Part shown: positions 1 to 64,000 of the stretch, piece by piece
Numbering within the stretch: the first letter of the stretch is position 1
Layout of the letters: each line of letters starts with the position of its first letter
DNA from: Chiloscyllium plagiosum
Lineage: Eukaryota
Assembly (NCBI RefSeq): GCF_004010195.1
Contig: NC_057749.1
Coordinates: 16,434,524 to 16,498,523, forward strand
DNA: 64,000 nt
Direction of reading: 5' to 3'
The notes under the pieces: model-generated
Databases searched by the model: none
What the model was told of the DNA's origin: nothing
The model's input: the letters and a program-made list of their open reading frames with translations, nothing else
Made by a program: the position numbers and the translations under genes

Positions 1-689
1 ATTTCAATGCCTGCTACTGCTGTAAGGCTCCTAATTGTGTTTCTTTGGTGTGGCTAACATTTGTGGAACTTCTCCAAGTTATTCATGTTTGAGCATTCTT
101 ACCCAGACCCTGAATAATGAGGAGACAGTTCAAAGAAACTGCCCTCAAACATGTACCATATCTCCAGAACAACTGAGATTGAAATTTGCCAGAGAAAATT
201 TCTCACATCCAAGATGATTGACTGATAAGGATGGGATTTCTAGCAGGGAAAAAGCCCAAAACTGATTTAGGAGCGTGGCGATTGCTGTGGAGGATTCTCT
301 GAATGAGCTGAAGTAGCATAATGACCTTGTCACTAATAAAACAATTGTTGATAGCAATAAGGATCAAAGCTTAATAAATAATGTGGTGAGAAGAGAGTTC
401 TCTACTGGATTACTTCAAGATAGTTTTGTTCATATACTTCACATTTAATAATTTTGTGGACTTGAGCTTGAAGGATTGATAGATTTTCTTTTTTAAAAGG
501 CACTGGAACTTTTATTTGAATCAGGCACTTGTTAGTCACATCTTGTGATGGCTGTTTACTGGACACCTATTCCTTATATATTTAGAGAATGAGAATTCCT
601 ATAGCTAGGAATTGAGTTTAGCAAATTAAAAAGAAAACACACAACAAAGTCTGCCTTTGGTTAACAGGCAGGATATAGGTGCGATTACT

Positions 690-1470
690 AGGTTTGATTT
701 GATTTGATTTTTGTCACACATACCTAGCTACAGTGAAAAGTTTTGTTTTGTCTGCAGTACAAACAGATCATAACACTCAAGGACACAAAGATCGTAGGGT
801 GATTGAAGAGTGAAGAATAAAAACCTACAGCCACAGAGAAAGTGCATATAAAGCAAGATCAACATTAGATTTGAAATTTGAAAGTTCAATTCAGAAGTCT
901 AACAACAGTAGGGAACAAGCTGTTCTTGAACCTGTTGGTACATGTTTAAGTTTTTGGATCTTGTGTCTCACAGAAGAGGTTGGAAGAGATTAATCTGGGT
1001 GGGAAAGGTCTTTGACGTTGGCTGCCTTTCTGTGGCAACAAGAACTGTCTATGAATGGGAGGTTGGTTTCCATGATGGTCTGGGCTGTGTGAACAACTTT
1101 TTGTAGTTTCTTATGGTCCTGGGCAGAGCAGTTGCTGTACCACACCATTATGCACTCAGATAGTATGCTTTCTATGAAGCATCTGAATGAGTTGGTGAGG
1201 TCCTTATGGATGTGCAGAATTTCCTTAACTTGCTGAGGAAGAGGCGTTGTTGTGCCGCCTTGTCTGCTGTATTAATGCGAGTGGTCCAGGACAGGTTGGT
1301 GATTTTCATTCTTAGGAACTTGATGCTTTCGACCATCTTCACCTCAGCTCGTTCGATGTAGATAGGAGCATATCCTCCTTGCTACCTGAAGTGAATGACT
1401 TACTCTTTAGTTTTGCTGACATTGAGGGAGAGATTGTTGTCTGTGCACCATGTCACCAAGTCCTTGATCA
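690..1470 (-). mobile_element. Rex1/Babar-like non-LTR retrotransposon 3' fragment (degenerate)
   Basis: Reverse complement resembles the 3' part of the element at ~2850-3520; (GATTT)n tail at ~695-710. Boundaries approximate. Confidence 0.6.
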
Positions 1471-1959
1471 CTGTGAGACAGTCACATACAACAGCAGGCA
1501 ACTCAAAAGCTGTGTGGAGCCAATCTCAGTAAGATTTTTGCCAGGAGGAGCTCTGCTCCTACACACTTTTACTTCCTGAAGTGAAACCTTATAAAGTTAG
1601 TAATAATTCAAAAGAAGACTGGGACCTCAGCATCGTTTGGGACACTGAACCTAATGATATCGTCAGAACTCCGGCTAAAACCACTTAGCACGATGCAAGC
1701 ATTATGTTCCATTATCAGAAGAATGAGTATTGGTTACACTCCATTACATTGTAGTCTTTGTAACAAGAAACCAAACCATCATGATCTAATTTATAATGTA
1801 TGAAGGTATGTATAAAGCGTAATGGTTGGTAGTCGGGAGCTTTGGCTCATCGGTCTTGTTTTCCCTCACTGCCGTTTCTAGTTAATGTTTCAGGATGAAA
1901 TACCAGGAGGTCCTAAAGAGGGAATTATCCTTAATTCCTCTGTGTAAATGACACAACAT

Positions 1960-3520
1960 AACAGGCTATAAAGCAAAGTCGAACAGAATTGCAGGCAACA
2001 GTACATCCCTACCCGCTAAGCTCTTTCATTCTACACTCAGTTTGAACCAAAAGGCAGTGGAACGATGTTACCTATCCCAACCACCTCAGATACACCTGTA
2101 CCCATGGTCTCCACTGCAGTTATTAGATTGGCCGCCTTGAGAGTGAACCCACGGAAAGTGACTGGCCCAAATGGAGTCCCCGGCCAAGCAGTCCCATCCT
2201 GTGTGGCCAGCTTGTGGGAGTACTCGCAAACATCTCTAATCTCTCCTTATGACAATCTGAAGTCTTCACCTGTGTCAAGAAGACCACAGTCATCCAAGTG
2301 CCAATGGAAAATCATGCAGTGTGCCTCAATGACTGCTGCCTGGTGCTCTGACTTCCATAATTGTGAAGTGCTTTGAGAGGTTGGATATGGCTCACATCAT
2401 CTCCAGTTTCCCAGTCTGCTTTGATCCCTTGCAATTCACCTACTGGCGCAACAGGTCCACGGCAGATCCCTGGCCCTACACTCATCCCTGGAACATCTGG
2501 ATAGTAAGGGTACTACATCAGGCTCCTGCCTATTGATTTCCACGTTTATTACCATAACTTCAAACAAACTCACCTGTAAACTTTCAGACCTCTGTAATTG
2601 GATCCTCAACCTCCTGACCCACAAACTGCAATCAATAAGAATAGGCAACACCACCACCTCAATCCTCAACACTGGTGCCCTGCAAGGCTGTGAACTCAGC
2701 CCCTTACTAAACTCCTTACATACTCAACTGTGTGGCCAAATTCTACCCCAAATCCATTTATAAGTTCGCTGACAACACCACCATTGTAGGTTGGATCTCA
2801 AACAACGATGAGACAGAGTAAGATATAGTGCTTAGCAGCATGGTGTAAAGCCAACATCAGTAAAATGAAGGAGTTGGTCACTGACTTCAGGAAACAGAGT
2901 GAAGGGTACACCCCTGTATCAATGGTGCTGAGGTGGAGATGGTTGAGAGTATCAGGTTCCTGGGAGTAAAGATCACCAACATTCTGTCCTGGTCCACCCA
3001 TGTCAATGCAATGGTTAAGAAAGCAGAACAACGTCTCTACTTTCTCAGGCTAAGGAAATTCAGCATGTCCATAAGGACTTTTCCTGATTTTAATAGATGC
3101 ACCACAATGCGGTGTAGCAACTGCTTTTCCAAAGACCGCAAGAAACTAGAGTCGTGAACATCTCTCAAACCAGCTTTCCACCCATTTACTTTATCTATAC
3201 TTGCCTCTGCCTCAGAAAAGCAACCATCATAATCAAAGACCCTTCCCACCCAGCTAATATTTTCTTCCACCCTCTTCTCTTGGGCAAGTTATAAAAGTTT
3301 AAATACAAGTACAAACAGATTCAGTAACAGCTTCTTCCCTGTTGTATTCACATTTCTGAACAGACCTCTCAAATGTTAACGTTGATCTCTCTCTCTGCAC
3401 CTCCTCTACTGTATTCTGCACTCTGTTCTGCTATCCTGATGCACTTTGTATGGTATGATCTGCCAGTATAGCATGCAAAACACTTTTCACTGCATTTTGG
3501 TTCATATGACGACAAAAAAA
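1960..3520 (+). mobile_element. Rex1/Babar-like LINE reverse-transcriptase remnant (frameshifted)
   Basis: Broken RT peptides: LCNWILNLLT...LNTGALQGCELSPLL, KFADNTTIVG (FADD-like), VESIRFLGVKITNILSWSTHVNAMVKKAEQRLYFLRLRKF; many stops and frameshifts. Confidence 0.75.
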
Positions 3521-4596
3521 ATCATTCAATAACTGGCTTACATAATATGACATTTGCTCTGCCCCCATTTGATCACAATTTCTCCATGTTTTCAAATTTC
3601 CCTTGATCACCACTGATTTTGTTTTTTCTTTGTTGGTTGTACAACTAACATTAATGTAGGGAATCAAGAAAGGAATCCAGTGCAGGACAGCCTACACATC
3701 CCTGTTCTGACCACTGACTTCAGACTGCAACTATCTCTCATTTTCATGACTTTCTGCCATCACTTTATCTCCTTACATTTTGGAGGTTTAATGTTGGCAT
3801 TTTTGATATTTTCTATTTAACCCGTTTGGAGATGTTGTTATATAGCTCTGAAGAAGGTGGGACTTGAACCAAAACTTTCTGTCCCAGAGGTAGGGAACTA
3901 TTATTGCACCACCAGAGATGTTTAGAACAATAAATTCTCATCCCTTGACCAGGAAGTAAACCCAGACCATGGGTGATGCAAGTGCTGAGTCTAGACCACA
4001 AGGGAAGTGTTGCTCATGTTTAGTAATACCCATGCTTGAACACAATCAGCCCCTTGGCTCAGAAGTTAAAATGGGCATCCTCCAGGATGTCAGACAACAT
4101 TCTGCTCAATCAAATCCACCAGAATGATATTAAGAAGTGTCTCATTTCTCTGGGCTTACTTGTTCATTTTGAGACAGTAACTACATTATGTAACTGTGTG
4201 TGAAGCAGAGATGACTTGTGAAACATGGTCACTGTTTGTTAATACTTCTTGTATTTCATCAAATGATTATTTTTATATTATTTAGCAGTTTTCATCTGTT
4301 CAATTTCTTTCAAAAATGTTCTCTGCAGTTACTTTAAAGCCAGTAACTATATACAACTGGAATCAGCAACCCTAGTTCCACCTTTACCTGTTACTGTTCA
4401 CTTCCCTCCACCTGATAAAGTTACTCATCCATTTCTCAACATCCAGTTCTAAAGATCTTCATACACATTTTAACCTGTTTTTCCTTTCAGGTCCAACTTA
4501 ATTAAAAGTGACAAAGTTTCAGAAGGACTGCTGATACCACTGTGTGTGTTTTTCAAAGGATCCAGAAATCAAAGTCAACCAGGTCAAATTTGGAAC

Positions 4597-4647
4597 ATGG
4601 GGGGGTCTGCCAGTCACCTCTCAAAAGAGCAACTTTCTGAATATCAG
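4597..4647 (+). CDS. CIB1: CIB1 coding exon 1
   Basis: MGGSASHLSKEQLSEYQ; donor CAG|GTGAGA; upstream acceptor tttcctttcag ends at 4490. Confidence 0.93.
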
Positions 4648-7600
4648 GTGAGAAAATAAAATGCAGCTTTAACAAAAAAAAACTCTTCTTGGGAGAATTT
4701 GTCCCCACATGGAGCCCAGCATAGATAAGTTAAACTATAATTTCCAAGTATTTAGAATAAATTTAAACCCAAAATATTTATTGTAACTCTTTCAATAATT
4801 TGTAAATTGGTCTGGATGATTACTATTGCTTTAATTGCAGTATTGTCTCAAACCCATTTATGAAAAAAAACCTAAAATAAATGCAGATGCTGGAGAGAGA
4901 AATAAAAACAAAGTCCAAAGAAATGTCATTGAGCTCAAAACATTAGCAGTGTTTCTCCTGCCACAGGTACCGCTGCTGACTTTCTCCAGCACGTTTTTTT
5001 AAACTTTATGAACTGAGCATATTGGTTTCTAATATTATTGACTTAGCCAAGGGAATGAGACTTTGCAGCAACAGGAAAAGAACATTTTAATGTCTGAATT
5101 GAATGTAAGGATGTGGCATGGCTAAACAAGAATATGAAAAGGCAAAACAAACCCTGCAGAATGGAAGATTAAATAATGGTAGAAAGAGTTGGGAAAACAA
5201 GAGATTATTGTAGTCTGAAATTGCTGAGGTACTGGCCAGAGCAGGGTTTATAAGGAGCAAAAAAACACTTATCAAAAACGCATCCAATTACATCCACTAT
5301 TTTTGAATCCTGATGTAAATTTGGAAACCAGCTGTACACGGTAAAATTTCACATTTAATACAAGATTAATTCATTAATTGTCCTGCTCTCCATTAGCTGG
5401 CAATGTTGACAAGGTTATTAGAGCTGAAAAGTGCTGCACTGGAAAAAGCACAGGAGGTGCTCCTCAGATGCTGCCTGACCTCCTGTGCTTTTTCCAGTGC
5501 AGCACATTTTGACTTGGAACTCTTCAGCATCTGCAGTCCACACTTTCTCCAAGGTTATTAGAGCTACTCACCTTCGTTATAGTTCTGTAGCAATTTAACA
5601 TGAAGCCTAACAGTCTGCATTATTGATGCAATAGCTTTGATGCACAGGAGGATCAGCCTTGAAGCATGGCTTGATCCTAGAGAAGGTCGAATGAACCAAA
5701 CTGATAATGAATTGTAAATTATTGGGGCTGCTGGAAATCTGAAATCTAAACAGAAATACTCAACCGGTCAGGCAGTGTGTGTGGAGATTGAAAACAAATC
5801 AGCTTCTTAGGGATGTTCTAATGAAAAGTCATTGACTTGAAAGTTTACCTGTTTCCCTCTTCAGAGATATTGCCTGACCTGCTGAATATTTCTAGCATTT
5901 TCTGTGATAATTAAGTGAACTGTAAGAAACATGGAGGATACATTTTGGTTTTTAATCTTCTGAATGAAATAAAGGCCAAGACATCCATCCTTCGTCAGTG
6001 GTTGGATCATAAACAGCTTGACTTGCCTGAACGTCCTATAACAGCTGACAGGGATGTGCCAGCACCAGTGCTTAAATGTGATTTGTTTTTGTTTTAGGAA
6101 CTGACTTTTTTAACAAAGCAAGACATTCTGCAGTAAGTGGAGGATTTTATATTTTGTTTCATGGTCTCTGTAGAGTAATGGAAATGTTCCTCTTTTAATC
6201 TGAAAGGAAAGTGTCAGTAAAACTCCCCAACACCATCCCCATCAAACATTTGCATAAACCTATATCTCTCGTTCAGTTGTATCATGCACAGGAATGTGGG
6301 TTAAATACAAAGTAAAGCTACCTCTACTCTTTTTTTTTTTGAAACTGAAATTAAAGCCCACTTGACTCTTTTAAACTGGAAGTAAACTGTAAGTAAAGTT
6401 CCCTCAACACTGTCTCCATCAAGCATTGCTAGAACAAGAACACAGGGGGTAGATACAGAGTAAAGCTTCCTCTATTCTGATTAAAGTAAGTCAAAAATAA
6501 TAATGAAACAGCCCCTGCAAAGGCATTATATTGAACTAAAACACAAATTTGCAGTCAACGTTCAATGTGTAGATGCTCTCAAGAATGGCTTGGGTGAGAT
6601 ATTGGATGAAATTTGGTACTGTGAAACTGTTCCTAGAAAGGAGTTAGCATAACATGTAAAGAGTAATGATTAATATAGTCAGTAGCTTGATAATTGTGAA
6701 TAAATAGCCACTTCACGACGATTGCGACAAATTTCCTAGTCATTTTCATCTTTCAATTGAATTAATGCATAATCCAGAACATTTTAATGTCTGAACTGAA
6801 TGCAAGGATGCGGCATGGCTAAACAAGAATATGAAAAAATGAAACAAACCCTGCAGAATGGAAGATTAAATAGTGGTAGAAAGAGTTGTGAAAATAAGAG
6901 ATTATTGCAATCTGAAATTTCTGAACTACTGGTCAGAGCAGGGTTTATAAGGAGCAAATAAACTTGTCAAAAATGCATCCAATTACATCCACTATTTTTT
7001 AAGTCCTTGATGTAAGATTTCACAATTAATACAAGATTAATTCATTAATTGCCCTGCTTTCCATTAGCAGACAATGTTGTAAGAGTTGAAAAGTATGGAA
7101 AAATCAGGCAGCATTCGAGGACATAACAGTCAAAGTTTTGGGCACAAGTACTGGTTCTTTATCTTAAACATTAACCTGCATCCTGCTCCTAAATTACATT
7201 GTAATCTGCAGTTCTAGTTGAAGAATTTGCGCAGCTTATTTTGAACCATTCTAAAGAGGTTTAAAATATTAATGCTCATTAACTCTTTTATCCACAAAGA
7301 GCTTATCGAATATTTGCGGAGCTGCTTTCAAAAGATCTGGTTGACTTCCAAAACACAAGAGTTTCAAAGGACAGAATCTGTGAGATGCCAGAACTGAAGG
7401 TATGAAAAGACCTCCAAAGTAGTCTTTATGATTCTTGTTCAATTATCAGTCTGGAGAAATCTCTATGTCCCAGTTGTTCTCAACAGCGAAAACAATTCAG
7501 CGAAGTGCTAACATCACTGCAATGTTTTAGGTAGTGCTAACGTAGAAGTGGATTGGTTAAAGCAAATGGGTCATGTTAAAAGTCCTCTGAGCTCGAGGAG

Positions 7601-10600
7601 GAAATGTCAACATTGTTGTTCATCACCTCCTGGAAGATGTTGCTGGGTGAGGATAGGATTGCTTTTGGCCATGACAACCTTTATAGTAGAATAATCTGTG
7701 AACACTCACTGCATCAGCTCTCTCGTATAACAGCTGCTGGCTGCTTCCATGATGTTCTAGACAGAATTGCGATGTCTACTGCAAGATGATTAACTACCAT
7801 TCACAGTTAAAACTCACTTGTGAATGATCAGAATTGCAAAGATCTGTAACAAAATCATCAACAATTTTAACTAACTTTTCTCTTTCAATTACAGGCTAAC
7901 CCCTTCAGAGAGAGAATCTGTATGGTGTTCTCAACTGCAATTGAAAAGGACGGTAGTATGTCTTTTGAGGATTTCTTAGACATGCTGAGTGCTTTTAGTG
8001 ATTCGGCAACTCCTGAGATCAAGTCACACTATGCTTTCAGAATTTTTGGTTAGTCTAATCTTCTGGGGGTAACAATGCAGATACTATGGCCTGTTGCAAA
8101 TACATCGGTGCTTTAATTCTTGTACTCCACTTGTGGACTTTAGCAGACTGGTTTTCCCATATACTCTGGACCACCATGTACAGACCTGTCTGTTTGTAGC
8201 ATTCCTGAACAAGCTAATGTTCAGTGTTCCTCTTTCTGTTTCCCAATAAGAGTGAGGAAAAAGGAGAATTCTTATCCTGTATTTAGGGACCAACTGGAAT
8301 CCCCAATCAAGAATATTGCAGGCAATGTATTCCAGATTCCCACCACCCTGGTGGGGAAAATAAATCCTCAAATCCCCTCAATCTCCTGTCTTTCATCTTA
8401 AAATTATGCCCTCTGGTTACTGACTCTTTCAACGAAGAGGAACAGCTGCTTCCTATCCACCCTTTTCATGCCCCTCATAATCTAACCTTTCTTTGCAGCT
8501 AAGTTTAGCTGGGTTAGAACCCAGAATCCAGTTAGCAGGAGGATTTTGAGGTTCCCTATCTAATGGTTCTTGTTAATAATGTGGATCTTTTGGATAAGAA
8601 TAGTACCTAATGACCTTCCTTACAAACACTCATTGTGCATGTTCAATACGCAGAACTGAACATTTGGGGAAGGTATAAAAGGTTGCCTGTTATTTTAACA
8701 CGGAGGTCTTCGAGAATTTATCACTCTTGGGATTTTGTAGTCCCTGCAAAGAACCTCTGACCCCAGATTAAAATGGAGTAAAGTACATAAAATATATCGT
8801 GGATATAGAACGGAGGCCATCTATTTGTTGCACAAGTTGAGGGTTGGCTTCATATGGAAGAATTTTAGTTCTGTTTAAAGGGTAACAATGACTTAACATG
8901 AAGCTTGTTCTAAAACATTTATTATTTTGACAATGCTTACAGATTTTGATGATGATGGCACCTTAGATAAGGAGGATTTGAAGAAATTGGTGAATTGTCT
9001 AACAGGAGGTACATCTGATACACAACTGACAGAGGCAGAAATGAACCAGCTCATTCAAAATGTAAGGAAACTCTTACTGAAAAGTTGCGAACTTTAATAT
9101 ATTAAAAAGAACAACTTTATTTAAAATGGGAATCTTGATAGAACGTTAAGTGTAGAACAGTACGACACAAGTGAAGTACAACTCCTTGCTTGCTCCCATA
9201 GTTTCCCCACTAAGTCTGCAGCTGTAGGTGGAAGAAAAGAATTAAAGTCCTGGGAAAGTTTTAGAGTAGGTGGTGGTAATGCAATGAGCTCAGTGACAGT
9301 TTAGATGATAGCACGAGAACAATGTATTTATAGTTCAGGAGTAAAGAGAAATGTTGAGGTAAGAAATCCATTTGCTGTGTCAAAATTGGCTGCTACCTTC
9401 CTGTAATAAGTGTCTGAACTCAGTGTTTCAAGCAGCTGTGAAGTGCTTTGCTACATCTTAAGGTCGTGGAAAGTGGGCTTTTAAATCAAGCTCACTCTCT
9501 ATTTATTATTTAGTCTGGTTTCATCATCCTTCATGCATCAATCTCTTTCTGACATTGCACGCCAGTAACCTTGTTGGTCTCTGAAAGTTTTTTTCCATTA
9601 ATGGAGAGAAAACAGTAATGTGTTTAAATATTTCATGATCTTTTCTGGTGGAATTTTGACTCTGGCTCAGGATGTTTGAAGTATTGCATTGCAGTTGGAT
9701 AAAAGTTACCTAAAGGAAGCACTATATAGGGTCACCAAGTAGGGATCAGTGTCAGCTTATCAACTTATTTGCATTTGAGACATAAGATCCTTACTTTCTC
9801 CTTCATCGAAAGTCTGAATCTTGTTTTCTAGCAATAGATTCTAGGCAGGGTAAGGGGTGCACAAATGTTCAGTATCTAGCCCAAGCACCCATTCCTTGTG
9901 AATAACAGCAGACTATGGTCATAATCTAACTGATTAAAAGAACGATGTCCAAATAAGCCTGTGTATCCTTTCAACTCGAGTCGCCAAGTGTCACTAGTTT
10001 TCTTGTTGGCATTGAAACCCCATACTGACAGCCAAATTAATCAGAAGACATTGTTTTATAATAAGCAACAAGTTTAGAGGAATAAATAATTTCCTTCCAG
10101 CCCCGCAAACATTAATTTTCAATGGAGGAACTTTGTGGCAGTGAATGTAACTTCAAGAGTATCAGCTGGAATTTCACAACTTACAGTAATTAATTTAAGG
10201 AAATTTCCAATTGCATTCTCTGACAAAATCATAATTTTACATGTAACAATAGAATACTTAATTTTTTGGCAGGAATATTTCAATAGCTAGTTGTACTCCA
10301 TAGTTATGCCTGGTTAGACCTTCTCACTTGCAATGAGAAACTTAAGAGTGACACTACAACAAAAGTACAATACTGCAGATGGTTAAAATGCTCAGCAGGT
10401 CTGGCAGAATAGATGGACAGTTCACGTCACAGATTGACAACCTTTCAAGTAGAACAAGTGAGCCTACTGTGACTAGGACACCAGTTGATTAATTTTATTT
10501 GAATTAGTTAACTTATTACTAACCATAAGAGATTTTAATTAGTCAGGGGTATTTGGTATCACCTCAAATAACCAATTATGATGTAGTGTGTGGAATGAAC

Positions 10601-12390
10601 TTTGAGGAAGTGGTGGATGCAGGCACAATTACAACATTTTAAACAAAACTTTGATCAGTACATGAATAGGAAAGGTTTGGAGGGATATAGGCCAGGAGTG
10701 GCCAGGGGGAACTAGTTTAGTTTGGGATTATGTTCAGGATAGACTGGTTGGACCGAAGAATGTTTCTGTGCTATACAACTCTATAATATAGCTCCAAGGC
10801 CCATGGTTTGTGTTTTTTTTTAATTGATTCATTCACAGAGCATGAGTGTCAGTGGACAGGCCAGAATTTATTGCCCACTCCGAAAAGCCCTTGAAAAGGT
10901 AGCATGGTGAGTTGTCTTCTTAAACCACAGCAGTCCTTAGAGAGGACTATGACCTAGCTACCACGAAGGAATGTGATATGTTTTCAAGCCAGGATTGGAG
11001 TGGAAATTGCAGGAGGTGGTGGTGTTCACTTGTATCTGCTGCCCTTGTCCTTCTAGATGGTGGAGGTTACAAGTTTGGAAGGTGCTTGGAGTCTTGGTGA
11101 GCTGTTAAATTCCATTATATGGGAGATTTGATTTTCCTTTATAAGGTTATGTTCCTGTTATTCCAAAAGTAAATCTGATCAGTTTTGATTCTAAGTAACA
11201 AGTCTATAGCCGAGACAGTCATCAACCCAGCTTCATGATTGGTGGAGGCCTGTCAGCTGGTACAGAACAAACACTAGAATTAGAGACAAAAGACAGTTTG
11301 CATGTGTATAATACTCAATATTCTGAGATTTAAATCTAGCGATACACAGCATTTCAGGTCCTGGCTTATAACTGCCTATTGATTGCTTGGTGCCTAGAGC
11401 ATATTTGTGATGTTTAGATACTAGCTTTTTAAAGTCATTAGGTGAAAACATCTTGGGTTAATTGGTAAACTTTAAGCTCCAGTTTAGAAACTTTTTGTAT
11501 TCGATAACTGGGTTCAGATTGTTTTGCCAGTTTTAACACCAAGAAAATGTAAAGGGTGTATATCCAATCCACTTTTAAAATACTTTACATGTACTCACTG
11601 TGTCATTCAGATTTTGGAAGAATCCGACATTGATAAAGATGGAACCGTGAACCTCTCGGAATTTCAGCATGTCATCTCCAGGTCGCCTGATTTTGTGAGG
11701 TACAGTAAACAAAACGTAATGGTTCTTCTTTCACTAGCTGAAATGTGTTTTAGCTATAAATTGAGCGACAGCCCAAAAGGGTGCAAGTCAATTATGTGTC
11801 CTTTGAGAAAAGGAATGCTGTTTTGAATACTAAAGTCTCAATTCACCAAGGGAGCATATTTGATTTCTAGCCTGGTGATTCATTAAACATGACTGGGTCA
11901 ACAGTTCAGGAACTTTGTAATTGGTCTCTGGTGCAAAATGCCTGTGTGGTTGTCCACGAGGACAAAGCTGATTTTAACTTATTCTGCTGAAAATAAACAG
12001 GGTGCTAAGTGTCCTGGTATCTTAGATTCAATAATCTTCTGATTTGAGTGAGAACATGCGGTGTAGTGTTAAAAGAAATGTTTCAGCTGAGATCATTCTA
12101 GTAAGGTTCCAATCTAGGTCACATGACATATCTAAAATTCTATTTTTGAGGTACGAATAGAAATGTACTGCTCATAGTTCACCTGTGGGAAGCTCCTGAA
12201 TTAAGCTATACAACACCCACAAAGTACCCAATATTTTTGTTAATGAAGTGAGGAGACTCCTCTTGTATCTACTAAGGTTTTGTTAGCTTTCCTGCCGTAC
12301 ACTTGCAAGTAAACAGTCACAGTTTCTGATTTCCTCTTTGAGATTTAGATATTTTGTTTGCCTTTCAGCTCCTTCAAGATTGTACTTTAA
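4597..12390 (+). CDS. CIB1: Calcium and integrin-binding protein 1, whole gene span (7 coding exons, 570 nt, 189 aa)
   Basis: Exons 4597-4647, 6098-6132, 7300-7399, 7895-8048, 8943-9061, 11611-11699, 12369-12390 join in frame with GT-AG sites. Protein MGGSASHLSKEQLSEYQ...ANPFRERIC...YAFRIFDFDDDG...ILEESDIDKDGTVNLSEFQHVISRSPDFVSSFKIVL* has an N-myristoylation motif and EF-hands matching vertebrate CIB1. Confidence 0.95.
5079..5408 (+). repeat. Intronic ~330-bp segment, copy 1 of a local direct duplication
   Basis: Aligns by eye along its length to 6776-7079. Confidence 0.85.
5426..5549. mobile_element. Short Penelope-derived non-autonomous insertion (family A) with perfect 28-bp hairpin and 16-bp target-site duplication
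   Basis: CAAGGTTATTAGAGCT at 5410-5425 and 5550-5565; inverted arms 5431-5458 / 5478-5505; shares the CAGCATCTGCAGT end with the other family A copies. Confidence 0.7.
6098..6132 (+). CDS. CIB1: CIB1 coding exon 2
   Basis: ttttag|ELTFLTKQDIL..|gtaagt, 35 nt. Confidence 0.93.
6220..6480 (-). repeat. Degenerate monomers of the 69-bp minisatellite family
   Basis: ccatcaaacatt..., gggttaaatacaaagtaaagctacctctac and agatacagagtaaagcttcctcta resemble the unit of the 56434-57575 array. Confidence 0.55.
6776..7079 (+). repeat. Copy 2 of the local direct duplication
   Basis: Aligns to 5079-5408 with substitutions and an internal deletion. Confidence 0.85.
7300..7399 (+). CDS. CIB1: CIB1 coding exon 3
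   Basis: AYRIFAELLSKDLVDFQNTRVSKDRICEMPELK|gtatga, 100 nt. Confidence 0.9.
7895..8048 (+). CDS. CIB1: CIB1 coding exon 4
   Basis: ANPFRERICMVFSTAIEKDGSMSFEDFLDMLSAFSDSATPEIKSHYAFRIF, 154 nt, AG/GT flanks. Confidence 0.95.
8943..9061 (+). CDS. CIB1: CIB1 coding exon 5
   Basis: (D)FDDDGTLDKEDLKKLVNCLTGGTSDTQLTEAEMNQLIQN, EF-hand, 119 nt. Confidence 0.95.
10825..11100 (-). mobile_element. SINE/LINE-tail repeat (family related to 42690, 45550, 52625, 62100)
   Basis: Shared motif ggccag(a/c)atttattgccca(t/c)..c..a..gcccttga. Confidence 0.5.
11611..11699 (+). CDS. CIB1: CIB1 coding exon 6
   Basis: ILEESDIDKDGTVNLSEFQHVISRSPDFV, EF-hand, 89 nt. Confidence 0.95.
12369..12390 (+). CDS. CIB1: CIB1 last coding exon
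   Basis: ctttcag|C TCC TTC AAG ATT GTA CTT TAA = (S)SFKIVL*. Confidence 0.93.
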
Positions 12391-12643
12391 AATAATCGTG
12401 GATCAACGTTCTCCTGATTCCAGCAACTGACGGCCTTCAATGCTTTTTCACCTCAAGATGGGGTACAGAATGAGAGAGAGAGAGTAGATCTTTGACAAAT
12501 AATTTATCTATCACAGCATCACTTTCTACAGCTGCAGTTACAGTATTCAAAGTAATCATGTTTCAAAATGGTTTACACCAGAAAATGTTTTATATTTTGT
12601 GACAATTTTGTTTCCAATGACAAACTCAATATTTTTAATGTGC

Positions 12644-12649
12644 AATAAA
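12644..12649 (+). terminator. Putative CIB1 polyadenylation signal AATAAA
   Basis: First AATAAA about 250 nt after the CIB1 stop, followed by T-rich sequence. Confidence 0.55.
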
Positions 12650-14573
12650 GGTATTTCTCCATCCTGAGCACTCGTCGTAAGACTCATTTTTAGCCACGAA
12701 AAATGTTACAGAAAGTTGAATTGCCCTTTTTTTTCCCCTCTTGAAATCTCTTTGCCCCTTCATATTCTCCATAATGTTTTACCCAAGTTCCCTAACTCAT
12801 GCTAAAATGGGACAGGTGTATTAGAAGCTGACAACTCCTCAAAACCCAAAAGCAGTGGAAGCTTTTCTAGAAGAGTGAACGAAGTAATTCATGTGTTTCC
12901 AATATGACCAGACACAGCCAAAATGGAAACACTCCATAACTTTAATTGTACAACAGTGAGACAGGATTGGTGAAAGCTCATTTTTCCAAGATCACATTGC
13001 ATTCTTTGTGATTTGGCTTGATGTGACAATCATTGCTGGGAGAAGCTAGTGTACCATTTCATCCAACATAACCATAATTGCTTCAAGGGAACCTGAAGGG
13101 ATGACTGACTGTAACCGAACACCACCTCTCAGCCTAGGTAATTGCTACTGCTGTATTGCAGCCTTTGAGAGGGAGCTCCAGGAGAGGCTGCTACCACCAT
13201 ATGTACAATCAGGAAAGCACCTGGGGAAACAAAGACAGCTGAGGTATTCACCAAATTGTTGGAAGCAAATGGGAGTTACGAATCATGTTGCGCATACCAG
13301 ACAAAGATTCTCGCTGTTACCAACCCGAGTCTGCTGAGCTGTCTGGGAAAGGCCTCTGATAAGGTCATCCCATTTCATCTCATAGCAACTGGACAATAAC
13401 CTGCTCTTCCACTCTAAAGAGGGTTTAGAAAAGGAAGTACCATTACCAACAACCTTGCTGTAAGTATCAGAAAGTATCCTCCGAATCTTAAAGAACACAA
13501 TGGTGTTCCAGGATATGGAAAAGACTTTGCTGTTCAGTAAATTTTGAAATTCCATGGTAGAGAACACAACCAGTGTCAAGAGAAGCAATTTCCAGCAGAG
13601 TTTATTGATTGTTTAGAATCCCACAGGTCTCACCCCAACTGTCGTTAATATTCAATATCTGATCTTAGGATTGTTAATTGTTCAGTTTGCAAATGGAATA
13701 TAAATGTGGATAAAGTTGTTCAATTTGGAAGGGAGAACAAAAGAACAATATCACATAAATGGCAAAAAACTACAGAGATCTGCAAAACAAAGGGACTTGA
13801 GGGTTTCTGTATTTGGAGAGCCCCGAAACCTGCAGCCACAAGCTATACACTAAAATCGACTCATTTGAATGTTTTCAAAATCATCCGAGAAAATATTAAT
13901 AGACAAACTAATGGGGTTGAAGGCAGATAAGTTCCCTTGCCCTGAATCCTAAAAGTAGCAGCTATTGAAATAATGGAGACATTATCCTTGGATTGTGGAA
14001 GAAGTATCAAAGGATTAGAGAACTGCCAATGTGACATCGCCATTCAAAAAGGGAGACAAAAAGTGGGCAACCACAGGTCAATTAGTCTAACATCTTCTGT
14101 TGGAAGAATGTTGAAATCAATTATTAGGGATATCTCAATCTTATCAAGTAGGGTCAGCATGGCTTTATGAAAGAGAATTTATTAACATATTTTGAGGAAG
14201 TCTCAAGTGCGTAGTGGGCAATCAGTAAATGTGTTGTATTTGGACTTCAAGAAAGTGTTCAACAAGATACCTCACAAAAGGTTAAGTCATAAGAGTTCAT
14301 AGTGTTAGAGGTAGTATAATGGCATGGACAGAGAATTCACTAATGCATAGGAAACAGTGGAGGTAAGGGGTTCCTTTTCAACCTGTGACCAGTGGGGTTC
14401 CACAGGGAGCAGTGGTTGGGCTGCAACTGTATATAATATATATAAATGACTTGGAAGAAAGAGAAGTTGCAAGAGGGAAACAAACGTTTTACAAGGAGAT
14501 ATTAATAGGTTAAGTAAGTGGAGTGGGCAATTGGAATGTAAATTTGGAAAAATGTAGATCGTTCAGTTTAGTA

Positions 14574-14646
14574 GCCCGGCTAGCTCAGTCGGTAGAGCAT
14601 GGGACTCTTAATCCCAGGGTCGTGGGTTTGAGCCCCACGTTGGGCG
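14574..14646 (+). tRNA. tRNA-Lys(CTT) gene or young pseudogene
   Basis: GCCCGGCTAGCTCAGTCGGTAGAGCATGGGACTCTTAATCCCAGGGTCGTGGGTTTGAGCCCCACGTTGGGCG matches vertebrate tRNA-Lys-CTT as I recall it, except T at 14629 (TTC to TTT in the T-loop). Anticodon 14607-14609; TTTT at 14656-14659. Confidence 0.9.
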
Positions 14647-14683
14647 CGCTATTAATTTTACACAAAAAGCTGAATCATTGAAA

Positions 14684-14908
14684 GGCACTGCTGCCTCACA
14701 GCGCCAGAGACCCAGGTTCAATTCCTGCCTCGGGCAACTGTCTATGTGGAGTTTGCACATTCTGAACTGGCCATGCTAAATTGCCCATAGTGTTAGGTGC
14801 AGGGGTAATTGTAAGAGAATGGGTCTGGGTGAGTTGCTCTTTGGAGGGTCGGTGTGGACTTGTTGGGCCGAAGGGCCTGTTTCCACACTGTAGGGAATCT
14901 AATCAGAT
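14684..14908 (+). mobile_element. HE1-type V-SINE, 5'-truncated and internally deleted
   Basis: gcactgctgcctcacagcgccagagaccc...tgtggagtttgcacatt...gggccgaagggcctgtttccacactg matches the full copy at 59237. Confidence 0.8.
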
Positions 14909-16255
14909 GGGAAAGCAAAAGAACAGTGTACTATTTAAATGGAGAAAAGCTGCAGAAGGTTGCAACACTAAAAGAGACTTGTGGGTATTTATACATGAAA
15001 CACAGAAAACCAGTACACAAGTGCTGCGGTAATCAGGAAGGCTACTGGAATATTGGCCCTTATTTTACGGGGTGTCAGAGTATAAGAGTAGGAAAATCTT
15101 ACTGCAACTGTACAAGGTGAGACCACATCTAGATCAGTTTTTTTTTCCCCCCCAAGGAAGGATATAATTTCTTTGGAGGGAGTTCAAAAAATGTTCACGA
15201 GGGGGATGATCTCCAGGATGGAGGAATAATCTTATGAGCAAAGACTAAGCAGGTTGAGATTTTATTCATAGGAGTTTATAAGAATGATTGAGAGGGTGAT
15301 CTTATTGAAACATATCTGATTCTTAAGGGTCTTGACAAGATGAATGCTGAGAGGATGTTCCCCTCATTGGAGAACTTAGGACCAGAGGGCACAGTCTAAA
15401 ACTGAGATGAGGAAGAATTTCTTCTCTCATAGGTTGTCTGTCTTTGGAACTCCTTGCCATAAACAGCTGTGGGGCAGAGTTCCTGTGCAAATTTAAGATT
15501 AAGAAGAGATTTTTGATCAGTTGGGGAATCAATGTTACAGGGAAAGAGCAGGAAAGTGGATGTGAGGAATGTTGGATCAGCCATGATCCTACAGAATGGT
15601 GGAGCAGACACGATGGACCAAATGGCCTATTCCAGTTCCTATTTCTTATGGTCATTCCACCAAAGACCTACAATATTTTCCTTTTCAAGTATGTATCTAA
15701 ATCCCTTCTGAAAGTTACTATCGAATCTGCTTCCAACAACCTTGAATAAAAATACAAAGATGTTTGAAGATCTGGAGCCACCAGCATTACCATGAAGTAT
15801 TTCTGAACTCCAAAAAATCTCTCTGTATTGTGCTGCAGAAGAGAAGAAAGTAAGTAACAAGCTTGAAGACAGATGTTTGACAGCTAGCAAGCAATGACAG
15901 GAAAAGAACTAAGATTAATAAACCTGATGAACATACTTCACTGAACGCACATGGCTGTCATTTCTCGTCCAGAGCAGGACAAATTTAAATCCTCTGAACA
16001 AAGCAGCCTGAGAATTTCCTTCAGATTGTAGAACACTGGTTCAATTCTGGAGAACAGTGTTTTAGCCTTCTGTCCTAGGTCAGCCACATCCCTAAACATA
16101 TTCATGGATAAAGAATCAAGGAGTAAAGGCAGATGATCAATTCCCATGCTTAGTCTGTTCAACCTATATGCACAACATCTGTACACCTCTGTGGAAGAAA
16201 GGCATCACCGATGTTAAATATAGAGGAAGGAGGCAGAACTATTACTCAGACATGG

Positions 16256-16443
16256 TTAGAAATCACAACACCAGGTTATAGTCCAACATGTTTATTTGGA
16301 AGCACTAACTTTCGGAGCGCTGCTCCTTCAACAGCGGTCTGAAAGCTAGTGCTTCCAAATAAACCTTTTGGACTATAACCTAATGTTGTGTCATTTCTAA
16401 CTTTGTACACCCCAGTCCAACACTGGTGTCTCCAAATCATGAC
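16256..16443. mobile_element. Palindromic Penelope-derived insertion (family B)
   Basis: Inverted arms ~16256-16313 / 16341-16400; flanking TACTCAGA(C/T)AT at 16243-16253 and 16444-16454; same sequence family as 31065-31270 and 32960-33070. Confidence 0.7.
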
Positions 16444-17030
16444 TACTCAGATATATGCGGGAGACACAGACTATAATCTCAGGGAATTCTTTAGCGGGAG
16501 GTGGCTGAGCCAGTGCCAATTACATCTACATCCAAGTCAGAACACCAATTGCAAATTCTAATATCTGATGAAAAGGCCGCAAAAATAGCATCAAATATGG
16601 GCTATCAGGTAATATCAACATCGTGCTCAAAACTAGAAGGAAGAAATGAATCACGAGCTAGGTAAAAGAAGCCAGAGACCACAGGCCTTCACCTTTGACA
16701 CTCCTTTACAGAAGTGAGCAGTGAGTAGTTCCATTAACCTGCTTAAAAAGTGATTGCAGAGAAGTTACATTTTAAAATGCGTCAAATTAAAATGAAAAAG
16801 TGTTTAATTTTAAATTTCAAACATCTGATTGTTAGGTGCTGATAAAAATGCTTTTCTGTGATATAAAATTCTTCATTTTAATACCTTGTTAAACGTTACA
16901 CATTTAACAGATTTCAAACAATGTTTGCAACTAGGAAAGTGCTAGAGGAAGCAGCTAAAGACAAAGTGATAAATAAGTTTTTCTCAAGATGGAGAGATGA
17001 AGCAGGTTGGAGTGATAGTGAAGAAGAGTA

Positions 17031-17357
17031 CGGTGATGGCTCAGTGGTTAGCACTGCTGCCTCAGTGCCAGGGACCCTGATTCGATTCCCGCCTCAGGTG
17101 ACTGTCTGTGCGGAGTTTGCACATTCTCCCCATGTCATTGTGAGTTTCCTCCAGGTGCTCCGGTTTCTTCCTACAATCCAGAGATGTGCACGTCAGATGA
17201 ATTGGTCATGCTAAATTGCCCATAGTGTTAGGTGCATTAGTCAGGGGTAAATATCGGGTAGGGGAATGGGTCTGGGTGGGTTACTCTTCGGAGGATCGGT
17301 GTGGACTTGTTGGGCCAAATGGCCTGTTTCCATACTGTGGGGAATCTAATCTATTCT
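17031..17357 (+). mobile_element. HE1-type V-SINE
   Basis: tRNA-like head (tggctcagtggttagcactgctgcc), V-domain (ggagtttgcacattctcccc...ggtgctccggtttc) and (AATCT)n tail. Confidence 0.85.
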
Positions 17358-17916
17358 AAAAAAAATAGACTAGAGTTGAGAATGTTACAACAATTTACAT
17401 GTTAAATTGAGCAATTGCCCAGGAAATCTGATCTGCGCGTGATGCTTGCTGCATCAATAGGAACCAATAAGTTAATAAAGTCTCCAACTTATTGCTGTCC
17501 TAGCAGCTGCTTCCTTCCCATGTCACTGGTTGTTCTGATTCCAATGTTTTAGCTTCAGCAAGACTTTCTCTTCCTGAAGTCATGTGAGCACTTTTGCTCT
17601 TCCAATACTTTATCCATTGTAGGTACTCTTCTCAAAGGTCAAGACTAAAATTGTCCACAGACTAATTTTATCACAGAAGCACCACAGTCCAGCTCACCAA
17701 ATGCAGTTCACTGGACAAATTAGCAACAAAGACCAGTCCATTTTGTCCCATTCCTAACCCACAGGAATGCCAATTAGTACCATGAGTAACTTCACAACAA
17801 TTGACAATGGAGAGTTAATATAGTTCAGTGCTTGATTACTTATTGCACCACTGTGCTGAATTTTGACATGATCTCAATTGTATTTCAGTGACTGATAGAA
17901 CGAAATCATCGAAGGT

Positions 17917-18065
17917 TCAAAATTCTTCCTGTTGTGCAAACACAAAAGTGTTCCATGTTCCACAAACAACATCGAGAACAGAAAGATGGTTTTGTACAAA
18001 GTACTCAACAAGTCTTGGAAGATCAGAACTATTAGTCTGTCCATGGCCAAGCTGCCCATAGTTAC
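17917..18065 (-). CDS. RCCD1: RCCD1 last coding exon
   Basis: (G)[48 protein letters not shown]. Confidence 0.93.
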
Positions 18066-21000
18066 CTGGAAAACATGAATAATCTGTAAACAAACCCGTG
18101 AAAATAATACACTTGTATCCGTACAAGAAAGTCACAAAGGACATCACTCAAATTGTTTTTGAAGCACAGTAACTGAAAATAGGAGAATGTATCTGCTGTT
18201 TTACAAAAGCAACATTCAACCACTTATCAACAAATTATATAATTAGTCTGTTTGATATTGTAATGGTTGCGCCAAAGGACACACAAAGAGCTTTAAGAAT
18301 GCTATGGTATCTTCAATATCTGTCAGAACAGAAACGGATTCAAAAGATGGCATTTATAATGATGCTCAATACAACATGATTGGCAAGCTAGATTAAGAGC
18401 CCAAACTCTCAACCTTCTAGTGCAAAAAAACCAGCTGAGTAAAGATCAACACAAAAGCTTATTTCAACCACCAACAGGATTAATACTTACCCCAGCCCCA
18501 GGTGAAGAGGTTACCTTCCCCTGGAAAAGAGGGAAAATGATACGGTTCAAGTCAACAATGAAATACTATAAAAAATAATTTGGAGATTTATGAACATCAG
18601 GTTACATTCAGATCAGTTGCTGAATTGTAGAGAGCAGGCCCGAGGAGCCAAATGAAGCAAAGAATCCTTATTTTTAAGAACTGTGGTCTAAAATATGGGA
18701 GATGATGATGGCTTGAGAAAAGGAAATTGTGGAAGATGATATTTGCTGTTTTAAGAACATGTTACTGGAACACACTGTCACCCCAATCCACAAATGTTAC
18801 CTTATTCAAGCAACGAAGGAGAATTCTAGACAAAATTGCAGTCTAATTGTATTCACAGCAGTTTTGCCCATAGTTTTTTGATTTTTTTTTTCCAATCATG
18901 GTCAATTGTTCTAGGCTCAGTATAGTAACGACCACTTTATTAGTTCCTGGGCATATGACCAGAGCTCTGTGTGGTCAATAGCAAAAGCTTCTAGCCTGGA
19001 GAGTTAAGGTACTTAAATCTCTTTCTCTCTCTCTCCTGTGTTAAGAGATAGAAAATCTCCTGATATCCTCTCTCACTCACTATTTCCCTGTAAATGCCCT
19101 TTCTATAAATTCCTATGTTGAAAGGAAAAGGAAAAGGAAAAAACACGTTCCTCAATTAATGATAGACTAAGAATCAATATATCCACAAACTTGTCATTAG
19201 CAAAGAAAGCTAAAATAAAACTAGTCATTGATATCTGTGATTCAGACTAGTGGCAGAACTGTGTTTCAGTCTTTCTACTCACTCTCAACTCATAATACAG
19301 TACTTGTGTCTTCTCTTGGCTCATTGAGTGTATATGTGTGTGTGTTCAGGAACTTTAAAAAGAAGGGCATAATTTAAGTTATAGAGTTAGAAGTTAGCAA
19401 TTCATGTTTCTTTCCAGCCATTAGTTCAAAACAGTTTAATTACAGTAAATGGTTATTTACTTGCTAATAATTAAATCCTGGTCTGTATGTTATTTAAAAG
19501 TTGAATCGGAAAGGTAGATGCAGTTGGGCAATTCCATGATTGTATCAAATCTTTATAACTGTACAACTCTAGATATAATGGGGATTCACTTCCAATGTAT
19601 TACCCTAGTGAATTGTGTCGAAGGTCTATTCCTGCTCCTAATTCATATGAGTTTTCCTTGACACATTTTACCATGCGGCAAAAGCTTCATATGAGTTTTC
19701 CTTGACACATTTTACCATGGGGTGAAATTCCCGCCTCAGGCAACTGTCTGTGTGGAGTTTGCACATTCTCCCCATGTCTGCGTGGGTTTCCCCCGGGTGC
19801 TCCGGTTTCCTCCAACAGTCCAAGAAAAAAATGTGCAGGTTAGGTGAACTGGCCATGCTAAATTGCCCGTAGTGTTAGGTGAAGGGGTAAATGTAATGTA
19901 ATGGGTCTGGGCGGGTTGCTCATCAGAGGGTCAGTGTGGACTTGTTGGGCTGAAAGGCCTGTTTCCACATTGTAAGTAATCTAAAAAAAGCCCACAAATA
20001 GAATTTCAATTGTAAGTTCAAGTTCAAAGGTTCATTATTAATAGCAAATAAATAATGCCTCCACATCATGAAAGAAATGAAAATAAATCATTTATAATTT
20101 TGAGAACAGACTAATCTTCACTGATTTATCTCGTCGGCAATGTATTCAAATAATAAGACCCAAGAGCTTTACTGAAATTGCTATGACAATTTATCACAAA
20201 GTGGTAGAAAGACATGTTAATGTTTCAAATATTAATCTAGCTTTATTGTATTATTCCTGTTTCAGTTTTAGCTTATTCTTCTCATTTTTAGTTTTGAGCG
20301 CTCCTTTTGGAGAAGATTTTCTGTTCACTACCAATAGTATGGCAAATCAATAATCTGGTAAATAGAATATAATACTTAATGCTTATCAGGACAGTAAGTA
20401 CCAGAGAGTAACCTTCAGAGTTAACCATCTCATTTAGACAGCATGGAAGGAGACAGACTCTCCCAATGTTAAAATTCAACATTATTACATTAAAGTGACT
20501 TGTTTTACAAAGGAGCTTAGTGGCTACATCCTGTGAACCTCTCAAAACAATCAGTTTTCTTCAAGCCAATTTACCAAGCCAAAAATATTAGCAGTACTCA
20601 GCAATGGCTGTTACTTACTGGTGATGACCGCACTATGTCGTGACCCACAGCTGACTTTGCTGACCTCTGACTCTTCTGGTAAATCCAGCAGTGCGGGAAA
20701 TGCTTGAATTGAGATGAAGACGTTAGAATCATCCCCATCTGCTTTCTTATTTGCAGATTTTATAACCCTGTTGTTTGCATCACTCAAGGACGGCGTGACT
20801 GTGAGTAAAATGTATGTAAAATCAGAGACTAAGCTTAACGTTACTACGTACACATCAGCTAATCCTACTAAACAAAGTGAATACTTATTGCTGTTTAAAA
20901 AAAAATTAACATGAAAAGTGATGATCATGAAATGAATCACATCAAATATAAAGAAGTCATTGAGTAATTTGTCAGTTCTCATTGATGCTCAACCTGTCTC

Positions 21001-24000
21001 ATTTGTATGCTGGGGCAATGCTGCAACTACGTAAGGTCACTAGTATGCATCTGCTCTGAATAACTTCAACTCTAATCTACACATGCTAATCTCTTACATT
21101 AGGTTAGTGCAAAACCAACATTGTAACTTCGCAGTGTGGTCTTCCCAAGGCCAATGTTCTGTAGAGACATGCTGAGAATTCAGTTACACTCAAAAAGACT
21201 GGCACAAAAACAAATGCACTGGGAGCTTTTGGGTCAAGACAGTAAAATCACCATTTTTGAACGGTTTTATGACTTTCAATGGCTTGAGAGTCTGTCTGCC
21301 TCATTTTTGGAGGTAATACTGTAATACCAAGGGGCATGGCAGAATCTGAGATAGCAACACACAGTTAAAACATTTAAACATTTGGACATGGATAGCTTAG
21401 CTAATTAAGAGAGCAAGCAGCTGAGCCACACCATTGGAAAACGTGTTTTTAAGAAAATGTGTTTTATTATTATTTAACAATACGGACTGTACAAATACAT
21501 AACATAATTAAGCAGCGTCAGCATGGCTCCATGAAGGAGAAATCATATCTGGCAAATTTCTAATGGTTCTTTGAGAAGGTAACAAGCAAGATATATAAAG
21601 GAGAATCAGTAGATGCAATACAGTTGGATTTCTAAAAGGCTTTTGACGTTTATTGTATATAAGGCTACTTAAGTTAAAGGCCCATGTTGGGGGTAATAAC
21701 TCAGCATGGATAGAGATTGGCTACAGATGAAGAGTTTGGATAAAGGGGACATTTTCAGGATGGATGTAACTCAAAGTTCCACAAGGATTAGTACTGAGGC
21801 CACAGTTATGATATATATTAACAACTTGTTGATAGATGCAAACTTTGCAGATGACATGATAATAAGTGGGGAAAAAAGTATTGAAGATGACACAAAATGA
21901 ATGGGTAAAAATTGCAGATGGAACACAATGTGAGAAAATGTAAGGAAAACGTATGGCTCTGCAATTTGATAGGATAAAGAGCTGAATAATAATTAGATGG
22001 AGAAAGACTGCAGAAAGTTGCAGCACAGATGAATTGAGATCCTTGTGCATGAACCATAAAAAGCTGGCATCCAGGTTCAGTGGGTAATAGGGAAGGCAAA
22101 TGAACTGTTAAATTTTATTTTTTAAAAATGAAATATAAAAATAGGGAATAAAAGCAAATTACTGTGAAAGCTGAAACAAGCACAGAACACTGGTGAAACA
22201 CAGCAAATCTGGCAGCATCTTTGGAGAGAGCAACAAAGAAAATGTTCCAAGTCTGATATAATTCTTCTAAAGAAGTCACATCAGACCGAAAACATAAACA
22301 CTTTCTCTCTCCACAGATGCTGCCAGACCTGTATTCTCTGTGTTTGATAAAAATAGGTAGGTCATGCAAAAACTACACAAGGCACTAGTCAGACCAGATC
22401 TGGAATACTGTGAACAGTTTTGGCTACTCTAATCTAAGGAAAAATATTCTAGCATTGGAACCTTCCAGAGGTTCACTAGGTTGTTTGAGTAGGTTGGGTT
22501 TGTACTCACTGGAGTTTAGAAAATGAGAAGCTAATCTTATTGAAACATACACAATTCTTAGGTGGCTTGACAGTGCGAATGTAAAGAGATCTAGGAGCAG
22601 AGGACATAATACCTGTATCAGAGTAAGAAGTTGCCCATTTAAGACAGAGCAAGGAGAAATCTTTCCTCCTAACAAGTAATCAATCTGTGGAATTCTTCTC
22701 TGCAGAGGGCTGCAGTGGCTAGGTCAATAAGTATATTCAAGGATCAGATAGACTTTTAATCAGAAAAGAAATTGAGGATTTCGGGGATAAGACAGGTAAG
22801 TGGAGTTGGGGATTTTCAGATCAGCCATGATCTCATGGAACGGAGGAGCAGGCTTGTTGGGCTGAATGGATACGGTTGCTCTTATGTTTTATGGTCACAC
22901 TGACCAGGGAGGTTTCAGAATTGGCAGTCACTTATCTGAAATAGCTAATGGAACCATAGTAGACAACGCAACTACACTCAGTGTTCCTACGTTTAAATTC
23001 AAGCATTTTCTTCTCTCCCAATAAAGCAATTCTGCTTGAAAATGCACGTCCACCAGATCAGTCCATGGGAACAGGAGTTGGCCATTCAGCCCATCAAGCT
23101 CCACCATTCAAATAGATCATGGCTTATCAACTGTTTCAACACCACTTTCCCACACACTCTCTGTATTCCTTGATGTCATTAGTCTTCCAAAAACTAGCAA
23201 TTTTGGTTTTGTAAAAGCGCAATTATTGCGCTTCCACAGTACTCTAGAGTGCAAAATGCCAATGATTCACCACCCTCTGAGTAAAGAACTTCCTCATTTC
23301 AGTCTTAAACACTCTAACCTTATTCTGAGATTACGTTGCCTTGTTTTATACACATCAGCCAGAAGAAACATTTTATCAACATCCCTGTGATGCCCTGTAA
23401 GAATTTTCTAAGTGCCAATGTGGTCACCTCTCATTCTTCAAAACTCGAGAGAGTACAGACTCAGGTTCCTCTATCTTTCCACATAGCACAATCCTAAATC
23501 CCAGGGATTAGTTGTTGAATCCTTGTTGCACTCTCTCTATGGCAAGTTTATCCTTCCTTATATAAGGTGATACAGGATCAGTTTCAGATGTGATGTATTA
23601 CATAACCAAACTGCAGTATTGCACAGTGTAGATTCAATACCTTGACCAATCGGAATGAACCTGCCTGGGTTAAAAATTAAATAGAGGCTGGGAGTGAACT
23701 GTCAGTCATTGTTAACTGGTGCAATAGTTCTACCAGATTTCACTTGCCAACCCATGACTACTCCTCCCCCAATATTTTAAACTCGGCTTTCCCCTTAAAA
23801 TGTTTTCCTTGTGAACTGTCCTGATGAGTGCAAGGTAAAAGGCTTCAACAAAAACTGTTGTTCTCTCCAACAATGCATTGGTGCATACATAGCGCAGCGC
23901 TCCCCAAACATTTCCCATCCTTTGCATTTCAAAGCTTGAAAATTGCCATGATCCCTAATTTAAAAAGGTCAGTTATGTCACATCTATCATTTAAAAATTG

Positions 24001-27000
24001 TGTTGATTTAGAAGAGACTTTATCAATGTAAGACCCAGGAAAGTTTCATGGCAGCCATTGCTGGGTTGTGGCTCATAAACCTGAAATGTCATCGGTTTCG
24101 GTATCCCAGAAATATTAAAACCCCTTTCTGCAACAAATGTTTAAAAGAACATTTTCAAGGAAAAGCACAAGTGACAAGAAATAGTTTCTTTTATTTTCAA
24201 AGAACACATAAGCTTTCATGAACATATATCACATTTCTTATATCTCTTTATGCATAGGGCAACCTGTGTGTACAAAATTTTCACACTGCAATGAGACCAT
24301 CTCACTTCTCGGAGGGAACAAAAGAATGAAACATAGTTAAAAAGTACACATTTGTTTCTGGCAATTAGTAGAAAAGAACACATGTAATTTTATCACAAGT
24401 ATTACTAAAACATTAAAACATACCTCTGCTTGTGAGAGACAACAGACTCTTCAAGACCATTAGCGATCTCGTCAGTCTTTGGATTATGCATAAAACAAAC
24501 ATTCATCCTTCAGTTGCACTAAACAGTAGTATTCACGAAGAGTGAAAAGCGTCAACGTAAAGAAGGAACATGTAGCACAGCAAGGGCAAATCTTGCAACT
24601 CAATCTTTGTTGAAAGTATCCTTACATTTCAGAGGTACACAATAATTCTCATCTTACCCTCTCCTGAGAGCCCCTTCTGCCAAGAGGTCTTCCGCTGCTT
24701 CTCCTCAGAGCATGACTTTGCAGGAAGGCCCAACTGCCCAGACTCATTCCATCCCCAAACATACAAATCTCCTGATGCTAAAGGGATTTAAAAAGAAAAC
24801 ACAAGGACAAATAATGGCAAGTTTTGAATAAATATATTCAGAAACCAGACTTACACATTTAAGTATTGCCAATGGCAGATGTGGGTAAACATCTAGACTT
24901 TATAACAGTTGTGCTTTAGATTCCTGTAATTTCTCAGTTATTCAGAGAGCCTTAACCAACTATGGTACCCCACTGTCATTCCTAAACAACCTATTTTAGA
25001 AACTGCTATTATTGGGTAAATGCATAGTGTTATACTGGAGTATACAGAGCAGAAGGTCCCCTGCTTGATTCTTGCTCTATTCTAAATTAGTTGAGGTAAA
25101 AACAATGACTGCAGATGCTGGAAACCAGATTCTGGATTAGTGGTGCTGGAAGAGCACAGCAATTCAGGCAGCATCCGAGGACAGGCAAAATCGACGTTTC
25201 GGGCAAAAGCCCTTCATCAGGAAAATTAGGTGATCCAAGTAAAGTCATCAGATGGACCTTAGAGAAACAAATCTTAATGCTACTGCTGTAAATGGCCATC
25301 CCTGGCCAATCAGATAAGGACAGGACCTGGCTCAAATGATATGGTTTCCTTAAATGAATACTCAGGCTCACAAATAAGAAGATCACATGAATGAGGCACC
25401 AGGGGTATGAGATGCTCCAGTATGCCTCAATATTTGTAGAGGCACAGGAGAAGAAACCAGGTGAAAAGTTGTTTTGGAACAGTCTTGTAGATGTGACACT
25501 CAGTTTCAGACATAAAGGCAGTGAAGGATAGAACAGGAGCCAAATGCAACAACCAGAGTCTTCTATTTATATTAGGTTAAATGAATCCCCAGTTCAAGTC
25601 CACCAGCTGAATACAATTAAAACACTTGGTTAATATACCATCAACAGCAGGGTCTGCCATCATACATGGAGAAAAGTGACCTTTATCAGCAAGCAGTAGT
25701 GAGGATACTGACATAGTATTCCTATGGGGAAAAGAAACTGCACGACCATTTGTCTCCAGTACTACAAAATACCAGTGTCAGAGAAGGGCGTACGAGAGGA
25801 AGTTCAGGTATCTGTAAATATATTGTAAATGAAGATGCTACTGCAGCAATATACCTTACCACTTGAACTCACAGAATGCCAGCCTCCAGCTGCTACTTCA
25901 GCCATAGCCAGCCCATGTAATGCCTCCACAATACGTGGTTCTGCTTCATCCTCAACACCACCATGTCCCAACTGACCATGCCTGCAAAAATATCACTACA
26001 ATGAAAAACAAGCGTTGTTTCAATATCTTCAACAACCTTCAAGTTCCTTCCCAAAGTAAATCAGTCCCGAGAGGTTTCACAGACAAAAAACAAATCAACA
26101 ATAGCAGGAGTGACACCGTAGCAGAAAAGGTTGATACCGAAAATATTTGTAAAGATAGGAAATACGTAATGATGGATATATTTGGAGAATAGTGTTGAAA
26201 AAGCTGTAAGTTTAGAGAAGGAGATGTACTCTCAGTTAAAATTACCATACAATGCTGTCAATGCTATTTTAACAAAGATCAGAGCACCTATAAAGGTGTG
26301 AAATCAGTTCCATGGTAACAACCACAAAGCATTTTCCAAACTGAAAGCTGTTCAGTTTTCATTTTTTTTCCCCCAGATATTCTCTTTCCCCTAATGCTGG
26401 AGGTGCTTCTGTACTTTTGTAGTGGTGCTCACTGCCCTTCAGTACTTCATGCACAAGTCTGTATAATTAATGCCGGCACGTTATTTCCGCTTGAAATTTT
26501 ATTATGGCCAAGTCCAATGCTGCCAAACCATGTTCACTTTCCAAATGGTTCAGTGGATATTAAACAGCAATTGGAACATTGGCTGGTACTTTTCACCATG
26601 GCCCAAGGGCAGTCATTCAGTGGTTACATCTAACCTTGATCAATCAACTCAGCAGAAACAAGCAAATAAACTAGACCTTGTTTTTATGGTTTTTATTCTG
26701 CAATGGAGCATCAAGAATGCTCATTTTGTGGATTTCACTTAATCAGTTAATGGTATTTTAGATCCAGAATTATTGGATGGCTAAATTTAAGCTGTAACCA
26801 ATCAAATCTACATTTCTTAATCCAAGGCCAAGTTCAATTTTCACATTATTGCTCCTGAGGTCAGGAGCATATTTCCACAAGTCAGGTCAAAATGTACCAG
26901 GTCAAATATCAAACAATGTACAAATGCTTAATGTACAGGATAGTATAATTCAATATCATAACAAAGATTAAATCAAGTACGTACAGAATGAAATAATGGT

Positions 27001-30000
27001 TTGAAAACTGAAGCAGAATTGATCTTAAAGATAAAGTCAATATTAAGTGAATGGGAGATATGGTACAATGATCAGAGCTATTTTCAGAATATCTAACCAT
27101 TACCACTGAAGTTTAACCATATTTAGAGGCTCTAATATCCAAGACAATAACAAGCAATTATATAACACCTTTAATATTATAAAAGATAGAAAGTGACATC
27201 ATGCTATATAAGAAATTTTTAAAATTTACATCAGCTTGTTATGGTCACTAATGACAAATGGGAATTCCATCATCATTTCAAATTTAGGCAAAAAATAGTG
27301 TTTTAACCCACATGGGTCATGCATAGATCCCTTAAGGCTGGGTACAAAAACACATTTGAATAACTAGATTTAAACCAACCTCTTGTTGCTACAGAATCCT
27401 TTTAACAACTGTTATATTGAGTCTAAAATCTAGAATATTAGTCAATAATCTACGAGTACACACACAGCTACAGAGTAAGTCTTACCGTCCTGAGCCCCAG
27501 GAATACACTGTCAAATCACAGTTCAGGAGGACAGCATGCTCACTGCCAAGTGCCAGCTTTTTCGCACGAAGTTGTGGTGACAATGGTTTGTAAAACGGAG
27601 GTGTTGTTGTGACATACCCACCAGGGATCAGTGGAAGTGCTTAGAGGGGGAAAACAGAGGAATAAAATAAGTGTTTTACCTTGTCATTCCCTGGTAATTA
27701 GAAAAACTACCCAAAGTGGCAAAAACATAAAGACCTACTGTCTTCACTGAGTTAATAAATTAATTTGGATGAAACAAAAAGGTGTTTTAATGGAATCTGT
27801 GTTCCTGGGCCAAATAACAGTAACTCAGCCCAAGGTGCCACTCCTCATCATTACCCAGCTCTTCCAATTGCAACACAAAATGTATAGCCGATCAACAACA
27901 GTAAAAGAAGATTAATGTATTCACAAGAAAGTTTCTAAGAGACATGCTACAATTTTACAGCATGTTTAGGTTCTTCTCTTGCTTCTTAAATTAGGGAGAG
28001 TGTAGCAAGTTATAGCACCCCCACCATCTTGGCACAGAATCAGGAACTGTCAGGCCCTGTGACTTGTTATTAATCTCAGCCATGTATTTAACCAGCAAGC
28101 CACATCAGTCAAATTGAATTCTCTTTGAGGAGTAATTTGATCCTGATGCATAAGTCAACTGCACATCTTGATTAATGAGAGGAGAGCACTAAGTCATCTT
28201 CCACTGATTTAAACTGGAGTTGATACATCACCAGGAACCATTCCCAATTAATTCCCTGTTTCCTCATGGCAGAAAAAATAACATTGCAGCATTAACTGTA
28301 TTACAACACTTGCACAGTGGAATCAAATTCAATGTAGAGCGTGTTTATACAACAACTGTACTGAAATTATAAGCAAGTGAATATCCTTTCAAAGATTACA
28401 AATAGAGTTTAAACATTGTTCTCAGCAATGGGATTTTGGGTTGGCTGTTGTACAAAGTACTCAACTTACCTCTACAGGAGATATTGTCACAACACATTAG
28501 CTCTGAATGCAGGAACTGTTTTTCAATGTCCTAATGTGCAGCATACCAATGAATATTAAATATTAATTTAGTTTTAGATACTAGTACTCAATAAATACAT
28601 TAGCTCAATAATTGGGTGTAATTGTTGCAGAACAATGTTATTCATTATCAGTGCCAATGGACACAAACTTACCAAATGTCTTATTCAAGAGCTGCTCTGA
28701 TCAGTGTGTAATTACAAATGACAGCACATTGAACTTCACCTGTGATTTTCCAATTCATGTCACTGTGTAGGCTTCCCCACACAAAGAAAAAGAAAACAAG
28801 CTTACTGCAAATACACAATGTCACTTTAATGGGGGGGAGCCTCATTCACCAGACAAACGCCAGGACAGGTCTAACGTGTCTTGCCAGTAATGTGTTAAAT
28901 TTTACTCTTTTAAACTGAAAGTAAAACTTCCTTGCACTGTTCCCACCAAATACTCCCACGACAAGGACAACACAGGGTTACATACAGAGTAAAACTTTCT
29001 CTACATGTTCCCATCAAACACTCCCAGGACAGAGAGAGTATGAGAGCTGCACAGCAGAGTTCAAGTGGCTTTAAATGGAAGCCAAAAAACAAAAAGCAGC
29101 AAATCTTCTAACTGCCATACTGTAATCACCAGGGATCTATCAACACAGTTATTACCAGTGTTAATTGAAACAAATTTGAAAGGTGAAACAAATTTTACCA
29201 AAGCATGAACCACAGCATCTAATTACAAAAAAAACCCATCCCATTTTAAATTCTTCTATATGTATGTGGTGAGAAATCTATTTGAAGACCCTTAATACTT
29301 AGGAAAATATTGATAAATTGGCAAAAGTCTCTGACTACAAGATTTGATTAACTCAGTTATAGTAATTTGACATTCCTGATGAAGGACTTATGCCCAAAAC
29401 GTCAACTCTCCTGCTCCTCGGATGGTGCCTGACTTGCTATGCTTTACCAGCGCCACACTTTTTGATATAGTAATTAACAGCTCAGTTACACACACTTGAA
29501 AGTTCAATTCCATCTCTGCTGATTGAGTCGGTCTCAGCTGGTACTCAATATTACCACTGACTTGAATTATACTACCTACAAGATGAGGGAAGAAATAGGC
29601 ACATGAAAGAAAAAGTCAGAAGTGTGCTCCAAACCTAGCATCTAGAGACTATACACAGATAGGGCCAAATCACACCTCCAACTGAAACTGAGCCACATGG
29701 GTCAGTACTAATGAACCATTGGCATCTATGTTTACATATATAGCAAGGAAATAGCCCAAGGAGGCAGAAAATGCATGAAAATATTAAAAAAGCAAAAGAG
29801 AGCAGTAGGAATAGGAGTAGGTGAAAGGCTTGTACTGCATTTTACTTACCAACCTGTACATTGCTTTTCCCCTTCCTTCAGCTGCCTCGTCCAAGTCAAG
29901 TCACCCGTGACCTCTCCAGTACAAAGCTTCTGGATATCCCTGCATTCCACTCTATCCTGCCATAACATTAATAAGTACTTCTCAGAGGACAGGATGTCCG

Positions 30001-32811
30001 TGCAATCCTGATGGGCTTGGTTATTAATGCACATCTGTTGCCAAGGGCGACCATCAACAAAGCCGAACAAATAAGTAGATCCATCACCTGAAACAAAACT
30101 GAAATAAGTTAATGAGATGCAACGATTTCTTTGGGTTTATTCTGCCACAAAAAACTAGAATAGAAGATAAAATCATTTAATGATATTAATCTGTAAATCT
30201 GTTTTTTTCCCTTCCCCTGAAAGCATTGATTCAAGCATTTTTCCATTACATTTTTAATGGGCCAACTCTCACCTTAATAGAAGTACTGCTCATTTGCAAG
30301 TGTAATGGGCCAAGATGCAGAAAACATCAGTATTGAAACAAACTGTTGACCAGCTTTAATAAAATTCAATTGGATAAATTTTGTTAGATATGGAGACCAG
30401 GGCATATGAAGTAAAGGCACCATCCCTGAGGAAACACAGGAGCACGATGGCATATTTGGGAACATGTGGCCCTGAGAATCCTCAACATTGTGTCTTGAGG
30501 AACTGGAGTCAATGTCAAACACCATCAAGAAAACCTCATGGCTGCCACTTACCACCCTCCCTTAGCCATCAGGAACTCCTCCACCCTTTGATTTCAAAAA
30601 CAAATGAAGAATAAAAATAAGGAATAAAAGCAAAATACTGCAGAACCTAGAATGCTGAAGCTGGAGAAACTTAGCGGGTCTGGGAATATCTATAGAGTGT
30701 AACAGGGGAGCAGATTAGGCATGATTTTATGGAATTGCAAAGCAGGCTCAAGGGGCTGAATAGCTTACTTATGCACGTTCAGAATTGTTTCTTGTGCATG
30801 CATATAACTTGCAGACTCATGGCTCCGGATGCAAATATTTTCCACCTCAGAATCGCCACAATCACCAGAGACACCCCCTACCTAAGACTCTTCCCCAACT
30901 CACCTGACTCCACCCCTCATTCAGGGCTGAGGGATGGGGCGGAGCTGAGGGAAGAGGCAGGGCTGAGGGGATGGGGCAGGATGTGATAGTTTCCCTATCT
31001 CTGGTCCAGGAGGCCCAGGTTCCAGTCCCACTCTGTCCAGAGGTGTGTCATAAATTCTCTGAAGTTAAAAATCCCACAACACCAGGCTATAGTCCGACAG
31101 GTTTATTAGGAAGCACTAGCTTTCGGAGCGTCGCTCCTTCATCAGGTGGTTGTGGAGCAGGATCATAAGACACAGAATTAATAGCAACAGGAATACAGTG
31201 TGATGTAACTGAAATTATACATCAAAAAATACCTTGATTGTTTGTTAAGTCTCTCATCTGTTAGAATGACAGGCGGTTCTGTGGACATGGGCAAGACTCT
31301 CGGATGGTTTGTTGCCTCCCGGGTGTCAGGGTCCGAGACGTCTCGGACCGTGTCTTCAGAATCCTTAAGGGGGAGGGTGTGCAGCCAGAAGTCGTGGTGC
31401 ACATTGGCCCCAACGACATAGGTAGAAAGAGGGGTGGGGAGGTCATTCAGGAGCTCAGGGAGTTAGGCTGGAAGCTAAAAGCTAGGACGGACAGAGTCGT
31501 CATCTCTGGGTTGTTGCCGGTGCCACATGACAATGAGGCAAGGAATAGGGAGAGAGTGCAGTTGAACACGTGGCTGCAAGGATGGTGTAGGAGGGAGGGC
31601 TTCAGGTATTTGGACAATTGGACTGCATTCTGGGGAAGGTGGGACCTGTACAAGCAGGACGGGTTGCACCTGAACCAGAAGGGCACCAATATCCTGGGAG
31701 GTAAGTTTGCTAGCNNNNNNNNNNNNNNNNNNNNNNNNNNNNNNNNNNNNNNNNNNNNNNNNNNNNNNNNNNNNNNNNNNNNNNNNNNNNNNNNNNNNNN
31801 NNNNNNNNNNNNNNNNNNNNNNNNNNNNNNNNNNNNNNNNNNNNNNNNNNNNNNNNNNNNNNNNNNNNNNNNNNNNNNNNNNNNNNNNNNNNNNNNNNNN
31901 NNNNNNNNNNNNNNNNNNNNNNNNNNNNNNNNNNNNNNNNNNNNNNNNNNNNNNNNNNNNNNNNNNNNNNNNNNNNNNNNNNNNNNNNNNNNNNNNNNNN
32001 NNNNNNNNNNNNNNNNNNNNNNNNNNNNNNNNNNNNNNNNNNNNNNNNNNNNNNNNNNNNNNNNNNNNNNNNNNNNNNNNNNNNNNNNNNNNNNNNNNNN
32101 NNNNNNNNNNNNNNNNNNNNNNNNNNNNNNNNNNNNNNNNNNNNNNNNNNNNNNNNNNNNNNNNNNNNNNNNNNNNNNNNNNNNNNNNNNNNNNNNNNNN
32201 NNNNNNNNNNNNNNNNNNNNNNNNNNNNNNNNNNNNNNNNNNNNNNNNNNNNNNNNNNNNNNNNNNNNNNNNNNNNNNNNNNNNNNNNNNNNNNNNNNNN
32301 NNNNNNNNNNNNNNNNNNNNNNNNNNNNNNNNNNNNNNNNNNNNCCTCCTTTCCCACAGACTCCACCTCCTTTCCCACAGACTCCACCTCCTTTCCCACA
32401 GACCCTGCCTCCTTTCCCAGACCCCACCTCCTTTCCCACAGACTCCGCCTCCTTTCCCACAGACTCCACCTCCTTTACCAAAGACCCCGCCTCCTTTCCC
32501 AGACCCCGCCGATCCCATGAGACTCCACCCCCTTGCCGTGAGGCACCTTCCTTCACCTGAGGCTCACCCCACCCCGTGCCACATGAAGCCCCCGAGTCCG
32601 AACCTCCCAGGCAGGCAGTGTAACTCCAGGCTGGGCTCATCTTCCTCAGGGAGGATCTGTCCGCCGGCCATTGTCCGGCTTTCTCCGGGCTGTGCACGGT
32701 CACCGTGACGGGCTCCAGGACCTTCCCGTCCCCCTCGCGCTCCCTCCGGTTGGCGACCTGCCCGAACTGATTAAACCCGAAGCCAAACCAGCGGCCAGTC
32801 GACGCCGCCAT
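17917..32811 (-). CDS. RCCD1: RCC1 domain-containing protein 1, whole gene span (8 coding exons, 1197 nt, 398 aa)
   Basis: Exons 32811-32604, 30087-29854, 27639-27486, 25981-25860, 24777-24658, 20798-20619, 18520-18491, 18065-17917 splice in frame. [12 protein letters not shown]-terminus and RCC1 repeats ([52 protein letters not shown]); lies next to UNC45A as in human. Confidence 0.92.
18491..18520 (-). CDS. RCCD1: RCCD1 coding exon 7
   Basis: ttttccag|(R)EGNLFTWGW(G)|gtaagt, 30 nt. Confidence 0.9.
19722..19983 (+). mobile_element. HE1-type V-SINE, 5'-truncated
   Basis: V-domain and tail match the 59237 copy. Confidence 0.85.
20619..20798 (-). CDS. RCCD1: RCCD1 coding exon 6
   Basis: ...[34 protein letters not shown]|gtaagt, 180 nt. 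Confidence 0.9.
21500..22900 (+). mobile_element. CR1-clade LINE RT/3' remnant with an internal older Penelope-derived insert (~22160-22335)
   Basis: cagcatggctccatgaaggagaaatca, ttggatttctaaaaggcttttga (LDF.KAFD), NFADD and a CR1-type tail. Confidence 0.7.
23070..23580 (-). mobile_element. CR1-clade LINE 3' remnant
   Basis: ggaacaggagttggccattcagcccatcaagctcc...; reverse complement of a CR1-like 3' end. Confidence 0.6.
24658..24777 (-). CDS. RCCD1: RCCD1 coding exon 5
   Basis: [39 protein letters not shown], 120 nt. Confidence 0.92.
25093..25222 (-). mobile_element. Penelope-derived short insertion (family A) carrying an intact hammerhead core
   Basis: gactgcagatgctgg...cagcatccgagg...tcgacgtttcgggcaaaagcccttcatcagg, flanked by AAATTAG(T/G)TGA direct repeats. 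Confidence 0.75.
25190..25224 (-). ncRNA. Putative minimal type-I hammerhead ribozyme motif
   Basis: Minus strand TTC-CTGATGA-A-GGGC-TTTT-GCCC-GAA-ACGT-C-GA: core boxes, 4-bp stem II, palindromic stem III, GUC cleavage triplet. Stem I is weak. Confidence 0.55.
25860..25981 (-). CDS. RCCD1: RCCD1 coding exon 4
   Basis: [40 protein letters not shown], 122 nt. Confidence 0.95.
27486..27639 (-). CDS. RCCD1: RCCD1 coding exon 3
   Basis: [50 protein letters not shown](R), 154 nt. Confidence 0.92.
28915..29035 (-). repeat. Degenerate monomers of the 69-bp minisatellite family
   Basis: cacagggttacatacagagtaaaactttctctacatgttcccatcaaacactcccaggacag. Confidence 0.65.
29371..29465 (+). mobile_element. 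Penelope-derived short insertion (family A), decayed hammerhead
   Basis: cattcctgatgaaggacttatgcccaaaacgtcaactctcctgctcctcggatgg...; TATAGTAATT on both sides. Confidence 0.65.
29854..30087 (-). CDS. RCCD1: RCCD1 coding exon 2
   Basis: tttcag|[16 protein letters not shown]...EGEKQCT, 234 nt, phase 1-1. Confidence 0.85.
31065..31270 (-). mobile_element. Penelope-derived fragment (family B) carrying an intact hammerhead core
   Basis: caacaccaggctatagtccgacaggtttattaggaagcactagctttcggagcgtcgctccttcatcaggtgg; homologous to the 16256 and 32960 copies. Confidence 0.7.
31114..31148 (-). ncRNA. Putative minimal type-I hammerhead ribozyme motif
   Basis: Minus strand CAC-CTGATGA-A-GGAGC-GAC-GCTCC-GAA-AGCT-A-GTG: 3-bp stem I, 5-bp stem II, palindromic AGCU stem III, CUA cleavage triplet. 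Confidence 0.6.
31270..31714 (+). mobile_element. CR1-clade LINE ORF1 fragment (SGNH/GDSL esterase domain), runs into the gap
   Basis: Uninterrupted reading [12 protein letters not shown]...[11 protein letters not shown]...[10 protein letters not shown]...[36 protein letters not shown], typical of the CR1 ORF1 esterase. Confidence 0.85.
31715..32344. other. Assembly gap (630 N)
   Basis: Run of n characters. Confidence 1.
32345..32510 (+). repeat. 21-bp minisatellite (CCTCCTTTCCCACAGACTCCA)n
   Basis: About 8 imperfect units running into the gap, just downstream of RCCD1 exon 1. Confidence 0.9.
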
Positions 32812-32930
32812 TTCCCGAGGGGCTGCCACCCACCGAATTCACGAAGCTCCAATCGCGCAGACTCAGAAAACACCGCTCAGAGTCCTCACTCCCAGCAGGC
32901 AGCGCGAAACCAAACGACCTCACTCCCAGA
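32560..32930 (-). promoter_or_regulatory. CpG-rich promoter/first-exon region of RCCD1
   Basis: Local GC/CpG enrichment in AT-rich DNA; YY1-like AAATGGCGGC over the ATG. Confidence 0.6.
32604..32811 (-). CDS. RCCD1: RCCD1 coding exon 1
   Basis: [18 protein letters not shown]...[11 protein letters not shown] in a CpG-rich island; donor GAG|GTTCGG, with an alternative in-frame donor at 32568. Confidence 0.8.
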
Positions 32931-32959
32931 ACCCACTGCACTATGCCCACACAATTAGC

Positions 32960-33070
32960 CCAACAGGTTTATTTGGAAGTCGTTGCTAGTGCTTTCAATT
33001 AAACCTGTATCACTATAACCTGGTGTTGTGTGATTTTAACTTTGAACACCTCAGTCCAACACCAAATCAT
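32960..33070. mobile_element. Penelope-derived fragment (family B), degenerate
   Basis: ccaacaggtttatttggaag...gctagtgct...aaacctg...actataacctggtgttgtgtgattttaactttg..cacc.cagtccaacacc. Confidence 0.6.
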
Positions 33071-33834
33071 ATCTTTTTGCAGCAGCTAATTGTAAGTGAC
33101 TTTATTGCTGATTATTTATATAACTGGAAGGAATGTACATGCAAGTGGTGCAGTCTATTCCTTTGCACTTTACAGCCAAATTACAAGATTTGTAAAAAAA
33201 AAGCGACAAGAGGATACAAACTCTGGTACAATATATAGAAATGTTGAATTGCACACAATGCACAATCATCAAATTGAACCAGGATTACACGACACCCTTA
33301 GCCACAAGAACAGCTAAATATATGAATCCTTATTATTACTTTCAAATATTTTGCTTCCCAGTGAATTTATTAATTTGGCAATATATACAATGATAGTGAT
33401 TTTTAAATTGCTGTAAAAATTAATGAACAGAGGGCTCTTGAGGCACTGTTGTCGTGTCCCTACCTGAATCAGGAGACCCAGAATCAGGTTCCAACTACTC
33501 GAGAGGTATGTAATAACATACCTGAACAGGATGATTAGAAAATATCTAAAATCTAGTAAAACATGGATGTGACAGACCTTTTTCTGTTCTTTAATCCTCT
33601 GTCATAACCAATTTTGAGCTTTCCTGGAGATTAATTGTGTGGTGATACAATGTCAATAATCTGATTTACTTTGACCATGAAGTGAGGTCACTGAGCCTTT
33701 TCCTAAACTGATGTACTAATAGAACTTTAACCCCTCGAATTACGTTATTGTTTAGATGCATTGAATGCAGACTGTAAACAAGTTGACAGCCAGTCAGTGA
33801 AATCCCAACCATATTGAACCTTGATAGTTTAAAG

Positions 33835-34181
33835 CTGAAAATGTGTTGCTGGAAAAGCGCAGCAGCTCAGGCAGCATCCAAGGAGCAAGAGAATCGATGT
33901 TTCGGGCATGAGCCCTTCTTCAGGAATGAGCAAAGTGTGCCAAGCAGGCTAAGATAAAAGGTAGGCAGGAGGGGCGTTGGAAATGCGATAGGTGGAAGGA
34001 GGGTGATAGGGTGAGGGTGATAGGGTGAGGGTGATAGGGTGAGGGTGATAGGGTGAGGGTGATAGGGTGAGGGTGATAGGGTGAGGGTGATAGGGTGAGG
34101 GTGATAGGGTGAGGGTGGACTGAGTGTTTCCAGCAACACATTTTCAGCTCTGATCTCCAGCATCTGCAGTTCTCACTTTCT
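33835..34181. mobile_element. Penelope-derived insertion (family A) with inverted ends, hammerhead remnant and 16-bp TSD
   Basis: CCTTGATAGTTTAAAG at 33819-33834 and 34182-34197; agctgaaaatgtgttgctggaaa vs tttccagcaacacattttcagct; minus-strand CTGAAGA-A-GGGC-TCAT-GCCC-GAAACATC at 33896-33923. Confidence 0.8.
34001..34112 (+). repeat. (GGGTGATAGGGTGA)8 perfect tandem repeat, G-quadruplex-prone
   Basis: Eight exact 14-nt units counted. Confidence 0.95.
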
Positions 34182-34199
34182 CCTTGATAGTTTAAAGTC

Positions 34200-34480
34200 C
34201 ATTATACAAGCCAACCTTCCATCCACTGACTCCATCTATACTTTTTGTTGCATCAGGAAGGCAGACAACATAATCCAAGACCCATCTTATCCTAGTTGTA
34301 CTCTCTTCCATCAGGCATAAGATACAAAAGCTTAAACACACGTACCAACAGATTCAAGAAGCTTCTTTCTCTCTGTTATCAGACTTCTAATGGTATTATC
34401 TGCCTGTACTACATGCAAAACCTTTCCCTGTCCCTAGATAGATGTGACAATAAAAAAATCAAATCAATTAAATTCAAACA
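34200..34480 (+). mobile_element. Rex1/Babar-like LINE 3' end fragment
   Basis: Similar to 3165-3520 (ccaaccttccatccactgactccatctatac...aacagattcaagaa...gtgacaataaa). Confidence 0.6.
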
Positions 34481-35823
34481 AACAGTGGATGCTTAGGATT
34501 GAGTCGGCAGATTGGGTCCCTCCTCTTTTCCTGGAGAATAGTGTCTCCAAAATTAGTTGCCACTGATTGGGTAGCTAATGATCTCTCCACATCTTTAAAA
34601 CGATTTCCATCAATTCCTCCCTGGAGTACAAACTATATCATCCTGAAGTATCTTTGGTGATGCTTGGTCTATGCCACTTCATGAACCCATTTGGATTTGG
34701 AGGGGGGAGGGGAGGGGCATGGACAGAAATCATGCAAGGGAAAAAAAAATTAGCCTTGTTGGTCCATCCACTGGGCTTGTGGGGACAAGTTGATGAACGA
34801 ACTACTCTCATCTGTCAATTTCACATGCACCTCATCCTAAACATAAAAGACACTAGCCTGCAACTAACATAATCAACAACTCGCAGGCCAAGCTTTGAAT
34901 AGTTCTAGTTAATTAAACACAGGGCATCAGTACTGATGATACATTAATAAACAAAGATTGATGATGTGAAAAACAATGAATGTGCAGGGTGTAGAGTGTC
35001 GATGAAGCTCATTTTGATAATTAAACAGATTTATCATTTCATCACATACAGGCAACTAGTTTATAGGAAGCTACTAAGTCTGCGATCACACTAAAAGATT
35101 AGTATTCATGTGGAGCAGCTTCTGTGGTAAAAATCAGATATTGACTCCCACCTAGATTCCAAAGCTTACTGAACTCCTCAGTGGCAATGCAGATCAGATG
35201 TTCAAATTGTGATTTGAAGTTCAAAGGCAGCATAATAAAATGCTACAAGCTAATCCAAGTTGAGAATGTGTAAAATATTAGAGTGAATGCAGTAAATATT
35301 CAATGACCTAAACCAGTAATCTCAGAAATGTTCTGCTCAAAATATCCTGGCTTCCCCAGCCAGGCCAGAAGTCGATCAAGGTCATGGTCTACAATGGCCT
35401 CTAGGATCCATTAGTTTGCTGACTGTCACTGATCCCATCCACAAAATCAATGGGTGGTCACTGGGGCTACAATGAGAGGGTTCAGGTATCCACAGAATGA
35501 GTAAAAGCTAGCATCTACAGCAGAGATGAGCACAAGGAAAAAAATGATAAATATTCTGAACCAAGAGCTTTTTTCCCCTGAAGGACTTTAACACTGAATT
35601 AAATTTCTTCATACCTAATTATATAATACAGGTGCAACATCCTGTTGGTACCTCTCACAACAAAGTAGTATAACTGAAAGAGCCAATAGATGCTGTATAT
35701 AAAAACATTGTGCAGAATGGTTTAACACCCAAAGATTAGCAATCAGCAGTGTATCACACAGTCGGAGTGTTTGTTGTCTGCAAGCTGGTTCATGTGTCCC
35801 TGGAATGTCCTGTTTTGCTTTTA

Positions 35824-36096
35824 CTAAGGGCTGGTCTCCTCCTCAGTGGGTTTTATTAGGCCATACTCCACTGCTTGTGAGAGACAATCCTGGGCAACAA
35901 CTGACACCTTGCATTTCTTTTCATCTCCCTCCCTATTCAAAGCAGACAGGATTTCGAACATCTCTGTCTCCATGAGCAGGGCTGCAAGCTCCCGTTCAGC
36001 GTTCATTAAGTTGAGAGTGATGACGAGCCCTCGATGTTGCAGGTCGACATTTGAGCTCAGCACAAGTGCTTGAAGGATCTCCAACCAGTGGCTTGT
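35824..36096 (-). CDS. UNC45A: UNC45A last coding exon
   Basis: [14 protein letters not shown]...LQHRG...[13 protein letters not shown], 273 nt. Confidence 0.95.
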
Positions 36097-39000
36097 CTGT
36101 TGCAGGTGGCGGAGGGGAGAGAGAGTAAAGCACAAGGATGTAACTTTCAGCTGCACTGCAAATTTGTGTCAAAAGGAACAGATGGGACAGAGCACAGTAC
36201 CATGGCAATTAAGTTTCCTCAGATCATTCCTCATGAGTTTCACAGATGCCAGCTGCTCTCATGACTCTTCTCTGGATCACAGCCTAGACATCAAGGGTCA
36301 GCAAGCTATTTGACCATGGGAGCCAACATAGGCATCACCTCTTAAGTCAGTAGGCTCTAGGTTCAAACCCCATTCCCACATTTGGATTCAGTGTCCTTCA
36401 GGTGAGACATTAACCTGCAGTTCTATCTTCTGAAAATGTTCCACTATACCATTTTATATCCGGGCCAATACTTATCCCTTAATCAATATCACTGATTGAG
36501 ATTGTCTGGTTATTATCCTATTGCTCCTAGTGGGTGCTTGGTGAGTCTTTCCTCAATGGACTATTTCAGCCTCTCAGCATAGGTCATTTCATAATGACCA
36601 AGGGCAATGATTTATCCTCTCCCCTGTTCTGTCTAGCCAAGGATAGGAGGCCAGTCAAAGCACCATAGTCAGGTGAGGTCAGCTGACTTTCCTCAACTAA
36701 GAATGAACCTGGCAACTACTTTCACTTTATACAAGAGGCTGCATATTTCACCACCATCACTATTGACCATAGGTTTCTATAACTGTAGTTTGTGATAGTA
36801 TTGGAAGAGCACAGATTCGATCACCAGATTCTCTTTTATTTAACTTTGCAAATATTTCTCTTGAATTTTTCCGATCAACACTCTGTGTCCTCAGCTGCTT
36901 TCAGAAGGAAACCTTCCATTACTGAACATCATAGGTCCAACCTCCAGCCTTTGCTGTTAACAGCAGCTGGAAGGTAGTAGCAGGAGAACATCGAACATTA
37001 CAGTGCAGTACAGGCCCTTCACCCCTCGATGTTGTGCCAACCTGTGGAACCAATCTGAAGCCCATCTAATCTACACTATTCCAATTTCATCTATATGTTT
37101 ATCCAATGACCATTTAAATGCCCTTAAAGTTGAGGAGTCCAACTACTGGTTGGAGGAATTAGAATTAGCACTTACACTAGTTCTCAATTGGGAAGTGAAT
37201 TAGCAACGATAGCCAGGGGTCCTGTTTTTGACCACTAACCAGAACCCCCTGCTGAAATGTGAGGTCAGGTGACAACAAGTTTAGGTTCTTTGTTGACACT
37301 CTCTGTCAAATATCTTGCTGACAGACAAAGTTCTAGGCTCAAAAGTGAAGAATGTCATTTGGGCAGAAGAGAGAAAGAGAGTGAGCAAAAAACATTTGCA
37401 TCCCTGTACCCTCCGGAATAGACAGTAGCAGACTGCTAGCAGGATGGAAGATGCAAGGAGGTAAGGAATGAGTAAGATGGAGCGAAGGTGACTGTCAAAA
37501 ACAGCAAATTGAAGGCACAGGGTGGAGCAGGATATGTGGTCACTCACCACCTGTGTCATTTTGATACAGAGTTTCGGCTGCAGCGATGTTAAGAAGGCTA
37601 CAGCACCCGCAGCTGCACACCTCAACTTCTCATCCTCTTCACCACTGTACAACACCAGCAGTTTCAGACGATCCGTCCCTTCAGCCAGGAACAGATTCTG
37701 GACCTGAAACAAGATCCAAACAAAAAAAAAAAGGTGAAGGCGTCTGAGAATTAGTTTTCCTTCCCAACAAACCAATAATCCAAAGGAACAGTTTTTTGGT
37801 TAGCTACTTTTTCAAGATATTTTCTCATTGGGAAACAGTTTTTTCTGCAACAGAGGTCTTTGTGCGTCACCATGTGACGAATTCCAGACAGAAGACACAG
37901 ACTGTCAGCAAGGTACTCAACCCTCAGAAATCTGACCCATTGCCCAAACACCGAGGGGTTCCCTCCATGGGTACTGGATAATCATCATGACAGGGCATCT
38001 GGGCTGGTTTTCTCAACAGCTGCTGCCCCATGTGAGTTAGCAAAACAGCTGGGGATTGTATCTTGCTCTTCCTTAATGTGGTATGAAGCATACCATATTG
38101 GAAGTGTATCAACCCATAGTAGGAATTCTTAACAGCCACAAATCACAATGCGGGGATGTTTAAAGAAAGCAGCAATGCTCTATATGCAGCACTAACACAC
38201 CTCCTCACTCAGTACCATGTTGCACATACACTCAGTAGCTGCCAATCGGATCATTTCATGGTCTTCAAACATGTAGCTCTCAATCATTGGAATGGCTTTT
38301 TCCTTAATTATCTTCTGGCTAAAAGAAGTCAAGAGATTAATCAGTTTATGAGTGCCAGCCTTGACCCAGCAAATAACACTCTCACCAGAGTTAGAAAGTT
38401 ATTGAGACAAAACCCCCCCCCCAGGAATTTGGCTTCAAGTCTTGGCATCCACTGCAGTGTGTTTCTGAGGGACTGCTACCTGTTTAACCTTTGGGGAACT
38501 CATCTGAATGCGAAGTTTGATTTGCTCAATGTATTAAATATACATTTACTTGGAGTTTGAACACACACAGCCATTTGAGGGTCCTCAGCACTGGTAGTTC
38601 TGCTCACTTAAGAGAGACAAACGTGAAATGTTAAGTGTTTTTCATGACTTAAGGACATCCCCAAAAGCACTTTACAGCCAATTAAATGCTTCTGATGTGT
38701 GGTTACTTCACCACAGAAAAGACACTGGTGCTAGGAAAAGATGCAACGTAGAGCAAACACAAACAAAAGCTTTGAAGGAAATAGCTTCCTTTCTACTCTT
38801 TTAAACAAATTCATAATCGGATGAAACAGCTCCCAAGGGACACTGTAACAAAAATCACAAACAGTTAATAGGAACTGGTACAAGGTGAATGGAAATTCAC
38901 TAAATTAAAATAACATTGTTCGGGGTGATGATCCCAGCCTGTGGTGCCCACCAATCTCTGAATGCCTCCATTGTGTCAGTGAACACCACATATTCCCTTT

Positions 39001-42000
39001 CAACACACACCCGAGTGCGGATGTAATCACGAGAAATGGGCAGACAGTCAGGTACAAGGATCCCCTCTGCAACTTCTGCCTGGACCTATTAATGGTCACT
39101 TTGTCCCAGCCAAACAGCAGACCCATGAGAAGGCCCTGTGACCTGTCTGTCCATCCCTACACAGAGTGCTCATAAATCAGGTGAGTGGGGCTGAAGTCCA
39201 ATTGAAAATTTAGGAGTTCAATTAACTACAGATGGCTGCAAATGAAAACATTCAACATTAATTTGAAAAACCATTTCCTCCACCACAAAAACTACAAGTG
39301 ACCTGGCACCCAGTGTAATGGCTTAACCTTTTGTTGTATGGGGCTGCAGCGTGCAGCACTCTCCATCCCAGGTGCCTAACAAAAGAAAAGGACTTCTTTG
39401 TGGAGAGTCTGGGGGGAGGGGGGGGCGGATTTCCACTACCAGAGGGTAAAACATTACACCTGTATCTGAGCAGTGGTCAAAGGTGAGAAAGTGGACAGTA
39501 TACAGCAGCTGTCCATACAGGAAATATCTCCATACTGTTCTGAAGAGCATGGGGGATGTGTTTTCTCTCTTATGACTCCATTTGCGGGGTGCTGCGCCAC
39601 AGGAGAAGGTGCAGGGCCAATGTCAGGTTTCAAACAGACAGAGGTTAGTTCATCCAGGAGTCCAGGGCAAGCTTGGGCCACTTCAATTTTCCATGTGGTG
39701 TCAGGGCCGAATACCTCAGGCATAAGGTTCTGGACGTCTCATATTGATGGACGTCTCATATTGATATCGTACTGGATATTGACTAACATCCTCTCGGTCA
39801 GCAGTGCTGGTGAGGTCCAGCCCACTTGTTTCCTTTCTATGAGACATCAAAGTAACCTAATTAAAGATTGAGAGACTTGACAAACTGGGGAATGGTTTAC
39901 CATAGGTGAAGGAACTTTATCAACCAGTGGGCAAGAGCTTTGGAAACCATTACTAATGAAGTTGCTGACTTATTCATTTGTGTTTATCCAACTGAATCAG
40001 TGGAGCAACCCTCCCACAACAGAGTCTCATCCCTTCACTCAGTCACTTACCGTAGTCTCTCACTAATACCAGCCAAATTGGTTAATGCCATCAGCGACTC
40101 AAAGTTCTGCAACCCGGTACGGTCAAGATGCAAAAGGCCGATCAAAGGTCGGACTACTTCATAAATCTGAGGGAGTAAAGAGCAAAAGCAGAATATTTAA
40201 TCACTTACCACTACTGTAACGCATCAACAATGTGCCACGCTTCCAACCTCAACAGCATGTTCCCTACTAGAACATTGTGGCATTTTTGAGATCAACCTTC
40301 CTTGGACTTTGTCGGCGTGTACGAGTTGGACAGAAGGGTCTGTTTCTGTGCTGTATATCTCTATGACTCTTTGAGGGAGATAGTGATTAGGGACAGAACT
40401 GAGCTGTGGATCCTTGTTCTTTCGTAATCAGATTAAGACTATCCAAACCCATTTTACATAGAATCTTCACAATGTGCAGATAGAGAGGCATCCATCTTCT
40501 TACTCAGAACTGAATTTGATCCCAATTCCCACGTAGAAAAGCCATTATACCATCAATTTTAAATGGATCAACATTGTACAAAATTTCTTGCTGACTATTT
40601 AGAAGCAGAAAATAAGGCTCTTAAAAACTGTGCAATTAATGCAATATGAAAAAACAAAATCCTAAGGCACTGCACAAATTCTCAGGACTCACCCTTTCTC
40701 CAGGGAAGGCAATCTCAGGGTTTGAGGTGATAGCTATCTTTGCCAAGGCCTGGGCTGCCTTGGTCTTACCAACTTCTGTGCCTTCTGATGCCAGAGGAAT
40801 CAGAGCCTACAGGATAGGAAGTAGTGATAAGCCACATTGAATAAACATGTGCATTCAAAGTCCAGTGATTCAAACCTGAAGCCAATCACGGCAATGGTTG
40901 CCAAATATAAAGTTACAGTCCCTCAAGGTATGCAATTCCAGAAACCAGTTGGTGAAAGATAGAACTGGAGCCAGTCTTTACACACACTTTTAAAAAAAAA
41001 TCTATTTGCAGTGTACGAACAGTGACTAACTCAATAACCATTGTTTTAGTTTATATCTATTTAGAAGAATTCAAATGAATCCTCAGTTTGTGCACACGAC
41101 CAGCTCTTAACTGAACATAAAGATACAATTAACAATAGAGACTTGTAAGTGAGACACAACTCTCACTCCTATATTGAGAAGTTGTTTCCCTTTGTTCTAA
41201 ATGAAGAACAATAAATATAAGATGGTCATCGATAAATCCATTGATGAACTCAGGAGAAATCTCTCTACCCAGAGAGGGTTCAGGAAGAAGAAACTGTTAA
41301 CATCACAAATAGTTGAGGTGAACAGTGTGACTGTTATTAACTAGGTGCTGTTTCAAACTGAAGAAGAAAGGAAAAGGAGAAGGGAATAAAATGAAGCAGG
41401 CAGGGAGGAGGCTATTGCAGGTATAAACATTGGCATGAATTAGTTGAGCTGAACTGCCTGCTTATGTGCTTTATATTCTATGAAAGTCTGTGTAGACGTG
41501 TGCCTGTTGAGAGTCAGTGGATCAAGTTGACTATGATGGCCTTCACTTCATGGTACACTGCCAAACAGAATGGAACTTGAGTGAAAAGGGCAGGATGTTG
41601 GCACCCACATTATATTCTCATGTCAGAAAGTAATTTCAGAAGTGGAAAAACTGCTCTCTCACAACCTTGCTACCTTCTCTTTGTTATCTCCCATTCTTAT
41701 CCCACAACGGCTACAGTTCATTTATAAAAATACAGGAATCACTGATATGGAGAAATCCCAAGGAGTTAACATGCTCATACTCACCTTCCCTCCACCCTGA
41801 GCTACTACAATTCCACGATCCTCTGGAGCCTCTACCAGAGCTAGGAATACACTGAAAAACAGAAAATGTTTGATGTTCTCAGTCATACACTGTTTCCACT
41901 CTGTATTACGCGGCTGCTTAATAAAACAACAGCAAGAGTTTAGGGAAGATGATAGTAAAAAGAACCATTAATCCAGACAAGAGAGAATCTAATCATTGCC

Positions 42001-45000
42001 CCTTGATATTCATGGCATTGCCATCAATGAATCCCCATTATTAACATTCTTGGGGTTACAATTGACCAGAAACTGATCTGGACCAACCATGGAAACAGTG
42101 GCCAGAAATCCTGTAGCAAGAATCTGCTGCCTGACTCTCCAAAATCTGTCTACCACCTACAAAGCACATGTCAGGAATGAGATGAAATACTCCCTACTTG
42201 CCTGGATGGGTGCAGCTCCAGCAACACTCAAGAGCTTGAAGCCATCCAGGACAAGCAGCCCGTCTGACTGGCACAACACTCACAAACATCCACTCTCTCC
42301 ACCACCGACATTTGGCAGCAGCAGTATGTACCATCTACAAGATGTACTGCAGAAACTCACCAAGGTTCCTTAGACTGCACCTTCCAAATCCACGATCACT
42401 AGAAGGGCATGTCGCAGATACATGAGAACACAACCACCTCAAAGTGAGCAATAAACTAGGCTGATGAGCAAAGCCAGTAAACAATGGTGGAGTTTTATTG
42501 TGTTACGCAAGTATTCAATTGTAGCAATCTCTCAAAGTGTGGCGAGGTCAGCTGTCCTCCAGAGACTGGAGTAATTCAGTGAATTACCAAGGGAATTCTG
42601 CACTGTTGAAGGTGCTATCTTTTGTTGAGAATTGGAGCCCCATACCAGAGCCTTCTGTATTGTGCTGAAGGAGCATTTTTTTCCCTTTATTCTTCCATGG
42701 GATGCGGTATCACTGACAAGGCCAGAATACGTTGTCCATCGCTAATTGCCCTTGAGTTGACTCGGGCATTTCAGAGGCCACTTAAGAGTCAACCACATCC
42801 AGAGTTGCTTAGACACCAGACTGGGTAAGGACAGCAGATTTCCTTCCCTGACATTAGTGAACTAGATGGGTTTTTACAGCAGCAAGTGGTGATTTCATAG
42901 TTACCATCATGGAAACCAGCTTTCAATTCCATACAGGTTAGTTCAATTTAAATTCCACCAGTTGCTGTGGTGGGATTTGAACCCGCATCACCCCAGCATT
43001 AGCCTGGACATCTGGATTGCTAACATTACCACCACATCACCATCTCTCCCAAGTTAAAGGGTCCACCCTTTTGACAAAGGCCCCTTCTGCTTGTTACTGT
43101 GTTTCACAAGTTGTTCCACGACACTCCATGAGAAGGAAGAAATCCATCCACTCAAACAACTTGTAATTTGGTAAATTGCTGTATACAATGTAGCTGCTAT
43201 TTTTGCCCACAATATAACAGATCATTTGCATTTAATAAGTCACTGTCTGTGAAAGTCTTCCTAATCAGCCATTGTTCAACTATTGCCACACACATACCGC
43301 GCAATCATCTCTTTGCAGGAATCTGTCAGGGCTGGACTCTCCTTCTTTGTCATACAAACTAATGCCGACACCACCCCAGCCTTCAGGAGTTTTCCAATCC
43401 GTTTCCCCACGTACTTGAGTTTATCCTGCAATTCAGAAAATGCCAGTTTAGCACCAAATCAGTTTTCTTAGTCAGTCGTATTTTTAAAATACACATATAA
43501 TGGCTAGATCAATCACTGTCCAAAGAATTGAGGAATGGGCTGGAAAAAAAATGTCCTCAGCTTCAGACATGGGTACAATGTGAAACTCTTTGCCAGCAAT
43601 CACTGACATGGACTGAAATCAACAAGCACTTCATTGCAATGATTGTCACTTGGAACTTTCTCCTTTGTGTGAAGGGATATGGAATAAAAATGGTAAATAG
43701 AATTCAGGAGCAAATTGTAAGTTGTAAAACAAGGCTGAGTGATTAAATGGCATCTGCTTGGTACTACAACTTTAATTTTTATAAAAGAATTTATACAATT
43801 GTTTGAAAAAAGGAATATTAAAATGTACAACAAATCAGATTACAAAAGTTGGGGTTTTAAAGGTTTTTGGGAATGGGACTAAAATGAATGAAATGTAAAG
43901 AAAAGCCAGCAACACGGATTTGCTGGACAAAAAGGACCTGCTTCTGCATGAGTTCTTTCTGGGTTGGCTTCACAGCCCTACTGGGTCCTCTGTATTAAAG
44001 GACTGTTCCTCACAGCTGGACCGACAATAAAAGTCAACAGGCTGCTTCAAGGTGGTAAAGGAAGGTCACAGCTAAGTGCAATGAGATTTTGTTCTCCCAA
44101 CATCCTCACAGATGCAATCATCACAAGAGTCAGTGGATCAAGAACTGAACCATTAGCGATTATTTCCCCACCTTGTTCCAACTAACATTAAGGACCACTA
44201 AAAATTTCCCTACAAACTCAGCAGAAAGTGGGGGAATAAATTGTAGATTTGTATGGCTTTCAGGCAGAACAAGAGTTACAAGTGTAATTTCCTGTAAATA
44301 TAGATAGCACTTGTATTGCACCTTGGGATGCTCCTCTGGCACATGCTGTTTGGCGTATTTGGCCAGTTCTAGAAGCTGTGGATCAGGAGTCTCCTTATCG
44401 TAGCTGTTCGTGCAGTTCACAAGGGTGGAGGCAACTGCAAAGAGAGCAGTTTTATCTTCTGACTGGAAAGGAATAAAAGCAAGAGATCATTGTACACAAA
44501 GCAGCAAGAATGGAAGAACCGTAGACACTGATCATCTCATGACAAACGATTTTTATCACAAACAACTCAGATAGATCATTAACAGAGATGATGTATCAAC
44601 CAAATTTCCGCTCCCAACTGAAGTTCCAATATCTGACCCAGATGTTTTCATTTGAGCTGAGGCATCCTGTTTGATTGTGGAGATTATCAGAGCTGATTTC
44701 AATCATGTCCTAATTTCATATACATACATACATTCACACAGACATCAATCAGGAGGGGACTCACCATAGTTCTCAGGGCTAAAGGGATCAAGTGGTATGG
44801 GGTGAAAGTGGGAACAGAGTACTTCAGGATGATCAACCATAATCATATTGATTAATAGAGTGGTTCAAAGGCCTACTCTGTTTATTTTTCCTATGTTTCT
44901 ATGAAAGGCTGGCCATCATTCATATGCCCAATCCCAGGGGGTTAAGAGATTAACAGCAATCTTTATTAATGCCCTGATTAATAATTCAGCACAGAATAGG

Positions 45001-48000
45001 GATCAAAAGGACAGTGCCATCATTGGCAGACTTGCACTCTATCTTGGTATAAATGCACAGAAAAGCAAGCATGTGAAGGCCACACAAAAGATTAACATCT
45101 GCTCCAACAATTCAAAGGAAATATCTAGTGGCTGGCCAGCGAACAGGTAAGATCAGCAAACATGCAAAGGACATGCTTTTCCCTCTTATTGCTCATTGTT
45201 TTCAATGTTTACCTTTGCCAGTTCAAACACAGCCTGTACTGCAGCTTGGTCATCCACAAACTCCTCCTTCACGTCAGCATCGAAGGTCAGATAGGCCAAT
45301 CCCTCCACTGCCCAACGCCGAGTGCTGCACTGATTTGAGTTGTTACATAACCACCTAGCAAGAGAGTGGACCAGCAATTTGATCAGAAGCAGCCTTGATA
45401 TATTATCCATCACTTTACACCATCTCCTCAATTAGTTCAGTCCACAGACTGTCACTGTACTAGCAATTAATTCAGCAGCACTTTCAGTCCCTGTCGCTTT
45501 CCTCTCCTGGACTGTTCTTATATTGTTCCTGTTTGGGAACCAGTACTTTTTTTTGTTCACTGGCTAGACCAACATTTACTGCCCATCCCTAATTACCCAG
45601 AGGGCAGTTAAGACTCAATCACATTGCTGTGGGTCTGGAGTCACATGTAAGCCATACCAGGTAAGAATGGCAGTTTCCTTTCCTTAGTGAACCAGATGAG
45701 TTTTTCCAACAATTGGCAATGGATTCATGGTCGTCATTAGACTCCCAATTCCAGATTTTTATTGAACTCAGTTTCTACCTTCTGCCATGGCAGGATTTGA
45801 ACCCAAGTTCCCAGAACATTACCTAGGTCTCTAGATAAATATTTCAGCAATAATATCACTCGGCCATCGTCTTCTAATTTAAACAACTGTAATAGTCAAA
45901 ATAAACTAGGAGATCAAGGGAAGAGCGTGGAGCTCATACAGAACTTATTCTATCAAGGTAGCCCTAGAAAAGATGCTTTTACTCATTGGGAAGATGTGAG
46001 CTAGGGGACATAAATCCAAATGAAGTTTCATGAGAAACATCTTTACCCACAGTCTGGTGAGAAGTTGGAACTCACTCCCACAGGGAGTAGCTGAGGTAAA
46101 TAGTATAGATGCATTTAAGAGGAAGCTGAACAAACATGTGGGAAAGGAATGGAAGTATGTGCTGATAGGGTGAGATGAAGGAGGGCTGAAGGAAGCTCTG
46201 ACATGCACCAGCTAGATCCAAATGTGCCCATTCTGACCTGTAGCTGTGAGTAATACCGTGTGTAATCTTTTTGAAGTTAATGTGTTAGGGCTCTTGTGGT
46301 ACTGTGGTAGTGTCCCTCCTACCTTTGAGCCAGGATGCCCAGGTTCAAGTCCCACCTGCTCCTGGAGTGTGTAATAACATCTCTGAGCAGGTTGATCAGA
46401 ATATATTTGAAATCAAACTACTGTGAGGACGTAACCCAATGATTACAAATGCACAACTATAAAAAAAAGCATCAAAGGATCATGGCTGTTCATATATACA
46501 GACTAGTAGACCCACAAATCCAACTCCTGATGGTTGTGCAAGTATGATAAACAAACTTCTTTCATTAGCAATCTCACTATGTGGATGGTGTAGAAATTAC
46601 AAAAAGCTACACTGATCTAGCAGGAAATGCTTTTCTGAAGAACGTTGTTCACAGAGCAAAGGGAGCATTCTAAAATAAGATGTTCTATTCCTTAGCATTC
46701 CTAATACTCAATAAGCATGAATAATATTTAATAAAAAATCAGACCTATTGAAAACTTGTGATTCTTCTGTCACAACATCAGAACTCGGCTCACCTGCGAC
46801 ATTGCTTTGCCAGCTTGCAAGTCGAACCTTCAGCAAACTGCTTCATGCTGTAGTCCGTCCCACCAGCAGATCCCACCTTGCACAGACCCTGAAAGAGGAA
46901 ACAGATTGAGGGATGAGATTACATTGACATTGGCTGGACCTCCATAACTGAAAATTAGGGCAGTAAGTTTGTACAGCCTACACAAGATGTAGAGCTGGAA
47001 TCAAATTGTCCTGTGTAAGAAAACTCAATAAAATTTATAACAGTTCCTTTAATAATCAGATAGCTCAAAACAAAAATAAAGGAGAATCCAAAGGTGCTTA
47101 CTAAGTGTATTAGGGGTGAGAGGATCACCAAGGTGAGTTCGGCCGTTTGAGATAAAAGTGGCAATGTGTGTGTGGAATCAGAAGACGTTGAAGTTTTGCA
47201 TCTGTATTCTATATATAGAGACAATGCAGGTATAGAAATTCATGAAGGGACAACTGAGAGAAACTCAGACAAAATAGCATTAAGGGAGTATTGGTAGTAC
47301 TGATTTTAGCAGGCTTAAAATTGGATAAATCCCCAGGCCCAGTTGAGACATATCTCAGACGACTACAAAAAGCTAGGGAGAAAACTGGAAGGCCTTGACA
47401 TTCATTTTCACATTCGCTGTGGCCTCAGGAGAGGCACCGAGAACAGCTAATGTGGAACCATCATTCAAGAAAGGTGGCAGAGCTGAACCAGGGAATTTTG
47501 GGCCAGTGAGTCTAACATCAGTGATTGGGAAATTATTAGAACAAATTCTCATGGACAGAATTAATCTCCACTTGGAAAGACAAGGATGGCTTTCTCAAGG
47601 GGAGATCATGTCTAAAAAAAAAACCACTGAATTTTTGAGGCAGTGAAGGGACTGCAGTTGATGTAGTCTGCACAAATTTCAATAAACGTTTGACAAGATC
47701 TTGCATAGGATACTGGTCAAGAAGGAAAATAAAAACCATGGGATGGGACAGGGGCAATTTGGTAAATTGGCTTAATGGCAGGAAGCACAGAGTGATGGTC
47801 AAAGGCTGTTTTTGTGACTGGAAGCCTGTTGCCAGTACCATGCCACAGGGTTCAATGCCAGGTCCCTTCCTGTTTGTAGTGCACATTCATGATCTAGACA
47901 TAAATAATACAGAAGGTATGATCAGTAAGATCATATTGGTGGCGTGCTAAATAGTGAGAAGGAATGCCTTAGAATCCAGGATGATATACACAGGATTTTC

Positions 48001-51000
48001 AGATGGGCAGAACAGTGACAGATGGAGTTAATCTTGAAAAGAATCAGGTGATGCATTTTGTGAGGACTTACACAGCAAAGAGAATACATATTGAATGGTA
48101 GGACCCCGGGAATTACTAAGGAATAAAAGGAACTTTGTGTGTAGTTCTATTGATCCTTGAAGACAACAGGGCAAGTGGATTGGGTGGCATATGAGATATT
48201 TGCCCTCACGAATGATGGTGTTGAATACAGAGGAAAAGAGGTTAAGATTGAGTAGTTTAAGACAATAGTTCAGCCACAGCTGGAATACTGCGAGCAGTTC
48301 TGGTGACTATACTAGATGAAGAATGGGGTTGTACTGGAGAGAGAGCATAGGAGCTTCATCAGGATGTTACATGAGGTAGTGCTGCAGCTACACAGAGACT
48401 AGGTAAGATAGGGGTGTGCGTGCGTCCGCGCACGTGCTTGTATATAGCAAGGACACCTGATTGAGGTGTACAAAGACAGGCACAGATAGGGTAATTAGGA
48501 AGGAACTTTTCCCCTCAGTGGAGGAATTAATAACCAGGGGTCATTAAGAGGGAGGAAGTTTAGAAGGGATTTATGGTAATTTTTTTCATGCAGAGGGTAG
48601 TAGGAATCTGGAACTCACTCTTTGAAAGGGTGCTAGAGGCAAGAACCATCACAGCATTTTTAGATGAATACTTGAAACACTATGGCATACAGGGGCACAG
48701 GCAGACACAACGGGCTGAACAATCTCTTTCCCTGTTGCAATATCTGATGATTATGATTCAAAGGAAAAATTTCAGGACCCAGACAAAGCCTTAAGGTCCC
48801 TCAACATTTTTAACAAATATTAATTCCAACCACACCTGACCCCTCAACCCATTCCTGGTGATACTGACTCAGAGGAGAAAAATGTACAAAAGGCATTATG
48901 GACTACATCTGTGTGGTGAAACGGTTAAAAATTATGTCCCAATACATGTGTGAATCATAATGTAACACATGTATTGGGCCAAGCAGTGGAATATGCAGAG
49001 GAGAAAAATGTACAAAAGGCATTATGGACTACATCTGGAACCTAATAAGTGTCACCAGTGAGGGCTTTGACAACTCCTAGTCCAAGGCACTGAGACACCT
49101 TCCATGCTAAATTGGCAAAGAATAGTTAACTCATCAGAGACTTTTGGGACTGGTTTAATCACCACTGCCTGTAAGAAGCAGGGCAGCATGGTATGAAGGC
49201 AAAAATATATTTTTAATCTCGACTCCTCCAGCTCCAGGAAAGAGGAAATGAAATGATAGGAGATACTTGGCTGCCCATAAGACTTGCATAGTCTGTAGAA
49301 CTTGATGTGACCTACCACCAGAGCTCGAATTTTGATTTGATCACTTTCGTTCTTCTTGTAGATGTCCTTCAGAAGCGTCACCCCGTTCGCTGTGATGAAT
49401 GAAGCCCGTTTTGATTTGCCTGCAGCATGAATGAGAGCTTCCACAGCCACCAGTTGGTCAATCTCCCGCTCAGAACTGCACAATGCTATCATGCACTCCA
49501 AGATCCCACTCATCTCCAGTACTCGATTACCAACGTCTGAGGGCCCCTGTAGTAGGGTGGACACAGTCTGGATGGCCTGCAGCTTTCCATCCAGTCCTGA
49601 AGACTCAAAGCGGTCCCTATGCAGAAGAAAAGTTCAGCTGCAATTTTTAAAAAACATCTATATTGTTCCTTAATCCCTGCTTTAATCCAAGTCAGCACCT
49701 CTTGCATGGAACCACATAAGGAGATATTACAGGAAACCAAAAGATTGATTTAAAAGATAGGTTCAAAGGAAATTCTTAAAGGAGAGGGAAATAGAGATCT
49801 GAAGTAGTTTAGGAAGGGAATTTCAGAGTATTGGTTGCAGATAGCAGAAAGCACAGCCACGAAAGGTGAAGTGTTTAAAATTAGGGATGCTTAAGAGAAC
49901 AGTGTCAAGAGCGTGTGGATCTTGGAAGGTTGTAGAGCTGGTGAGGTTACAGAGATGAGGGGTGTGAGGTCACGGAGAGGTTCAAACATTGAAACAAGCT
50001 TTCACTAAGGCCAGAGTCTTAGCATCAGACACATTTCTCTTCCAGATGTCACCGGTTGCGTACCAGAACAATGGCTGATTCTTCCCTGTGAACAGGGCCA
50101 AGAAGCACTATTTCTGTACACATATCACAACTAAGATCAGCTAACTCAGCACAGACCAGAAACCTGTAACCTGAATTTTGTCATTCATGCGCAACTCCCT
50201 ACCTGACATAGTCCTCACAGAGTTTGTTAAAGGCCTCTCGCTCTGCGTCACATTTGAGGTCATCATAAAGCTTGGTCAGCAGTACTGACACGCTCATCCG
50301 ACCACTATCCGTTATCGAGACGCTGTTGGGAATTTCTGAAACTGTGCCAGCCACTTCAAGAATCTTCCTCATGCCTGATCAGTGCAGAGAAAAGACACAG
50401 TCATACATGGTGCTATGGTGAGATAAACAGGGATGGGAGGAATCCCATCCACACAAGATCTGTTGACCTGTGCTGAAAATTCCATATCTCTCTATATTCT
50501 TGAATGAGACAGCAGCTGCTGTGAACACAAAGTACGTCAGAACACCCCTATCCCACAATACCACCTTTGCTCTAGTTCATCTAGGAAGGAATTCAAAACA
50601 CAGAAATATGTGGACATTGCATCAATGTGAGGGTGAATCAATAATTTAAATCCAAAACCTCTCACAAAGAGAAGAACAGATTGTGAAGTTGTAAGCAATG
50701 ACAATTTCTCAGAGCTTACCACTCTTCTTGATTTTTATTGGTATTAGAAATGAGTCATCGGACTAGGTCAGCTCCTCTGCGAAGACTAGATGATGCCTCA
50801 CGATCAACTCTGTAAATTCAATCTCACCAAAGGCAGATACAGGGAACACAGATTTATTTCTGAATACCACCCTCCACCACAACATAACCATATTTTTATT
50901 TTATGTCTACAGTAGAAGAGGTGGCTCCACAAACTGCCAATGGGATCAGATAAGCAGATCCTCAAAACTCAGGTAGCCCAGTCGTGTGTTGATGAATGGT

Positions 51001-54000
51001 CACTGATCTGAAATATTAACCAATTCTCTCTCCATAGATGCTGCTGGACCTGAGGGGCATTTCCTGTTTCTATTTAAACTGTATTCATGCTCATTTCGTA
51101 CACCCTGCCTTGATTTATTTGAATCCTGTGGAGTTGGAGGTTTCCACAAAGTTCCTCCTAACATTGTTGCTGCACAAATATATCCTAAATCAGAATGGTG
51201 TTAGTGTCTGTAGCTCAGCCAATCTACAAATTAACAGCAGGAGCTGCTTAATATTTGTTTCCAATCAGCCTCATGAAGAGTGGTTCTCTTTCTGAATCAA
51301 TAATTCATAGACCGAGACCAAATTTTTGTGAGTTTGAGAGCCCAAGAGTTCAAACGTAATCACAGCAGCTAGGAAAATTAGAATCAGTTAACTAAATAAG
51401 TTTAGAGTAGTAAGCCAATATCAGTGATTGTGACCATGTAACTAGTAGATTGTCATAAAAATCTATTTAGTTTGCCAATGCAATTTGAAAAAAATCTTGC
51501 TGTCTGAGCAAGAGCACCTTCAGCCACTTCTAGCATGACCTGCATTGCACACACTGACTGACAGAGCAACTGGTCTGGTCATATTCATGTTCCATGTGAC
51601 AGATCCACACTCAGTGAATGCATATGAGAAAAGAAGCAGCTTTTTCCCTAACACACACGAGAAGCACTGGCTCCCTCAGTTTTACACCTTACCCTGGTCA
51701 ATTACCCAAATGGTCATGGCGTTGTTGGGATCACGCAAGGATTTCCGGGGAACATGCTTAATCAGGAGGTTTACAGAATTGTCTCGGCCATGAGTGGACA
51801 CCTGCGGCTGAACCAACATCTCCAACAGCTGGTGAATCATCATCTTCAATTCCTTCAAAGGTTCTAAAGATAAATTAATAATTGTTAGTTATTTGAACAC
51901 AAAGTCTAATTAATGCTTCATAATCTGAGAGAACTCTTCAAGAAATATTCAAACTTTTATAGCCCATGTAGCTACCAATGCTCCACAAGGTATCACCAAT
52001 CCAAAACATTTTTGAGAGCTGCCTTTCTGAAAGGCAATACTAGTTATCTAAACTAAAACAGAACTTTAACTGCAGAAAACCGATAGTAACATTGAAACTA
52101 ATGTTATGAAGAGTGGGAAATCATTTCCGCACAGAGATATCACTCACCGAGAACCACCGCCTCCTCTTTTCCTCGAATATCACTTTTTATTCCCCCTTTC
52201 AATGAATCGAACATGCTTTGCAGAACATTGCATGCTGCTAGGGAAACCTGCTCCTGGTCACTGCCCATCACGCGACAGAACCTGTCCATTCCTATTGTGT
52301 GCAAAATCACTGTCACCTGCAAATAGGAATCAAAACTAAACATAACAAAGGCATTATATAAAACAAGCTTTTTCCACACCAAAATAAATAGATCCAGCTT
52401 AAACTGAATAAACGTCTGATGACAGACAAGTGTCAATTGCTACACATTTCATACAGCACTGAATAAAAATTTACAATGGGAGCAAATACAACTATAAAAT
52501 TATACTAAACATATTTTACAACGCTCCCATTTCTTACCTGGAGATTCTACTTTTCGTGATTAAATTTTGTTTGAAACCTATGAAGTACCTTGGAACACAT
52601 GACTAGACAAAGGCCTGGTAGAGATTGTGGTATAATGGTCACTGGACTAGCAATCCAGAGGCCCAGGCTAAATGCTCTGGGGACATGGGTATAAATCACA
52701 ACATGGCACTTGGGGAATTTATATTCAATTTATAAAATTTATAATGGAAAACCAGCCTCAGTAATGGTGATCATGTAAGCAATCAACTACAGTAAAATCT
52801 TACCTAGTTTGCTGATGCTCTTTAGGGAAGGAAATCTGCCAGCCTTACCTGCCGTCCTTACCTGGCATTCATGAGACTCCAGAGCCACAGCCATGTGGTT
52901 GATTCTCAAGTGCCCTTTGCAATGGTCGAGTAAACTACTCAATTCAAGGCCAATTAGGGATAAGAGAAAAAATGTAGGCTTTGCTTGTGACACCCATACC
53001 CCAAAGACTAAATTTTCAAAAGGCACTACATAGAGTCATAGAGATCTACAGCACCCAAAGGGCCCTTCAGCCCAACATGTCCACACCAGTCAAAACCAAC
53101 CACCCAATATTTTAATGCCATTTGCCAGCACTTTAGCTATTGCATTGTATGTCCTGGTTCTATATAAATAAAACTTGCACAATTTTTTCATCATACTTCT
53201 GTATCACATTTTCCACTTCAATTTTGCAATGACAACTGTCAAGTTGGAGTGTCTGGTCACTGTGTGCTTTATAGCATAGAAACATAGTGAATTTACTGCA
53301 CAGAAAGAAGTCACTGAGTTCATCATGACTCCAAGTCAACCAATCGATTCTGTTTCCAGCTTGGAGCTCTGTAGGTGCTCTTCACAGAATTATTATCCAA
53401 AAAGAATGCAAGTGAGATTGTTTTAGTCCTAATTTTTCTGCGCCTGACTGACCCGGGATTGGTGGCCTGAACACAGTCCCACTAGAGTCCGGAGTGAAGC
53501 CAGCACGATGTCTGTATTCCCAGTGTCCAACATCTTCTGGAGAAGATGCACCCCATCACTGCGAAAAATCCTTTCAGCCCCTGCATCTTCCCGAGCAAGA
53601 ACAATCAGATTCTGAACAGCCTGAAGGGGAAATAAAATATTTAAAACAGGTATCTTATTGGAATAAGAAGACATATGAATTCTCAGTTTCAAATTTCTTT
53701 GAAAGTTTAAATTCCAGCTATAGCCCAATGGGCAGCACAGTCATCTCGGAGTCAAGAGGTTATCAGGTGAAACCTTTTGCTGGAACCTGACCACTTAAGC
53801 CCCAGTACTGAAGGAGTGTTGCACTGTCAGAGAAGCAGTCTCTCAGATACAGTTGTTCAACTTCCTTTCTTAAAGGGTTTTCTTTTAAGATTTCTATATA
53901 TATCATTCATGGCTTCCCATCTCAACTATTGATAATTTCTTACTCTTTGGAGGGTAGGTGTGGACTTGTTGGGCCGAAGGGCCTGTTTCCACACCGACAA

Positions 54001-57000
54001 TCCAAAGAGTAACCCACCCAGACCCAATTCCCTCTGACTAATGCACCTGATAATATGGGCAATTTAGCATGGCCAATCCACCTGGCTGGCACATCTTTGG
54101 ATTGTAGGAGGAAACCGGAACGGACACGGGGAGAATGTGCAAACTCCACACAGACAGTTGCCTGAGGCTGGAATCGAACCCGGATCCCTAGTGCTGTGAA
54201 ACTGCAGTCCTAATCACTGAGCCACTGTGCTGCCTCATGGCAGCAAAATATGCTACAATATCATTCCAGTTTTTTCGCTATCTAGCAGGAATTTCAGTCA
54301 ACATGACTGAAAACTAACTCTCTGATTATTTAACTGATACTATGCAGCTCATTATGCAGCTGCCCTCCAGAGGCAACCTGCATACATAAGTACAAAATCT
54401 ATAATTACACTATTAGCTGTTACTCTATTGTTCAAGGTGAATGCAGAACGAAACATTACAGACTCAGTGTTGTGCTGTACCTCAAACCCAAGACAACTTC
54501 CCTAACCCAGATGCTTTTCGCCTGCAGCACATACATGCCATTATCTCTAATGAGAATGCTTTTAGGAAAACAGAGACCTTTTGTTTCTTGTCAGAATCTT
54601 TCTCACTAGGATCCAAGAGGATGTTAAACATCTGCTCTACACGGGCATCTGTAGAAGACTGTTGTCGGACCTTGAACAGAGATAAAGACACAACACAATC
54701 AGAACGTTACACTGGGAATTTAAAGAACACATCAACAAATTGAACTTCCTAGGTGCAGTCCTAGGTGACATTTAGCATCTTTCATTAATGGTAAAACTTC
54801 AAATTAATTTAGGGATGTTTTTTTGAAGTTTACATTTCAAGTTTGATTGACACATTTCTTGTGAACAACCCGAAGAACCCTCTCCAAACACAGCCTAAGT
54901 TTGGAATGACTGACTCTAGAATTGTATACTTTACACACCCTGTGTTTTAGTTTACTGAAGCTCAGAAAAAGACCAGAATGAATGCATGGGAATGTTGCTT
55001 TGACAAAATAAAATAATAAGTATGAAAAAGCTGAAGTCAATTTTTATACCATGCAATACTGACAATATTTTTAAATTTTTCTGTTAAGAGTCAACCACAT
55101 TGCCATGATGGGATTCAATCGCACGTCCCAGAGCATTAGGCTTGATCGCTAGACTACAAGTCCAGTGATAATATCACTGCACCAACCCCTCCCCAGAGAC
55201 GTGCTAAATCAGAATTTAAAAAGGCAACCCAGAAGCATATCTTCACTATTGTTTCTGATAGTTCCCTCCTCTGCCAATCTGGCCCTTCTAACTTCTGGTT
55301 TTGCTTGCCCTCCTACTGCCTTTTCCCACCAACCAATCTGTTTCTCTTCTCCTGACCCACCCACACACACTTTACCTTCTCCTGGATCTTTGTTGCAATT
55401 TGCCGCAGTGATTCCTGAAAAACCTTGTTCTTTGGTTCCAGAACAGCACATCTCTGGATATCAGCAAACGCCTGATCCAGTCTGCCCAGTTCCTGCAGAG
55501 CCTGGCTCCTACGGAACAGGGCTTTCACATCCTTCTCATCTGATTCGATTACTGAGAACAAAAGGACAATCATTGCTTTGGAGCAAACATTCTTGAGGGT
55601 CATTGCAAATTTACACAGAAATGTAATTAATTCAAACAGGTGGAATCCACAGCCCAGAGCGGCACAAGAGAGAAATTAGGAACAAAATAATTTGGATAGA
55701 TGTTTAATGAACTAACCAAGTTCACCACATAGTCTTTTCTGATTCAATACTTTGCTCTCATGTTTTAATCTAATTACATCAAAAACAGGGCACTGACAAA
55801 AAATATTCAGACAATCCCAAATTAAAACACTCTGGAACAGCATGTGCACATAACCAAGTAAACATACCATCACCAAGCAGTGGTAATTTGTACACAAAAC
55901 ATACATTTCTTATCACCTACCTTTTGAGGCATCTGCTTCAGCCTTTGAGTACTCCTCCTAATGAGTAATGGAAAAAAAAACAAAATTCAAACATGGGAAC
56001 TGGCAACTACAATGGCACAATTCACATTTTTCAAAAGGTCACCTGTGAACATTTGTGTATTTTGGTTTTACTCACCAATTTAAGGTAGCAGGCTGCTCTA
56101 TTGCGGTAAAGGATCATGCCCTCTGACAAGTTCTGGGATAGGTCAATTGCTTGTGTATAGCAGGATAAGGCTTTCTCATAGTCTCCCAATTTAAAATACT
56201 TGTTGCCATCCTCCCGCAACAATGCCACACTAGCCTGCAACAAGAAATTGATAAGTTATACAGGTCACATCCAATATCATATGGGCATCCATGGGAACTG
56301 CTGGCTCTGACTTCACACAAAATTGGTAAAGTAGTCAAAGAGGTCAAAAATTTGCAGGATTAGAGCACCTTACACGTTTGGAAGTGCGGCACATAATTGC
56401 AGCATTGTAGGAGGTGATTTACCTGCCCTCAGATGTTTGATGGGGACAGTGTCGAGGGAACTTTAATGTGTATCTAACCCGATGCTGTCCCTGTCCTGGG
56501 AGTGTTTGATGGGGACAGTGTAGAGGGAGCTTTACTCTGTATCTAACCCTGTGCTGTCCCGTCCCTGGGACTGTTTGATGGGGACAGTGTAGAGAGAGCT
56601 TTACTCTGTATCTAACCCATGGGGTGTCCCTGTCCTGGGAATGTTTGATGGGGACAGTGTAGAGGGAGCTTTACTCTTGTATCTAACCCCATGCTGTCCC
56701 TGTCCTGGGAGTGTTTGATGGGGGACAGTGTAGAGGGAGCTTTACTCTTGTATCTAATCCATGGGCTGTCCCTGTCCTGGGAGTGTTTGATGGGGGACAG
56801 TGTAGAGGGAGCTTTACTCTTGTATCTAACCCATGGGCTGTCCCTGTCCTGGGAGTGTTTGATGGGGGACAGTGTAGAGGGATCTTTACTCTGTATCTAA
56901 CCCCATGCTGTCCCTGTCCTGGGAGTGTTTGATGGGGGACAGTGTAGAGGGAGCTTTACTCTGTATCTAATCCCATGCTGTCCCTGTCCTGGGAGTGTTT

Positions 57001-57724
57001 GATGGGGGACAGTGTAGAGGGAGCTTTACTCTTGTATCTAACCCATGGGCTGTCCCTGTCCTGGGAGTGTTTGATGGGGATGGTGTAGAGGGAGCTTTAC
57101 TCTGTATCTAATCCCATGCTGTCCCTGTCCTGGGAGTGTTTGATGGGGGGACAGTGTAGAGAGAGCTTTACTCTGTATCTAACCCATGGGCTATCCCTGT
57201 CCTGGGAGTGTTTGATGGGGGACAGTGTAGAGGGAGCTTTACTCTGTATCTAACCCTGTGCTGTCCCTGTCCTGGGAGTGTTTCATGGGGATGGTGTAGA
57301 GGGAGCTTTACTCTTGTATCTAACCCATGGGGTGTCCCTGTCCCTGGGAGTGTTTGATGGGGGACAGTGTAGAGGGATCTTTACTCTGTATCTAACCCTG
57401 TGCTGTCCCTGTCCTGGGAGTGTTTGATGGGGATGGTGTAGAGGGAGCTTTACTCTGTATCTAACCCATGGGGTGTCCCTGTCCTGGGAGTGTTTGATGG
57501 GGGACAGTGTAGAGGGAGCTTTCCTCTTGTATCTAACCCATGGGCTGTCCCTGTCCTGGGAGTGTTTGATGGGGAGGCTCTGGTGTATCTGAAGCTATAT
57601 CTTGACTCAGGGATTGATGATGTTCGGGAATTCCCAGAGTTCAGGAAAGTTTCCGAGTTCGAACCCTTCATGTTACCACCGCCCACCCCAAAGCCGCCCA
57701 CAGGTCTCTCACCGTCTCCGCCAT
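35824..57724 (-). CDS. UNC45A: Protein unc-45 homolog A (myosin co-chaperone; TPR + central + UCS), whole gene span (20 coding exons, 2808 nt, 935 aa)
   Basis: All 20 exons splice in frame with GT-AG sites. TPR ([10 protein letters not shown]...[12 protein letters not shown]), central and UCS motifs ([66 protein letters not shown]). Adjacency to RCCD1 supports the A paralogue. Confidence 0.95.
36330..36545 (+). mobile_element. Deu-domain SINE remnant (SacSINE1/AmnSINE-like)
   Basis: ggtgagacattaacc...ggccaatacttatcccttaatcaatatcact...tctggttattatcctattgct resembles the Deu core as I recall it. Confidence 0.55.
37548..37703 (-). CDS. UNC45A: UNC45A exon 19
   Basis: [36 protein letters not shown]...MTQV, 156 nt. 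Confidence 0.95.
38201..38318 (-). CDS. UNC45A: UNC45A exon 18
   Basis: [39 protein letters not shown], 118 nt. Confidence 0.95.
40051..40166 (-). CDS. UNC45A: UNC45A exon 17
   Basis: [38 protein letters not shown](R), 116 nt. Confidence 0.95.
40693..40806 (-). CDS. UNC45A: UNC45A exon 16
   Basis: [38 protein letters not shown], 114 nt. Confidence 0.95.
41785..41851 (-). CDS. UNC45A: UNC45A exon 15
   Basis: [22 protein letters not shown], 67 nt. Confidence 0.95.
41980..42440 (+). mobile_element. L2/CR1-like LINE 3' ORF remnant
   Basis: [11 protein letters not shown] and [23 protein letters not shown]-terminal RT-type peptides. Confidence 0.6.
42690..43030 (-). mobile_element. tRNA-derived SINE (second family)
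   Basis: Homologous to 45550-45875, 52625-53010 (+) and 62100-62440; B-box-like gggatttgaaccc on the plus strand. Confidence 0.65.
43298..43425 (-). CDS. UNC45A: UNC45A exon 14
   Basis: [22 protein letters not shown]...CKEMIA(R), 128 nt. Confidence 0.95.
44322..44462 (-). CDS. UNC45A: UNC45A exon 13
   Basis: [22 protein letters not shown]...QHVPEEHPK, 141 nt. Confidence 0.95.
45213..45354 (-). CDS. UNC45A: UNC45A exon 12
   Basis: WLCNN...[22 protein letters not shown]...ELAK, 142 nt. Confidence 0.95.
45550..45875 (-). mobile_element. tRNA-derived SINE (second family)
   Basis: aacatttactgcccatccctaatt...ttaagactcaatcacattgctgtgggtctggagtcaca...ggatttgaaccc. Confidence 0.65.
46794..46888 (-). 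CDS. UNC45A: UNC45A exon 11
   Basis: [31 protein letters not shown], 95 nt. Confidence 0.95.
47100..48740 (+). mobile_element. CR1-clade LINE ORF2 remnant
   Basis: [35 protein letters not shown] and [14 protein letters not shown]...[10 protein letters not shown]; frameshifted. Confidence 0.8.
49316..49616 (-). CDS. UNC45A: UNC45A exon 10
   Basis: [25 protein letters not shown]...KIRALV, 301 nt. Confidence 0.95.
50203..50374 (-). CDS. UNC45A: UNC45A exon 9
   Basis: MRKILEVAG...[23 protein letters not shown], 172 nt. Confidence 0.95.
51693..51863 (-). CDS. UNC45A: UNC45A exon 8
   Basis: [16 protein letters not shown]...[20 protein letters not shown], 171 nt. Confidence 0.95.
52148..52316 (-). 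CDS. UNC45A: UNC45A exon 7
   Basis: VTVILHTIG...RGKEEAVVL, 169 nt. Confidence 0.93.
52625..53010 (+). mobile_element. tRNA-derived SINE (second family)
   Basis: gtggtataatggtcactggactagcaatccagaggcccagg...ggggacatggg...; reverse of the 42690 and 45550 copies. Confidence 0.65.
53453..53620 (-). CDS. UNC45A: UNC45A exon 6
   Basis: [19 protein letters not shown]...LCSGHQSR, 168 nt. Confidence 0.95.
53940..54234 (-). mobile_element. HE1-type V-SINE with inverted (fold-back) 3' end
   Basis: 53995-54234 is a minus-strand SINE body; 53940-53994 is the SINE tail in plus orientation. Confidence 0.8.
54578..54670 (-). CDS. UNC45A: UNC45A exon 5
   Basis: [31 protein letters not shown], 93 nt; weak donor AAG|GTCTCT. 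Confidence 0.9.
55376..55551 (-). CDS. UNC45A: UNC45A exon 4
   Basis: [18 protein letters not shown]...KIQEK, 176 nt. Confidence 0.95.
55921..55957 (-). CDS. UNC45A: UNC45A exon 3
   Basis: [12 protein letters not shown], 37 nt. Confidence 0.93.
56076..56234 (-). CDS. UNC45A: UNC45A exon 2
   Basis: [19 protein letters not shown]...[11 protein letters not shown], 159 nt. Confidence 0.95.
56434..57575 (+). repeat. ~69-73-bp minisatellite, about 16 units, in UNC45A intron 1
   Basis: Unit TGTTTGATGGGGACAGTGTAGAGGGAGCTTTACTCTGTATCTAACCCTGTGCTGTCCCTGTCCTGGGAG; 17 unit starts counted. Confidence 0.95.
57713..57724 (-). CDS. UNC45A: UNC45A coding exon 1 (MAET)
   Basis: aagATG GCG GAG ACG|gtgaga in a CpG-rich region; phase 0 matches exon 2. 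Confidence 0.75.
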
Positions 57725-57830
57725 CTTCTCTCCTGTTGCCCTGGTGACTGTGCCCGGTCAACGTCGCAAATTGATTACGTCATTGGGCGTTACCCCACTA
57801 TCTGTCAGTCAAAGGCGGGGGCGTGGCTGA
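57725..57830 (-). promoter_or_regulatory. UNC45A proximal promoter
   Basis: CpG-rich. TTACGTCA (ATF/CRE-like) and ATTGG (CCAAT on minus) at ~57775-57787, GGGGGCGTGGC Sp/KLF box at ~57817-57827, YY1-like AAGATGGCGG over the ATG. Confidence 0.55.
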
Positions 57831-58224
57831 GGGTGGTCTTGCTGCTGCTCCTGGATAATATATTTGAATGAATGAGATTTTGCAAACTCTTTATCCACAG
57901 TGGTGTTCTTACGGAATAGTTACATTCATTAAAATAAAAACCTGCAGGAAGTTTCTATTGAAAGTGTCCAATCTTTATCTCAATATTGATTGTTAATTTA
58001 TAAAGGCTCTGCAGCCAGAGTCAAATCCCTCAGGCTGAAAGTGTTTCGATTGCAATGTAGCTGCAATTAGCGTGCTATTGGAATGGAGCATCCTAAAGTG
58101 CTGTACTAAACCAATTCATACGCGTTGTTTTTTTTAAATAATAAACTCTCAATTTGTTATGCCTGTGCAAATTTTATTATTGAAGCTCAGTTTTGCAAAC
58201 AAAACAGATTCTGAAGAAGCTGAG

Positions 58225-58720
58225 GCTGAGGGGTGACTTTTTAGAGGTTTATAAAATCATGAGGAGCATGACTAGGGTAAATACACAAGGTCTTTTCCCT
58301 GGGAAAAAAATCTAAAGGGCATAGATTTAAGGTGAGAGGGGAAAGATTTAAAAGGGACCTAAGGGGCAACTTTTTCACACAGAGGGCAGTGTATGTATGG
58401 AATGAGCTGCCAGAGGAAGTGGTGGAGACTGGTATAATTACAACATTTAAAAGGCATCTGGAATGGTATATGAGCAGGAAGGGTTTCGAGGAATATGGTG
58501 GAAGTGAGTACTGCAGATGCTGGAGATTAAAGTCAATATTAGAAAAAGCACAGCAGGTCAGGCAGCATCCGCAGAGCAGGAAAATCAACATTTTGGGCAA
58601 AAGCCCTTCATCAGGAATATGGGTCAAATGCTGCCAAATGGAACTGGATTAGTTTAGGATATCTGGACGAGTTGGACCAAAGGTCTGTTTCCATGCTGTA
58701 CAGCTCTATGATTCTATGAC
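58225..58720 (+). mobile_element. CR1/HER1 LINE 3' end interrupted by a family A insertion (~58500-58618)
   Basis: RGERFKRDLRGNFFTQRAVYVWNELPEEVVE peptide; ctctatgattctatga tail; GGAATATGG on both sides of the insert. Confidence 0.8.
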
Positions 58721-59169
58721 TAAGTCATTTCTGGACTCTAAGCGTTAGCTCTGTTTCTGTCTCCACAGACCTGCTGCATTGATCCAGCGATTTCTGTTTT
58801 TGTGTGTTTCAGATCTCAAGCAACAGCAATTCTTTGTTTATTCTGCAAAAAACATGATTGCATAATATGTTGTCTTTTCACTGTCACACAGCAATCAGTG
58901 GGGCTCCTCTGTGGTTTGCACATCTGCTGGGATGAGGAATCTGGATTTTATGAATTGTCTTTATTTTTGCAAGGTTTTCTTTCTGTCCTTTAGAACAATG
59001 GCTCTTCACTGGACTGCAGTTCAATGGATTTTGCACACTTTGGGTATACAGCATCACCAAGTCTCAGACAAACATTCTGTCTGCAAGTGGACCTCTCCTG
59101 TATTCTACTCCACAAAGCTTAAATCTCTCGGGTATAAACAATTCCCCAGTCTTGGACCTCCCGTCATTC

Positions 59170-61080
59170 ATAGGAACATTGAATCAGGAATGGGCCATTC
59201 AGACCATAAAGCTTACCCAGCAGTTCGAGATGATGTGGGCGGCACGGTGGCGCAGTGGTTAGCACTGCTGCCTCACAGCGCCAGAGACTCGGGTTCAATT
59301 CCCGCCTCAGGTGACTGACTGTGTGGAGTTTGCACGTTCTCCCCGTGTCTGCGTGGGTTTCCTCCGGGTGCTCCGGTTTCCTCCTACAGTCCAAAGATGT
59401 GCAGGTCAGGTGAATTGGCCATGCTAAATTGCCCGTAGTGTTAGGTAAGGGGTAAATGTCGGGGTATGGGTGGGTTGCGCTTCGGCGGGTCGGTGTGGAC
59501 ATGTTGGGCCGAAGGGCCTGTTCCACTCTGTAATGTAATCTAATTTAATCTAATCTAATGTCCAATCATCTCCCCAAGCTACATTCCTGCTTTATCTCCA
59601 TATCTATTAATGTTAGTCATATCCAAAAAAACTACCAATCTCTGTCTTGAAAATGCTCAATGTTTGAGCTTCCACAGCTGTCTTGCCTAGAAAATTCCAA
59701 AGATTCACCATTGCCTGAATGAAGAAATCCTTTCTCATCTCAGTCTTAAATAGCCTGCCCCTTATCTTGAGATGATGTCCCTTGGTTCTAGATTCACCAG
59801 CCGGAGTGATATCCACTCTTCAAAACCAGAGAACACATGCCCAGGTCCCTCAGTTACTCCACATAACTGGTGAATTTCTGTTGCACTCCTTCTATGGAAA
59901 GTACACCTTTCTTTGGCTAAGGAGACCAAAACTGTACACAATATTCCAGGTGAGGTCAGAACAAGGCCCTGTCCAATTCCACTATCATTGCTGTGATACT
60001 TACATTAGCTCCCCTAACATAAGGATGAGACTTGGGAACATAATACTGAATAACAATGTTCCCTCACTACTGGGCAGGTCTGAGCACATCAATGCTGCAA
60101 GAGGACAGAACTCAGTAAGGTGGAGATGGGAAGCTTTTTACCATTAGGTGACATGCCATGTCGTGAGGATGTCATCATGGGTATGCCCCTTAAGGTACCA
60201 CATATTTGCAGCAAAATATCTTCACTTCTGTACCCAAATCCCCTTGAAATTAATGCCAACCTATTGTTTGCCTTCTGAATTGTTTGCAGAACCTGTACGC
60301 TAGTTTTTAGTGACCCATAGTCTAGGACACCCACATTTTACATTCTCTCACCATTTAAGAAATATTATATCATTTTTTCTACCACACAGCTTCATTAAAT
60401 TCCATCTATCTTAATTCAAAAGTGTTCACCATCCTGTGCAGGTCCTTTGAAGTCTCCTTGTGTCTGCCTCACAATTTAAATTCCCACCCAACAATTAACA
60501 AATTTGGAAATATAATGATTGGTCCCCACATCCAAATCATTGATACCCTGCCACTCTGAGAATGATCTATTTATTCCTACTCTCTGCTGTCTGTCTAACC
60601 AATTCTAAAGTCAAACTAGTATGTTTCTCCAATCCCATGCACTTTATTTTATTCACTAACCTCCTGTGTGGAACCTTATCAAAATCCTTGAAAATCCAAA
60701 TACATGACCTTGATAGGTTGTCCTTTCTCTATGGTACAAGTGAAATCCTCAAAAAACTCTAAGATGGTCAAACATGGTATTTTGTGTATAAACATGCTGA
60801 CTAAGCCCAATTTCATTTTCTAAATGTTCATTTATCACATCCTTCATAATACATTCTAACATTTTCCCTGTTATGGACGTCAAGCTAAAGGTCTGTAGTC
60901 CCCATTTGTTCTCTCTTCTTAAATAGTGGGGTTACAGTTGCAATCAGCAGGAAACTTTCCAGAATCTATAGAATTATGAAACAAAATGCATCCACCACTT
61001 CTATTACTACTTCCATCAACACTTTGGAATGCAACTCATCTGGTCCCAAAGATTCATCAACCCTCAATTCAACTCATTTT
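59170..61080 (-). mobile_element. CR1-clade LINE ORF2/3' remnant (host of the 59237 SINE)
   Basis: ESRTKGHHLKIRGRLFKTEMRKDFF..MVNLWN and KANNRLALISRGFGYRSEDILLQ on the minus strand. Confidence 0.75.
59237..59559 (+). mobile_element. Full-length, young HE1-type V-SINE
   Basis: A-box TGGCGCAGTGG, B-box GGTTCAATTCC (59292-59302), V-domain, CR1-like tail, (TAATC)n end; many CpGs intact. Confidence 0.9.
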
Positions 61081-61114
61081 TCATCCACTACCTCTTGACC
61101 AGTACAAACTTTTC

Positions 61115-61306
61115 TTTAGTCGAGAGTGTGGTGCTGGAAAAGCACAGCAGGTCAGGCAGCATCTGAGGAGCAGGAGAATCGATGTTTCAGGCAAAAGCCC
61201 TTCATCAGGAATTGGGAGCAGGAGAATTGACATTTCGGGCAAAAGCCCTTCATCAGGAATCTGGAGTCCATCAGATCTCCAGCATCTGCAGTCCTCACTT
61301 TCTCCT
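61115..61306 (-). mobile_element. Penelope-derived insertion (family A) with a tandem pair of hammerhead units
   Basis: Two units with 48-nt period at 61167-61212 and 61215-61260. Confidence 0.75.
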
Positions 61307-61789
61307 GGATTTAGACAATACAACAATAAATAACAGAACAAAATGCTGACAGGATGAGATGACATAGGGGAGGAGGTTCATGTTGAATATAAATACCAGG
61401 AATTGGTCTAAATGGACTGCATCTGTGCTGTATAATTCTATACAGTTCAATTAATAGAGATGGTTTAAGATATGGGCCAAATGCTGGCAAATAGGACTAG
61501 ATTAATTTAGAATATCTGGTCAGCGTCGACTTCTGTGCTGTACATCTCTATGACTCTAGGTTGGGATTAATCCTTTTGGAAATGCATGTGATTAAGGACA
61601 ACAACATATTTTCTGAAGTTATATATAGGCCAAACTGGATGGAAGATTTCCTTCACTAAAGGGCATGATTGATCCAGATAAATGTTTCTCACTTTGCAGA
61701 ATGATTCAATTATTGAGAGGAAACAAGTCAAAAATAAGTAGGTTAGGAGAGTGACTAGCAACAAATAGGATTAAAAAGGAGAATAAGTG

Positions 61790-63340
61790 TTAAAAAAGCT
61801 GGAATTAAAAGTTTCTATCTCAATGCATGTCAAATCTCAAAAGAAAATGATTGAAGTGAGTATACAAATTGAGGTAAAAGGATATGATTTAGTTGGCATT
61901 ACAGAGACCTGGCTACAGGGTGACCAGGACTGACAACTGAATATTCAAGGATCTGCTACATTTAGGAATGGTAGACAGAAAAGACACAGTTACCACACCT
62001 GGAATGGTGCATTGTAAAGGCATTTCTTCAACAGACGATCAAGATATAGATACCATGGAGCTTAGAATCAGTAAATGGAAGCAAACATTGGCAAGGTATT
62101 TTTAAAATTAATTCATGAAATATGGGGGTCACATGACATTTGTCCTTTCCAAATTGCCCAGATGCTGTTAAGAGTCAACCACATTGCTGTGGATCTCGAG
62201 TTATATATAGGCCAAACTGGATGGAAGATTTCCTTCACTAAAGGGCATGATTGAACCAAATGGGTTTTTAATAACAATTAATAGTGGTCACATGATTACC
62301 ACTAGACTTGCTTTTTATTCCAGATTTTTCCTGAAGTCAAATTTCACCAGTTGCTATGGTGAGATTTGAACCTCTGTCCAGGTCATTTGCCTAGGGTGCT
62401 GGGTCACCTAGTCTCTTCATATTACCACTACACCACCCCTCTCCCTTCTTCACAGAACATCAAACTGTTGAGTTCTCACTGGGCATGCTATAAATCAGGG
62501 GATTGGCGATGCTGGTCACATGGTTATACAATAATAATGGACAACTTCAAATTGCATATAGTCTGGTTTCACCAAGTCAGTGCTAATGCTTTGGGAAGTG
62601 AATTCCTGGAGCATGTATGAGATGGGTTCCTGGAACAGTATGTTGAGAAGCCAATTAAAGATCAAGTTGAATTTGGTGTTTTGTAATGAGAAAGGGCTTA
62701 TTAAAAACTTTGCAGGAAGGTAGTCTATCGTCATTAGTGACAATAATGTGACAGGATTTTACGTGAAGTTTGAATGTGACATAGTTCAGTCTGAAACTAA
62801 GATCTTAATTCTGAGCAAAGAAAACTATGAGGGTCTGAGAGGCAAAGTGGCTAGGTTGAATTGGGAAAATCTTTGAATAATTTTGATGGCAGCCAAACAA
62901 TGGCTAGTATTTAAAGAAACACCAAATGGTCTGTAACAGATATGCACTCCTCTAAGTCACATACACCCAAAGGGAAATTAACTCAACTATGGTTAACAAA
63001 ACACATCAAGATGCACTGGACCAAAGGAAGTGGCTTACAGGAATGTCAAAATAGGGTAAACCAAAGGATCAGGAACAATTCATGACTGAGCAAAGGATGA
63101 CCAAGAAACTGATAAGGAGAATATGAATATATGCTAGTGAGAAACACAAAGGCAAACTGTAAAAGCTTCTATCAATATATTAATGGGAAAACATTAGCAA
63201 GGATAAAGTATGGGCTAATTGCAGGCGGGGACTGGAGAATTTATAATGGAGAACAAACAATTACTTTGTGTTTGTCTGCTCAGAAGAAGATGCAGAAAAT
63301 GTCCCAGAAATTCTATGCGACCAAGGAATCTGTGTGACTG
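61790..63340 (+). mobile_element. CR1-clade LINE ORF2 endonuclease-region remnant, interrupted by a SINE at ~62100-62440
   Basis: YDLVGITETWLQGDQD (APE motif), DGFLEQYVEKP, SDNN and NCKSFYQYINGK; many stops. Confidence 0.7.
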
Positions 63341-63359
63341 AAAACTTTTTTTAAAAATT

Positions 63360-63520
63360 AGGTGAAGTGAGGGCTGCAGATGCTGGAGCTTCGAATCAAG
63401 AGTGCGGTGCTGGAAAAGCACAGCAGGTCAGGCAGCATCCAAGGAGCAGGAGAATCGACATTTCTGGCTTAAGCCCTTCATTCCTGATGAGGGACTTATG
63501 CCCAAAACATCGATACCTGT
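63360..63520. mobile_element. Penelope-derived insertion (family A) with two decayed hammerhead units in inverted orientation
   Basis: ...gaatcgacatttctggcttaagcccttcattcctgatgagggacttatgcccaaaacatcga. Confidence 0.65.
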
Positions 63521-63881
63521 TCCTTGGACACTTTTTGACTGTAAAAATCCAGGAGCTAATTAGCAGTAATTAATTGCACATGGGGTAAGTGTTCAAAGGG
63601 ACCATTTTCATGGCTGCAGTGGAATATTGGCTTTTATATAACACAGCACTGACCCAGGTGCTGCGTGGTGCTGGGTAACACTGTGGTTAGCACTGCTGCC
63701 TCACAGCACCAGGGACCCAGTGTCACAAAGCCAGTTCCTTTTTTCTAAAAGCTGTCCCTTTTCTCAGGGATACTATGCCCTTGGTTTTTTTCAGAGGGGT
63801 TGTAAATCACTCCCGGTGCTGATTAGACTGGTTTGGTACAGAGATTAAAGGGTATTGAGAGGCCTGTTTGTTTATATATTT

Positions 63882-64000
63882 GGGGTGGCATGGTGATTCA
63901 GTGGTTAACACTGCTGCCTTACAATGCCAGACACCTGAGTTCGATTCCAGCCTCGGATGACAGTGTGAAGTTTGCATATTCTTCCCGTGTCTGCGTGGGT
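63882..64000 (+). mobile_element. HE1-type V-SINE 5' part (runs off the window)
   Basis: ggtggcatggtgattcagtggttaacactgctgcc...gtttgcatattcttcccgtgtctgcgtgggt. Confidence 0.75.

Follow-up and report, generated by a model that had tools for sequence, protein, structure and literature searches.

Minimal hammerhead ribozymes have been described from Penelope-like elements (PLEs) by Cervera and de la Pena (2014, PMC4209133), who give an extra nucleotide, a G10.1-C11.1 pair and a palindrome as their features, and who report such motifs from the Xena, Poseidon and Neptune elements of fish. In their assays a monomer was not cleaved and multimers were cleaved at a low level. A search of their supplementary file 2 gave no shark row, and our literature search, conducted outside Repbase and Dfam, found no description of a shark PLE minimal hammerhead. 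With regard to the elements themselves, Craig et al. (2021, 10.1101/2021.04.23.441226) place a CX2-5CX2C linker in Neptune and Nematis and none in Penelope or Poseidon. PLEs may carry an optional tail of 30-40 nt, Penelope has an internal promoter in its pseudo-LTR (pLTR), and Naiad elements proliferate without a hammerhead.

Functional data are available for PAc, a Poseidon element of Anolis carolinensis (Frangieh et al. 2024, PMC11167929), in which the tail was traced to two internal RT start sites and ATT was the preferred cut motif. The PAc motif was cleaved with protein present, and C3/G8 rescue was demonstrated; ribozyme mutants inserted unimpaired in vitro, and no reads ending at the cut site were reported. 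Animal retrozymes, those of one chondrichthyan among them, have been presented as non-autonomous PLE derivatives, with cleavage in one of nine dimers tested (Li et al. 2026, 10.64898/2026.07.22.740005); the supplements to that work may include shark families. Conserved intronic hammerheads exist in amniotes (PMC6155905).

The locus considered here lies in a 64-kb stretch of carpet-shark DNA, hereafter the window, in which a short hammerhead-bearing insertion interrupts an intron of RCCD1. This insertion is very probably a dead-on-arrival, 5'-truncated copy of an abundant EN-bearing PLE of Neptune/Nematis type (a placement made from the linker motif rather than an RT tree, with the two clades taken together), whose hammerhead is kept in master elements and is a passenger in RCCD1. 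The features of the insertion and its host intron are as follows.

25095..25222, minus strand: pseudo-LTR from a Neptune-type Penelope-like element, truncated at its 5' side to 128 nt; identity of 96.2% with the upstream pLTR of locus L091 over 131 nt
25095..25130, minus strand: optional tail of about 36 nt, between two family 3'-end clusters
25223..25233, minus strand: target-site duplication, upstream copy, 11 bp, with one mismatch between the two copies
25084..25094, minus strand: target-site duplication, downstream copy, compared with 25223..25233
24778..25859, minus strand: RCCD1 intron, 1082 nt, GT..AG, between coding exons 4 and 5, with the splice joint in contigs
25860-25982, minus strand: RCCD1 coding exon 4, from the tblastn order
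24658-24777, minus strand: RCCD1 coding exon 5, from the tblastn order

The host gene was identified from 25861-25980, which matches RCCD1 proteins, those of carpet sharks best. Shark RCCD1 proteins, placed by tblastn, give seven coding exons on the minus strand, running from 32811 down to 17920, and the insertion falls after the fourth and before the fifth of them; exons and introns are numbered here from coding exons, and a 5' UTR exon would shift the RCCD1 numbers. Positions 25860 and 24777 are joined in contigs from three of four sequencing runs (X1, X2 and X3), which are assembled, presumably from RNA, and of a kind that cannot show RNA ends or circles. The first-pass annotation had placed the copy in sense within RCCD1 intron 4, and both the minus-strand gene and the splice joint around 24778-25859 agree with it. 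None of the X1 contigs bridges the insertion, and the insertion-bearing RCCD1 allele is likely spliced across the intron.

The hammerhead occupies the 5' end of the inserted sequence.

25191..25222, minus strand: minimal type I hammerhead, from the core/stem II/GAAA descriptor and the published consensus
25222-25221, minus strand: stem I, 5' strand
25220-25214, minus strand: core
25213, minus strand: extra A
25212-25201, minus strand: stem II
25200-25197, minus strand: GAAA
25194, minus strand: position at which the palindrome is completed
25193, minus strand: C17
25192-25191, minus strand: stem I, 3' strand

The letters first read on the minus strand proved correct: 25220-25190 runs CTGATGA, A, GGGC-TTTT-GCCC, GAAA, CGT and C, giving a stem II of 4 bp capped by a T4 loop, then GAAA, and then a palindrome of 4 nt directly followed by C17. 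A relaxed descriptor consisting of core, stem II and GAAA, with the single extra A optional, matched six times in the window, compared with 0.68 +/- 0.85 (maximum 4) in 100 dinucleotide shuffles; a plain pattern likewise matched six times, compared with 2.08 +/- 1.28, and 0 of 100 shuffles reached six. The hammerhead-like motif in the window is thus real and above chance. An Rfam scan of the window, which had been proposed as a check, returned no hammerhead among ten matches at E<=10.

Compared with the published minimal motif (PMC4209133), the copy at 25220 shares the CUGANGA core, one extra nucleotide that separates position 9 from 10.1, a stem II closed by G10.1-C11.1, GAAA, a palindromic 15.2-16.2, the NUH site and the absence of helix III, as well as the occurrence mostly of single motifs from truncated elements. 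The extra A had been entered as a caveat; it is instead a conserved feature of the PLE motif in that paper, and a single extra A is present in 95 of 111 descriptor matches within 328 kb of loci mostly selected for this family. The shark motif differs in its dimensions: helix II has 4 bp and helix I has 2 bp and a mismatch, towards the lower limit of the published rows, in which helix I goes down to 2 bp. The suspected weakness of stem I was borne out, there being two contiguous Watson-Crick pairs in the RCCD1 copy. Long copies of the element have two pairs, a U-U mismatch and an A-U pair; the RCCD1 copy lacks one of these stem I pairs of the master, since through truncation another base took the place of the A in the fourth pair.

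The module recurs in the window as first listed: all sister copies were found, bringing the total to six insertions and eight modules, of which 25220 alone is intact and the other seven fail. Sister cores start at 29376 (plus strand), 33923 (minus), 58614 (minus), 61256 and 61208 (both minus) and 63484 (both strands).

29368..29464, ends approximate, plus strand: sister copy antisense to RCCD1, G12 lost, 12-bp duplication
33840..34190, ends approximate, minus strand: sister copy that includes 3' UTR and has an inverted piece of pLTR on its upstream side, 16-bp duplication
58500..58619, ends approximate, minus strand: sister copy, G12 lost, 8-bp duplication that overlaps the element at its 5' end
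61120..61310, ends approximate, minus strand: sister insertion in which two cores lie 48 nt from each other, with an inverted piece and decay in both palindromes
63360..63530, ends approximate, no single strand: sister insertion arranged head-to-head about a centre at 63484; its 10-bp duplication contains one mismatch

Target-site duplications of variable length, another element of the original description, are present at five of the six insertions (11, 12, 16, 8 and 10 bp), and a search at the 61208/61256 insertion found none. Inverted 5' pieces accompany the cores at 33923, 61256 and 63484. Within the 33923 copy, a 14-bp tandem repeat has expanded in the 3' UTR portion, at 33971-34124. The family has two further decayed members here, in which no usable core remains, at 5420-5555 (plus strand) and about 7100-7150 (minus strand), the former a fold-back with a 16-bp duplication.

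Searches of the genome with the insert, and then with the sequence beside it in one match, ran into the end of an ORF on the upstream side and the start of one on the downstream side, and led to locus L091, which has a pLTR-ORF-pLTR structure and carries the minimal hammerhead in its pLTRs. The identity to the RCCD1 copy given above for the upstream pLTR compares with 93.4% over 91 nt for the downstream one. ORF copies in this genome match RT (E 3e-6) and GIY-YIG (E 0.001) with Pfam scores below the curated cut-offs, the copies being decayed; among full-length homologues, both domains are present in four of five proteins scanned. RT is followed by a C-terminal GIY-YIG domain with two cysteines between its motifs, and a CX4CX2C linker precedes the nuclease, a feature common to the full-length RT and GIY-YIG homologues, with three cysteines invariant in a nine-protein alignment. 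These comparisons establish the RCCD1 insert as a pseudo-LTR of this RT/GIY-YIG element, and supply the link to a GIY-YIG/RT Penelope copy that had been sought at the outset. Of 30 loci retrieved by means of the 3' UTR, 14 gave tblastn matches to such proteins; one of the 14, L075, resembles an unrelated RT when judged by eye. No stop-free full-length ORF was seen among the loci examined, L091 itself having a masked stretch and a stop, and no remnant of a PLE ORF was found in the 64-kb window. In L091:411-600 the ORF frame is open through the entire upstream pLTR, hammerhead included, and in intact copies the first in-frame ATG comes after the tail.

The genome holds 192,194 first-look candidates for the C-terminal protein, of which 125 were scored; while this figure is not a copy number, the wider class is therefore very abundant. 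The earlier assignment to an abundant family with a Penelope-type minimal hammerhead is upheld in this form.

The shark family resembles the EN+ PLEs of the Neptune and Nematis clades (10.1101/2021.04.23.441226) in the order of RT and C-terminal GIY-YIG with internal cysteines, in the CX2-5CX2C linker, and in its partial tandems, inverted 5' copies, tail of 30-40 nt and variable target duplications. It differs in that the insertions described here lie in ordinary AT-rich DNA rather than microsatellites. With PAc (PMC11167929) it shares two 3'-end sites bounding the tail, a hammerhead at the junction of pLTR and ORF, and AT-rich targets; however, PAc belongs to the Poseidon clade, from which the linker is absent, and its first in-frame ATG is at stem II, whereas that of intact shark copies is beyond the tail.

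Across 132 modules, of which 46 are intact, the most mutated positions are those in CpGs, including the catalytic G12 (G12 mutated in 22, 15.2 in 24, 16.2 in 25 and C17 in 24, compared with none for A13), in agreement with the proposal that copies decay mainly at CpGs. The covariation sought as a test of the ribozyme was found between families, in the stems and palindrome, and was not seen among copies of the main family, which show decay only. In family B (11 copies), stem II is 5 bp long, stem I has three pairs and both sides of the palindrome are altered; in family C (nine copies), stem I consists of four other pairs and the palindrome is largely decayed at CpGs. Three unrelated families thus keep the core, the extra A and G10.1-C11.1, with paired bases swapped in stem II, stem I and the palindrome. 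These pairs were read by motif anchoring, a mixed-family MAFFT alignment being out of register, and family D (two copies) was left out of the comparison. As pairing is kept between families and decay alone is seen within, selection acts on masters and not on copies.

Several members of these additional families were noted in passing. Family B occurs at 31121-31145 (minus strand; intact, in sense in RCCD1 intron 1) and 16310-16334 (minus strand; within a fold-back with 59-bp arms), with a remnant near 32985. Family C, represented by L077:58(-), L055:748(-) and L060:1994(+), has a 4-bp stem I and U at position 17, and shares downstream sequence with the main family; decayed look-alikes lie near 5818 and 22250. 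Modules resembling minimal hammerheads at L028:1843(-) and L029:2038(+), with an extra T and a longer stem II, are unrelated to families A-C.

By analogy with the anole Poseidon study, the GIY-YIG domain would have nicked AT-rich DNA in the intron, RT would have used the more distal of the two internal start sites of the element RNA and copied about 128 nt, and the cDNA would have been joined to its target by T-rich microhomology immediately upstream of the core. Published assays suggest that the hammerhead of master lineages most likely has weak cleavage activity on tandem transcripts, acting as a dimer formed through the 4-nt palindrome, and probably with help from the protein of the element. 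The RCCD1 copy would be a passenger transcribed with the intron, probably cleaving rarely or never.

The ends of family members bear on how such copies arise. Their 3' ends cluster near +90 and +126 from C3, the RCCD1 copy having the long, tailed end; an extra peak at +113 marks where older subfamilies leave the reference. At the other end, 14 of 28 unselected modules start upstream of the core and no more than 9 nt from it (7 of the 8 in the window and 7 of the 20 in flanks), a count from which 103 of the 132 modules, picked by queries, and two flank modules beside N were left out. Head-to-head junctions are often centred at the same spot just upstream of the core. Clustering of 5' ends far exceeds random truncation and needs a cause, for which candidates are a TSS at an initiator-like A, microhomology or nicking at ATT, and fold-back priming. 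Truncation at the cleavage site was considered as a source of short copies and rejected, since the evidence for it is weak (of 55 incidental entries, only 3 have their start at +29/+30).

Four bases before the core, an A matches the initiator consensus, YYANWYY, in the subfamilies seen. We tentatively raise the possibility, more doubtful than probable, that short copies are unit-length products: transcripts would start at this A, reverse transcription initiated internally in the upstream pLTR would run as far as the 5' end of this RNA, and uniform solo pLTRs of ~95 and ~130 nt would result, with some deleted tandems (L043) perhaps also cycling as small circles. If so, this would explain the abundance of lone minimal hammerheads in vertebrate genomes and place the ribozyme at the extreme 5' terminus of the RNA; a TSS at the 5'-end cluster would tie internal RT initiation to the great number of solo hammerhead repeats, and bring the question of the PLE hammerhead's function into sharper focus.

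An alternative source of the short copies is a self-propagating non-autonomous family, whether a retrozyme or a SINE-like solo pLTR, trans-mobilised by the Penelope protein and possibly passing through circular RNA. The first-pass annotation favoured a non-autonomous, ribozyme-bearing retroelement system, and the clustered 5' starts speak for it, as does the description of animal retrozymes as PLE derivatives (10.64898/2026.07.22.740005). So does the five-unit 248-bp array at L043:1515-2790 (G000:C13), each unit of which comprises pLTR and ORF start with a hammerhead-type module; it is of the same variant as the RCCD1 copy, and the units compared differ from it by 1-2 in 92 nt. However, the inserted sequence is itself the pLTR of an RT/GIY-YIG element, and short inserts are therefore mostly 5'-truncated copies of this putatively autonomous family. 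Among 121 copies, a sample shaped by the queries used, all five named variants are present in short and long copies alike, distances average 16.4 between short copies, 12.8 between long copies and 15.9 between short and long, and the nearest relatives of the RCCD1 copy are long copies, at one difference in 92 nt. In one variant short copies predominate, 33 against 11 long, and for 35 of the 53 short copies every nearest neighbour is itself short.

The internally deleted tandems, surveyed in about half of 30 loci, differ in their junctions, as expected for one-off by-products, and the starting point of short copies lies upstream of the core rather than at the cleavage site. As for the non-LTR retrozymes (10.64898/2026.07.22.740005), the likeness extends to a non-coding, pLTR-derived sequence with a type I hammerhead, and L043 has the two or more consecutive units with complete hammerheads by which retrozyme tandems are recognised; the RCCD1 copy differs in being a monomer that extends from upstream of the core to the PLE tail. 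From these sequence relationships, the short copies appear for the most part not to constitute a separate lineage or non-autonomous family. A minor non-autonomous component is possible, tandem and internally deleted derivatives being in existence, and a non-autonomous direct source for the short copies is improbable.

It is less probable still that the RCCD1 copy is an active intronic ribozyme which cleaves the pre-mRNA and tunes RCCD1 output in the manner of the domesticated hammerheads of amniote introns (PMC6155905), a role implied by the initial description. Its intact core, sense orientation and retained C17 would suit such activity. Against it, one 869-nt X2 contig from organism B (a single contig of depth about 3, from an organism a few percent diverged in the intron) crosses the insertion site and skips 139 nt, equal to 128 + 11, and is exactly the expected empty site of a related organism. 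The RCCD1 copy is therefore young and not conserved; conservation at the orthologous intron, a trait of domesticated intronic hammerheads, is absent, with the site empty in that one contig.

The local fold also disfavours the active form. In predictions which leave out tertiary contacts and protein help, stem I of the RCCD1 copy forms with a probability of 0.006, a hammerhead-like fold costs 5.6 kcal/mol, and intermolecular pairing of the palindrome is worth -3.1 kcal/mol. The minimum free energy fold of 71 nt is of no unusual stability (z = -0.75), and in it the core pairs with the cleavage-site strand. Long copies are hardly better, with predicted stem I probabilities of 0.01-0.05, and the predicted folds are therefore compatible with protein-assisted cleavage. 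The monomer assayed by Cervera and de la Pena (PMC4209133) did not cleave, and the modules found in the RCCD1 span include no intact sense copy with the same palindrome as a partner: 29376 is antisense, 31145 has another palindrome, and 33923 is mutated and upstream of the first coding exon.

That the likeness to a hammerhead is due to chance, or that the motif has another function, either as a promoter or as a site bound by protein, with no cleavage at any time even in the master, a view which concerns catalysis alone and leaves the identity of the insertion unaffected, merits almost no credence: the missing Rfam match, the weak stem I of the family, the normal insertion of anole ribozyme mutants in vitro with no read ends reported at the cut site (PMC11167929) and the success of Naiad might be cited for it, but three unrelated families exchange paired bases around a constant core, extra A and G10.1-C11.1, and the anole motif was cleaved with protein and rescued at C3/G8.

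Read as a truncated PLE copy, the RCCD1 insert extends the known PLE motif to a Neptune-type family of carpet sharks, and is itself one recent and ordinary intronic insertion. The genome offers a useful test bed, with at least three families of covarying minimal hammerheads, young and near-identical copies, and tandem arrays.

Other repeats were noted in the window. A tRNA-Lys(CTT) gene or pseudogene at 14574-14647 (plus strand) is directly followed by a copy of a SINE-like repeat, which is dispersed also at about 17050, 19700, 54000-54230, 59240, 63660 and 63880. A tandem array with a period of about 71 bp occupies 56442-57574, and a single inverted related unit lies at 28935-29012 in an RCCD1 intron.
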